Positions 1-64,000 of a stretch of 64,000 bases of DNA are shown piece after piece. Under the pieces are notes generated by a model that did no database searches, was not told where the DNA came from, and worked only from the letters and a program-made list of their open reading frames with translations. This DNA comes from Lytechinus pictus (lineage: Eukaryota). The translations under genes were made by a program, and so were the position numbers. The DNA lies in the NCBI RefSeq assembly GCF_037042905.1, contig NC_087250.1, positions 17,610,001 through 17,674,000 on the forward strand. Direction: 5' to 3'. How positions within the stretch are numbered: position 1 is the stretch's first letter; every line of letters begins with the position of its first letter.

Positions 1-86
1 AAAAATGGGCTATATAAATTCAGCTTTTCTTTTCTGTGGGGGCGTTGTGGTCTAGTGGTCAACAATCCTGTCTTTCAATCAGAGGG

Positions 87-833
87 TAGCCTATAATCTA
101 GGCGGAGGCTGCAGTTATTGTCTTTGCTGTTATGCTGAACGCAAGAGATACGTCTGATCTGGGTACCGGTAGGATGTAATTCCTTAAAAAGCTGTGTGCG
201 CTATGAACGCCTAGCTTAGCAGGGTAATATAGGAGTGCCTTGAGCACCTAACAAGGTGGATATGTGCGCAATATAAATACCCTATATTATCTGGCGAAGA
301 CAACGCATTTGTGGCTGCAAAGCAGCCACCGCCTATACACTCCCGTCTTGCTTTGGATGTTTTTTTTTATATTATCGACTTTGAAATGACGCCAGTTTTT
401 CGTACAAAAAAATTTCATTTTTGTCAAACTTTCTTTGTTCTTATTCTTTGATTTTTCTGTTTCGACACAAGCCTACTTGTTCCAAAGGTTTCATTCCCCT
501 TTAAGAATCTGCCATTCGTAGCATTATTGACGACGGGAGGGATGTGGAAAAAGTGAAATCTACCAGGCAATCCTTCTGCGTAACGATAATATCTTCGCTT
601 TTATGATATCAAGTCGTTGGCACACGACAGCAATACAGGTACCGGTACGGATCCCGGTACCACAACACGTCCAACGACGAGAATACATGAATATTGATTG
701 GGCAGACGGGAGTGTATAGGCGGTGGCTGCTTTGCAGCCACAAATGCATAGTCTCCGCCAGATCAGACGTATCTCTTGCGTTCAGCATAACAGCAAAGAC
801 AATAACTGCAGCCTCCGCCTAGATTATAGGCTA
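87..833. mobile_element. Non-autonomous DNA transposon (MITE) with long TIRs and 9-bp TSD, Mutator-like
   Basis: TIR TAGCCTATAATCTAGGCGGAGGCTGCAG.. at 87 with its reverse complement ending at 833; TSD ATCAGAGGG at 78-86 and 834-842. Confidence 0.85.
163..288 (+). mobile_element. 5'-truncated SINE 3' fragment inserted in the left TIR of the MITE
   Basis: Interrupts the left TIR relative to the right TIR; flanked by ATCTGG (157-162, 289-294); ends in a SINE/L2-like tail TGTGCGCAATATAAAT. Confidence 0.6.
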
Positions 834-860
834 ATCAGAGGGACGTGGGTTCAATCCCCA

Positions 861-2370
861 TGTCACATTGTGTTTGATGTGAACTTGACTTATTAGTCTA
901 AACAGGTTGTTTGACCACCCAAGAATTAAACTATAAGATAAAATTGTACCTTTCAATCAAAATGAATTTATTATATATATCAATATTGCCATTATCGAGG
1001 CTCACAAGCTGTCAAAACATAAAGTTCAATAAACCAGTATCAATAAGTTTTGGAACAATCTGTCTCAATTCAAATTAGTATAATGTAAATAAACTAAGTA
1101 TTGTGACCTGCTATTCCTATTCAAAGGAAAGAGCATAAACTCTGTGTGTGTTCATGAAAACAATGTATATACTATACATATACCGACTTTATATTATGGG
1201 GAAAGTTCAGTTTCTCAAGTCTTCACTCATCACCCGGTGTCAGACGCAAATGGATGAGCAGTGCCGAACGGAAGACGATATGAGGATGAACTCGCGAATG
1301 CGATGAACTTGCCAAACTAGAAGAAACCGGATAACCTAGATCTCGGGACTTTCCCGTGGATAACGTAGCAATCGTAGAACGTCGTAAGACGTCGAAGAGG
1401 CCGTGAACGTCACAAGACGTAGGACGTAGCTAAACGAGGAGAACTTTGGCGATACATGGAGACACGGAACGTCAAAAGACGTGGATAAACCATGGAGAAA
1501 AACGGCCGTCTGGAAGAGAATACGCAAGGATTAACAGCCTACAGTCCATATCATTTCTGTTATTCAAATGGCTTATAATAAAGTAAATGCAGAGTACATT
1601 CAAGCAGGTCACTGAACTTTCTATACTTGCTTTCGAGTACCTAATAGCAGTGTCCTAACTCTGAACAAGTGAAACATTAATCCTAACAAAGCGTCATATA
1701 AAAATCTCCACTCTCCTTAGTTGACAAGTGTTTAACATTTGTAGTAAATAGACTAATTGTCTTGATAAATGACAAAATAGCTTTCAAGTTAAAATTATTG
1801 GACAGTTAAGTCACTTCCTAAAACAATCATTTCATGACGTGTGTAAGGCATAAAATGTATCATAAAGTGTATGACATAAATATAATATCCGATATCTTTA
1901 CATGTATGTCTTATATCTTAGTCTTTAAATAGCATAATTATCCTTCGTCATGTTCAATTGTAATACAAATTAACATAACAGTTTCTAAATGTTATCAAAG
2001 CCTTCCATAATTATATGGTAAAATAAAACATCAACTTACAGTCTGGACCTTGAATTCCAACCAGTGAACCAACCACTGCTGGCTTACATGCCACTCCAAA
2101 TATCAAAGGCGTGGCACCAAAGTGCTGGCTTTCCCAGCCAAGGAGCTGCTGAAAGGTGCTGCTGCACCCTATGCTTGCTTATCTGCAGTCTGCTGAGCAT
2201 TTGCTTGCATTGCCCTATGCAGTGCACACACACAATAGCTATCGAACACAGTGAGGGGTTGCCTACTCTAGCAGTCAGGTTTGGTCTATTCATAAACAAA
2301 TTAAGGAGTTACTCAACCAAGTAGGCTCTTCCACTGGCTAGTAAAGGGGAGTTTGAATAAGCTTCTGACA
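861..2370 (-). repeat. 3' LTR (1510 bp)
   Basis: TGTCACA..TCTGACA; matches 7294-8803 at offset 6433, and the ORF-track translations of both copies are identical. Confidence 0.95.
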
Positions 2371-2392
2371 ATTACCCCCTATTTGAAAAAAA
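2371..2392 (-). promoter_or_regulatory. Polypurine tract
   Basis: Minus strand AAATAGGGGGTAAT directly abuts the 3' LTR. Confidence 0.75.
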
Positions 2393-2990
2393 TGTATCAC
2401 ATTTTGCAAAAACCAAAATATAAGAGCTTATTTCAACTCTAACATTAACTTCCTGTCTTTGTTTCAATATCGTCAGTAATCAAATTAAACACGACTCCTT
2501 TTCTGGGATCGAGTTTTTTTCTTTTTTTTTCTTCTTCTTCAAAGAAAATCATCAACAATGCATATGTGTGTATATATATATATCTATTCCTATTTAAAAC
2601 ATGTATACAGATGTCTTAGTAATTATAGTTATTATTTGTCACAGTGTTCAAGAAACTTGTATTTATCAGACATGTATGTTCATATATTATGTATATTATG
2701 TATACTTACTTACTATAACTGAACATTACACTTCAATACCTACTAAATTTATGTTAATGGTATTGGTAACAAATTTGTTTTCATTTTTTTTTTTTTATAA
2801 AGAGAAATTATCGAGTAAGTTAATTACGCTTGATTTATTATGCGGATATTTCTATTCCTAACAAGACAAATAAAATATCTCTTTACCTACTTAAGATCTT
2901 TTCATGGTATTAGACAATCTTTTTTTTTTAACACAAAACTTTAGATCAAGATAATAAAAAAAACACTAGCTCACTTTAGCTAGTAAAATA

Positions 2991-5900
2991 TTAAATTACA
3001 TTAAACTCTACTTGTTGACAACCCAGTTGACATTTACTGAGCCGAGCAGTCAGTCCTGCTGCTCGCAGTCTTCTCAGCAATTCTTGTAGAATAACAAGAT
3101 GCTCTTCCCATGTAGGGGTGTGGATCAAGATGTCGTCTAGCTTCGAAAAGAAGCGGGACCCTGACAAACTAGAAAATATTTCTTGTGTCTTTGGAAGGGG
3201 CTCAGCATCAAAAACAGTCACGCGGTTCAACCGCCTAAAGTCTATGCAAAAGCGATTACTCCCATCTAACTTCTTGACAATAACAATTGGGGATGAATAT
3301 GGAGAATTAGACTTTTCTACTACTTCCATCTCAATCATCTTCTCAACTTCATTATCAATTACGCCACGGAGGGCATGAGGAACTGGATATGGCTTCTGTC
3401 GGACGGTGTCGTCAGACGTTAGCCGAATCGAATGTTCACCTAACCGAGTCTTACCAGGTAAATCAGTCATTACATCTCTATAACTACCAAGTATCCTCTT
3501 CAACTGACGCTGCTGACTAGTTTCTAAGTTAGGTCCTAACTTTACATCTTCAACAGTCTCTTTCGCTTCCAATCTTGGAACTTGTATAGTAATTGGGTTT
3601 GATGTTGGAGATGGATTGTCCTCGTCGTCTTTCTCTTCATGGTCGACGATCGTGGCCTGGGCAATCACATCCAACAACCCAGCAACAGTAACATTGGGAT
3701 CTGGATTATTACTACTACTACTATCTGAATTTGCCTTTGTTTTGTCAAACCTATCAATATATCTCCTCAAAAGGTTTGCATGGAATGTCTTGTGGTTTCC
3801 ATTAACATCAAGACGATAATCATTATCGCCAAGCTTGTGTACAACCTTAAATGGACCTTTCCACTGGAGGAGCAACTTATTATGATCAGTGGGGAGGAGG
3901 ATAAGTACCTTATCTCCAGGGTCAAATTTACGCTGCCTACTCCTAACATTGTAGTGCCTTTCACTTCTAGACGTTGCCTTACGAAGCTCATCATGAGCAG
4001 CTTCTAGAGTACTCTTCAATCTCTCTTTAAGATCGACTACATATTGATAAGTAGTCTTCAACTCGGGATCATGAGTTTCATCACTCCATAAGTCCTTGAG
4101 TATTTCTAGGGGACCTCTAACCTGCCTACCATAGATCAATTCGAAAGGGGAATACCTAAGGGATGCCTGAGGGGCTGATCTATATGCAAACAACACTGGT
4201 CCTATGTACCTGTCCCAATCATTGGGTCGATCCGCACAAACTCTTTTCAAGATTTGCTTTAGGGTCTGGTTGAAACGCTCAACCAAACCATTACAAGAGG
4301 GGTGGTAGGGTGTTGTGGTCAATTGTTTTATTGACAACAACCTACTCACCTCCTTCATCATGTCAGACGTGAACTGACTACCACGATCGGTAAGGATTTC
4401 CTGAGGAACTCCCACCCTACAAAACACTTCAACCATAGCCTCAGCTACTGTGGTTGTTTCGATATTTGGCAATGCGACTGCCTCTGGATAGCGAGACGCA
4501 TAATCAACAATGGTCAGGATATACCTGTTCTTCTTTGTAGTCATTGGATGGATAGGGCCTACTATATCAATAGCCACTCTGAGAAATGGAATATCTATTA
4601 CGGGCATTTTGCCAAGTGGCACTTTGGGAACTCTTCCCTTTGGTACTGTCCGCTGACAAATGTCACAAGAGCGACAGAAACGAGTAACATCGGCATGAAT
4701 GCCGGGCCAGAAGAAACAAGTTAAAATCTTCTCAGTGGTTTTGCCTATGCCTTGATGCCCACTCATTATTCCTTCATGAGCAAGTGACAACACAACTTTC
4801 CTAAAGACCCGAGGGACTACCAATTGTTTCACAGAATTACCTCTCTCATTCTTAGGTTGAAACATTCTGTACAACAGTCCATCATCTACTACGAAATAAG
4901 TGTTCTTTCTATCATCATCTGACAAACTAACTTGAGCGAGTTCTCTCGCTCTCTTCAAACTAGGATCCTTTGCAGTTTCTCTTCTAATTTCTTCAGGAGA
5001 AACATCTGGGATTTGAGATGGAACTTTCAAGGGCCGCTGGGGGCGTCGAGCTTCTCGACTCTGAGACCTTGTCTGCACAGCTAGGCCTACATTAGTACCA
5101 TCATCACAATTAACTTCAACTATCTCATCCTCAGAATTAGAGTTACCATTGGAATCTACATTCCTAACATGACCTTGAGTAATATCATCATCATGAACTT
5201 CAACTATCTCATCCTCAGAATTAGAGTTACCATTGGAATCTACATTCCTAACATGACCTTGAGTAATATCATCACCCTGAACTACCATTTTCCAATCTGG
5301 ATGGGGATTACTCACGGCACGGACACCTTCAATGTCCCCTATTATAACATCAAAAACTGGTGTCTCTATACACAGTGCTTCTATTGTACCTACAAACAAA
5401 GGTGAGCTAATATGGACATTAGCAGTAGGAAACCTACGCAGAGTCTGATCTATCAAAACACATTGTCTATATTTACCAGTAAATTGATCTGACCTCACAA
5501 GACTTTTCTTAACCGCAACACCGGAACATCCTGAATCATAAAGAACATCAACCTTGTGTGATCCAATCCTACCTTCAACAACAGTCAACTTACCACGCCA
5601 ACGACGCTGACATGCAGCACACATCATCGGTGATTTTTGTAAGGTATCTCTATTAACTATCTCTGACTTATCTTTCTCACTAACTAAAGACATTAACAAA
5701 AGTCCAAGTGTCTCACTTCCTTCCATATCTGGACTAACAAGCGAACAAGTTGCACAAGAATCTGACCTACTATCAAGTGACACTTTACTATTTGTTTCAT
5801 ACTGAGTTGATTCTCTTTTCTGATTTTGGCTACTACTTTTTGAATGATCAGTACTACAAATTAGACTTGCACCTTGTAATTTAGTGTTACATTTAGCTGC

Positions 5901-6803
5901 TAAATGCCCCATCTTGTTACAGATGAAACACGGACCAATTCTTTTCCGTTCAGGAAGTGAATTTCTTAAGTTCCCCGGACTTGTTTTAGCTTCACTGTCT
6001 GACTGAGGGTACCTACTACCTTGTGGCTTTCCCTTGTTATCGTTCTTATTTTTCCTGGTAATTCCAAAGTGACCACTATGGGCCTCTACATACGTGTCTG
6101 CTAGACTAGTCATCTCTGAAATATTCTTAGGTTTCCTTTCCTTCAGAAAAAGACCTAGAGAGGTTCCACCTCTCTCAACCAGTTGTTGCTTGAGCAACAT
6201 TTCTACTACACCATCGAATGTACGTTGCGTACCTGACAGATCAATCCAACGACTCAAATAATGTTCTAACCTAACAACAAATTGAGTGGGGGTCTCCCCA
6301 GACTGTGGATTGGAATACCTGAACTTTTGACGAAAATCGTCACAAGTAAGTTCAAACCTTAACAACAATGCTTCCTTGAGGGCATCATAATCTTCAGCTT
6401 TATCTGCTGGAAGTCTTGAATACACATCGAGTGCCTTACCCTGCAAGAGTGCACTTAAACTAATGGCCCAACTACTTCTTGGCCATGGCTGAACTTCCGC
6501 ATACTTCTCAAACCTTTTGAGATATGCGTCCATATTATCTTTTCCTTCAACAAAATGAGGGAGTTTCGGGGTTGGTACCAAACTACGACCGTTTCCATTA
6601 CCATTATCACTATCAGACCTACTCTGGCTTTGAACACGAGCCAATTCAAGTTTCATCTCCAGAATTTTTTCTTCCTCTTTCCTAACTTCTCTATTAGCCC
6701 TACGTTCCTCTCGCTCTAATTGTTCCCTTTCTCCTACAAATGAAAGAAGCTCAGGCCCTGACAGACCTAATTCCTTGCCAATCTCAAACCACTTAGTACT
6801 CAT
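2991..6803 (-). CDS. Gag-Pol polyprotein, 1270 aa: gag (SCAN-like capsid, CCHC knuckle), aspartic protease, integrase, truncated RT
   Basis: CFICNKMGHLAAKC knuckle; VLYDSGC protease; H..H..CRSC zinc finger; DIVGP/TDRGSQF/ERFN DDE core; WKGPF motif; then RT RFCIDFRRLN, FSKLD fused to DILIH, stop soon after. Confidence 0.92.
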   Translation of the reverse strand: MSTKWFEIGKELGLSGPELLSFVGEREQLEREERRANREVRKEEEKILEMKLELARVQSQSRSDSDNGNGNGRSLVPTPKLPHFVEGKDNMDAYLKRFEKYAEVQPWPRSSWAISLSALLQGKALDVYSRLPADKAEDYDALKEALLLRFELTCDDFRQKFRYSNPQSGETPTQFVVRLEHYLSRWIDLSGTQRTFDGVVEMLLKQQLVERGGTSLGLFLKERKPKNISEMTSLADTYVEAHSGHFGITRKNKNDNKGKPQGSRYPQSDSEAKTSPGNLRNSLPERKRIGPCFICNKMGHLAAKCNTKLQGASLICSTDHSKSSSQNQKRESTQYETNSKVSLDSRSDSCATCSLVSPDMEGSETLGLLLMSLVSEKDKSEIVNRDTLQKSPMMCAACQRRWRGKLTVVEGRIGSHKVDVLYDSGCSGVAVKKSLVRSDQFTGKYRQCVLIDQTLRRFPTANVHISSPLFVGTIEALCIETPVFDVIIGDIEGVRAVSNPHPDWKMVVQGDDITQGHVRNVDSNGNSNSEDEIVEVHDDDITQGHVRNVDSNGNSNSEDEIVEVNCDDGTNVGLAVQTRSQSREARRPQRPLKVPSQIPDVSPEEIRRETAKDPSLKRARELAQVSLSDDDRKNTYFVVDDGLLYRMFQPKNERGNSVKQLVVPRVFRKVVLSLAHEGIMSGHQGIGKTTEKILTCFFWPGIHADVTRFCRSCDICQRTVPKGRVPKVPLGKMPVIDIPFLRVAIDIVGPIHPMTTKKNRYILTIVDYASRYPEAVALPNIETTTVAEAMVEVFCRVGVPQEILTDRGSQFTSDMMKEVSRLLSIKQLTTTPYHPSCNGLVERFNQTLKQILKRVCADRPNDWDRYIGPVLFAYRSAPQASLRYSPFELIYGRQVRGPLEILKDLWSDETHDPELKTTYQYVVDLKERLKSTLEAAHDELRKATSRSERHYNVRSRQRKFDPGDKVLILLPTDHNKLLLQWKGPFKVVHKLGDNDYRLDVNGNHKTFHANLLRRYIDRFDKTKANSDSSSSNNPDPNVTVAGLLDVIAQATIVDHEEKDDEDNPSPTSNPITIQVPRLEAKETVEDVKLGPNLETSQQRQLKRILGSYRDVMTDLPGKTRLGEHSIRLTSDDTVRQKPYPVPHALRGVIDNEVEKMIEMEVVEKSNSPYSSPIVIVKKLDGSNRFCIDFRRLNRVTVFDAEPLPKTQEIFSSLSGSRFFSKLDDILIHTPTWEEHLVILQELLRRLRAAGLTARLSKCQLGCQQVEFNVI

Positions 6804-7273
6804 GTTTAAAGGTTTAAACTACCACTATCTAAGTCAAAAAACTATTGAGTAACTATATACTATATCAACTATTTCTTATAGGGGTGTTTGATAACTTGTG
6901 TGGCACAATTTTCATACATATTCAATTTTGCAACTCACCGACAATCCAAAATAAACCTTTACTCGCACTTGACCTTGCTGCGCATGCTCGTCGCTAGCAG
7001 GAGTGTTGGTGCACTGGATGGTCCTTGGCCCACTGACACAAAGAACTTGAAGGATTTCGGCTAAATTCTGAAAATTGAACAGAAAATTTTTCATAAGTAC
7101 ATGTCACAAATTTTGCGAGGGGTCATGTCATCGACCAATTAAATCTTATGTTTGTTGACCAATAAAACAAACAGAAAATCCTAGATTATCTTCATCAGTA
7201 CATTATACAAATCTAACAATCAAATCCTATACCAATTAATTCAACAAACAGGGTATGTTATGGCCTAAACAAC

Positions 7274-7290
7274 TCCCGGACAAGCCCCCA
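7274..7290 (-). promoter_or_regulatory. Primer-binding site for tRNA-Pro
   Basis: Minus strand TGGGGGCTTGTCCGGGA 3 nt inside the 5' LTR; one difference from the MLV-type Pro PBS TGGGGGCTCGTCCGGGA. Confidence 0.88.
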
Positions 7291-7293
7291 AAT

Positions 7294-8803
7294 TGTCACA
7301 TTGTGTTTGATGTGAACTTGACTTATTAGTCTAAACAGGTTGTTTGACCACCCAAGAATTAAACTATAAGATAAAATTGTACCTTTCAATCAAAATGAAT
7401 TTATTATATATATCAATATTGCCATTATCGAGGCTCACAAGCTGTCAAAACATAAAGTTCAATAAACCAGTATCAATAAGTTTTGGAACAATCTGTCTCA
7501 ATTCAAATTAGTATAATGTAAATAAACTAAGTATTGTGACCTGCTATTCCTATTCAAAGGAAAGAGCATAAACTCTGTGTGTGTTCATGAAAACAATGTA
7601 TATACTATACATATACCGACTTTATATTATGGGGAAAGTTCAGTTTCTCAAGTCTTCACTCATCACCCGGTGTCAGACGCAAATGGATGAGCAGTGCCGA
7701 ACGGAAGACGATATGAGGATGAACTCGCGAATGCGATGAACTTGCCAAACTAGAAGAAACCGGATAACCTAGATCTCGGGACTTTCCCGTGGATAACGTA
7801 GCAATCGTAGAACGTCGTAAGACGTCGAAGAGGCCGTGAACGTCACAAGACGTAGGACGTAGCTAAACGAGGAGAACTTTGGCGATACATGGAGACACGG
7901 AACGTCAAAAGACGTGGATAAACCATGGAGAAAAACGGCCGTCTGGAAGAGAATACGCAAGGATTAACAGCCTACAGTCCATATCATTTCTGTTATTCAA
8001 ATGGCTTATAATAAAGTAAATGCAGAGTACATTCAAGCAGGTCACTGAACTTTCTATACTTGCTTTCGAGTACCTAATAGCAGTGTCCTAACTCTGAACA
8101 AGTGAAACATTAATCCTAACAAAGCGTCATATAAAAATCTCCACTCTCCTTAGTTGACAAGTGTTTAACATTTGTAGTAAATAGACTAATTGTCTTGATA
8201 AATGACAAAATAGCTTTCAAGTTAAAATTATTGGACAGTTAAGTCACTTCCTAAAACAATCATTTCATGACGTGTGTAAGGCATAAAATGTATCATAAAG
8301 TGTATGACATAAATATAATATCCGATATCTTTACATGTATGTCTTATATCTTAGTCTTTAAATAGCATAATTATCCTTCGTCATGTTCAATTGTAATACA
8401 AATTAACATAACAGTTTCTAAATGTTATCAAAGCCTTCCATAATTATATGGTAAAATAAAACATCAACTTACAGTCTGGACCTTGAATTCCAACCAGTGA
8501 ACCAACCACTGCTGGCTTACATGCCACTCCAAATATCAAAGGCGTGGCACCAAAGTGCTGGCTTTCCCAGCCAAGGAGCTGCTGAAAGGTGCTGCTGCAC
8601 CCTATGCTTGCTTATCTGCAGTCTGCTGAGCATTTGCTTGCATTGCCCTATGCAGTGCACACACACAATAGCTATCGAACACAGTGAGGGGTTGCCTACT
8701 CTAGCAGTCAGGTTTGGTCTATTCATAAACAAATTAAGGAGTTACTCAACCAAGTAGGCTCTTCCACTGGCTAGTAAAGGGGAGTTTGAATAAGCTTCTG
8801 ACA
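7294..8803 (-). repeat. 5' LTR (1510 bp)
   Basis: Direct repeat of 861-2370, adjacent to the PBS. Confidence 0.95.
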
Positions 8804-9316
8804 CCCCAGCCATTGTCTGTTTTGCTTCAAGAAATTTACCTACATTGTGCTGTACTCAACCAGTTACTGGTAAGAAGAAATTCCTCAAATGCCAGAGCAG
8901 ACCTGCTTTTTTTTTACAAAATCGTAATTTATTGAGAAAAACATCTCTTTATGTCTCTATTTCATTATGGTCATTAGATCAATGTAATTTCAGGTAACTT
9001 GTTTTTTTTTTCAATCATTTTGTAAAAATCAGGATGAGATATACACAAGTTTCAATGGTTTTTTTTTTTTTCATCTGCAAGAGCAGTGCGCATTTTAGCT
9101 TGCATGCAGCTTGAGCGTCGTGATGGGAGAGTGCGCCAAGCATTTTATTATGAAATACACTTTTTTTGGGAAAAATACAAAATATTTATCTCACACGGTA
9201 AAAATACTGATTTTTTTGTCAAAATACTGATTTTGGGGGATAAGAATACTGAAAATGCAAAATACAACTTGGCAGCTCTGCCAGAGCACCTGTAGGCAGC
9301 ACGGCTATAGCCTGGG

Positions 9317-9681
9317 TAATAATAATCCACTTTTATATAGCGCTTAATGGTACGCTTAATACATTGGAATGAAGTGTCTTAGTGCTTTACAGATATATTA
9401 TTACCCCGGTCAGCGGATTCAATCAGTCATTCCCGCGTACAATGTGTGCACATCCTTGACTCCCTGTGGAGCATTCCAGTCAGTTGCCGGTGAGGCGCAC
9501 ACAATACTGGACAAGCTACAATAACTTTCACATCCTACCTGGTACCCATTTAGCACCTGGGTCAAGAGTGGCAAAGTGTGGATTAACACCTTGCCAAAGG
9601 ACGCCAGACAGTGGTGGGATTCGAACACACGACCCTCTGTTTGCAAGGCGAGAGTTAGAACCACTACACCACGGCTCCTCC
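9317..9681 (-). mobile_element. Full-length tRNA-derived SINE
   Basis: Minus strand GGAGGAGCCGTGGTGTAGTGG (A box), GTTCGAATCCC (B box), core GACCCAGGTGCTAAATGGGTACC, tail GCGCTATATAAAAG..(ATT)n. Confidence 0.85.
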
Positions 9682-9785
9682 ACTTTAATGATAACGTTAT
9701 TGCATTGTGCAGTTGAGTATATACTTGCGCAATGTAATTGTACAGTTATTTTTATCTGTCAATTACTTTGGGTGTTTGTGTACAG

Positions 9786-9894
9786 GGTGTCGAAGAAACC
9801 TCCAATGCCATATGAATTCTGGCAGGACAAGCTACGCAAGAACCTTGATGTCTGGTATGCCTTTCTAAGCGTTGAGACTGCTACACGACAAAGT
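9786..9894 (+). CDS. BRD10: BRD10/KIAA2026-like chromatin protein, internal exon (earlier exons lie upstream of the window)
   Basis: tacag|..|gtgagt; VSKKPPMPYEFWQDKLRKNLDVWYAF; joins the next exon in phase 0. Confidence 0.7.
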
Positions 9895-10429
9895 GTGAGT
9901 TGAATCGTTGTATTCCCATTCTCAGTTTCTGTTTCGTATCGCCATGTTAATAATGATAATGATAGTAATATGGATATTTGTAATGCTCCAGTATCAATAA
10001 TGAGAAGATGTTTATGGCACAGTAAAGACAAGAAAATAAATGGAAACATATTTTTAAAATAGTCAAAGGTTATATGTGACCTGCAACCCCTAAAACAATA
10101 GTAAGTCACCCAAAATTAATTTCAAGATTTTTATGGAGCTTGGCAATTCCATAAAATGATCAACCATTTTGTACGTCTGATCCCCATTTTTCTCAAGTTG
10201 TACTTCACTTCATAAACTCACCAAGTCATGGTCCTTTGAGAACATTACAGACTCTCAAAAGAACAAGAAATATGAAACAGAAAATTTCATGAAGGTCCCA
10301 CATAGGGGGGTCGGACGTACATATTTATGGAATTGCCCAACTTTGTCAGCTCCGGTTTAAAAAAATTGGATGAGTCAGGCCTAATTGAACAATAAACTTT
10401 CGTTATTGTTTGTCTGTGTAATTCCTCAG

Positions 10430-10567
10430 GTTGCCCGTCATCTGTACATCTCTGAGCGTTTCTTTGAAGTGCTTGGGGATGTGAACCCCCTGACTGGTCG
10501 TCAGTATCATGATCTATCCATCTATGAGAGAGTTTGGATATTGAAGGGCATGTGTGATCATCTCTTT
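10430..10567 (+). CDS. BRD10: BRD10-like exon, WHIM1-like motif
   Basis: cctcag|..|gtaagt; FFEVLGDVNPL..YHDLSIYERVWILKGMCDHLF. Confidence 0.78.
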
Positions 10568-11113
10568 GTAAGTCTGAGCTTTATTCAAGCAATTCCATGA
10601 CATTTGCTCCGGCGAAAATTGCTCCGATGTAAAATCTACACGTTTAGCCAAACATAAGACCTAACCTCCAAAACTAAATAATAGACCCTCATCTTAATCT
10701 TTACATTATTCTGAACCAAAAACTCTATTACAATCTTAACTCTAACCCTATGCCCTCAGAGATATTAAGTCCAGAGCAAATGTCGTGTCGCCACCTGCGA
10801 AGTCAGCAACATATCTTTGAAATGTATCTTACATGTTGCACTGTTTATATTGGATTTAAAATTTCCCCTAAATTACATGTAGGTAACATCAAAAGGAAAA
10901 GAAAATCTCCCAGTTGACTTTGCTTGACCTAACTAATGAGAGGTACTGGTATATTAAACATGTTCTTCATGAGCTGGTCTAATTGCTCCGACTTGTGAAT
11001 TTTATATGGAGTTTGAACTGTGAAAGTTGAACCTATGTCTGTTTATTTTTGCATAATATCACTGTGATTGTGCCATACGCTCATTTGGATGATTTTGTTT
11101 CGCTGATCCCCAG

Positions 11114-11290
11114 GAAACGGACTATGATGTATGGTTTGGTGTGGATACCAGCACAATAGAGGATCAGCGCGTTGTGATGCTGGGGGAGGATGACGACAAG
11201 GCCAGCTATCTCTACTTCCCTCATTTCTTGTCGACTGATCTGAGAATCTATCGTCAGGCTCAAATCAAAGAAGACAAACGAAAGAAAAAG
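11114..11290 (+). CDS. BRD10: BRD10-like exon, WHIM2-like LGxD motif
   Basis: ccccag|..|gtaacg; MLGEDDDKASYLYFPHFLSTDLRIYRQ resembles KIAA2026 LGYD..HFPQF..DVRIYKQ (recalled, not searched). Confidence 0.78.
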
Positions 11291-11449
11291 GTAACGAAAA
11301 ATGGATTACTGACGGTAAACTTGCAGGCAGATTATTGTATGTTTTCAAGGGGAATTTTACACATTTCAGGAATAAATCACTTCATTTATAAACCCCCCCC
11401 CCCCCAAAGTGCATATCACAATTCCAATTCGTAACTAGATTTATATTAA

Positions 11450-12122
11450 CCTTAATAAGATGGGGGTGCTGATTCAGCCCCCCTCAACATTTTTCGCGAT
11501 AAATCCGCCGCGCAAAATGAGACCAAAATCGCGACCCCTGGGTATGCGGTTCGGATATTATGCTACATCTCATAAGTGCACGCAGACCCGAAATTGCTCA
11601 GAAACGTGAATTTGTGTACAAATCCAATACAAATATTGTTTTTAGCCAAGCAAAATCATTATATTTCCTTTTACTGATGAAAATCAATTATTTTCATCTT
11701 GTTTATGGTCAAAATGAAGTCCCCGTAAATTTCAATTGAAAAAGCAATACAGAACAAAAAGTAAAAAAACAAAGAAATACAGAAGAAATTAAACAAACGA
11801 ATCATAAGAAAATAAATGTGATGTTTAAATATTTTTAAAGTACATTTGATCAGTTTCCTATAAAGAGTCTGTGAATAAAAAAATAGCATTTCAGGGGCAT
11901 TATGTTAATTCAAGCAAAATTTTGGTTTTACGCATAAAGTAGAATAATTAGCAATGAGATTTTTTGCAGAATTTGATCTTATAGTTTTGTAGATTATGCC
12001 ATGGATATTACGTGTGCCAATTTTTATCACGATAGCGCGATCAACGGCCAAGATGACAAGGGGGACTGAATAAGCCACCCCAACTAAGTAGGCGTCGAAA
12101 TAGCCCAGTCTATTTTATAGGG
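11450..12122. mobile_element. piggyBac-like MITE (TTAA target)
   Basis: TTAA|CCTTAATAAGATGGG..CCCAGTCTATTTTATAGGG|TTAA. Confidence 0.6.
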
Positions 12123-12126
12123 TTAA

Positions 12127-12897
12127 CTCCCTTATTAAACTGGGGGGGGGGGGTCAATTTGACCCCCCTCGACAAATTTCGTCACTACGCCGTCGCGCCA
12201 ATTTTTTTTACCGCACTGCTCGCTTACTTTTTACTTTCAAGTCTTGCGCATCTTTTGAGACCAAATTTGCGACGCCTGGGTACGTGGTTCCGAAATTACG
12301 CATGTGCATGTCAGACCCAAAATTGCTCAAAAACGTGATTCCGTGTACAAAGTCAATGCAAATTGTGTTTTTCAACCAAAAATCATAAATGTATGATTAT
12401 TTTCACTTTTGTTGGTTTTAATGGATTTATTTTATGTTATTTATGATCGCAAAAGGGTCCCTGACAAAGTTCATCAGAAAAAACAATAAAAAAAAAAGAA
12501 ATACATAAGAATTTAAAAAACAATAAAATACGTAAGAAATTAATCATATTTTTGCAATTTTTTTGTAGATATTTGTTAGAAATGTGATAATTGATACTCC
12601 CACCAAATATTAGCATTCTTCTAGCTATATAAATTGAGATAAAGGCAAAAACATACACAAAAACCCAAATTTAGGGCAAATTTCATACGCTTATTTGCAT
12701 AATTAAGTAATTAAAAAATATAAACAATTAATATTTTGAAAATTTTTCTATACAGTCTTGTAGTTTACATCCGGCTCTACGCGTGTGCAAATTTTCGCGG
12801 CGATCGCGCAATCAGCGGCCGAGATCTGAGGGGGGGTCAAATTGACCCCCCCCCCCTCCAGTATATACTGGTCGGAAATAGCCCAGTTAAGATAGGG
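12127..12897. mobile_element. Related piggyBac-like MITE abutting the previous copy
   Basis: Shares TTAA 12123-12126; ends CCCAGTTAAGATAGGG|TTAA; internal GGGGGTCAAATTGACCCCC palindromes; body similar to 11450-12122. Confidence 0.65.
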
Positions 12898-13462
12898 TTA
12901 AAGCATGTGCCACAAAACAGTTATGATGTGAGATATATATAGTAAGATGTGTTTCATTAGATAAATTAAGAGATTTTACAATTTGATTTGATTAGGTTCC
13001 TGATCAAAATAAGATATATCCGTATTCATGTCTTGTTTTTTATGATACCCCTTTTCAAGCATAGAATTGGCTGAAAATTTTGGTATAGAATTTTTTTTTA
13101 ATCCTTTCTAATTTCTGATAACTAAATATGTAAAGAAATTGCTCAAAGGTGTATTTTAGATAAAAAATGAAAACATTGCTGAGAGAAAGGATGTTAGATG
13201 CCAAATTTAAATTCTAACAGCCGCAAATGGGCCAAATTTGACACAATGTATGAAAACAGTTTAAGGTGAGTTTTCATTTTTCTAACGTTGGCAGTGAGCT
13301 CTAATCTATTATTTCCTATCATTGTATCCAAACCCAATAATTTGATGCCTTTTCTACCTTACATTTAGAAAGTATTAGAAATCCCTTTGAGTTGAATGCC
13401 ATCTACCTGGTTATAAATTGAACAGAGCTTTTTTCCCCAATCTTTGTTGCCTCTCCTCTCAG

Positions 13463-13819
13463 AAAGCGGAAAAGGAAGCGAAGAGCCCTTCAAAGAAGGC
13501 AAAGAAAGAAGCTGAAAGCGCTTCTGAGGTCGAGGAGGGGCCCAAGAAGAGAGGCAGGCCCAGGAAGAATGCAGAACCCGATGAGAATTCGCCCAAGAAG
13601 ACTGCCAAGACACCCGCAACCCCTGCCAGTGTAGGACCAAAGAAGCGTGGCAGACCTAGGAAGGATGCAGGAGAGACAAGTGAGTCAGAGACTACTACTA
13701 GTAAAGGGAAGGAGACTGGTGGTGAAGCCAAGACCCCAACTCCGGCTACTCCTGGTGTGAAGGCAGGTAGAGGGAGACCTAGGAAAGATGGTTCCACTCC
13801 AGCTCAGGCTGCTAAGAAG
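13463..13819 (+). CDS. BRD10: BRD10-like exon with three AT-hooks
   Basis: ctcag|..|gtgagg; KKRGRPRK twice and GRGRPRK; phase 0 at both ends. Confidence 0.82.
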
Positions 13820-14050
13820 GTGAGGCATCTGTTCTTGTTTGTATTTTTATCATGTTTTTATATTGTACAATTTGAATTTGAATATTGAAATAACTGAATT
13901 GAATTGAATAAAAATTTGGCTGGATAGGAATCATGGAAAAATATTCCACAGGGCCTCTGGCAATTTCACTCCCTGAATGCTGAAAAGAACCCTGGAAAAT
14001 TAAAAACCTGCCCCAGAAAATTCCCATTCACTGCAATGTTAAAGCTTATT

Positions 14051-14387
14051 CAGGGTTCCCACAGTCACGGAAAATCCTGGAAAAATTTGTGGTCAGGGAA
14101 AAGTCAGGGAATTTGGAAAATTTGTGACAAGTCATGGAAAGAATTGCATTTACCTCTTTGCTATAGCAGCTTTCCAGTTTGTCGTGTCTCGCAACTCTCA
14201 TATTCTGTCATCATACTCTGCTATTATAATTGATGTTCATGATTTCAATTTTTCCCAGTTTTGTGACGTCCCAAATTCTACTTAACTCCCGGGACGTCAC
14301 AGGAAGTCATGGAAACCAGCAATTTAGTCATGGAAAAATCATGGAAAAGTCATGGAATTCTGTTTTCAAATTTCTGTGGGAACCCTG
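14051..14387. mobile_element. MITE
   Basis: TIR CAGGGTTCCCACAG..CTGTGGGAACCCTG; internal GTCATGGAAA repeats. Confidence 0.6.
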
Positions 14388-14946
14388 TTATTCATTGTCG
14401 CTTATTTAGTTAGTCGGTTGTGGAAAGAAGCCCCGAAAATACAAAATTGATTTTTTTTTTTGCCTCAGAGAGAGGGCGGGTGCACTAGGATTCTTGTCTG
14501 GGAGTGATAAATGAATTTCACCAAGTATGTTATGAATTTAGAGAATATTTGGTCATTTCTACGGTGTTTTTTCTTGATTTTTCCAAACAGTAAAGACCTG
14601 CGAGTTTTGCAAATTTTGTAAATGGTTTTTTATTTAACGGTCATTAGAACATTCATGAACCGTTCTGGCTCAGACTTACTAATTACATGTACCTCCAATA
14701 TTTGTTTATTACAACTGAAAACTGTCAATATTTATTTGTAAACAACAAGCTGATACATTTTAACATGATTTATATACATGTAGCATTGCATATCTTTGCA
14801 GGCAGACCTTTTTCATCATTGAATTCTCATTACATGCCCCATTAAGACACTTACTCTTACTCTCCATACTATCAAAGAGTTATTGATTTTGAAGCAAATT
14901 AAACAGACACCTTGAATATTCTTTTTTATTTATCTGTTGACTACAG

Positions 14947-16299
14947 ACGCCCGCTAAGCCAATGGCAATCGTAACACCAACAAGGCGTTCAAGTCGGCGA
15001 TCGGCAAGATTAGAAAAACCTGAGCTTGAGGAGCAGGATGAAAAACTGGAAGAAAAGAGCCAAAGTGGCAGTGGTGACAACGAGGATGTTACAGATGCTG
15101 CCTGTGACTCACAAAACAATGAAACAAACGTTGAAGATAAGGACCTAAAATCTGATAGGACAGTGTGTACTGATGGACCTCAGTCATCATCCGTGTGTGA
15201 TGACAGTCTGGATAGGACAGAAAATAAAGCAGGGACTCTATCTCGGGAAACAGAAGAGGACGCAGATAACTTGGACAATAAACACCTTGAAACAATATCA
15301 ACTAAGGACATTGACAATGTTGTTGATGGTTTATCTGGGAGTGATGAGGGAAGGACTCGCGAAAGTGATGTACAGGGAGGGGAAGCCTGTTGTACAGCAG
15401 AAGGGGATTCCCCTCATTCAGCGGGAGGGAAATCCCCTTCCGAGAATGTATTATGTAATGGTGTAATGGAGGTGGATGATAGCAGTCGTCAAACACATTC
15501 CAATGATGCCCCAAGGGGCTCCAAAGATGATGGTGCAGGTCATTCTGTTGAACTTACTAAACCAACGGAGGAGGTAACCAATGGACCTGATGCCCAAGTT
15601 TCACCAGATACTGTCCAAACCAAGGGTGAGTCAGTGGATGAGACTCACCAGTTGGAAAATGGCAGTTCCGCCAATGGAATGAGTACGCTCAATCAGATCC
15701 AATCTAATAATGTTATGGACATTGACCACAAGGTTGCCCAGCTTTCTGGAAATGACATCAGCAAGGACCCATGCAGCAATGGCATGGACACTGGGGATAA
15801 TGTCAGTAATGACTGCGTAAACAATTCTAAGTCTGTAGATACTGAAGCAACAAGTGCTAAAAGCGATGATCTTTGTCAGGAGGATTGTTCAGTGGACAAA
15901 GATGTAGGTGCCCAGGATGGACAAACACCACAAGAATGCTCTGAGAAGGATTCGGCGGATGCAGAAAATGGCCCATCTGTAGCCAAAGCCGAAGCTCTGC
16001 CAGAGGTCAAGGCAGAGTTGGCCGTCAAGGACGAAGCAATGGAGGTGGTGGAAGGTGACCTGAAGGGGAATGACCTGAAGCAGGGTGACCTGAAGCAGGA
16101 TGACCTGAACCAAGATGACCTGAAGCAGGACGGTGAGGTCATGGAAAGAATCCCAACCCCTCCTCCCCCACAGCCTTTACCGGGTATCCTCCCGCCAGAG
16201 GGAGAATTCGAGATGGTGTGTGACAGTCTGGAAACCTTCAGGGTCCTGGTGGAGAAGTTTGCCCAGAAGGATGAGACTATCACCAAAGGACGAAAGACG
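14947..16299 (+). CDS. BRD10: BRD10-like large acidic disordered exon ending in a WHIM3-like motif
   Basis: ctacag|..|gtaaga; 451 open codons; FEMVCDSLETFRVLVEKF. Confidence 0.82.
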
Positions 16300-16933
16300 G
16301 TAAGATCAGGAATCTAAGTCAATATCAATAATGATATCGGGAGCCTTTAATGGCACTACGGAAGTAGAAGACAGAGGCCTATATGCTGAAGTCTTGTTCA
16401 ACTTTGACCATGGTCTAACTGGCCTAAAATTTTCATTTGTTTCATTTGTGACCTGTGTTCTTTCCCTATGCTTTGATGGTCTCGGAAACAATTTTAGTAA
16501 TTATGAGACAGTTATGAATAAATTGAGCATTTTACAGAGTGGATTTTGAACTTTATAAATCACATTATTATTATTATTTTAACAGCTATTTCAATATGAG
16601 TTCATACAGAATCCAATGAAATGACCACCCAAATTTCTGTTAGTATATGAGCAAAATGGTTCTGGAAGAAAATCTGCAATTGCTGAGAATTTCTAAAAAC
16701 ATCTTGGCATTCCAGCCAGAAAGGGGTCTTTTCCCAATCAATAATAATACACTGTTCTACAGTGCTAATCTGTAGTCACGATCGTTTTCAGCTTTATTTC
16801 ATAAATTTCAGTTTATGATATATATGATCTATGATGATACAGTGGCAATTAACCTTGGTTTTACAGACTTTCTCATGAAATAAATGATTACTACAACTGC
16901 ATTTACATAGCTTTAATCTTCGTACTTCTTCAG

Positions 16934-17107
16934 ATTGTCCAACCTATCAAGAGATCCGGTCGAACCACTGACCTCCACAGGACACTCGCCAAGATGCTTG
17001 AAGACTTGGAGCCAATCGAAGCCAAGCTGCAGAAGGTTGTCCACAAGGCCAGAGAGGTGGTGTACAATGAGCAGGAGGCCTACAAGAAGGATCCTAGTCC
17101 TGACCAG
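16934..17107 (+). CDS. BRD10: BRD10-like exon (helical)
   Basis: cttcag|..|gtatgg; 58 codons IVQPIKRSGRTTDLHRTLAKMLEDLEPIEAKLQK.. Confidence 0.78.
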
Positions 17108-17526
17108 GTATGGTCATGATTAATTTCCATTGGGCAAGGGTTGTCATCAGATGTAGGAGGGACTACTTTGAGCCACTCCAATTGGGGCATGACTGAGAAT
17201 TTTATCTGAAAGCAAGGGAATGTTAAGGGCATATTCAAGCTCCCAGTAAACAATTTTCAACATTCGAAAATTGCCCGGCACCTTGCCACAAGGTTCAGGG
17301 GGGGTGGGGTGAAATTAGCTGCTTTTATTATTTTCAGATCATTTTCTTTGTCAGTGGGGAAATATTTTTGACCAGTAAAGTTAATATACTCTGTACAGGA
17401 AAAAACATGAATCCACTGTAATTTTGTTTATATTAATGATGCAATGTACTTGTTCTCAAACTCCCACCAGTAGGTCATAGTTTCCTAGAAAATTATTCAA
17501 TATATTTTTCTCTATCTGCTTTGCAG

Positions 17527-20130
17527 GAGGCAGCAGCTTACTGGTACCAGCTTCACGTCAAGAAGCCATTAGAAGCAGTTGAGACATCCTCAATAGCGGC
17601 AAGCAGCATTGATGATGACTTCTCCAGTTCGGAAAGCAGCTCTGAACTTGACAGTGATGAGCTTAGCGATCAGGAGAGTGATGATGACACAGCAGAGTAT
17701 GATAACAGTGATGGCGATTATGAAGTGTCTGTGTCGAGAGGTCCAACCCCTAGTGTTGAGGTCAATGGGTCGGAAGGATCTGAAAGTCTTGGAGGGAAGG
17801 TTGATCTGTACTCTGGTGTTGAGATTGCGGGAAGGACCATGAGGTCTTCAAAGCGTAGAAGAGCTCAGAAGAGGGAGGTTATAAGGGACCGGAAGAAAGC
17901 CAAGCGATCTAAAATCCAGATCGTCAAAGGCGTTCCTCTTCAAGGTAGATATGCGCAACGTGGTGAAGGTGAGGAGACGGACGAGACCAAGCTCAAGAAG
18001 GTTCATGAGGAACTCAAGGAGAAATTGAAGGCAGGTTCTACGTTTCAAATGACAAAGAACATGGTCCCAGGAGCAGCGCAGAGGAATTTTCCGCCCTATA
18101 AAAAGAATGAGAGTTACAGCCGTCCATCTGCTCCTAAGAAGAAGGCAACTCCAGTATTCCAACGGGATACAAGTGACAAGTTCATCAGAATCCTGAAGCG
18201 TACTGCAGGAGCTAGCGAAGCTGCTGCAGTATCTCCAATCCCTAAACTGACCAAGCAGTCACCAAAAGAACCAACATTGAAAGTTCCATTTCTACAGAAA
18301 ACCAATGCTACCGTTCAGCCTACTACTGATGCACCAATTGCAGATAAGAAAACAAAGACAGAGACATTTTCGTTCACCATTGACGCTAAAGTTTGGGAGT
18401 CTCTGAAGGACAAGCCAGAAGAGCGTCAAAGACTAATTGTAGAGCATGTTGAAAAGATGAGGGGTGCCAGTGGACAAAAGAAGGAAATGTCTCAGAAAGT
18501 TCAGAACTATAGGAATACACCATGGTTCTCAAACAAGAGCAGTGGTTCAAGCAAGTCTACTAGCTCAGCAGGTGGGTCAGCTGAGGAATTCAGCCTATCT
18601 CTGCCTGAGGCACCGGAAAAGAGATTGCATGTGGCCATTGGGAATGCCAGCCAGGGGCAGACGGGAAGTCCTGTCGTCAAGCAGAAGCACACTCCAGGCA
18701 TTCCGGACAGCATGCCCATCCTAGATCCAATTGGTAGTCACAAGGGATCAGTGCTTCAAAACACCAACATGCCTACCCTAGCACCGGCGGTTTCACAGAA
18801 GATTGTTCAGTCTAACATCTTAGTTAGTCCAGGAAGTGTCTCTGTGCCACAACAGGCATTGGCTCAAACCCAAGGACTTCTGCAGCCAAGATCGGGGAAT
18901 CAACCTACTGCAATAGTATCCTCAGGAAATAATGTAAGTACTTCAGTGCCCAGGGAACAACTGTTCATCCTCTTACCAAATGGACAGCTGACTCGAAGTG
19001 ACGGTACTCCTCTGGAAACCAAGCACTTTGGTGTCGCTAACAAGGCTACTTTTTCTCCTTCACGGCAAGCAATTGAGAACTCTCAACAGCTTCCTAGGGT
19101 GCAATTAGGCACCCAACAGTACATGTACATCCCGCCTCAGAATGTGGGAAATGTTCTATCTGGTGCCAAAGGTAATGTCGTCAGAAAGGCGCAGGCACCA
19201 GGAACTGCTTTGTCCTTGAATGTAGGGATGGCTCATCCCACCGCTGCCTCTGCTAGCACTCAGAGTGTCAGACAGCAGGTTCAGGCAACGCAACTCCAGG
19301 ACCAAATCAACAAAAAAGTGGTAAAGTCCCAACCGTCTACTCCTTGCACTCTGTATATCATACCCCATTCTAATCAAAACCCACTTTACACTGCATGCAA
19401 ATCATCCAATAATGCTACCAAACCCAGTGCAAGTCAGGAAAATACACCTCTAAATCTAATAAATTTCCTCAACATACCACTTGGTACTACTGACAAGCAG
19501 GGTAGGAGTAAGAAAACTAATGAACAGGCTGCTGAGGAAATGTCTTCATCAGGGGGGAATGGAGATGGTTCTCATCGCATAAGTCTCAAATCCCCACCCA
19601 TACATTCTAAAATGACAGATTCTCCTGCAAACGTAGGAGGAACTAATTTTAGCGGTTCAAATAGGGGCATGACTGAGAACTTAACCTTGAAGCAACAAAA
19701 CAATAAGGGCATAGTTAGGCTTCCAGTAAACAATCTTAACCAACCATGCATAGTTCTAGGTAAGGTGTTTCAGCAAGCTTCTGGGAGGGATGAACTTCAG
19801 CAACCTAATTGCAAAACTGATAAAACTGAAGTCAGAGGTCGAGATCCCAATCCTACAGCTGAGGAAACCGTTCCCGTGAAACCAGATACTGTAACATCTA
19901 TTGCAATGAAACCAGTGTCTGATGAGGTAGCTGGAACCAAACCTGATGAGATCACTCATCAAGCGAAGGATCAGTCAAGTTGTAGTCATTCTGAAGCTCA
20001 TGCTTCACCAGATGAGGGTGTCTTTAAGCTACTTAATCAGTACTTTGATGAAATCCTGGAGGAGAACCTTGGCCCCTTGTACATGCCTCCTTTAGATCAG
20101 GGTGCCCAAGATGCAGGGACATCAATGTAG
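17527..20130 (+). CDS. BRD10: BRD10-like large exon, terminal if read through to the stop at 20130
   Basis: ttgcag|GAG in phase 0; about 867 open codons with acidic, basic and Q/S/P-rich blocks. Confidence 0.8.
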   Translation, partial: EAAAYWYQLHVKKPLEAVETSSIAASSIDDDFSSSESSSELDSDELSDQESDDDTAEYDNSDGDYEVSVSRGPTPSVEVNGSEGSESLGGKVDLYSGVEIAGRTMRSSKRRRAQKREVIRDRKKAKRSKIQIVKGVPLQGRYAQRGEGEETDETKLKKVHEELKEKLKAGSTFQMTKNMVPGAAQRNFPPYKKNESYSRPSAPKKKATPVFQRDTSDKFIRILKRTAGASEAAAVSPIPKLTKQSPKEPTLKVPFLQKTNATVQPTTDAPIADKKTKTETFSFTIDAKVWESLKDKPEERQRLIVEHVEKMRGASGQKKEMSQKVQNYRNTPWFSNKSSGSSKSTSSAGGSAEEFSLSLPEAPEKRLHVAIGNASQGQTGSPVVKQKHTPGIPDSMPILDPIGSHKGSVLQNTNMPTLAPAVSQKIVQSNILVSPGSVSVPQQALAQTQGLLQPRSGNQPTAIVSSGNNVSTSVPREQLFILLPNGQLTRSDGTPLETKHFGVANKATFSPSRQAIENSQQLPRVQLGTQQYMYIPPQNVGNVLSGAKGNVVRKAQAPGTALSLNVGMAHPTAASASTQSVRQQVQATQLQDQINKKVVKSQPSTPCTLYIIPHSNQNPLYTACKSSNNATKPSASQENTPLNLINFLNIPLGTTDKQGRSKKTNEQAAEEMSSSGGNGDGSHRISLKSPPIHSKMTDSPANVGGTNFSGSNRGMTENLTLKQQNNKGIVRLPVNNLNQPCIVLGKVFQQASGRDELQQPNCKTDKTEVRGRDPNPTAEETVPVKPDTVTSIAMKPVSDEVAGTKPDEITHQAKDQSSCSHSEAHASPDEGVFKLLNQYFDEILEENLGPLYMPPLDQGAQDAGTSM

Positions 20131-21728
20131 CTTTCATATGTAGTCCAAGAGCCAAGTCTTGAACAGTGTTATTGGGAATACCTCTTTTGCCTCCAAATGC
20201 TTCCCAAGATATACAAGGGCCAAGTCTTTATGGACATGGTTTACAGGAGCATTATATTTGTAGTTCCAAATGTTTTCCACCAAATATGTGGCCAAATTTT
20301 ATGAAAACGTTTTTCAAGATTAAATACTTACGAATTATGGGGGCAGACCGAAAGATGTACTTTTGTATAAATATAATCTGTATGATTTTTATTGGAGAAA
20401 GTGCTTAATATTTATATAGGAAGAGGACATGGATTGCAGAAATCTACATATTTTTTTCAGAGGCCAATGTAGTTTAAGGATGACGGTATTAGATCAATTT
20501 AGACAGATTTTGGAGGTTAAAGGTGATAATCACTTGGACTCTTCAAATGATTTATTAGTGACGGAAATTAATCCATCAAGATTTTCCATGAAAGGACAAT
20601 GGGGGGGGGGGGGGTCAACTCATATTTATTTACTACACTGAAAGATATTAATCAGTTACTCAATTATTCTTTTGAATAGATGAAAAAAATTCAGATGAAG
20701 ATGCGATAAGGGGAACAAGAATTTTTTAATGTATAGTCAGTGGACATTTATAGATTAAAGGTGTGTAATCAGAATAAATATCCCATTGAAATATGGAAAG
20801 CATTGCCAGTCTGGTACCACTAAAAAGCGAATAGTCATTCGCTCATGCAACCTTGAACCGTAGGACTTTTCCATCCAGAGGCTCTTTTTCAAGGATAAGA
20901 TGCTTTGTTCAAGGTATTTTTGACAGCTTATTCAAAACCAATAGATTGAATCGTCCTTGGCTCCTGAACCTTATCACCCAGAGGCGATTCTTGCAGCATA
21001 CGCTTTTCAGCATGGCAATCACCTGGCATATGAAGCAAGGACTCGGGATTTGTTTGAGCTTGGTAACTATAGTGTATTTCACTGATAAGTGTTTGTTGTC
21101 AAGAGTTCACTGTTTAGAACGGTTGAGTTTAATTCCTGCTTTTCTGTTTAAAAAGGACAGTTCAGTTGTGTCCTATCGGCTGTTATCTCTTTGGCTTCTC
21201 ATCTGATACCTGGTAATCCCTGTAAAAAGAAAGGGAAATGTATTTAGAGGTCAAAGGGTAAACAAGTTTTGACTGACTCATTTTCATCACAGTTTCAGTT
21301 TTGGCTTGCTATAACTCCAAATGTTTTACTTTCCCCAAATTTTGCATGAAAGTTTAATTTGTTCTGTTTTTAACCTAATTTGTTTTTTATCCCTGCTTTA
21401 ACTTTATTAATGATTCATATTTACACCATATTTACCATTTCATAACTTTGATATATGCCAACCTGGGGCCCATAATAAGTAAGAAGCTCTGTGATTGATT
21501 GTTACTTTGTACGACATTACGATCAATTCAATGAAGCATAAAAATCAACACTTAAATGAATCACCAAGTTCGTTTAATGGGGCATTGGTGAGTCTTTCAC
21601 AAAGCTGTTCGTAAGTTACAAGCGACTTTACGCCTGGCTGGTGATATCTTCTTGTGGTAAATGATATACTCCAGATTTTCATTGATTTTGATTCAGCACC
21701 TAAGGAAGGATCACTATTTGTTCATTAA

Positions 21729-22120
21729 AGATAAATTCCAGTATTGGTAACGATCTCAAAATGACTTTTTACAAAATCTAATATAATGACCACCCAAGTG
21801 TCTGTTTTTATGAATAAAAATATGTGCCAAAGGATTCTGGAAGAAATTGTGTAATTGCTGAGAAATAAGCAAAATAAGCGCGGATTCGGTCACTTCCGTC
21901 GGGTCTTTTTTCCAGCAATAATAATACAGTGTCCCACGTGTGCCTATCTGTGTTGGTGATCTTGAGTGTGAACATTTTTCAGCGTAGATTTCAAGATTTC
22001 ACAAAGTTAAGTTATGTAACTGTACCAGATCTAGATCCTCGATGATATACTGACAATTAAGCCTGGTCTTACAGACTTTCTCATGAAATCAGTGTTTACT
22101 GCAATTACTGGCATTTCTCT
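21729..22120. mobile_element. Kolobok-like MITE (TTAA TSD)
   Basis: TTAA|AGATAAATTCCAGTA..TACTGGCATTTCTCT|TTAA; a decayed relative lies at about 16520-16912. Confidence 0.65.
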
Positions 22121-22323
22121 TTAAGTCACTGGTAAATTACGAATAGCTTTATGAAACACCCACCATGAGTATGATATCAGGGTGCCGTTTCATGAAGATG
22201 TTTGTAAGTTAAGAGTGACTTTAAGAACGACTGGTGATCCTTGTAAATGATATCCATCATTAGTGATTATTTAGCACATAAAAAAGGTTCACCAGCAGTT
22301 CTTACTTCTTAAGTCCTTCTTAA

Positions 22324-22914
22324 AGGTCAAGTCCACCCCAGAAAAATGTTGATTTGAATAAATAGAGAAAAATCGAACTAGCATAACACTGAAAATTTCA
22401 TCAAAATGGATGTAAAATAAGAAGGTTATGACATTTTAAAGTTTCGCTTATTTTCCACATAACAGTGATATGCACAATTCAGTGATAAGCAAATGAGACA
22501 GTCGATGATGTCCCTCACTCACTATTTTGTTTTTTATTGTTTGAATTATACAATATTTCATTTGTTACATATTTGATAATAAGGACCAACTTGATTGAAC
22601 AAGTATTAAACAATGCTAATTCCACAAGTTCAGGGAGGAATTAATTGTTTCACTTGACAATGATGAGAAAATTATAATTTTTTGTAATTTTTATAAAAAA
22701 AATACAAAAGAAATAGTGAGTGGATACGTCACCAGTCTCCTCATTTGCATACCGACCAGGATTTGCATATGACTGTTTTGTGAAATTAAGCAAAACTTTA
22801 AAATGTCATAACTTTCTTATTTTACATCCCATTTTGATGAAATTTTCGGTGTTATGCTTGTTAGATTTTTCTCTTTTTATTCAAATCAAGTTTTTGTTGG
22901 GGTGGACTTGTCCT
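22324..22914. mobile_element. Kolobok-like MITE family A
   Basis: TTAA|AGGTCAAGTCCACCCC..GGGGTGGACTTGTCCT|TTAA; further copies at 41584 and 54743. Confidence 0.85.
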
Positions 22915-25900
22915 TTAACTTACAAACAGCTTTGTGAAACACCCACCCTGGCCCCATCTTACATAGAATTGTGATTGATTTGATCAGTTTCAACTATGGA
23001 AATCCATCCATGTCATAATTCTTTGTAGGAAGTATACACAACACAATATTCCTTTTGAAATGGAAGGGGGATGCTGATTGGTCAAGAAAATGATGCATGC
23101 ATGATTTGAGAAAACACTTAAAACAGACATAGTTCTATTCTAGAATTTGGGTTCCCTGTCTTTTCATAGTTAAGATTAGATCAATTGGATCAATCAAAAC
23201 TCTTCATGAGACGGTTCCCTGTTCTCTTGGCCAGTGAGTTTTTAGCATATGTGACCTACTACCCAAAAGCTACCAATAAGTCGCCAGGTAAGGTCCTGAA
23301 GTGGAATAAAAGAAAAGACACCACTTTTTCGGACTGCTTGGAAGTTTCACTGAGATTACACGGTATGCACATCTCATGCTTGAGTGAACCCCAGACTTCC
23401 AACCTTGTTTTCTCCCGATTTTTTAAAGCTCTTGCTTAATTTCCTCTGCATTCAAACAAGTACTTGTAATGGTTATTGTTGGTCAATTTCAACACATCAT
23501 ATATCATTTGAAAGCTTAGGAAGTGAATTTTCAAGCTCAATAAAAATCTCAATTTTCATTTTGGTCGACTTATTGTTGGTTTTGAGGTGGCAGATCACAT
23601 ATAGACATGACAATATTCTCCATATTCAGCATATCCATGAGTTCGCAAGTTTTTACATTTGCTAACAGTTTCGATAATTATTTACTGTACACCTGTATAA
23701 AAATGGAAATCCTAGAAATGTTGCACTAGCAGAAAAGTGGCATAAATCAGTGCAAATGTCAAATTAGACATTAATATGCATTTCAGTAAGTATGAAGCTG
23801 CAGTTTGCTGATATGCTAATATGATTTATGTTTTCTTTTTTCTCACTAATTGTTGAAATAAGGTGAGAGAACATTTTTTTTTTCATTTTGTATTCAATAT
23901 AAGTTCAATTTTTTTTTTCATTGTTAAAAACGAAAGGCATCAATTTTCAGATTTTTATTTTTTATTTTATTTTGTTTATTTTATTTTATTTATTTATTTT
24001 TTTGTTTGGGGAGTGATATTCTTTGCATGATGTTATTTGTCTATATCAGTGGCAGATCCAGAATTTCTAGGGGTGCAACTATGGCAATTTTCTTAGATTT
24101 AGATATATCAATATCTATGTTCAGTGCTTCTCAAAATACAGGTGGGACATACGTCCCTTGTGTTTTCGCCTGGATCCGCCACTGATCTGCATGAGTTTTG
24201 ATATACACCTTTTCAGACTCGTATCTGGAACGTTACCACTTACTCACTGATGACTCATATTTTCATGTTACATGGAGCCAGATATAATCTCTATTGTGTT
24301 CGCAATGAAGTCCAGGGGCCCGTCCAACAAAGAGTTGCAATTGGTCCTATCAATCGCATCTATGGAAAGCCAGAAAAGTCAACATATTAATGCATGTTTG
24401 TTCAAAATAATTTCTCGATATGAATGAATATCCATAAATTCATTGATTTCTTGACAATTTGGTGTGTTCTCCTTTGTTCACAGGGGGCATTTTGCAAATT
24501 TCCTGTAAAAAAAATTATGACACTGATTAATTGTAACTCTTTTTAAGAAGGGGGCCCAGGAACCTGCCTCACAGAGAGTTGCGATTGATCCAAGGTACCT
24601 CACCTATATGGAACCCCATCATTGACATGTTCGTAAAGGAAATTTGCACAATGCCCTTTGTCAAGGAAGAGAAAGCACACAATTGCAAAGACAATAACGA
24701 ATACATGAATGTACATCATATTTACATGTAGAAGAAAAAAAACCAAACAAACTTGCATTTTAGATGTTGGCATTGTTGGCTTTCCATAGTTGTGGTTGAT
24801 TGGATCAATCACAAATTTTTGCAAGACTGGAGCCTGTAATACAGTGCATAGTGACTGCTCATGTGACTAATTTTTATTTTTTATTGTACATTGTGTTCAA
24901 GGCAGTTGAAAACAAAAAGTTGGTCTTGGATCATTGCTGCCAACTTCAGGGGTGTTGCAAGAAAAGATCTGTAATCGCAAAGATTTGCAACTACAGCAAA
25001 TTGAGTTTTATTGCTTGTTGCAAGATGCACACCATCAAGCAAGAACATATTTGCAATTGATTGCCAGACGTATGATTGATTTTGGACTTGTAATTGAGTG
25101 GTTTCAATTTTGGTGTCGGTGTTAGGTCAATTTTTACATGAATATAACACCAAACATGAAATGAAGATGGTCCTGAAAAGTCACTCACTAGTTGTTGAGA
25201 TGTCAATATTGTGATCTGGATCAGTTTTACAAACTCAAAATAGGTTTTGGAGCTAGGGGAAGCAATCCAAATTCCAACACCAATGCCAAGACCGGACTTG
25301 AAATCACCCATTGCTTGACAAGTTTTTTTGCAACACCCTATTAGTGTTACTGTCCCCAGGAGAGGATTTCACAAAGTGATTTTCACAGAACAACTGTTAT
25401 TAGCTACTGAAATCCTTGCATCTGATTGGCTAGCAGCAACTTTGTCTGTTATGTGGAACCTTCACTCTTGGAATAGGAATGTTTATTCTTGAATTGAAAG
25501 AAAAATATTAAATTGTTCACCATATATTTGGGCCCCGTCTTACAAAGAGTTACGAATGATCCAATCAATCTCAAATGTTTAGAAATCCATCCATACCGTA
25601 ATTTTTTTACAGGAATTTAGCACTATCTCCGTAGTAAACAAATAGTGTTATACTGGATCTTCAAGAGATTGATGATTGTATGAATATACATCATATCTAG
25701 AAATTATTTTGAACAAATTTGCATTTTAGATGTTGATGTTGCTAGCTGTCCATTTAACTCTTTGTAAGATGGGGTTCCTGGTGTATATTTGATAAACCTA
25801 GAATACTCTGCCTATTTTCGTTTAGCTAGGAATGTGGTAGTCCTATATTGCGATTGCAGATGCTGATGGGGTAACCTTATTGAATTAAATGTCTTTTTTT

Positions 25901-25917
25901 TCTCTTTTGGATATCAG

Positions 25918-27012
25918 GCACAGAGCATCATCCAATCTAACGCTGTTGGAACCAATTTCCCAGGAGTAACAGGAGCCAAAGGTATGAAACCTCAGGCGAC
26001 TGTCATTTCCCTCTCACCTAAGCAACAAGGGGTTCAACAGCTTGCCTCACCGACGGCGCAAGATATCAAGGGAGTGCCAAATATCGTGGCGCAACTGACT
26101 GCAGGTGCTTCAAGTACCGGCGCCCAGAAAACCGTAGTTCTGCCGACCAACTTGAAAGTCAATATGCAAAACAAGCAATATAAGATTTTGTACGTGCAGA
26201 AGCCTGGTGCGTCTAAACCTGAATTGTGTCTTCAACCATGCAACACAGATGGTTCAACTGCACCTGGTGGTACTCTTCAAGGTTCGGTGCCTCTGGTATC
26301 TTTGCAGCAGCCTATCCAACCGATCCCTGCCGCTACCTCTGGCAGAAATGTGCAGATTCAAATGTTACCACAGGGTGGGAATAAAATTGTAATGCAGGCT
26401 GTAGGGGGAACCCCACAAGGACTTATGGTGCAAAACACTCAACAGCCGCAAGTGGTACAGAATTTGGTATCACAGAATGTTCTACAGGCGCAAGCGTTGC
26501 AGAATGTGGTGCTTCAGAGTCCTGTAGCGGCACCGCAGGTTGTGAATCCAGCTGCAGGTAGCAATACCAGTGTAGTTACTATGATATCTACTCCGATACC
26601 ACCAGTTCCACCAGTATCAGTCATATCAGCACATTCAGTCCAAATGGCACCTTCCATCCAGGTTCCTTCAGCAGTTAGTCCACTATTGGTAGCACCGCCA
26701 GTGAATCAAACTACCATGCTAGCAGGGAGCCCTTCCAAAGCTGCGCCAAGCCAGATGGTGCACCTCCTTGATTCTGGCATTGTTGGAGCGTCAGGAGCAC
26801 CGACCATGGCGCCAGCTGGCGCACCATCATTAATACCATCATTGGCACCGCCCATGCTTTCCCCTGTCACTCAGCAAGTGACACATTTGGGGCCATCAGA
26901 TAATGTTATCTTACAGGCGGCGTCGGCTTCTGGGTTACTTTTACAGGCACCGGAACCGTCAATGCAGCAAATTGCAGTGAAGGGATTGTTTGAACCAAGT
27001 GGACAGTGTTGA
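25918..27012 (+). CDS. BRD10: Q/P/V-rich terminal exon, probably the alternative last exon of the BRD10-like gene
   Basis: Pyrimidine tract plus atcag| acceptor in phase 0; open to TGA at 27012; composition continues that of 18700-19320. Confidence 0.7.
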   Translation, partial: AQSIIQSNAVGTNFPGVTGAKGMKPQATVISLSPKQQGVQQLASPTAQDIKGVPNIVAQLTAGASSTGAQKTVVLPTNLKVNMQNKQYKILYVQKPGASKPELCLQPCNTDGSTAPGGTLQGSVPLVSLQQPIQPIPAATSGRNVQIQMLPQGGNKIVMQAVGGTPQGLMVQNTQQPQVVQNLVSQNVLQAQALQNVVLQSPVAAPQVVNPAAGSNTSVVTMISTPIPPVPPVSVISAHSVQMAPSIQVPSAVSPLLVAPPVNQTTMLAGSPSKAAPSQMVHLLDSGIVGASGAPTMAPAGAPSLIPSLAPPMLSPVTQQVTHLGPSDNVILQAASASGLLLQAPEPSMQQIAVKGLFEPSGQC

Positions 27013-28743
27013 AAGAATGTGCATTGCTTCTAAGCGGAGCCCACTTCAATGTAATTACCACACACTAAATTGTCATAATGAATATTGCAATTTTTGTAGA
27101 ATATTTTCATTCTTGGCCACCATTTCCACTGTTGTGTTGTAGTAATTTCTCTAAGTGTCCCAAAATTGGATACTATAGGAGCATTTCATGAACCAACTCG
27201 TCATTGATTCTACTGGAAGCAGTTGTTACAAGCTTCTGAAATCCCTGCATCAGATTGGCTAAGAGCAAATTTGTCAGTTAATATTAATGACGAGGTGCTT
27301 CATGAAAACACTCCTTTAGTTGTAATGGAAAGTCACCATAATAGCATGACAAACTGACCAGGGTCCTTTACACAAAATGTTATTAGCGATTGATCGTACA
27401 ATTCAGTTTTATGTACATTGTGGTCATTTCAATCAACCATAAAAGTTTATTCTCCAATCAGTTGCTATTAGCCGAGTGTAACAGGACCCAGGGGACAGTT
27501 TCACAAACGGTAAGTTGGATAATAATAAAGTCAGGCGTCGACGCCGAAACGCATAGTATCTAACTTCCATATTTCATTGGTAGACTTTGCCACAGAGTCT
27601 GGACTCCTTGTAGAAGTTGACCATTACGGTGAGGATTTGTATTTTTCTACACAAGTTTGATAAGCCCAATAAGATGTTGTGTAAAATTTTGGTGCAACTC
27701 GTGGAGCATTGGAAGGAACTTGCCATCCACTGCACTAGTCAAATTTGGGTCAAAAAATCAATCATCAGTCAGGCAATAAATTGCAAATTTGAATCTGTAC
27801 TTGATGGGGGGGGGGGGGGGTGATTCACAAAGATTTAAGTATGAGTTAGAGTCGCACTGAAGTGCCCACACGTACATGATATGCAATGCACAATCTTATT
27901 GATTATAAATATGCAGTAGTGCGCGTTCTCTAGCATATGACCAATGCAGTCATGCCTTTTATACCGCACGAAAATAGGCATTTAAGTGTGAATCTAAGTC
28001 ATACTTAAATCTATGTGAAACACCCCCCCCCCCCTGGTCTGCTTTTTGCAACAAGCAGTAAAAATCAATTTGCATTAGTTACAATTGGTATATATCACTT
28101 GCTAATTTTTGGATTGGAAATTTGCAATCAATTTCAATTTTTTCTTTGCAACACCCCCCTAAGACTTAACTTGCTACTCAAGTCTAAAGTTACTCCCTGT
28201 GAAACAGGGCCCTGGGGAGTGTTTCATGAAAGGACTTGTCAGACGTTTTATCCGACAAGTCCCATTTTGTCTGACAATTACCATAGTAACAATGCTTCTC
28301 TGCCAATCAACATCAGGGAAAGTTGTCAGATCTGACAACTTGTCGGACAAACATGTTGATGAAATTCTCCCCTGGTTTGCCTCTTTTTCAATTTAACTGC
28401 AATTCCATTCTATATACATTATGTGCTACCAAAGTGGTGAAAGTCAAGGTTCCCAGTTCCAAAAGACTTGTCATAGTAACAAATGCACAATTTCTATTAC
28501 AAGTTTACTATCAGCCAATCAAATTGAAGGATTTCAGTAGCTTGTAACTGTTGTTGCAAATTTGTTATTATAACAGGTTTTATGAAACGGGGACCTGGAA
28601 TAATATTTTTTGTATGAAACCGTCTTACATCGATAATCATGTACCTGGGTACCTATTTCCTTGATGTAGTAGTATGTAGTAGTAGAAGTATACTAATTTA
28701 TTGTAGATGATATAATGCTTGGAGCAGTTCGTGACAAAACATA

Positions 28744-29067
28744 GGCCCGTATTCTGAAGTCGGGTTTAACTTAAACTCAGGTTGAAAGTTGTGGTTTAAC
28801 TAGATGTATGGAGAGCCAATTGGAGCACAAATGAAATCCCTTACAGTATACATTCAATTTATTAACTCATTTGACACCAAAATTGTTCATAATTGCCTGA
28901 GAATGGTAGCTGAAGTATTTTTCTTTGTTATGAAAGCAAAATAAAACAACATAGTAAACATAAAGAAATATACAATATGAACAGAATTTTTGAATTTTTG
29001 CCTCCCCATAATTTTAGCACAGAGTTAGACCATGGTCAAAGTTAAACCTGACTTCAGAATACGGGCC
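28744..29067. mobile_element. PIF/Harbinger-like MITE
   Basis: TIR GGCCCGTATTCTGAAGTC..GACTTCAGAATACGGGCC with 3-bp TSD ATA; relative at about 30833-31128. Confidence 0.8.
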
Positions 29068-29246
29068 ATAATAGAGTTTTGGAAGAAAATTGAATATTGA
29101 GAAGATATGTTGTCAAGGGATCGTCTTTCTTTGGGAAAGATCTGGGTCCCGTCACATGAAGCATTGCGATTGATTGTTTGGCTGACTTTTATGATTGATT
29201 ATGAATGCAATCAATCATAAATATTAGCTTTGCGATTAATTGTTAA

Positions 29247-29824
29247 AGGAGAATGAAACCTTTGGAACAAGAAACCTTGTGTGAAAACAGAAAATCAAAG
29301 AAACAGATCAACGAAAGTTTGAGAAAACTCGGACAAATAATTAGAAAGTTATGAGCATTTCAATATTGCGATCACTAATGCTTTGGAGATCCTCCCATAG
29401 GCAATGCAACAGATGTTTGATGTCACTTGTGAACAACTATCCTATTACTTAAGTATATATTTCACTCAAACTGCCTCTCTTATCACATCTATCAGTAGAT
29501 CATGTGTTCTTTCTTTAGGAGGGCATGTAATACAGATTTTTAAAGAATACATCATGGATAAAGAGTTTGTATCACCATAAGAAAGAGCAAAAAGAGACAC
29601 TTTGGGGGTATTTTATAGTCCATCAAAGTAAAAGTTGTTCACATGTGACATCACACATCTTTGTGGCATTGCCAAGTGGAGGATCTCCATAGCATTAGTG
29701 ATCGCAATATTCAAATGCTCATAACTTTCTCATTATTTGTCAGAGTTTTCTCAAACTTTCTTTGTTCTTATTTGGTTTTTCTGTTTTGACACAAGCCTAC
29801 TTGTTCCAAAAGTTTCATTCCCCT
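29247..29824. mobile_element. Kolobok-like MITE family B
   Basis: TTAA|AGGAGAATGAAACCTTTGGAACAAG..CTTGTTCCAAAAGTTTCATTCCCCT|TTAA; relatives at 43428-44005 and a fragment at about 420-504. Confidence 0.8.
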
Positions 29825-31522
29825 TTAAGCTATATGTTACAGGGCCTAGTGTTTTGGATACTTTTATGAGCAGGTATGAATGATACATGTAGATTTGAAC
29901 TTAAGTTGTTCCATTTGAATGTTTTCCAGAGAATGCGAGAAGCTCTAGAAATGACTTGTTCCCCAGTTTGCATTACATGTTGCTATGTCAGCAAGCCTAT
30001 GCCAAGCTTCAGTTTTCTAAAAAAATTATCATTATTTATAAGGACATGTATGCATAAAGTTTGATGATGATTTTGTTTTTATATTTAGCTGGCTTTGTTC
30101 TTGCATTGATGATTATGTTGAGGAATGGCAGTACAATTTTAAGCATTCCAATCTGAAGTAAATAATGGATAATTTAGGCTGAAAATTGTATGATATAAAC
30201 AGAGTAAAATCAGTAAAACAAAATCGAAAATCTTAACAAAATGGCCAAGGATTAACAAAGTTATGACAATTCAAAGTTTTGCATTATTTCTGTGAAACAG
30301 TTCTATGCATGTCCTCATGAATATGTAATTAGCCAGCTGATGATGTCATATCCTTATTTATTGTTGTATGAATATTGTGTCCTCCAAAAATGAAAAAAAT
30401 ATGTGATTGACTACTGATTTACTGTCTACGGTAATCATTGCTGAACCTATTTCTGTTACATGTACACACACGTGTATAAAATACGAAAAAAATATTTCTA
30501 GAAATAAAATAAGAAAGCGGGGACATGACATCATCAGCCCATCTATTGCATATTCATGACGACATTCATTTTAAAGAATATTGCTTAACTTAGGAATTCA
30601 ACAACTTCATTATTATGTCAGACGTTGGTACAATATATTCAGAGCAAATTGCTCTTTGAATGTTACTCTGTTTATTTAGATATTTCATTTTCAGCTTGGA
30701 GTACCCCTTTCAAAACATTTTTCCCAAATAATGTTTTTTAGCCTTGAAAGTGGACAGGCAGTGGATTCAATCGGTGCTTGTGCGTGCCGTGCATTGCTTC
30801 ACTCCACCTAATTTGCATGCCAAGAGCACAATGGCCCGTATTCTTAATTCTGGTTTAATTTAAATTCCAGTATAAATTTGTGGCTGACTATGGATAGCCA
30901 ATTGTGACACAAATCAGTTCAGTTTGTCAGCTCATCTGTTACTGAGATTATTCTTTCATATTCTTTCAGAGAATAGTAATTAAGTTTGTTTTCTTCACCA
31001 TTATAACATGATGAAAGAGCACACAGAACATAAATATGTTACAGGATTTTAAAATTTTTGGCATCCCATAATTTTAGCACGTAGTTTGACCATTGGCCTA
31101 AGTTAAACCAGACTAAAGATTATCGGCCAATGCATAAATATTAATTATTAAGCCATACTTTACTAGCAGTCTACTTGTGAACAAGCAAATTAAAATGCCC
31201 TCATGATGGCGCCCCATCACCTTTGCCAATGGTAATTATTTACTTACCATGTCGTTGTTTTATTTGACAGTAATGATTCAATCTTGATTACATGTACATA
31301 TATGTAAATGTACAAAATACAAATGCAGCCAAATTTGTTTGTCCAGCTCCTGTTTTTGTTTAATAGTGTGTAATGAATGTAAAGAATGAATGATCTGAAC
31401 TCGATTGATTTGATTGTACAATAATTTCAATGTTAGAATATGTATGTTCTAATACTCTCTGCTATTTCACAGAAAGAATTGTATTTTGGACTGTACATGT
31501 ACATGTAAAGGAAAAATTAAAC

Positions 31523-31917
31523 AGGTATTCAGGTATGAAAAAAAATAGAAGAAAACTGTGTCATTTGTATTTTGGTTTATTTATAGGTGATTGGACTTGT
31601 TTCTATGCATGTCTGCTACAGTGAAATATATTGTTTTAACACCTTTGAAATTGATTTGTCATGTTTGAACCCCCCCCCAAAAAAAAACCCCACAATTTTT
31701 AAAAAGAATGATTCTTAAAGAGGTATTCAGGTATGAACAAAAAATGGAAGAAAAATGTGTCAGTTATATTTTGATTTTGTTTATAGGTGATTGGATTTCT
31801 TTCTGTGCATGTCTGCTACAGTGAAATGTTGTTTTAAAATTGAAAACACCTTTGAAATTGATTGTCATGTTTGACCCCCCCCCAAAAAAAAAGTTTAAAA
31901 AAGAATGTTTCTTATCA
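31523..31917. repeat. Tandem duplication, period about 197 bp
   Basis: AGGTATTCAGGTATGAA..GCATGTCTGCTACAGTGAAAT..CCCCCCCAAAAAA occurs twice. Confidence 0.8.
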
Positions 31918-32996
31918 CAGCAGTAATTTGATGCGTTTTTGTCCAATAAGAGAAATGATAGACTGACAATCTGTGGCCCGTTTCAGAAAGAAACTCCCAC
32001 AAAACCGTAAATTTTGATTCGTCAATGAATCATAGGCCTTTGTGGAGGATAATTACCACAAAATACCGATACAAGAAGTCCCTTTCATTCGATTTACATT
32101 AACTATTTGAATATCAATATATTCTGCAAGTATTGATGCTCAGATTGCAATCATGTTCCTACTGATGATACACCGATTATGTGACTGTATAAATGCATAG
32201 AATAGGGCAAGAGTTATGAAGTGCCAGAGTGATGATGGCGCAAGTTTACAAAAAAATTTCTTGTATATTTTAGCGCTTTTGAAACCATATCTTGGTGAAG
32301 CAGGATGAAATATACTGTATTCACGACCCAAATTTGGTGGGAGTCGAACCACAGCGGCCCCCAATAATGTGTTCAGACTCATGAATGCGTAATAAACCCT
32401 ATTGTGTGGAGGAGTGTAATCATGCTCCGCCAAAATATGGGACAGTATCAGAAACACTAACATGCACCAAAGAAAAAAAAATAAATGGAGGTACTCTATT
32501 CACTTTTACACCATATTTTGGGCATAATTCATTTTGACATGCTTTGTTATATTAAAAGTTTAATCAGTGTGGATTGAAGAAAGACTAGTAACATAAGAAA
32601 GTGTAAGAGTGAAGAATAGTTTTGAGCATGACGGAATAAAGAGGAACGAGCAAAGGAAAACTTAAATGATGGGAGGATGAAGATGGAAAGATTTGTTTTC
32701 TTTCAAAATAATTATTTGCCAAAAAATTACTAATAGGGAGGTCATCAATGTAGAAACTGTCCGTATTTTAGAACATATATTTACATATTTCTAATGCAAA
32801 TCCACATTTCTACAAGGCATATTTCTTGGTACAGAACAATTTTTACAAAATGAAATAATGAGGGGCACTGCTAATCTCCAAGTCAATATTAAAATTTCAG
32901 CCCTGGTAACAAATATGGTACTAGCTGTGAATGCATCTTGCTTTTAGGTTGTTTCACGGTGACACCCTCCCTCTATGGGCTGTATGTGCCAATTAA

Positions 32997-33707
32997 AGGA
33001 AACCAAAACCCAAGAAGAGAAGTAATCTTATTGGAAAGAGTAAAATGAGAGGAACAATTTAAAAAAATTTCATCAAAATCGGTTATAAAATAAGCAAGTT
33101 AAAGTCTTGCACTTTCTATGGGGATCCTCAAATTGGCAAACGTGCTTTGAGGCGCGATAGCTCAGGGGTTTCGGTCACCCGGGTTCGATTCCCAAGTGGT
33201 GCACTAGTGCCCTTTGGTAAGGCATTTATCCTCATTACCAGGTCCCTCGGAGAGGACCTTAAGCCGTTGGTCCACTGGTTGCTTGCTCACAGGCATTCAT
33301 GCTTTCTTAGCAGTCAGGTAAAACAACCTCGGTATAACAAAATGGCTTATTTTTTGGACAACTCTCCATTTGTTTTGTACACAAATTTTCCTCATCTTTC
33401 AAACTGCATCTTGCCTCCTCAGCGTAACATAATTCATGGGAAAATATAATTCACACCACATATGTCAAGGTCAGGAGATGATGATGTGAAATATGTCAAA
33501 TAAAGGGGAAAATCTGAATGATTGTGTACGAAACAAATGGAGAGTTGTCCACAAAATCAGCCATTTTGAAGCACATTTGCCAATTTGAGGATCCCCATAG
33601 AAAGTACAAGACTTTTTAAACGTCCATAACTTGCTTATTTCATAACCAATTTTGTTATTTTTACTCTACCCAATAAGATTGCTTCTCTTCTTGGGTTTTG
33701 GTTTCCT
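32997..33707. mobile_element. Kolobok-like MITE family C carrying a SINE insertion
   Basis: TTAA|AGGAAACCAAAACCCAAGAAGAGAAG..CTTCTCTTCTTGGGTTTTGGTTTCCT|TTAA. Confidence 0.8.
33149..33337 (+). mobile_element. tRNA-derived SINE
   Basis: GGCGCGATAGCTCAG A box, GGGTTCGATTCCC B box; interrupts the left arm of the MITE. Confidence 0.75.
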
Positions 33708-34448
33708 TTAAACACAAAATACATGTATGTACACAGAATAGGGCAGAAATTGCAGAAGCTCGGTGTACTTTATATGGTATAGTGCATGTTGCACAGGGGT
33801 GTAGTTTAACTAGCAGTTATCAGCAATTTTGTTTTTGATTTCCAGCCTTTTTGTATGCATATCCTCATAAGGTTGAAAATCAAGAACAAAATGGCCGATA
33901 TGTACTGGTTAAACTCCATCACCCCCTGTGCAAAAGGCTTTACACCCATTTCTTCATGCATTTCTCTGTCTTTTTAATCTGTTCATTCTGACTTCCTCTC
34001 GTTTCTATAAATTTGATCGCTTAATCATCGCCTTCTTTCGTCGTCTTTACTCTCTTTCTTCTCAAGTTCATTCATCTTTCAAATCTTCATTTCTCCCTTT
34101 TATTTTTAACCTTTCTTTCTTCTACGCATCACTCGTCTCAATTTCTTAACCTTCGCTCGCATCAAAATCTTACTATGTCCATTTTTATTCTCTTTACCTT
34201 CCCACTAATGCCTATTAGTTCATGACTGCCATTCCCTCTCTAGCCTCCCTTTCTTATAAGTATTTCTTTTTTCAAATCGTATCTCTCCCAATAAACCCAT
34301 TTCCCAAGTGATTAAAATTAATGCATGACATGTCATAGCGCCCTCCCTCAGAGGATATAGGGATCTGTGTAAACAGAGATGTGCCAGCTGCAGATCACCA
34401 ACACATGCAGGGCAATGACGTCATTGCACAAGGTCTAGATAAGGTCAG

Positions 34449-34801
34449 TTTATTTCAAAATGGTTTATAATGCCGATTCGTCTACTATCATTTGGTCTCT
34501 ATCAATTCATCCACTATCCCCGTTTCATCCGCTCAACATTTCATCTAATAGCCAGTTGGTCCAGTAGCCGTTTAGTCCATAAACCATTTGATCTAATTGG
34601 ACTAAAGTGTTGATTGGGCGAAATGAATGAAAAGAAAATGGGTATTAGACCAAGTGGTTATGAAATGAAATGGTAATAGGCAAACTGGTGATTAGACGAA
34701 GTGATGATTGGACCAAATGTTGATGGACGGAATGGCATTTGACAAAATGAATGTAGACCATGTGATAAGTGGACAAGTTGGCAATAGACGAATCGGCAGT
34801 T
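34449..34801. mobile_element. MITE directly downstream of RPS11
   Basis: TIR TGCCGATTCGTCTA..TAGACGAATCGGCA. Confidence 0.6.
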
Positions 34802-34919
34802 TACCAAAAGGTCTATTCTCATTATACACAACACTTGACAGACCAATACTAAGAACAGTGCATGTTGATGTGATGTTAATTTATTTCTACATTCCCTCCA
34901 AATAATCTCTAGACAGCCT

Positions 34920-35046
34920 TTAGAACTTGGCAAACTGCTTCTTTGCTGATCCTGGAGCCTGTGTCACCTTCAGGACGTTGAATCGAACGGTCTTACTGAG
35001 AGGGCGACATTCACCAACGGTCACGATATCTCCGATTTTGGTGTCC
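34920..35046 (-). CDS. RPS11: 40S ribosomal protein S11 (uS17), exon 4
   Basis: [40 protein letters not shown] on minus at 34880-34885. Confidence 0.97.
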
Positions 35047-35494
35047 CTGCGAGGAAGAACACGAGAAGAAAAACAGTGAATATGTATTCAGGCTTGCCGG
35101 GCTAAGCTTGGGATAAATATGATTATGTACATGTAACCTAGCCTACGACTAAGTCAAATCATTTAGGATAACAATCGTTTTCACTCTGGAGAAATTCAAC
35201 TAAAAATATAATGTGTGTCCTTCATCATGTGGTTTACAAGACTGCGTCTTGAGCAAATATTCATCTTATGGAAGGTGGATTTGTCTGCTGGAAGTGGCAA
35301 TAGACCTCAGATGACAATGTGATATGTGCTATATTTAAGTGGGATATTATTATTTTGATTTTTGCTATTACCACTAAGATCACTATACATTCTTGACAGA
35401 GGTATCCAGCTGTTTGATCAAAATTAATCAAGATAATCTGTACAGGCTTTTTCTCCCAGTGTGGTGATTTTCTTGGCATGAGTACAAGGGGAAG

Positions 35495-35582
35495 ATTGCA
35501 TCAGTGAAGTGCTTAAAAGCAATGTCAGCATCCCTCCTTGGGAGGGAATATGAAGACCATCGTGAGAAACATCATGTGCAAT
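35495..35582 (-). ncRNA. SNORD35: Box C/D snoRNA U35-like, RPS11 intron 3
   Basis: ATTGCA terminal stem, box C ATGATG, guide TCTCACGATGGTCT as in human U35 (recalled), box D CTGA. Confidence 0.88.
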
Positions 35583-35960
35583 ATTCCCATCTCATACTAG
35601 CCAATGAACGTTTCTTCAAGCGTAAATAAAATCAAGATAAAAACAACGGTTTAACTCAGTTGAACTGGCCTTGGTAACTTTACGTGACATCTTTCATCAT
35701 GTAATTTTTTACTATATAGAAAAATTAACTCTTTCTTTTCATTCTCACTAAAAACAAAATTGTCATCATCCAACAGTAAGTCAGATTATAATAGTAATGA
35801 CAAAACAAATTAAATATCTTCTTTACTTTTCATTCCTTTACTTGAATCTTTAACTTGGTTTATGGATTACTTATCCATTTCCTTCATTCATCTTTTGATT
35901 ACACAGCAATTTATTGCCTTATTCTTCTTTGTAAGATGGGGGGGGGGGGTGTCGGCTTAC

Positions 35961-36166
35961 CTGAAGCAGGGTGAGAGATGGACAGACATGGTCTTGTGCC
36001 TCTTCTCAAATCGGTTGTATTTCTTGATGTAATGGAGGTAGTCGCGCCTGATGACAATCGTCCTCTGCATCTTCATCTTGGTGATGACGCCGGTCAAGAT
36101 ACGGCCGCGGATGTGGACGTTGCCGGTGAACGGGCACTTCTTGTCGATGTAGTGACCATCGCGAGC
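35961..36166 (-). CDS. RPS11: RPS11 exon 3
   Basis: [56 protein letters not shown]; ag/gt borders. Confidence 0.97.
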
Positions 36167-36248
36167 CTGCGAAAGAAAACACGAAATGTCCAGTGTTAGT
36201 CAAGAAATCATGCTTAAATGTGTTTCATCGGGATACCATGCATTCCTG

Positions 36249-39200
36249 GGGGGTGTTTCATCAATATTTTCGTCCGACAACTGTCAGCGCTGACTAAAAT
36301 TGTCAGCGCTGACAATTTAGTCAGCGCTGACAAAAATTCGTTTCATCAAACTCTCGGAGCTTCTCTGACTATTGTCAGAGAATTTTTATTTTACAAATCG
36401 TCTTGAACGAGGTTCGCTGACTAATTAGGCCACGCCCACTCACAAAGTCGTGAAAAAGATGTAAAATTGGTTGATGTTTTCGCCACGACGATTCGAAATG
36501 AAACGAAGACATGAGAAGAAGCGAAGGTCCTCGTAGAGGTGAATGAGGATTTTACCGTAAGTAAAACCCTTCAAAATGTCGTTCATATTGTATGTAAGGT
36601 GATTGAATTATTCGTTGTGCGTGATTATCAAATGAATTACAAGAAAAGAGGATCTTCTGGCAGGACCCCTGTCGATACGATCGGTGAACTTGACAGTACA
36701 AAATCCAGTCTAGTCCCATACCCGTGTTTCTGTGTCTGTAGAACTATCTCAGGTCCAAACTAACGACACGGCTCACGGCTGTCACGTTTTTATGATCCGC
36801 ACATGGCTGCAATTTTATAAATTTTGCAAAGAGAATTCTTTATATTGTTCTACCTTTATGTCATTCTATGTTGCAAATCATATTTTTTCATTTCCTTTGG
36901 TTTTGTAATAATTTTGTTGCTCGGTGTGGTCGGAGATTATCATTGATCACCAGGCAAACCAGCGTGTGCAATTGTAAATGTACACATATCCAATGGGGCC
37001 ATCCTAATTCTGTGTCACAGAAATTGGAATTGAACAGGAGCTAAATCACATGGTAATAGTGTGAGTGGTAAATTTGTAAAGTGGATGTTCTCAACTATTA
37101 ATGTAGGCTTAGCCTTAGCAAGTCACAAGTCGAATGAAGTGAAGGCTCTCGACAGCTGGCGAGGATTCGGGGGGGGGGGGGTGATGCGATTGTGGCAGAG
37201 GTGCGTTCACACCCAATAAAAATTAAAATCTAGATATAAAAAAATTATTAGATCTAACTAAGTTTTAAATAGTGCAACCGGCCCGTGGCCGTACTGGTAT
37301 AGCTTATAGATCTAGATCTATCTTAAATTATCTTTGACTTTGCGCACCCAAGTGAAATGATCGAGCCATTGCATAGCTCCCTTTTAAAAAAAAGATTGAT
37401 CGTCCAATTTGGGGGAGAGGAAATAATGCTCTTCATTTGTGTGCGATTATGAAGTTTGTTTTGCTTTTATTTTTCTAAGTCAATTTTTTAGACAAATTAC
37501 TATTTAGCATGAATCTGCAATAGCATCGGTGTTATTGGGGTAAATAAATTAAATTATTGTTGATAATGTCTCTTAATCTATTTTTTGAAAAATACTGTTG
37601 TACCACATAAAGTTAGAGTCTAGTCATACCTAACCTTAAATAGCATGTAAAGGTTAAAGGTCTCTTCATTAGAAAAAAATATAGGAGAATATGGAATGGA
37701 TCTCATCAATCCCAAGTATTTTTCTGCCTTGAATCTCATATTAAAGTTCCATTGAACAAAGGTCACAGTCCAGAAATAGTTGACAGTTTGATGGGGATGC
37801 AATTTGCTGCAGTTACGAATTAGGAGCCTATTCATATTTTTTATTAATTTGATCGTGGCTTTTAACCGGCAAGGTATCCAAGCGCTATTGAGTTAGAAAA
37901 AAACTTTTATTTTTATTTTTGAATTAAAAAAAAAAATTATTGAAAAAGCTGTTTTACTATTTTGTATAGTTAATGTGTTAATTACCGTCTTGTTTATAAT
38001 CAAGTGAAAATTATATGAATTAACAAGGATAAATTGTTGACCGATTGTTGGTAAATTCTATAAATTTCAGGATAATAAAAGAAGAAAAATGATTGGTATA
38101 TTCGATCATTCCCCTTTATGAAATGTCAACAATATTCATTGAAAGTGCAGTATTTTTCAATGATCACTGTAAATCTACATATTTTCTTTGCTACATGTAT
38201 AACAATGTGATATTATTAATATTTTAATTTCAGACTATGGACAGTTGAACAGTATGCAGAAGAAGACGGATCTGGAACTAGAAAGCAAGGCTCTGACTGG
38301 TCTACTACAGCAAGGAATGTGCCAGCGGCCAATCTGATGAACATGTGACAGAAGATTTGGCAATGGGTGAAGAAATACTGAGATTGAAATGCAACCACAG
38401 GTAACATGTAGACTAGTAAAATGCGATAATGATTAAAAAATAATGAAGGATATTGTTTTGGTTGCAGAATGTAAAATCATAAAAACCCACATCAATGACA
38501 ATGAAATCGGACTGTGACCAGATTTTCTATTTAAAGTCAGTTTGAAATGCAAACATTACATAAGCATGAAAGACATAATAGATTCAATATATTTTGCATG
38601 TTAGCTGCAGGGTCAGCAGAACGGTTTTGAAAGTGAGGGGGCTGAGCCGAAAGTGGGGGGGGGGGGGGCTGACCAATGCAAAAAAGCACAAGCAGATGGT
38701 CAATTTTACATTTTTGTACATGGTTTTGGAAAACAGTGCGGGGGCTGAAGAATATGAAATGACCATCTGGTTACGATTTTTTGCATGGTCAGCCCGTTCA
38801 CTGTAAAAACCGTTCCGCTGACCCTGCAGCTAACATGCACCCCCCCCCCCCCCGCCGGTTTCCGGAGCCCCTGCTCTCACCCCTCAATCCATTTAGCACT
38901 ACTTGCTCATGTGTATGTACATACAAGCTACATTGTGAGGAATAATTTCACTTTTTAAGTTTCTCAGCCAGAGCATATGTCATTTACTATTGTTTGTATT
39001 TTTTATTAACATAATAAAAACTTGAACCCTTTATTTACCCCCTTCTATATGAAACCTGGTAATCAAAAGATGTTTTATTTCCTGTTTTTAGACATGTACA
39101 TATACATGTGAGAAGAAATACCAGATTATGGCAAATATTTTAATTAGTTATTTCAATACTATTTTTCCTTCAGGTGGAGGCTTCAACCAAACTTTTCAGA

Positions 39201-41326
39201 CAGACATGAGATACAAAGTTACACAAGTATAAATGGTTGAAGGTTTAGGAGAGCCAGACAAGAAGGCAGGAAATGTGATGTCACTTGTAAGTTAAAACAC
39301 ACTTATTTATGACTGCCTCACTTTGGCGAAGAAAGTAAAGTCACATTAAAAAAAATATTAAATTACTGGTACTGCTCTCTTCTTTATTTGGTCTACTCAA
39401 ATATTTGAAAACAATGACATCTATAAGTGCTTAGATGCTTAATGGATTAATGGTGATATTTATTGGACAGTTGTAAAACAACCAATATCAATCAATGCTA
39501 GATGGTGTGACTTGCTTTCTATTGCCAAAGTAGTAAATGAATGTTCCATTGTTCTGCATTCCTATTAGACCCCCCCCCCCCCCCCCCCGCCCCATCACCA
39601 TCTGCTTTGTATGGGAGTAACACTGGAAGATTACCCCCCCCCCCAAAAAAAAAAAAAAAAAAAAAAAAAAATTATATCTCTTGTAGGCCTGTATAAATGT
39701 AATGCCTACAAAAGCAGTCATGAAACCTCATTAATTCAAATGATCTTGGTAGGGGGGGGGGTGCCTCAGGATCTTGCCTGTTGATTGTGCACTCGCTTCA
39801 GAAATCATGCTGCTGTTCCTGATGGTTTTTTTTAATATTTAATATGATAACATGACTCTTGCATGAAATCAGCATTTGGCTCAAGAAATAAAGACCAAAT
39901 GTGATAATTTTGGATTTTGACTCCCTTTCTTTGGTAAACCAATGAGAAAAACCCAAGTCATTAAAATCAATTGTGTATAAAAAAAGAGGAAATTTTAATC
40001 ATTTTCTTATGCATTTCTTTGTTATTAACTTTTTTGTTTTCATTGTTTAATAAGGCTTTGGTGACAATATTTTAACCATTTAGAACTTAAAGTTCTTATT
40101 TCAAACATTAGAAATAAAAAAATGTAAGTTTTAACAATGATAATTAAATTAAGAATAAATGACTGATATCAATAATGATGGAAATTGATATCTTTATTAA
40201 TAAAATATCACATGCTCTATAAATTAAATCCATTTCAGTTACTTCAATGAACATGGACAGCAGCAGGAGCAACAACAGCATCAGCAGCTGAAACTACAAC
40301 TGCAGTAATAGATGCAACAACCACACCGACAACATCAACAGCAGCAGGAGCTCCAACAACCATGCAGAGAACATCGGGCGCAACATAAATAACTTCATCA
40401 AGAGATGCAACAACCACAGTGGTAAACATCAACAGCAGTAGCAACAACGACAGTAGAAACAAAGCCAACAGCAAGGATTCTAACAAGCAATCATACAAGC
40501 AACAACACAAGCGACAACATCAATAGATGCATCAGGAGATGCAACAGCCACACTCGTAAACAGCAGCAGTAGCAGCGATGACAACAGCAACCACACAGGC
40601 AACACCTTGAGCAACATCAGTAGCAAAAATAACTAATTGCACCAGGAGATGCAACAACCACACCCACAACACCAAGAGCAGCAAAAACAAACAGCAATTC
40701 CAGCAATCACGATGACAACAGCAGCAGCAACACCAACAACACTAATGAACATTGAAAAAACTTGTACAAAAGTCAATGAGGTCGCATTTTTCAGACATTA
40801 TCAGACATTATTGATTAAAAAATGCACAATGATTTATTTGGGTTAAAGAAAATTATGTTTGAAAAAATGTGTACATTTGAAGATGTTTCCTATGTATTGA
40901 TTGATATAATATAGTTTTAAAGATGAAAATATTATTCTTGAAATGTCTACTTTTTATTTGTCATTGACTAAAAGTAAATACATTTTCTTTGAATTTTCTC
41001 AATGAAATGAAAAATAAGCAATTTATTAAAATGTTATATTCAAAATCAACTGAAATTGATCGATTTTAGCTGCAAAGGCCCTCAAAAGGCTGATTAGTCG
41101 GTGAAAATTGGATTAGTCGGTGAAAATAAGTTTTGTCGGTAGGTGAAGGCCACCGACCAAATTAGTCGGTGGTTTCCAATAATTTGTCGGAGAAAATCAC
41201 CGACAAATTTTCATGAAATGGAATTTAGTCGGTGATGGCAAAATTGTCGGTGAAAATGAAATTAGTCGGTGAAAATCACATTTAGTCGGAGAAAACCACC
41301 GACTAATTGTTTGATGAAACGCCCCC
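36249..41326. mobile_element. 5.1-kb PIF/Harbinger-type non-autonomous element in RPS11 intron 2
   Basis: TIR GGGGGTGTTTCATCAA / TTGATGAAACGCCCCC; TSD CTG (36246-36248, 41327-41329); subterminal arrays GTCAGCGCTGAC and TTAGTCGGTGAAAA. Confidence 0.8.
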
Positions 41327-41384
41327 CTGATTTATGATAAGGTTGGGTTTACCTATTGGTGTCAATTTGAGGATTGTTACAACG

Positions 41385-41477
41385 TAGATTGCATCAGTGA
41401 AGTGCTTTAAAGCAATGTCAGCATCCCTACTTGGAGGGAATATGAAGACCATCGTGAGAAACATCATGTGCAATCTA
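41385..41477 (-). ncRNA. SNORD35: Box C/D snoRNA U35-like, RPS11 intron 2
   Basis: Near-identical to 35495-35582; 9-bp terminal stem TAGATTGCA/TGCAATCTA. Confidence 0.88.
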
Positions 41478-41583
41478 ACACTTCCAAGTGACACTCTATT
41501 ATCTTTGGGACATTTCATTTTCAAGAGGGGGGTGGGGGAGGCACTAACTGGTGTGATCACCTGTTAAACAAATATTTCATTAA

Positions 41584-42133
41584 AGAACAAGTCCACCCCG
41601 AAAAATAATTGATTTGAATAAAAAGAGAAAAATCCAACAAGCATAACACTGAAAATTTCATCAAAATCGGATGTAAAATAAGTTATGATATTTTAAAATT
41701 TCGTTTAATTTAACAAAACAGTTATATGCACATCCTGGCTGGTATGCAAATGAGGAGACTGATGACATCATCCACTCACTATTTCTTTTGTATTTTATTA
41801 TATGAGATATAAATATTCTAATTTTCTCCTCATTGTCAAGTGAAACCGTAATTAATTCCTCCCTGAACATGTGGAATTAGCCTTGTTTAATACTATATGG
41901 TTCAGTCAGGTCAGTTCCTATGGTCAAATCTGTAAAAATATTGTATAATTCAAACAATAAAAAACAAAAGAAATAGTGAGTGATGGATATCATCATTGTG
42001 AAAAATAAGCGAAACTTTAAATTGCCATAACTTTCTTATTTTACATCCGATTTTGATGAAATTTTCAGTGTTATGTGAGTTTGATTTTTCTCTACTTATT
42101 CAAATCAACATTTTGCTGGGGTGGACTTGACCT
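41584..42133. mobile_element. Kolobok-like MITE family A
   Basis: TTAA-flanked; same TIR as 22324-22914. Confidence 0.82.
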
Positions 42134-42325
42134 TTAAGTTCATCAGATACTTGGTACTACATGAGGGGGGGGGGGGGGAATCCCCTTAAAGAAAATATTT
42201 AAGAGATAAAGATGACCCTAGTGCAGCTCTCCACATATCTTACCCTAACATGTCATCCATAGTACCCCCCCATGAGTGAACCTTGCTTAGCCCCTGCCCC
42301 TGAAGAGAGTGTGTTGATGACATAC

Positions 42326-42448
42326 CTCAGATGGAGTCTTGAACCCTAGACCAACATTGCGGACGAGTCTGTTGGCCTTCTTGTTGGAGGCCAATAGCCG
42401 CTTGTTGTTCTGGAACACGGTGGGTTGTTTCTGGTACGCCCTCTCCGT
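42326..42448 (-). CDS. RPS11: RPS11 exon 2
   Basis: [30 protein letters not shown]; ag/gt borders. Confidence 0.97.
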
Positions 42449-43139
42449 CTAAACAAAAGAAAATTGACATTTTAACCGTCATCATTTCTCCAACAGAAAA
42501 TTGTAAAAGCCATTTTAAATTAACAACCTTGAAACCTTCAAAATGGAAAGACCTATGTCCTTACCAGCAACTGTGCGAGTGTGACATTTTGTGAAAGTTG
42601 GCACAAATGGCACTATATATCATGCCCACTGTTAAACTTTTATCATCACCATCACTACCATCACCACCGTCATTATCATCATTTTGCTCTGGATTTTCCT
42701 AAAATGAATGCATTAAATAGCAAGGATATTTATGAATATTGGTACTTTGTAATATTGTCTGATATTACTTTCAATCAATTAATGAAATATCAAACACGAA
42801 ATATTCCTTAAATTGTCCTCTTGCCTGGACAAACAACCTGTCTGGAAATATGAAAACCAGGGATATGACTTTCTTTTGCCAAAAAAGATAATTCTCTTTT
42901 ATTTTCTCTCCTTTCATTTTGTGGACGCGATCCAATTTCAATTTCCTTTAAGATAGCCAATTCCAGCATTTGTATTCTAAATTGCCTCTTTTTTTAATAT
43001 CTAAGAGTAAGAAATGGCAACATTCATGAACAAATTTCAACAGTTTTAATAATGCATTTCTATAATATCTTTTTTTTTAAATTTGTTCTTTGATATCCTA
43101 TCAATGTAACAAAAAAACACAGTATAAAGCTTAAAATTA

Positions 43140-43197
43140 GATTCAGCAGACACTTGACAGGGTCTGTAGACCATCATGAGATAACATCAATATAATC
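43140..43197 (-). ncRNA. SNORD35: Divergent compact U35-like snoRNA, RPS11 intron 1
   Basis: TTGATG (C), guide TCTCATGATGGTCT, D' CAGA, D CTGA, GATT/AATC stem. Confidence 0.65.
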
Positions 43198-43427
43198 ATC
43201 GCCCATTGTCAATAAAGCCATTCGTGAAAGTATTTGAATTATTCTTGTGTTTTGCATCGAGTATCGAACATTTGTCTCATTCAAGCCCCCAAGTTTTGCC
43301 AAATTCCATCAAAACGTCTGTTGCTGTTTCAGTTCATTCATAATTGTCATTACCATAATACACATTGTAAAACTGGAATTATATCCAATATATACAAATT
43401 GTATTCTAAATTACCTCTTTTCTTATA

Positions 43428-44005
43428 AGGAGAATGAAACTCTAGGAGCAAGTTAGCTTTTGTGAAAGCAGAAAAATCAAAGAATAAGATCAACAAAAGT
43501 TTGAGTAAAATAGGACTAGCAATTAATAGAAGAGTTATGAGCATTTGAATGTCGAGATCACTAATGCTATGGAGATCCTCCCATTGGCAATGCGACCAAG
43601 ATCTATGATGTCACAGATGAACAACTCTCCCCTTTTGGACACTGAAAATATAGGAACATCTCTTTTTGCTCATTCTAATCATATGACAAAACGATTCATC
43701 AATGATATAATGTTGTGAAACCTCTGTACTTGTCCTCTCATAAAGAGAACACCTCACCTTGTGATCTAGACTCTATAAAAGTGAGAATATAAGTGAAATA
43801 AGTACTAAAGTAATGAGGGAGTTGTACGTGTGTGACATCACAGATCTTGGTCGCATTGCCAATAGGAGGATCTACATGCCATTAGTGATCTCAATATTAA
43901 AATGCTCATAACTTTCTTATTATTCATTTAATCTTCCTCAAACTTTCAACAATATGTTTCTTTGATTTTTCTCTTTGATATGGATTCAGCTGGTTTCATT
44001 CTCCT
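43428..44005. mobile_element. Kolobok-like MITE family B
   Basis: AGGAGAATGAAAC..GTTTCATTCTCCT|TTAA; similar to 29247-29824. Confidence 0.75.
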
Positions 44006-44607
44006 TTAATATCAGGGTGGTCTTTTCCTTCCTTGATACCTTGAACATATGTTAAGTCAAGACAAGACTCGTGCATTCTCAACTTTTTTGTGAAATACAG
44101 TCTCAGATGGTTTTATTTCCAGGATTTTGCTGAATTTCACCATTTTCCTTTGTAAGTTCGATTATGATCACACATTCAGATTTTCAATCGAACCCTCTAT
44201 TTATTCACTCAAACACTGCAATGCACAATACCCTAACATTTTGTCCATAGCTCTCAAGTCTCATTCACTTCCACTCTGCACACTCACTGCCAGAGAGGTT
44301 GTGTGTGCCTGCCCTGCCGGCTGCCCGCCCCAGGAATAAGCAATGTACGCTCCGCTCGCTCACACATGCACACCATACACGAACATGCCGTTTTCCACAC
44401 GGACGTGGTCGTGGGTTTCCCTCACCGTTCTCGTCAAGAAGTTCCCACCCATTCTACCCCACTAAACTGGTATCATACTAACTCTATCTTAATCGAATAT
44501 TATCTTTATGTCTTCTTTTATCATATTAACGATTTATTATATTATTGAGGCATGGAAAAATCACTAAATTTTACATTTATTCAAAGGATATTTTGTCACA
44601 CACGCAC

Positions 44608-44619
44608 CTGATCAGCCAT
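44608..44619 (-). CDS. RPS11: RPS11 exon 1 coding part (MADQ); spliced protein is 155 aa
   Basis: ATGGCTGATCAG|gtgcgt; joins exon 2 in phase 0. Confidence 0.92.
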
Positions 44620-44642
44620 GTTGAAAGGCAAAAGAAAGCAGG
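44620..44642 (-). promoter_or_regulatory. Polypyrimidine (TCT/5'TOP) initiator of RPS11
   Basis: Minus strand CTGCTTTCTTTTGCCTTTC just before the ATG, typical of ribosomal protein genes. Confidence 0.7.
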
Positions 44643-46899
44643 CAGGACTGTGTAAATTAGAACTGAGAGGGAGCTCTTTATTTCATATTTCTTTCGGGAT
44701 GATCCACCTCGAAGGGATGATGCTGAGAAAAAAGGGACCGAGAAGAGGGGAAAGGGGGTGGGGGAGGCATGGGTAAAAAAGGCATTTACCCCTCTCCCAT
44801 GCATTGCCCCAGGAATTGACGAAAATGGATAGTGTATAGTAATTTGTAAATAATATGCTGTATTAATCATCATTTTTCCACTGTTATAGTGCTTTAATTC
44901 AAGTTCAAAACCTTAATCAGACACGGATCAGGCAATATGCACCCAATATGCCTGTGTCAGCTGCAAACGGGGTAAGGGATAGAAAAAGGCCTATATAGCT
45001 ATGATTGCCTACTGATGTAAATTTGCGATTTACTCATAAATGAGTTGCTTTACATCGTAAATAATGTTCTGACTTTATTTAGCTCCAGTGCTATCTGCCT
45101 TTGTGAAATGGGTGAAATACAAAGTCCCGTATGTACAAAGTGAAACACTGCGATAGGGATTTCCCCTTATTTATTTGCCACTCACTCATATGAAAAACAA
45201 AATAAGTATAGTGAATTTTTGTTTACCAAATTAAAGATGTAGGACTACTTCATGTTTGACTCTAAAAATATAGCGGATTTTTCTCTAACCATGATTAGTG
45301 TGGTTTTCTTCTGTAAGCGTGATTTAATTACCACTATGGGTATAGCAACCTACGTCAAAGTGACGCTAATCTATTTTTATGATTTTTATTGACCGTAAAA
45401 TAATCTGATCAGTGAATTGGCATGCGAAATTAACAATTTTTCTCTATTTGTAGCAGTAAAGGTGTTGGTTCAGGTATTCAAGTTTTGAGGACATTTGAGA
45501 ACTGCCAATATTAAAGGGAGGTCCGAGAAAAGCGAAGTCTATAAAGTGAAAAAAAAATGTGAGTTGCAAAAAAAAAGCTATTTTTTTTTATTTATCGTAG
45601 TAGCACTGGCTGACAGATGGGGGGGGGGGGGGGTGTCAAGGCTTTCGGGCCATATTGACCCCAAAAGTCTACCCCCCCCCCAAAAAAAAAAGAGGAGAAA
45701 TTCAGAGAAAGAAAATGAAAGGAAATTTTAAGATATCCTAAATATTATGTCAAAGTCAATCACAAATTTGATTTTTGTATAAAAACCAAAGTTTGCACGC
45801 TCTTTTTTTTTTGTTGCTTTTCTTCTTCAATTTTTACCCTACACGCAATGTCTGGCCCCTCATAATGTTTAGCTCATTACGTCACTGCGTAGAGATATTG
45901 ATTGCTGAATTGAGAGGCCAATGATGAAAATGTGATGAACTAAAATATATTTTGGTTATGATTTCCAGGCAGTTCTAATTTTGTATTTGATCCTGGGATA
46001 AATAATGTAAACTTCTAAAATGACTTCAATCGCCAAAAACCGTACCTTGCCCCGATTAAAAAAAATTGTAGTTCTTTTTTTTTCTTCTATTTTCCCTTTT
46101 CTTCCCCTTTTCTCCGTTACCCCCCCCCTCCTCCTCCCTTCCATGTCCCTTCTATTTTTAAATGCAATTCCCAGGGGCCGCTGAACGGTTTTCGAAGTGG
46201 GGGGGGGGCTGACCATGCAAAAAAAAAATCACAATCATATGGTCATTCTTACGATTTTTTTGTACACGGGTGATGGGAAAAAGTGGGGGCTGAAGCCCCC
46301 AGCCCCCACCCCGCTTACGCGACCCCTGCATGATTCCATGCCTGTACACAGTCTTCCATTTCTTGTACTGCCGTACAATCTTTCCATCCTTCGTCTCGCC
46401 ATTATAACTGGCTTCTATATAACGGCAATGGGGGGGGGGGGGAGCATTATTGTAATATGTCTACATTACGACACTCATGACTGTAAACGAAAAGGCGAGA
46501 TTGGAAAAAGAGGAATCTTCACAAATGATAAAGAAGGTGGATAAAGTCGTTTTTTCCGGATATTTTCTTCTCATTTCCGAGATGTAATATCATGGCCAAC
46601 TGCTCCGTGCCTTTTCCGTATTTAAAACACGCTCCATGCTCGAATGGCGTGAGTATAATGTTGTCACCACTGCGGCAGAAAGATTGATAGATTTTAGCGA
46701 TGATTTTGTCAGAAAAGCAATTTACTGTGAATCAAGGGAGAAAAAAAGTGTGTTGATAAGATTATGCGAGGATGTTATGCGAATGTGATGATTAATGTGA
46801 TAGAATTACCATTTTCGCCCACCCGATTTGCCTTTAGTTAGTAGGCCTAACCTATCTTAATTTTTGTCTCTATCTCCTTTGTTCGCTTTTACTTTTCTC

Positions 46900-47832
46900 T
46901 TTGTTTTATGATTATTACTCATTATGATTATAGACGTCGTCATTGTGATAATTACCATGATCATTATCATTATTGCTATACCATAATTATCGTTATTATC
47001 ATTAGTATCGTCATCATCGTCCATGAGCATGCATAACAATAATTAGCATCATTATATCATGAGCATCATTAGCATAATATTAAAGTTAAAAAATATCATT
47101 TAGTGTCTATCATTATCATTATCACTCTTATTATCATCATCATTATAAGCTTTTTTATCATTATTATGATTATCATTAACACTGTCATCACTTTTATTGT
47201 GATCATCATTATAAGCTTTTATCATCACTATTATAATTAATCAATTATCATAACATTGGCACTATCATTAACATAATCATCATCATCATCATCATCACCA
47301 CCACCACCACCACCATCACGAAATTAACATATAGTTGTCAAAATTACCATTAAGGGATATCATTATTATTATCATCACTTTCATTATCATTATTATCACT
47401 ATCACCATAATAATTTCCATTATTATCATTATCATCATTAGTAACATTAGATGACCCCCATCATCATAGGTACTGTTATTATCATCATCATTATCATCAT
47501 CATCATAATCATCATCAATTTCAATATTATCATCATCATCACTTTCATTATTATCATTAAATCTTTATCATCTTCATCGTCATCATCATAATCATCATCA
47601 CTTTTAATATTATCATCATCATCATTACTTTCATTATTGTCATTATAATCATCATCTTCATCATCATCACCATCATCATCATCTTCATCATTATCATCAT
47701 CATCATCATCATCATCTTCATCATCATCATCAATATCATCATCAACATCGTCATCACCCTTCTCCTCCTCCTCATCATCATCACTTTTATCATTAACCTC
47801 ATCATCATTATAGCATCATCATCATTATTATC
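46900..47832. repeat. Degenerate (ATC/ATT)n microsatellite
   Basis: Long run of CAT/TAT triplets. Confidence 0.9.
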
Positions 47833-47851
47833 AGATGCCCCCACCTCCACT

Positions 47852-48040
47852 GGTGGGGGCATCTGGGCGTTGTGGGCGTGCGCCTGTAATCCAAGCTATG
47901 TGGGGAAGTTACAAATTGATGCAGAGATTCGAGGTTCGATCCCTGGTCACGTCTTTCGGATGGTGACGTTAAAGGTCGGTCCCAGACGTAAATAATCATA
48001 TCTGATTGATACACGTCTGACAAAACTCAAATACACACAT
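47852..48040 (+). mobile_element. SINE with 7SL (Alu-domain)-like head
   Basis: CTGGGCGTTGTGGGCGTGCGCCTGTAATCCAAGCTA at 47863-47898, B box GGTTCGATCCC at 47933-47943, (CA)n tail, candidate TSD CCACC(T/C)CCACT. Confidence 0.65.
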
Positions 48041-48331
48041 CCACCCCCACTCCACCCCCCCCCTTGTCAACACCACTGCATCTCCTCCAATCTTCATGAT
48101 CGATAGTGAAATACTATCGGTCATTTTGACACCCGGCTAATAAACGCCGAGAATCACTTTCGAGACAGAACGCGTCAATTATATCGGGGATGCGGTCACT
48201 TTTGTGTGAGGCTGGAAGGAAAGCGGATCTTCAATCATAATTAATATGAAATGAACAGGCCTATATCATTTAGATACCGGTTATAGCAGTATTTGATAAG
48301 AATCTGCGGAACGTAAGATCTCGATTGCCGT

Positions 48332-48384
48332 CAGTTACCGCTTATTTCACCTCTGCCGGAGACATCAATTATTATATCCGTTTG
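48332..48384 (+). other. Candidate non-coding first exon of the MSMB-like gene
   Basis: TCAGTT initiator-like motif near 48331 and strong donor TTG|GTAAGT; the ATG exon at 59797 has an acceptor that needs an upstream exon. Confidence 0.35.
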
Positions 48385-51024
48385 GTAAGTCTTCTTTTTA
48401 ATTCATTTATCAATATTGATAATTCTTTTGCTTTGAATTTCGAAAAAAAGGTGGTTTCTAGCAAAAAGTAGATTACGCTGTACATGTACATTTCTAATTT
48501 ATAGGCTATTTTTCGCAATCTATCTATTTTATCCGAAGTAATTTGTTAACTTTATTTTATAGAAAAATACAAGAAGAAGAAGAAGAAACTCATGCTAGGG
48601 AATACTTTTATTAAGTGAAAAGCAGTGCTTTCTGCAAATGTAAAACCATTTCCACGCAGTATTCATTATCACATTTTAATAATGCAATTACGTAACAATC
48701 ATGGTCACAAGTCATGATGTAAGTCAGTTTCCCCCTTTGTGTGCATGTGTAGCACTAGGATGTAGTTTTGGGGGAATTTACACTATCTTCGAATGGTTGA
48801 TTTTTTTCTTCTTTTTCACTCCCTTTAATATATGGGTCTTTTACCAGTGGTTTTCAGAGACGGATTTGAAACACGTATTCTTTTTTCTTATTTTTTTTCT
48901 CGGGGGGGGGGGGGGGGTGCCTGAATCGATATTACGTCAACATAAATTAGTTATGCACTGTAGTTATTTTTGATCCGGTTGACAGAGTATAGTTCAATAC
49001 TCAAAACACCAAGTCACACATTACCATAAATACCGAACCCACTGACGTAAGTTGGGGGGGGGGGGGGTGCCCCCCAAGAAAAATCCATGAATGTGGAGAA
49101 AGAAAAAAAAAAGTGTTGAAATATGATATCATTTTCTAATGATATGTTATCAAAATCTATCACCAAACCAGTTCTTCGTCAAATTTTTGCTCGCTCGTTT
49201 TGCTGGTTCGATAGTTTTCCTCTTTATGCCATGTTTGGCCCCTCAAAGATTTTGGATCATTGCCCCACTGATTGAACCATATCAAATGAACCGTTTAACT
49301 CTGAAATAATGAGAATTTGGGTACTACTTCACGAAAGTTGCCTAACACTGAGAAGTTGTCATTTCTCGACTACAATTAGAAACCTGATCGAGCTTCTCTG
49401 CCAATCACAACCGAGGAAAAGTGATGAGATCTGACAACTTTTTCAGACGAATTGTTGGTGAAATGCTCCCTTGACGATCCAATAATTAGGCCTACTAATT
49501 ATCTCTGGAATCATCATTATTGTTTGTAATCTGCCCTGACGTTTTAATTGGTTCTTAAGAACAAGATGTAATTAAAGACTAAGCAGATCATTCATCCGTG
49601 ACGTCATAATTACGTCGCACTAATGGCAAAAGACCGCAAGACATACGGCTGCACGTAATTAACAAACAAAAGATACAAAATAGGATGAAGCACTAGCGTA
49701 CCAAGGGGGCGGGGGAGGGCAGGGGGGCAGACTGCCCCCCCCTGACGAGTCACAACTCATGCAGGGGACGTATTCCTGCCCCCCCTGACGAGTCACAACT
49801 GTTACAATGGACGTGCCCCCCTTTTCTGGTATGAAATCTTTTTTTTTTTTGTTGAAGACTTTTTTTTTTTGCTTGTCAATTTTTGTTCTGGTAAGAAATC
49901 CTTTATTTGTGGTTGAAGACCCTTTTTTTTTTGCTTGTCAAATTTTTTCGCGGACGAAATATCCTCCAAGAAATTTGCCCCCTTCTGGAAAATCCTAGGT
50001 ACGTAAGTGGGATGAAGGGTGGGGGCCAGGGGCGTAGACAACGGGGGGGATGAGGGGGATGCATCCCCCCCACCTCACAAGGTGGGGGGGATGGCATGTA
50101 CAATCATCCCCCCCAGGTTTTGGGGAATGATATTTGGTTACTTAATAAGTCATAATGATGATAATAATAGTAATAATAATAATGATAACAATTATAATAT
50201 TAATAATAATAATAATTATGATGATGATAATAATAATCCTCATCATGATTGTAATTGTGTTTATTGTTATTAGCCGTTATGGTTCCGATTTCTTCACAAA
50301 CTTACAAAGCAGTATTGTTACTCCATGGATCATAGTGATACTGTTTATGTTTTTTGTATCTGTATGTTAATGAGCCGCCAGCCAATATCCATCTATGGAT
50401 ACTATGCCTGTTTCTTTGAGGTAAAAAAAAAGCATAGTATGTACGTATTCATTATGCTTTATAATGAACAGACATATTGTTATTTGTTTGTTGTTTATGT
50501 GTTCTATTCACAAATGGCCACATAGGCTGTTTTCATTCATAACCACATACCCATATCAAGACAACAAAGACTATAGCTGCGTGTACACAGTTGACATTGG
50601 TTTTTTTTCTGAAGAGGTGTAACAGCAAAATTCACAGAGCTAGAGATAAATAAATACGTAGTGTGGTTCAATATGCAATACTATGTGTCAGTCCATTCTG
50701 TATTCGTATGCCACGATGTGTAGATCTTGTCGATGTATGTCTGTCCATTCAAGGCGTAGTATGTGTGTGGTGCGCGCACCCGTGTGTGTGTGTGTGTGTG
50801 GGTGTGTGTGTGTGTGTGAGTATGTGTGTGTGTGTGCGTGCGCGCTTGTGTGTGTTATTTTACCTCATTAAGTATGCATCAGATTGCACGATTTCAAGTT
50901 CAAAATTGCAAAAGCTCCCTACCGTGGGAGGGGGGACACCCCCCTCCCACATCCTCCCCCCGCTCGGTCGCTTCGCTCCCTCGCTCGGGCGCTTTGCGCC
51001 CTCACTTGCGTTGGCAGCCCAGTC

Positions 51025-51460
51025 GGTTCCATGACAATTGCTCCGCCGACATCTGCTCCGCCGACAATTGCTACGCAAAATACGACAACTGCTCCGCCGA
51101 CAATTGCTCCGGACAGTTGCTCCGCCGACAGTTGCTCCGTCGACACTTGCTCCGCCGATATTTGCTCCGTCGACACTTGCTCCGCCGATATTTGCTCCGT
51201 CGACATCTGCTCCGCCGATATTTGCTCCGCCGACAGTTGCTCCGCCGATAATTGCTCCGCCGACATCTGCTCCGATTTTACGACAATTGCTCCGCGACAA
51301 TTGCTCCGCCGATATTTGCTCCGCCGATAATTGCTCCGCCGATAATTGCTCCGCCGATAATTGCTCCGCCGAAAATTGCTCCAATTATACGACATTTGCT
51401 TCACGACAATTGATCCGCAGTCTATTGCTCCGCCGTCATGTGCTCCGATAATACAATTGC
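51025..51460 (+). repeat. 15-bp tandem array (GACANTTGCTCCGCC)n, left arm of a foldback element
   Basis: Directly visible; inverted copy at 55350-55779. Confidence 0.9.
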
Positions 51461-51738
51461 ATGAACATCTTACAAATTGTTTTGTTGTTGTGTTGTTATT
51501 ATTTTTATCTATTTATTTCATTCTCCCCTATCATCACAGCTTTCTGCTTAAAAAAACCAAATTGTTCTCCCTGCCGCCGCCACTGTCTTGACAAATTGTA
51601 ACGCAGAAGGGGAATGACACACTCCCCATTGGAATTGTGAATCTGGATTTTTGTTCATATATTATTATCATTGGTTTCAATCCGGTCTTGAGCGGGGAGA
51701 GAATGGGGGGGGGGGGGTGCTGGACACAATATCTCTTC

Positions 51739-53529
51739 CATAGGCGGATCCAGGGGAGGGGCCGAGGGCCCCTCCCCCACTGGCTGAACAAGAAAAAAAA
51801 AGGAAAGAAAGAAAAAAAGATGGAAAGAGAAGAGTAAAAAGAAGAGGAGGAAGACGAGTAAATAAAATAAGATGAGGGAAAGACTTGGAAAATAAAAAGA
51901 ATCTTTCATGTCACTGTATAAAATTTTCCCTCGCGCTTCGCGCTCGCATTGCCTGTTAGGTGATTTTTCATATCTTGTTCAATAATTATGGAGTTTAAAT
52001 ATCAAGTTTGGAAGTCAATATACAAAACATATTTCACCTCGGGAATCGAACTTTCATTGTTTTGTGTGATTTACAAATTGATTTTTAAAAAGTGCTCTGT
52101 AAAAATGTCAGTTTTATGGTCTGAATTTTAACATTTTCTACTCGCGCTGCGCACTCGCAAATGTATATCAGGTACCTATTATTTTCGTGTATTCCGTAAA
52201 GTTTTCAAAATATCCCCCTTTTCAGGTCTGATTGTCAAAACGTATCAGCTAGCGCTGCGCTCGCATTTGAATGGAGAGTTATGTATTTCTCAATATTGAA
52301 TATACAAATTAACTACTTAAGAGGAAAAACCCTATAGAAACCTATACCCCCGGGGAGGGCACTCAGTATATAATGCATAGTGGGTATTAACCCAGGGAGC
52401 CCCCATTTAATGACAGTTTATCAAAAAATTTGGCTCGCGATTTGCGCTCGCATTCATGGTTAAAAATATATTAACTGATGCATCCTATTTATGACTACGA
52501 AAGTAATTGAAATGTCCAGTTTTCAGACCATAATATCATCAGATTTCGTGCCGTCATTAGGCATTAATGAGTAAGATATTAATTTAGAAATTAAATTGTC
52601 CCTTTTGTTTTGTCTCGCGCTTAGCAAGAGGAATAGGAAAATAGCGTTCATTTTCATATGATGACATGTCCTAAGGATGTCCCGGTCCTATATATGTCAA
52701 AACTCAAAGTAATAATAGAACATATCAGCTCTTCATTAAGTGCAATCCATATCCACCTCACAAATTCACAAAGTGCTTGAAATATAGAGCAGAAATGGAT
52801 TCTTTTTTACGTCGGAAAATCAAATAGTTTATTCTATTTAAAACATTATCCAGTTTCAGATCACAATATCAAAAATTTTCTGCTCGCGCTTTGTGCTCGC
52901 ATTATCAAGTTAGGAAGATCCCATATTACTCATTCTTTTCATGGTTTACAAAACATGAATAGAGTGTCCCGTTTTAGGTCTAAATCTCGATTTTTTTCCG
53001 CCCGCGCTTCGCGCTCGCTTAAATTGGTTAGTTATATAGCTATCCTGTTCACGATTACAAAAATTGATTGAAATTTTCCATTCTTTATGTAGACATTTCA
53101 AAATGTTTCAGCTCGCGCTTCGCACTCGCTTTATATGATTTTTAAAGTATCTAACGTCTTCATGGCTATCTGCAAGCAATCTTTCACAAGTTCCTTTTCC
53201 ATCAGTTCATTTCTGCTCGCGCTTCTCGTTCGTAGTGATTATTTAATTGCATACACATCTTTCTCATGATAACAAACATTGACCAGAATGTTCCAATTTT
53301 AGAAGAAAAAACACATAAAATTTCCTTTAAAAATTTAGCTCGCGCTTCGCGCTCGCATTATATAAATAAGGATTATGATATTATATATTTATGTTGATTT
53401 ATAAGAATAAAGCTAAGTGACTTTAGGACTACCCCTTCAAAGAAACCAAAATCATCATCGAGCGGCCGATCGGGGAAAATATGGCTATAACCCCCCCCCT
53501 CCTATTGGCGAAGGCTAGATCAGCCCCTG
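51739..53529. mobile_element. Non-autonomous element with dispersed CTCGCGCTTCGCGCTCGC motifs
   Basis: Ends CATAGGCGGATCCAG / CTAGATCAGCCCCTG; motif recurs about a dozen times. Confidence 0.5.
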
Positions 53530-54742
53530 CCCTTCTGCTTTCCAGCAACTTATACACCATACATTTGCGCCCCCCTCTCTCTCCCTCTTTCTCGTTTTGT
53601 TCTTTCACACTATTAATTTTCATTGGTTACCGCTTGATTTATTGTATATTTATCAGCATTACAATTGTTAATATTTTTATCAATATTTTTTAATACGTCT
53701 TGGGCCTTATCTACCCTTGCACCTTTTTTCTTTAAATTTGTTTCAAACGAAAGCATGATCATCACTGGCGTACAGATAGGGGAGGGGCGTGCTAGGGGTC
53801 ACGGATCCCCCCCCCCATTCTCCCTACCAATGAAAGAAAAGAATAAAGGAAAGGAAACTAAATGTCATCCTTGTCTGGCCCCCTCCATTTTTTTTGTTGG
53901 CTCATTACGCTACTGGTGAGTTACTATAAGACGAGACTTCGGTTGTATTTTTTTCTATTCTGTGCAATAGCAACAATATAAATATATTTTAATAAATGAA
54001 TATATGTATGTATCTCTCTCATAACGTATAAACAAATAATGTTGTTTCTAAAAGACAATAATACACATTATACACATATATATACCAGTAATAATATAGT
54101 TACATATTCATGAAACCCAATAACGCATCGCACTGAATTTATAATGCGAGCACGAAGCACGAGATGTTATTAACCTGGAAAGGGGAAATTTATACGCATT
54201 TTTTTTATTGTAAACATAAAGCATACCTATTGAATTTCACCTGGAGCAAATATCTCCACTTCGGAGCATATTTCGCCAGAGCGATTTTGACGCTAAGAAT
54301 TTTTTTTTGTCCCGTCATGATAATTACATGAACACGCGTATTTTTTTTTCATTTTAATCACCAGGCACGAAATAAAACTTAAACAAATGCCCCCCAAGGA
54401 ATAAGAATTAAGAATATCTATCCCTCCTTTGTGCTTATCCCTTTTTTCTATTTCTTTCTATGTTATGTATCAGGGGCCGCGGAACCGGGGGCTGGGGGCT
54501 TCAGCCCCCCCCTCCCCCTTTTTTTCCAAAACCGTGTACAAAAACGTAAAAATGACCATATGATTGTGATTTTTAGCATAGTCAGCCCCCACTTTGAAAA
54601 CCGTTCCGCGGCCCCTGTTTATGTCATGTAATATATCAAATTTACTTTGCAATATATATATTATAATATACACATTTGTAAATTGACGTCTTCATCCTGT
54701 GCTACAATATTGTTATGCGCATGAAAGTACGAATTAATTTAA

Positions 54743-55344
54743 AGGTCAAGTCCACCCCAGACAAATGTTGATTTGAATAAATAGAGAAAAATCAGACTAG
54801 CGTAACGCTGAAAATTTCATCAAAATCGGATGTAAAATAAGAAAGTAATAGCATTTTAAAGTTTCGCTTATTTTTCACAAAACAGTGATATGCACAACTC
54901 AGTGAAATGCAAATGAGTCAGTCGATGATGTCCATCACTCACTATCCCTTTTGTTTTTTATTGTTTGAATTATACAATATTTCATTTTTTACAAATTTGA
55001 AAATACGGACCAACTTGACTGAACCATATAATATTAAACAATGCTAATTCCACGTGTTCAGGGGGGATTAATCGTTGTTTTACTTGGCAATGAGGAGAAA
55101 ATTAGAATATTTCATATTTCACATAATAAAATACAAAAGAAATAGTGAGTGGATGACATCATCAGTCTTCTCATTTGCATACCAACCAGGATGTGCATAT
55201 AACTGTTTTGTGAAATTAGGCGAAACTTTAAAATGTCATAACTTTCTTATTTTACATCCGATTTTGATGAAATTTTCAGTGTTATGCTTGTTGGATTTTT
55301 CTCTTTTTATTCAAATCAATTTTTGGTTGGGGTGGACTTGTCCT
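54743..55344. mobile_element. Kolobok-like MITE family A
   Basis: TTAA-flanked; same TIR as 22324-22914. Confidence 0.85.
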
Positions 55345-55349
55345 TTAAA

Positions 55350-55779
55350 TATCGCAATATCGGAGCAATTTACGGCGGAGCAGATGTCGGCGGAGCAAAC
55401 ATTGACGGAGCAGATATCGGCGGAGCAATTGTCGCGATGCAATTTTCGGCGGAGCAGATGTCGGCGGAGCAATTATCGGCGGAGCAGATGTCGGCGGAGC
55501 AAAAATCGGCGGAGCAATTGTCGTATAATCGGAGCAGATGTCGGCGGAGCAATTTTCGGCGGAGCAGATGTCGGCGGAGCAAATATCGGCGGAGCATATG
55601 TCGACGGAGCAAATATCGGCGGAGCAAGTGTCGACGGAGCAACTGTCGGCGGAGCAAGTGTCGACGGAGCAACTGTCGGCGGAGCAACTGTCCGGAGCAA
55701 TTGTCGGCGGAGCAGTTGTCGTATTTTGCGTAGCAGTTGTCAGCGGAGCAGATGTCGGCGGAGCAATTGTCGGGTCACC
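55350..55779 (-). repeat. 15-bp tandem array, right arm of the foldback element
   Basis: Reverse complement of 51025-51460, including the irregular unit GCTACGCAAAATACGAC. Confidence 0.9.
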
Positions 55780-58700
55780 GACATCCCCCCCAGGTGTACG
55801 AACCTGTCTACGCCACTGGTGGGGGCAGTTTTGTTTAACCCCTCCATTCTATATTATTAGTTATTATACACAAGTTTCCCTTAACCCTGTGCAAAGAGGA
55901 AGTGTTCCCCCAACAATAAAAAAATGATTTTGTTATAAAGACAAAAACAATCAATCTTAACGATGAAAATTCAATTAAAATCGGATGTCAAATAAGAAAG
56001 TTCTGAGGGTTTTTTTAAGTTTCGCTCTATTATTTCACATGATATGCAAATCCTGGTTAGTTTACAAATTATGAGGGAACCAGTGAAATTTACACAATCG
56101 TTTTTCATTACTCTATTTGAAACATAATGTGTATATTTTTTTTTCGTTTTTCTACTCATTATAATTGATGTCAGTTAATTTTCCGTTCAAATTTCACTTA
56201 TGACAATTGATTTTAGTTTCATCTTCTTTTATTCATTTTTTGTCCCGGATTCGGTAAAATAATATAATTTTGATTATCTTTTAATTTCGATGAAAGCGTG
56301 CGTATTATCGGTGTATGTGACCCATTAATTACAGTCGCACATCCGACTCGAAGAGGTGGGCGAAATATTAACCGCGATTTCATCGAAGCGTAGTAGGGTG
56401 AATGCTTGCTCGTGCGTGAAGATAATATAATAAATCGACACTTTCTACGTATTTGAGGGGGATGGGTGTTCCAAAGGGAGAAGGCATCTCATCGCTTGTC
56501 AAATTTCTTTAATTTTCCTCCCATATTTTAATCCCATTCATTTCCTGAATTCTTTTATTTATCGTTTTGGGACAGATCAGTGGGGGAATTCGTAAAATAG
56601 AAGGGGTGGTTTAAGAGAATGAGCTAAAGAAGCCTGATTGATTTTGATGAGGATGACGAGATTGGGAGAAAAAAGTTGAATTCTTGATGAGACATCGAGA
56701 GAGGGAGAGAGAAAGGGGGAGGGGAGGGGGAGAGGGGTTGGGATGGGAGAGGGCTTAAGGGGAAAGTCCATCCTGATTTCAACTTTGTTGCAATAAAAAA
56801 TAGAAAAACAAAATTAAGTTTTGACGAAAATCCACTCAAGAAGCGAATTACCGAATAATTTTATGACGTCACATGCGAGCATCTCTTATAATGTCACACT
56901 TAAAAAAACCCAGAAGATTTATATATTTTGAAAAGAAGATTTCAAAGAAAAATAACAGAATTATTCTGCAAATTGCTAAAACAGTAAAATTTCTGCAATT
57001 TAACAGAACAGGTCTGTTGAAAATAGATGAAAACCAAGTTTTATTACAGGGAATTTGTAAGGTTTCAGACACCAAATATTGATAATTTCTGTAAGTTTAC
57101 ACAATGCAGCAAGTTATAGGTGTTCTCGAGGCCCTTCTGTGGTTATGTGTAGTGTTTGCGTGTGTGTAGTTTGCCATCAGACATATCATTTCATTCACAC
57201 TTTGATAATCTACGTATAATGAATGGGAAAAATAGTTTTAATCATTACGAATCGACAAAGTGGGATGTTCTCGGATTTACAATGCCTGATGACATAAGTA
57301 TATGGGGCAACTGCTCTCACATTATATGACGTCACACGAATAAAACCTGTAAACATTCACAAACTACGTCTTTTTCGTAAAACCTTCAGCAATATTTACT
57401 CTCTAATTTGTCTATTTTTATCAGAACAAACTAATCATGAGGGCAAATAAATTTCTCATTAAAAGGAGGTGAGATTGCAAAGACCTCTAGATCAGTAAAA
57501 CTGAATATTTTTTTCTGTTTTGAATAATAAATTGCACAAAATATCGTTTCTCCCAAGTGGGAGTCTCTCCCTGATACTGAAATTGATATGATGACGTTTA
57601 TGCCATAATTTTCATTCTATTTTCACATCCTAAAGGTGGAAATAGAATTCATCGTAGGCAGGGGATAAAATATTAATAGGAAAAATGATAAATGCGTAAC
57701 TGAGAAGTTGGATGTATAGGGTGTTCCAAAGATGCGACTGGGGATCTAATAAATCACGGAAGTAGAAAATGGATGTAACTTGATTAGAATAATCTTAAAC
57801 TTGCACACTGCAAGTGTTGGTTTAACACCAACCCGGAATCTATATATGTCCACACCAGAGAAGTGTTAAACAACACCAGTTTATTTTTGGTCTAACACCA
57901 GATAGGTGTTTATACATCACCAATTAGGCCTAATATTAAAACAGCATAGGTTTGATTCCATAGATTCCGGGCTAGTGGTATATCAACACCGGAATTTTTG
58001 CAGTGTATGTTACTATTTCCCCCAAACTTTCCAATCTACATAATATGACCTGCATGTCTTGAGTCCTGTGAACAATGTATGCCTACAATTTAAAGTTTAG
58101 GTCTAATGTATACTTTTGAAAATCACGGTCAACCAGAGCATGCGTAAAAACATAAATATACCCATGATTATTCAAGACATCTACAATTACATGTTATCTC
58201 AACCATTTTTTTATATTGAAATTTGGGTTTGACATTATATGGATAAAAACTGATTTACGAAGAGAATTAATGGTTTAATGTGATAAATTAGGAATTTAAG
58301 CTTGTTTTTAAAACGTATCACAGCTTATATTGGCAGCTCTTATTATAATTTTATTTTGTCTTGAGGACATTGTAGTACTAACCGAGGAGCCGCGGGACGC
58401 TCAATGATTAAGCATATCGATGCGTTCATATTTTGTGGCATGTATTTATTACTTTGCTGCCTTGTTTAATATTTAATTTTTTTTTTGGGGGGATACAGGT
58501 GATATTTTTTCCCGTATTTTTTCTAATAAATTTTTATACGATTTCTACATACCCGGTAGTGAAACTAATGAGCCAGGACGCTTAATGGTAAAGGTACCAC
58601 AGAAAAAAGTTAAAATATAATGTTTATATATCTAAACATAGCAGCATCATTTTATTTTCGATTTGGGGACACTGTGACTCGTGATCGTGTTTTAAACTAT

Positions 58701-59799
58701 TTTTCAAAATAAATTTGTTACACACTATGTAGTGCTAGCCAAGGAGCCAGGATGGTTAGTGATTAAATAACCGCAGAAAGAATGATGATGTTAGGTGCGA
58801 TGTCTTTTTTTTCTCTGTGTATGGTCTCGCAAGAATTTAATTGGGCGGTGATAAATTTGTCTTTATCTGCCTACGATGGACATGAATAGAAAATGATCAC
58901 TCTCTCTTTCTCCCCACCCTCTCTCTCCTCCTCTTCCTCCTCCTCCCCATCTCTCATCTTCTCTCTCCCTCCCTCGCCACTCTCTCCCCCCTCTCCCTCG
59001 CCACTCTCTCTCTCTTACCTTCTACTCCCTCTTTCCAAATCTCTCTCATCTCCTTTCCGCATTTCTCAATTTTGAGAGTTCTATAAATGATATATATTTC
59101 AAAGGACAAAATTCCAGAAAGAATATTCGATTCAGATTATCATTTTATTTGTTTATATGTTTTTAAGTAATCATTATCTATTTTATATATTTATTTATTT
59201 ATCTATCTATCTATCTATCTATCTATTTTTTTTTATTATTTATTTATTCATTAACTTACCTACTTATTTAATTAATTTATATGTCTTATTTTGGGGTCCC
59301 CCTTCCACTCCCTCTCTCTCTCTCTCTCTCCTCGTCCCCCTCCCTTCCATCTCCTTTGTCTCCCACTTTCACCCTTCGATTCCTACTCTCTTGAGAAAGT
59401 TCTGTTTAAAATATATTAAAAAGAAAGTAATAGAAATTTTCATTTCAGCTGGAAGATAGATGTTATGAATGATGTGATGTTATTGTTTGTTTTTTAAATC
59501 TAGTATAGCTTGATGAGAAGTGAGGTCAAGTTACATTACAGATAATTGATTCAGACGACATTATGCTTAGGAAATACACAAAAATGTAACCAGTCACGTA
59601 TCTGATTTAAACAAAAAAATCGGGGAGGGGAAGAAGACGCATAATGCTTTTGAAAGAAAGTCATTTAGTGAGAGAGCAAAGCGATCATGCTTGGCATGAG
59701 GGCACTTTTGCATTTTCTAAAGTGAAATTGAATTATTTCGTGCACAATTATGTAAGTAATGTGACTATTAACATTGTTGCTTTTTTTGTTATTTAGATA

Positions 59800-59899
59800 A
59801 TGGACAGGCTGCATTTATTCATGCTTGTTGCCATGGCAACGATACTCAGCCTTTTAATGCCATCTGATGCCGGACGCGGAGATGGGTGCAGATATTATA
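59800..59899 (+). CDS. MSMB: Beta-microseminoprotein (PSP94)-like, coding exon 1 (signal peptide)
   Basis: MDRLHLFMLVAMATILSLLMPSDAGRGDGCRYY; ttag acceptor and gtgagt donor in phase 1. Confidence 0.8.
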
Positions 59900-60023
59900 G
59901 TGAGTATATCACGATGATACACTTCCACTTGGTCTATGCCCATTTGGTCCAATGAATTACTGCTAAGTGCTATAACCCGACACTAATTGGTCTAAATTAA
60001 TTTCTTTCTCAAAGTTTAACCAG

Positions 60024-60295
60024 GGCCCCCGCCGGCTTACAAAGAGTTACGATTGATCCAATCAATCGTAACTCTATGGAAATCCACCACTGGCATATTT
60101 TTTCTACAGGAAATTGGCACAATGTCCTTTGTAAACAAAAAGAAGCACGGTGAATCTTCAAGAAAACAATGAATGCATGAATATACATCATAGTTAGAAA
60201 ATATTTTGAACTAACATGCATAATACATGTTGATGTTGCTGGCTGTCCATAGTTGCGATTGATCGGATCAATCGTAACTCTTTGTAAGACGGGGC
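60024..60295. mobile_element. Harbinger-like MITE
   Basis: CTTACAAAGAGTTACGATTGATCC inverted ends, CAG flanks; relatives at about 24315-24558 and 25530-25778. Confidence 0.75.
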
Positions 60296-60611
60296 CAGAT
60301 CGTACAGATGCAACAATTTACACGAATGAAAAAAATGTGGTAGCAAATAAACTGAAGTGAACGGGAAGTGTAAACTATGATCGTTTTTTTTCTGGAATGT
60401 TTTTATTTATTTGTTACAAAATTATATTTCATCTTTAAATGTCACTTTTGCTTCCCCACTTCGCTCGCACAAGACTAATTGAAAAATAAAAATCTACCAT
60501 ACGAATTTTGAAAGTTTAAAAACGAAAATATGATTTCTGTGATAGATTTTAAATAATATTCAAAACGCAATATTATCCCCTTCTCTGTTGCTTGGTCGTG
60601 ATTTTTTTATG

Positions 60612-60895
60612 TTATTCATTTATTCATTCATTTATTCATTTATTTATATTTATTTATTTATTTTATTTTATCTTATTTCATTTTATTTTATTTTTATTTT
60701 ATTTTATTTTATTTTATTTTATTTTATTTTATTTTATTTTATTTTATTTTATTTTATTTTATTTTATTTTATTTTATTTTATTTTATTTTATTTTATTTT
60801 ATTTTATTTTATTTTATTTTATTTTATTTTATTTTATTTTATTTTATTTTATTTTATTTTATTCATTTATTTAATTTTTATTTATTCATTTATTT
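60612..60895. repeat. (TTTTA)n microsatellite
   Basis: Perfect pentamer run. Confidence 0.95.
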
Positions 60896-61064
60896 TGGGA
60901 AGGGGGAGAAGTCTATGGCCTTAAGCCATAGCATGTACGCCAGTGCTCGGCCTCTTAAATTAAGTTCATTTAGAAATCGCTTATCCCGTTTATATCGTCG
61001 GCTCCCTTTAATTTAGTAAAGCTTTGAAATATTGCTATGGCTTTTATTTCATCTGTCTTCCCAG

Positions 61065-61179
61065 GGAGGATGTGTAAACACGAAGGAACACGCTACGAAC
61101 GATGGGATACATGGTCCACCGATGATTGCTATGACTGTACGTGTCTCGGGAAAGGCTATGGATATAAATGCTGCCAGGA
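61065..61179 (+). CDS. MSMB: MSMB-like coding exon 2
   Basis: RMCKHEGTRYERWDTWSTDDCYDCTCLGKGYGYKCCQ, the PSP94 W-x-T-x-x-C-x-x-C-x-C..CC pattern; cccag/gtaagt. Confidence 0.88.
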
Positions 61180-61194
61180 GTAAGTGATAAGTGT

Positions 61195-61238
61195 TTATTT
61201 ATTTATACATTCATTCATTTATTCATTCATTCATTCAT

Positions 61239-61285
<47 letters not shown>

Positions 61286-61420
61286 TGTATTTATCTATTT
61301 ATTTATACATTCATTCATTCATTAATTAATTTATCAATTTATTTATTTATTCATTCATTCATTTATTTATTTATTTATTTTTTTATCTATTTATTTATTT
61401 ATTTATTTATTTATTCATAT
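61195..61420. repeat. (TTTA/TTCA)n microsatellite
   Basis: Directly visible. Confidence 0.9.
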
Positions 61421-62604
61421 ATATATTACACACACTCACCTTGAGTGTGTGTAATATATTTCTTCCTAAAAGCAAAATTCACATTTCCACAAAGTATCCA
61501 TCAAAGATTAAAAAAGTGATTAGATTAAATTTTTGTTTTGTGACATATACGAGCAGCTGCCCATTATGTTATGTCATAATAAAATCCATAAATTTCGATT
61601 TTTTTTTTTATAGTTCATGATGATTTTTTTTTCTTTCAGGAGCTTTTTTTTTTTAATTACACAATATATGATATCTTTTTAATAGGATTTTTTTCTATAC
61701 GATATATTAGGCAGCTACTCGCATATGACGTATTAGATAAAAATATAAAATTCTTATAACTTTTTAAATCTTTGATGGATTCTGCTTAAACCTTCTTAAA
61801 TTATTTTTTTACACTCCACACAGTTGCACACAGTCCACTAATCCTGTATCCGTCGCACAATCTTGTGCAATCCTCAATTTTGCGTGACGCCCTCTCGTGA
61901 CCAAATCAGAGAGTAATCGAAACGAATAAATGTTCAGTATGTGCACTGTTTCCCTGTGTAAAACAGATAATGTTCTCTTTGTTTTGATGAAATAGAAGGT
62001 AATTTATAGGCATTATCACTAATGTGCTAATATATAGATTAATGGACATTATCTTTTTTTTAAGGAGGAACAGGCGCGGATCCAAGAGAGAGAGAAAAAA
62101 AAAGAGAGACGAATTGACCTTGCATATAAAGTTGAAAACCTTTTTTTTTTGGCTTGTTAATTTGTTGGTGGACGAATTACTGATCTTAAATTTAGGTGAC
62201 AACCTTTTTTTTTTTTGCTTGTCAAATTTCCAATGGGTAAATAAAATATGGCACTCCTTAAAAAAATCCTGAATTCTGAAGCACCCCGTAAAATTTCAAC
62301 TCTGGATCCGAGGGAAGGGGAGGGGGAGGGAGTAAATCATGGGTGTGAATGGGAGAATATTAATAAATAAATAATTATTTACCAATGACGTCACTATTCA
62401 ATATAAAGTATTATAATGGTTATTTCATTTTTTTCTTAATCATCTTGATATTAAGCATGTATTGATCATGGAAGCTGCAAACGTTTGTGAGTGCCATATT
62501 TATGAAATTTTGTATTTCGATTGTATTTTTCATATAAATATTCTCACTCTGACTCTTTTCTGTCGAATTCCACCCCCTCTTTCTCTCTCTCTCTCTCATA
62601 TTAG

Positions 62605-62740
62605 CTTTTGGTTACCAATGATATTCGATGAGAATCAATGCGAAGCCGTCTGGGATAAGGAAACCTGTTCCTACTCCGTTGTGAACCGCGACCCGACCGA
62701 CACAACGCCTTGTGAAATCTTCGCTGGAATTCTGAAATAG
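62605..62740 (+). CDS. MSMB: MSMB-like last coding exon; spliced protein is 116 aa with 10 Cys
   Basis: FWLPMIFDENQCEAVWDKETCSYSVVNRDPTDTTPCEIFAGILK*; phases match; AATAAA at 62976. Confidence 0.88.
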
Positions 62741-63041
62741 ATATAGCGCCATCTATAAACAACCTCTGTATAGTACTGTTGATTATTTTTATTCTAAACC
62801 ATTGATCCCTATATTTCTGTTAATGAAAAAGACGAGTGTGCTAAACGGGGAAAATGCCAGGGAAATTACATTAGTTTAGTATAAGATTAGACCAATCGTT
62901 TTATTTTTTTTTTCATAATTATAATAATTTTTTTTCTGTAATCGATTATATTGCCATATGTAAAAGGAAGGAATTAATAAACTCATTAATTTCATAATAC
63001 ATGGATAACTGATGAAATAACGAATTTCATTGATGCAGAAC

Positions 63042-63229
63042 GGTTCTTAACATTTGCTCCGGCGACAATGGCTCCGCTGTGAATTCCACACACTAATGGA
63101 ATCGCCAACTTCAACCCTGGAATTATACCCTTTCCTAAATCTAACATTAACCCTATTGCAACCCCAACCCTATATCTTAGTCGAAATTAAGCCCGCAGGA
63201 ATTGTCGCAGGAGCAAGTGTCGTGTCACC
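63042..63229. mobile_element. Short Mutator-like MITE related to the foldback arms
   Basis: GGTTCTTAACATTTGCTCC..GGAGCAAGTGTCGTGTCACC; 9-bp TSD ATGCAGAAC; relative at about 10593-10792. Confidence 0.75.
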
Positions 63230-63608
63230 ATGCAGAACATACAGATATATTGATTGTCAGTGATAACGCCTTGATTGGATCATCAACAAAACAAGCGGAT
63301 CTTGAAATTATTCTAGCTTTGCAAAATTACTAAATTTCATTCAGTGCCGAACTATTGAAATAGCCAAGTGTAAGTTAAACAATGAATGATGTATTTCTGG
63401 TCATACATAATGCCAGAGAGTCGATATTTTAAAAAAAAAATTAATATCATTAGTATTATCGTTCATGATTTTTTGTTTAAATTTTGTTTATGGAGAGAGG
63501 GTTTGGGCATAATTTTGTGTTTTATCTGTTATCATTCTAAACGGAGGACAAAGTGTTTCTTTGAAAAGATGATAATTAATCTTTCTTTGTGAACAGTACT
63601 AGTCTATA

Positions 63609-63831
63609 CACTCTAAATTCCAAGGACTTAAAATAAATCCAGATCTGATGTGAATAGTGACCAGCCGAATTTTGAATTCATTTTAAATCTTAAGGATTAA
63701 CTTTTAAATCTCAAAAGATTTATATTCCAATCTTTTAGATTTATATTTAAATCAAGGTTTAAATTCAATATTCGGCTTGCCTCTATTCACAGCCGATCTG
63801 GATTTATTTTAAATCCTTGGAATTAAGAGTG
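63609..63831. mobile_element. MITE with CACT termini, TA-flanked
   Basis: CACTCTAAATTCCAAGGA..TCCTTGGAATTAAGAGTG. Confidence 0.7.
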
Positions 63832-64000
63832 TAGATTATCATATTTGTCATAATATGATATCAACAAGTCCTTTTCACACTCTTAACACTCCCCACCCAG
63901 GGTGAAAGGTCACAAATGTGCATGAGTCATGCATTGACGTATTGCCAATGAGCTTTTTATGAAGCGTATAAATTTTCGTCCCATCAACGTTGCCCTATAC

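Follow-up and report, generated by a model that had tools for sequence, protein, structure and literature searches.

A young Gmr1-type retrotransposon of Lytechinus pictus that lacks a reverse transcriptase core and RNase H and likely belongs to a semi-autonomous subfamily

Introduction

Non-autonomous elements with long terminal repeats (LTRs) usually retain only cis signals or Gag. Among the closest described systems are the semi-autonomous wheat families RLG_Sabrina_SA (Gag-protease) and RLG_Quinta (Gag), with RLG_Wilma and RLG_Cereba as partners (PMC9744471, PMC11302176). These families, like the element described here, are multi-copy LTR elements without reverse transcriptase (RT) but with an intact structural open reading frame (ORF), and they are thought to contribute proteins while being cross-mobilised. 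They are, however, old, high-copy plant families, each with a named partner, and they lack integrase as well as RT; our element has an animal host, few copies seen and no named partner, and, unlike Sabrina_SA, Quinta and the TR-GAG type, it carries a whole integrase. Sugar beet has non-autonomous families with Pol remnants alongside TR-GAG elements (PMC13570524). There too coding domains, sometimes fragments of integrase, are retained, but the Pol domains are described as partly decayed, whereas the integrase described below is whole and its changes are mostly silent.

Two further comparisons come from animals. Defective morphs of endogenous retroviruses (ERVs) that are moved in trans, such as the D-type of ERVK[2-1-LTR] in cattle, ETn/MusD and IAP I-delta-1, resemble our case in that a defective subclade is moved by competent kin, can outnumber them and recombines with them (PMC10924933); the D-type ERVs, though, have no intact ORFs, and they are retroviruses, not Ty3/gypsy elements. 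[quoted passage not shown]

The nearest relatives in layout are the Gmr1-like Ty3/gypsy elements, which are defined by an integrase that lies upstream of RT (PMC8220671, PMC3587641). With them our element has in common a single ORF in the order Gag-protease-integrase-RT (Gag-PR-IN-RT), a SCAN-like capsid, a gypsy-type RT and integrase, and TG...CA LTRs; unlike them, it has no RT core, thumb or RNase H (RH), and the loss is common to diverged copies. In the titles and opening lines of abstracts from a collection of limited coverage, we found neither a Gmr1 form with such a loss of RT nor a spreading subfamily that consists of Gag-PR-IN without RT.

How could such an element spread, and do its own proteins matter when it does? 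On balance, we think that the locus is a young Gmr1-type copy, likely of a semi-autonomous subfamily that borrows RT and RNase H in trans and probably brings its own Gag and integrase. All positions below refer to the window, by which we mean the whole 64,000-nucleotide stretch of L. pictus DNA that was analysed.

Structure of the Element

The element lies on the minus strand as a single ORF (6803-2991) of 1270 codons without a stop, between two LTRs with TG...CA ends that show 0 mismatches over 1510 bp and are enclosed by a 5-bp target-site duplication (Table 1); both the open frame and the identical LTRs had been claimed in an initial annotation of this DNA, and both are borne out. With its LTRs, its target-site duplication and its stretches like a primer-binding site and a polypurine tract, the element has the outfit expected of a Gmr1-like Ty3/gypsy element. 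The primer-binding-site-like stretch has what we take to be a likeness to tRNA-Pro; ARAGORN found no tRNA.

Table 1. Features of the element, in window coordinates
Feature	Position	Strand	Evidence or remark
Left copy of 5-bp target-site duplication	856..860	.	sequence
3' LTR, 1510 bp, TG...CA	861..2370	-	identity to 5' LTR
AT-rich (25% GC) non-coding segment, without thumb or RNase H remnant	2371..2990	-	
Polypurine-tract-like purine run adjoining 3' LTR	2375..2384	-	sequence; putative function
RT remnant after motif C (aa 1224-1267)	3003..3134	-	91% identity to intact P0003; Pfam RVT_1
Second break, end of likeness to intact RT	3003..3004	-	219 aa of thumb, connection and RNase H absent
Deletion junction, single Leu-Asp common to motifs A and C	3135..3140	-	62 aa including motif B missing
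RT remnant, N-terminal part to motif A (aa 1085-1223)	3135..3551	-	88% identity to P0003
Integrase: HHCC zinc finger, D-D-E core, WKGPF/SH3 C-terminal domain	3744..4802	-	93% identity to P0003
Aspartic protease, D-S-G active-site motif	5289..5606	-	
Gag: SCAN-like capsid region (6063-6581), CCHC knuckle (5889-5930)	5889..6803	-	Pfam
Primer-binding-site-like stretch, starts TGG, 3 nt from 5' LTR	7274..7290	-	sequence
5' LTR, 1510 bp	7294..8803	-	
Right copy of 5-bp target-site duplication	8804..8808	.	sequence

Along the ORF, Pfam places SCAN/gag, zf-CCHC, integrase and a weak RVT_1 match in that order, so that the integrase (aa 668-1020) precedes the RT remnant (aa 1085-1267). A GPF/Y-type integrase motif is present (WKGPF at aa 981), and the best match of the element's RT in the PDB is the RT of Ty3 (E 6e-20). 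Judged by its Gag-PR-IN-RT order and its motifs, the element would be a Gmr1-type Ty3/gypsy retrotransposon, the tree on which we placed it being one of close relatives only. In two public sequencing runs (X1 and X3), the LTR-side end of the 2371-2990 segment is joined to the LTR (joint 8803 to 2371). The locus is a young, normally integrated copy that is unable to make RT or RNase H.

Two Lesions in the RT

The initial annotation had read FFSKLD-DILIH at about 3120-3155, with motif A fused to motif C at a shared Leu-Asp, and this is what we find: the protein reads RFFSKLD-DILIH from 3155 to 3120, the two shared codons occupying 3140-3135. Its estimate of 65-70 aa for the usual gap has to be corrected to 62 residues (186 bp), the spacing found in 94 of the 97 relatives with both motifs matched (in the other 24 of the 121 proteins examined, the two could not both be matched) and likewise in the RT of Ty3 (4ol8_A), where motif A ends at residue 153 and the Leu-Asp of motif C stands at 214-215. 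The early end of the ORF and the absence of RNase H were also rightly seen: the stop falls 3 residues past the last RT-like residue, at a point where intact relatives continue for 219 residues, and a tblastn search of the window gave no trace of RT core, thumb or RNase H (best E 0.91, elsewhere). That is, the complete RT (three catalytic Asp motifs) and the RNase H of an autonomous LTR retrotransposon are not there. We do not regard the pattern of lesions as chance, because among the 231 proteins with a whole integrase that were compared in a domain map, this is the only one that keeps both flanks of the RT without core, thumb and RNase H; a pattern scan of the proteins retrieved, together with the domain map, found no second protein with the A-C fusion.

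How did motif A come to abut motif C? A deletion by microhomology between two Leu-Asp codon pairs is plausible on the letters, since in the nearest intact relative Leu-Asp stands at either end of the stretch; the event would most likely have been a template switch between the two pairs, and such a switch would yield an in-frame deletion without selection. An alignment scan gave 74 distant loci (30-66% identity), of which 19 had both motifs readable, with 2-5 identical bases around the two Asp codons; Leu stood at both sites in 1 of the 19 (5 identical bases). Two distant Gmr1-type loci with frameshifted integrases have lost, respectively, the N-terminal part of the RT with the core (L033) and everything from the core to the thumb (L064); these are ordinary dead copies. 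Splicing as a source of the junction was rejected on finding no GT at any cut position within the junction codons, a judgment made from the DNA of the deleted copy. Nor do we assign a function to the fused RT stub, in which the proportion of silent changes (1 of 11) is compatible with neutral evolution (p = 0.48).

The Same Deletion in Other Copies

A deletion of this kind could be the private misfortune of one dead copy, or even an artefact of assembly, an idea that has nothing in its favour except that copies with internal deletions are, in general, common. In public sequencing runs, part of 2371-3600 was found in 20 rows, and 4 of the 24 listed runs, none of them from a second organism whose runs had shares of 0.09-0.13, were aligned to the element. 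From X1, an independently assembled contig of 2138 nt spans 3004-5141 end to end with 0 gaps and 16 differing letters; in other words, the same motif A-C junction is present on a copy 0.75% diverged from the window. X3 belongs to a different study; one of its contigs extends over about 3072-3543, without a listed joint. To judge by the depth and by the distances to contig ends (118 letters between its end and 3189, with 223 of the 231 letters of the bin filled), this contig appears to span the junction too; it has only 3 of X1's 11 changes in the RT remnant. The deletion is thus neither unique nor an assembly artefact, and a one-off dead copy is scarcely credible.

Were the window and X1 alleles of one insertion, 0 LTR differences at such divergence would have a probability of about 1e-5, assuming no gene conversion or assembly collapse. 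The window, X1 and apparently X3 (the last two seen as Logan contigs, which may be majority paths over several copies) would thus be independent copies with the same lesion, an independence argued from the identity of the LTRs. Another X3 contig exits the LTR end into 56 further letters, the first of which is unlike the flank in the window; it points to another insertion site, although with no link to the deletion.

A second locus is annotated in L. pictus itself (P0013, LOC135155081), on a different chromosome-size contig (42.4 vs 28.5 Mb). Its protein is 99% identical outside the RT and falls with the window protein into one 90% cluster, and both of these annotated members are RT-dead, P0013 having a frameshift before motif A. 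P0013 and the window have four derived RT changes in common, and at two of these sites X1 agrees with the outgroup; since P0013 thus lies inside a clade bracketed by two deleted copies, we infer that it is likely deleted too (its stop precedes the junction). Its frameshift means that the reading frame need not be kept.

Selection on What Is Left

The initial annotation had proposed dN/dS on gag and integrase; we give pN/pS for one pair of copies, the window and X1, for which all 16 differences of the junction contig and all 5 of the next contig are listed. The RT remnant accounts for 11 of them, 10 replacements and a single silent change; the rest, in integrase, protease and spacer, divide into 3 replacements and 7 silent changes (pN/pS 0.12), and in integrase alone 4 of 5 changes are silent. 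On these small counts (11 + 10 changes, one pair of copies), the RT remnant differs from the rest (Fisher p = 0.0075), and the non-RT part departs from neutrality (binomial p = 0.0016). Once the Gag contig is added (2 listed replacements, up to 3 unlisted changes), pN/pS becomes 0.20-0.32, and the contrast weakens to p = 0.027, or 0.084 in the worst case. The retained ORF outside the RT thus has a pN/pS of 0.12-0.32 in this one pair, as a semi-autonomous element should.

Could the element nevertheless be a plain parasite, mobilised in trans, whose own proteins are irrelevant, its Gag-PR-IN having been recently inherited from or swapped with autonomous copies? Recombination between competent and defective copies is documented for a bovine ERV (PMC10924933); P0013 tolerates its frameshift, and another relative, P0485, has a damaged integrase; and the sequencing reads, as described below, hint at coexisting, perhaps intact, molecules. 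Against this, silent divergence outside the RT is not depressed: at 1.3%, it is of the same order as the overall divergence of the RT remnant (2.0%), and the integrase therefore does not seem to have been recently overwritten. Moreover, the linker that precedes the RT is free of replacements, which set in where the RT itself begins (aa 1092), and the N-terminal RT sequence, as easily swapped as integrase, decays all the same. We consider a plain parasite unlikely, if far from negligible.

The claim that Gag-PR-IN is intact stands for the integrase, which is whole and mostly silent in its changes, and only partly for the protease, which has gained 15 changes in the window's lineage, about four times as many as the 4 gained in the intact sister lineage of P0003 (p = 0.019). 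The active-site motif accounts for two of the 15, with the catalytic Asp kept; integrase changes number 9 in the window's lineage and 10 in P0003. The fast protease may be relaxed or shifted after the loss of the RT-RH cleavage sites.

The Search for a Helper

No intact member nearer to the element than P0003 (integrase 93%, RT 88% identity) came out of the protein searches, nor any autonomous partner above 93% identity; among the intact families named in L. pictus, P0006/P0487 comes closest (integrase 77%, Gag 61% identity). A metagenome scan with P0003 and a search of viral contigs gave no match.

The initial annotation had imagined the element as possibly one half of a complementing pair, in which a partner keeps RT-RH, has lost Gag or integrase and needs the element as much as the element needs it. 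The logic is complementary, and the failure of protein searches to turn up an intact member above 93% would suit it. Yet every close intact relative found with RT-RH (P0003; P0006/P0487) also encodes Gag, PR and IN, and no RT-only close relative is among the 120 short matches listed (best identities about 60%), an absence that weighs little because repeat-masked annotation hides most copies. Mutual dependence therefore finds no support here, and we think it very unlikely.

A different possibility is that no intact family member is left in the species and that RT-RH comes from another Gmr1-type family, such as P0006/P0487, which is intact and annotated in L. pictus. The RT-dead state of both annotated cluster members would agree with this, as would X1, whose depth at the listed RT positions comes entirely from one contig, and the four runs, none of which has a listed joint for an intact core arm. 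But contigs drop rare variants, and a helper of that family would require co-assembly at 61% Gag identity. There is also the second break: the X1 contig ends exactly at 3004, where the likeness to intact RT ends, and one read pair of a further run (X24) seems to break off at the same place, with 120 letters in the bin. X1 has an excess depth of about 52 over 75 letters at this break, which suggests that most X1 molecules continue through it as the window does; perhaps, then, X1 holds a deleted majority and a minority that continues differently and is not truncated. With that hint against it, a helper from another family seems highly improbable. In about 6% of two runs, RNA reads covered each strand at a depth of 0-3, and none across the junction was among those listed.

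Of the partly autonomous subfamily that had first been proposed, then, one side is upheld by a deletion common to diverged copies and by a silent bias in integrase and protease, while the helper that it calls for was not found.

How a Semi-Autonomous Element Might Work

If the element belongs to a semi-autonomous subfamily, its defective RNA would keep the primer-binding site, polypurine tract and LTRs and would be translated into Gag-PR-IN followed by an RT stub without activity. Mixed particles would form from this protein and an intact relative's polyprotein, the helper's RT and RNase H would copy the defective RNA, and integrase of either source could insert the cDNA. The likeliest helper would be an intact copy, low in number, from the element's own family. 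The integrases of Ty3 and Ty1 support reverse transcription only when they come with RT (PMC5371799); a helper should therefore supply an integrase as well, and that of the element may be superfluous. By analogy, the element's integrase would matter at integration, if at all.

Because integrase precedes RT in the Gmr1 clade, 3' losses of the single ORF remove only RT-RH. A sister lineage has lost RT-RH independently. Two proteins from ENA records, P0385 and P0485, are 98.5% identical to each other, encode Gag-PR-IN (integrase identity 89%) and join the integrase-RT linker directly, and in frame, to the last 22 residues of RNase H; they are the only linker-to-RNase H fusions among the 231 proteins with a whole integrase, and their loss is known from protein records. 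In a third member of the group, the protein ends behind the integrase. The integrase tree unites the window protein and P0013 with intact P0003 (100/98) and sets the P0385 group apart (97/97), and the breakpoints of that group differ; RT was therefore lost twice. P0485 has replacements beside the catalytic Glu of its integrase and is probably decaying, so integrase is not kept in every copy.

One might go further and suppose that Gag-PR-IN without RT is a recurrent, selected form of Gmr1 elements, arrived at within one small clade by at least two different in-frame deletions, that outnumbers its helpers, supplies the capsid and integrase of a divided replication system and possibly takes RT even from a different family; we offer this as speculation and rather doubt it. 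Quite apart from that, a subfamily with an integrase under selection and no RT would mean that integrase is in short supply or favours the element that encodes it, and that co-assembled polyproteins exchange RT more freely than any other part. Such elements would be a natural test of which Pol functions act in trans in single-ORF elements, and they carry a warning: surveys of transposable elements that are based on RT miss or misfile lineages of this kind.

Surroundings and Other Features of the Window

The element adjoins the end of a tRNA-like SINE head (41-860 and 8804-8861), in which a B-box-like motif lies around 846-856. A further element, whose ends are inverted (87-114 and 806-833) and which comes with a 9-bp duplication, interrupts this SINE head too; with two insertions no more than about 30 bp from a Pol III-type box, a target preference is conceivable. 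Within the LTR, at 7942-8473, X1 and X3 also contain a path that leaves out 530 bp; its depth is similar to or above that of the full form, and it is likely a second LTR variant. The spacer between protease and integrase has an 84-bp tandem duplication (5111-5280) that is common to the window and P0013 and absent from one X3 contig.

Farther along, two inverted arrays of a 15-bp repeat (51013-51450 and 55330-55790) lie 4.2 kb from each other and show 95% complementarity over 274 nt; they are probably the ends of a repeat-bearing DNA element; related repeat units lie at 10594 and 63044. The plus strand carries a spliced host gene (9787-27012) with AT-hook-like motifs (13391-13888) and long low-complexity exons, and the retroelement lies upstream of the first exon-like stretch seen, antisense to the gene.

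Follow-up and report, generated by a model that had tools for sequence, protein, structure and literature searches.

The short element at positions 47863-48039 (+) of the window, by which we mean the whole 64-kb stretch analysed here, is one copy of a many-copy sea urchin SINE with a 7SL-derived head. The copy proper measures 177 nt and is single within the window, and with many different flanks around the family it is a SINE by size and dispersal in the sense of SINEBase (below 1 kb, interspersed; PMC3531059, in extract). A preliminary description of this DNA had proposed a multi-copy SINE built as a head/core/tail chimera, with a 7SL-derived head and in an invertebrate, and this is borne out by the mapping of sequencing runs, by Rfam and by comparison with a hagfish SINE and with sister elements; the strings that it quoted were all located (the 36-nt head at 47863-47898, the UGU at 47885-47887 and an 18-nt core string at 47956-47973). 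The start that it gave, 47852, was wrong and has to be moved to 47863, because 47852-47862 is the arm of an inverted repeat with the upstream flank (Table 1). Private to the window copy are an extra G at 47874, an A at 47927 and a T at 47940, the last two being mostly G elsewhere.

Table 1. Parts of the SINE copy and of its immediate surroundings, in window coordinates.
Feature	Position	Strand	Remarks
Left copy of candidate 11-bp target-site duplication	47841-47851	+	10/11 identical to 48041-48051; C-rich, weak alone
5'-junction filler, 11 nt	47852-47862	+	Inverted copy of 47835-47845; the hairpin arm enters the first 3 SINE bases
7SL-derived head, 5' Alu domain (7SL ~2 to ~46)	47863-47909	+	Rfam and hagfish likeness
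A-box position of the 7SL internal promoter	47866-47875	+	8/10 identical by eye to hagfish 7SL box A (PMC7245038); putative function
UGU turn between helices 3 and 4	47885-47887	+	Aligns to UGU of the Rfam consensus
Linker	47910-47932	+	Possible remnant of an older head; 7-nt tandem duplication before the B box
B box, tRNA T-loop type	47933-47943	+	Opens the part common to other-headed sister SINEs
Short Deu-like core	47946-47987	+	Predicted hairpin 47946-47967, pairs kept in 4 sequences
3' stem-loop, likely LINE-recognition signal (putative role)	47983-48019	+	Predicted fold
A/CA-rich tail, 3' edge of the family	48020-48039	+	159 X9 contigs and 1,250 X22 reads leave at 48039
Right copy of candidate target-site duplication	48041-48051	+	Near repeat of 47841-47851
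First downstream TTTT, possible Pol III stop (putative use)	48124-48127	+	Transcript would be ~260 nt; no X22 reads on the flank

The likeness of the head to 7SL was found in two ways. Against the 4,227 families of Rfam, the stretch 47863-47915, cropped after the fact, gave Metazoa_SRP as the best of three matches (15.7 bits, E 0.0069, model positions 1-50), far below the gathering score of 70 bits, with the first 47 nt of the element corresponding to positions 1-46 of the model. The Rfam match to SRP appears on cropped stretches only: SRP is absent among the 22 matches of 47700-48200 at E<=10, and the whole window at the gathering threshold returns two SNORD35 and no SRP. Independently of Rfam, the head is by eye identical to that of the hagfish SINE1-1_EBu at 27/29 positions once the extra G at 47874 is set aside, with an identical 18-nt run at 47875-47892 (PMC7245038, supplement), for which 2e-7 occurrences are expected in the window. 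This match begins at the first bases (position 1-2) of both elements, and the extra G is left out in nine contigs that make up 1,433 of a depth of 1,891.

Only the 5' end of 7SL is involved. A 7SL (SRP) RNA gene, with its ~300 nt, its S domain and at least 70 bits, was considered and is ruled out by a match of 15.7 bits over 47 nt. The S domain is indeed absent, as had been claimed: the SRP match ends by model position 50 and no 7SL 3' end follows it, nor was the 7SL 3' strand found by Rfam on 47905-47950 or 47700-48200. The term 'Alu/B1-like' therefore overstated the likeness, a 5' Alu domain of ~46 nt being present and the 7SL 3' strand lacking. With a match that spans 47 nt, the family also falls short of a SINEBase threshold (60% identity to tRNA, 5S or 7SL over at least 60 nt; PMC3531059, in extract), which could explain why screens miss it.

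The rest of the element is found behind other heads. A metagenome scan returned four loci, three of which were aligned (L001:500-683, L003:530-690 and L004:170-370). The remaining locus (L002), matching 23/24 nt only, and three bacterial loci from the pattern scan, matching only 21-22 nt of the pattern, were dropped as chance; the exact-pattern scans gave nothing else in viral contigs or prokaryotic genomes. From B box to tail, 83 (L001), 90 (L003) and 89 (L004) of 100 columns are identical to the window. Their heads are identical to that of the window in 23/66, 26/56 and 25/74 columns, respectively, and the 7SL head fits them no better than shuffles do (p 0.27-0.85). They look tRNA-like by eye, with A-box-like and B-box-like motifs, and Rfam at E<=10 gives no tRNA in them. 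A further head is found in X16, a run labelled sea urchin metagenome, which has no depth over 47861-47920 and in which 20 contigs with another head join at 47932-47933. In these marine metagenome contigs (L001, L003, L004 and X16), one body and tail, 83-90% conserved in the loci, stands behind four different heads. The sister set forms a small superfamily in which it is the head that is exchanged and not the tail.

This arrangement bears on how the parts behind the head are to be read. The B box reported previously, a GTTCGA-type motif, is present at 47933-47943, although it is not of 7SL origin and belongs to the part common to the other-headed sisters. Upstream of it, the linker matches the L004 head at 9/10 positions (shuffle p 0.036), a weak result as one of three tests, and 7 nt are left out at 47924 in 178/1,434 reads. 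The resemblance of the core to conserved SINE cores is real and concerns the Deu domain, but just its first 28-40 nt: 23/28 columns are identical by eye to the Deu row of AmnSINE1_HS (supplement figure S4), the match is confined to these first 28 columns, and the remainder of the ~130-140 nt of the full Deu domain is absent. To the Meta domain (66 bp), whose consensus is given in the same figure, the core shows no likeness by eye. In the 3' stem-loop, 13/13 pairs are kept in three of four sequences and 11/13 in L001; there is no compensatory change in these four sequences, so that the stem-loop is without covariation support. No match to the 3' end of a partner LINE was found within the window or in the viral and prokaryotic collections. 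Finally, the (CA)n tail exists as an A/CA-rich end at 48020-48039, its CA run being short here (3-4 units) and longer in other copies.

Because everything from the B box to the tail recurs in the sisters with other heads in front, a piece of 7SL was probably grafted onto an older SINE; the direction of this head swap is suggested by the variety of the other heads, and not by a tree. The reading that we favour, and hold with reasonable confidence, is that the 7SL 5' Alu domain was grafted onto an older, probably tRNA-headed SINE, and that the product is an RNA to which SRP9/14 would bind and which a LINE enzyme would copy. In such a process, a LINE reverse transcriptase would have moved from the RNA of the older SINE to 7SL RNA as its template, near 7SL position 46, replacing the half of the tRNA that bears the A box. 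Template switching is also the process to which 5S/partial-tRNA hybrid heads have been ascribed (PMC4824008, in extract). For transcription by Pol III the hybrid would rely on the A box of 7SL together with the tRNA-type B box of the older SINE, and the first 46 nt would fold as the three-way Alu 5' domain and bind SRP9/14. This binding would bring the SINE RNA to ribosomes making LINE ORF2 protein, and a CR1/L2-type LINE would read the 3' stem-loop and the CA tail for target-primed reverse transcription. In SRP RNA the UGU turn is a contact of SRP9/14 (PMC8137916, in extract). For a 46-nt 5' Alu domain, SRP9/14 binding has been shown along with ~86% of Alu retrotransposition in HeLa cells, in a system of L1 and a poly(A) tail rather than one in which the LINE recognises a 3' stem-loop (PMC11760393, in extract).

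The fold of the head can be compared with that expected of an Alu 5' domain. Folded in isolation, the 47 nt of the head form helices 3 and 4 in the SRP register (pair probabilities 0.77-0.95), and all nine pairs at that register are allowed by 69 of 100,000 shuffles. Helix 3 carries a U-U mismatch. The closing helix reads C2-G45 and U3-A44 against C-G and c3-g44 in the Rfam consensus, and an A that precedes the head in three loose-end consensuses could pair with U46 (g1-c46 in the consensus), so that the closing pairs have changed on both sides. The probability of this closing helix is 0.0 in the 2D model, the folding energy of the head is ordinary against shuffles (z 0.11), and in the full-length minimum-energy fold the partner of the head is the 3' part. 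There is drift in loop 4: the base aligned with the C of the consensus 'aGcUaC' is T in the window copy and C in 81/635 reads, and 2 nt of the loop are missing in 229/639 reads. This drift may weaken the loop-loop pseudoknot.

It could be argued from these data that the 7SL head serves as a promoter part (its A box) only, with no SRP9/14 role and with a decaying Alu fold. A loop 4 that varies among copies, an Alu domain that misses its 3' strand and a head whose fold energy is not above that of shuffles would all be expected in this case, and the conserved stem-loop of the tail would suit a stringent LINE without ribosome targeting. We nevertheless consider this explanation rather unlikely. 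The border of the graft is the natural end of the 5' Alu domain and does not lie just past the A box (position 15). Also against it are UGU, helices 3 and 4 and the GC of loop 4, which have no variant at or above 10% (among mapped reads, which are those at least 80% alike), and closing pairs that differ from the consensus on both sides.

Its build sets this family apart from the 7SL-derived SINEs on record. Those have been described as an exceptional event, known in three vertebrate lineages only (PMC13023118, in extract), and they keep both 7SL ends around an internal deletion (PMC7245038, PMC13023118, both in extract). The hagfish SINE1-1_EBu (Ebu1-1, Eptatretus burgeri; PMC7245038) is alike in its 7SL 5' end (the 27/29 by eye given above), in the lack of an S domain, in its birth (a probable one for the urchin element) from the fusion of 7SL to an older SINE with a tRNA head, in a non-L1 partner (putative in the urchin), in its microsatellite tail, and in a copy number of the same order if the urchin family has ~10^3 copies. 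Of 7SL it retains more, namely 96 nt of the 5' end together with the B box and the 3' strand, and its tail is a bipartite RTE one with (AAC)n, whereas the urchin element keeps 46 nt and has the B box of the older SINE, a short Deu-like core, a CA tail and an echinoderm host. Alu, B1 and Tu of Euarchontoglires and Urop of the shrew mole likewise have the 5' Alu domain with helices 3/4 and UGU at their 5' end and the A box in the same place; in the available text, they are described with an internal deletion that keeps both 7SL ends, with poly(A) tails and with the use of L1 (PMC7245038, PMC13023118). The urchin element, in contrast, has no 7SL 3' part and no poly(A), and is mostly non-7SL.

Two other kinds of element are worth comparing. 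The engineered SA46/AY46 has the same borders as the urchin head, those of a minimal domain that binds SRP9/14 and supports retrotransposition, and SA46 differs in having been built in the laboratory and in its use of a CMV promoter, L1 ORF2p and poly(A), while the urchin element is natural and has a drifted loop 4 (PMC11760393, in extract). DeuSINEs, such as AmnSINE1 and the urchin SINE2-3_SP, resemble it in having a small-RNA piece before a partial tRNA head and in the start of the Deu-like core; however, their added piece is 5S and that of the urchin element is 7SL, and the latter has only ~28-40 of the ~130-140 nt of Deu (PMC4758252, PMC4824008 and PMC3747384, as far as their accessible parts go). 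The urchin element is thus a 7SL-headed SINE outside the build of Alu, B1, Urop and Ebu1-1, and judging from its sequence it would work like Alu at its head. As to earlier claims from invertebrates, an Alu-like SINE is said to have been proposed in amphioxus in 2006.

It is possible, and we propose it tentatively, that this family is the first invertebrate 7SL-derived SINE and a fourth independent origin, reached through a novel graft of just the 46-nt SRP9/14-binding domain onto an existing SINE rather than through an internal deletion of 7SL. No echinoderm 7SL SINE was found in the literature, as searched through titles and abstract openings, with subscription papers mostly outside the scope. 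The element could be as we describe it and already be in Repbase or Dfam, a possibility that concerns its novelty and not its mechanism. Several SINEs of sea urchins are in Repbase, among them SINE2-3_SP with its Deu domain (PMC4824008, PMC5804259, PMC3747384, in extract), and the body and tail may well belong to a named SINE2_SP family. On the other side, the Strongylocentrotus purpuratus families listed in the accessible part of PMC3747384 have tRNA heads, and the portion available of PMC13023118 (February 2026) names supraprimates, hagfish and shrew mole only. An entry that includes the 7SL head appears unlikely to us.

It is very improbable that the head is instead a diverged tRNA half, or a GC-rich sequence that resembles 7SL by chance. 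Such a reading can point to a weak Rfam score found after cropping, to a B box of tRNA type and to sister elements with tRNA-like heads, but chance would then have to account for the 18-nt exact run and for the 27/29 identity, from position 1-2, to a head known to derive from 7SL. Moreover, the head is unlike the sister heads, neither ARAGORN nor Rfam gives a tRNA match for it, and ARAGORN counts 0 tRNAs in the window; in this respect too the preliminary description, for which a head better explained by a tRNA would have been fatal, holds.

The family was sized by mapping contigs or reads from four of the 24 listed runs (X9, X1, X16 and X22), leaving out X17-X20 (small share). Far from being single-copy, the element is matched by 5,202 contigs of X9, a DNA run of what we call organism B, with sharp edges and varied flanks. 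The summed depth is 0.69-1.19 million over 47891-48040, 0.11 million at 47861-47890 and 16-45 over 48071-48520. At the 3' edge (48039) 159 contigs run out of the element, and at 47875 there are 43 that run into it, the flank agreement being 0.41 and 0.54, respectively; such low agreement implies different flanks and hence an interspersed family. The entering consensus runs back to the head start, so that head and body travel together. The depth ratio of element to flank, 22,000-65,000, is not a copy number, and it falls to ~700-2,100 if, through overlap of short contigs, a base is counted up to 31x. The family has at least hundreds of copies, and likely ~10^3. Some of them lie head to tail: several X9 contigs run from the tail of one copy straight into the head of another (48037-48039 to 47875-47897), perhaps because the younger copy inserted into the CA tail of the older. 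X1, from organism A, gave 105 contigs, four of them with the head and a flank of their own. Its flank contig differs from the window at 1/264 positions and that of X9 at 16 in ~280 bases, which places the family in two differently labelled, related organisms. No 7SL reads turned up in the mapping, which carries no information given how short the stretch in common is. A unique chimeric retrocopy, an error of assembly or contaminating human Alu DNA, to which a single copy in the 64-kb window and an untidy junction might lend themselves, has a negligible probability and was refuted by the run mapping: the head is fused to the same body in no fewer than 43 X9 contigs, in four X1 contigs and at another X22 locus, all with their own flanks. 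There is also no 7SL or Alu match after position 46, and the neighbourhood is sea urchin.

RNA of the family was seen in X22, one rRNA-depleted RNA run of which ~6% was read. There are 2,651 reads on the element and none on the flanks, and the RNA hence derives from other copies and not from the window locus; the reads include a head-body joint at another locus with its own flank. First mates are 9-16 times commoner on the minus than on the plus strand, and minus-strand first mates correspond to sense RNA in most stranded libraries. At the 5' side 123 molecules end at 47875, a point at which the extra G of the window copy would clip reads that start at the head, and at the 3' side 1,250 reads run past the tail. 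This pattern fits Pol III transcripts with 3' read-through, the putative A and B boxes being recognised as motifs. Agreement among the 1,250 run-on reads is 0.59, which suggests that a few loci may dominate the RNA, and 67% of reads continue into unlike sequence; many of them could be passengers in longer RNAs.

The untidy 5' junction of the window copy has a likely explanation. A perfect 14-bp inverted repeat (47832-47845/47852-47865, 6-nt spacer) spans it, depth from other copies is almost nil upstream of 47861, and the three bases preceding 47835-47845 complement the first three bases of the head. It is likely that the end of the cDNA invaded the flank at this 3-nt microhomology and was extended by 11 nt before it was joined, which would account for both the hairpin at the junction and the missing first A. 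The 11-bp target-site duplication that had been proposed, examined in the window copy alone, stands in so far as 10/11 bases are identical; it is, however, a C-rich, low-complexity sequence that does not abut the head, being offset from it by the 11-nt filler.

The remainder of the window contains other features. Directly 3' of the SINE, 48080-48390 is a CpG-rich single-copy stretch, ~94% identical in organism B, with a GTAAG donor-like end at 48385; it may be a promoter or first exon, and X22 has no reads there. Exons of RPS11 (uS17) lie on the minus strand near 42287-42448, 35957-36199 and 34920-35087, within 34920-42448. The 69 aa of the exon at 35960-36166 (-) are 100% identical to the Lytechinus variegatus protein among the best 120 of 624 matches, and the same exon is 91% identical to Amphiura (brittle star) and Acanthaster (sea star) and 87-91% to vertebrates among the matches listed. 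As far as a single conserved exon can tell, the window thus comes from a sea urchin that is Lytechinus or near to it. Two SNORD35 copies, 97% identical to each other, sit in separate RPS11 introns (41385-41472 and 35492-35580). An LTR retrotransposon occupies 861-8803; its two 1,510-bp LTRs (861-2370 and 7294-8803) are 100% identical, and the insertion is therefore very recent. Its ORF at 2991-6818 (-) encodes SCAN, integrase and then a short reverse transcriptase piece that looks incomplete. An integrase placed before the reverse transcriptase recalls Gmr1-like Gypsy elements. Two other SINE-like elements, ~33140-33330 (+) and ~9450-9690 (-), have tRNA-type B boxes at 33182 (+) and 9626 (-) and a body unrelated to that of the 7SL-headed SINE. 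Two inverted copies of a 15-bp-period array at 51022-51460 and 55358-55782 probably belong to a repeat family, and a ~600-bp, MITE-like repeat that is partly its own reverse complement is present in three copies (22320-22918, 41580-42143 and 54733-55348). Large exons at 13391-27012 (+), with open frames of 458, 896 and 381 aa, encode a low-complexity protein with AT-hook-like GRPR motifs; it has no Pfam match, and in a protein search the 896-aa exon had just two homologues, both unnamed.

The build of this SINE bears on an open question, namely why the Alu domain makes a good SINE. That both 7SL ends are kept in the known cases has been taken as a sign that the deletion borders matter. The urchin family keeps the 5' domain alone, which is the piece found sufficient in cell culture in 2024 (PMC11760393, in extract). 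If the tentative reading of a first invertebrate case and a fourth origin is true, nature selected the same minimal module that deletion work in HeLa cells defined, and targeting to ribosomes through SRP9/14 would be a portable booster, also with a LINE that recognises a 3' stem-loop. The sister SINEs, in which body and tail are the same and the heads differ, would then be a natural control for the SRP9/14 model outside the L1/poly(A) setting, in a host that is used as a laboratory model. An echinoderm case widens the range of 7SL-derived SINEs beyond vertebrates, to invertebrates.
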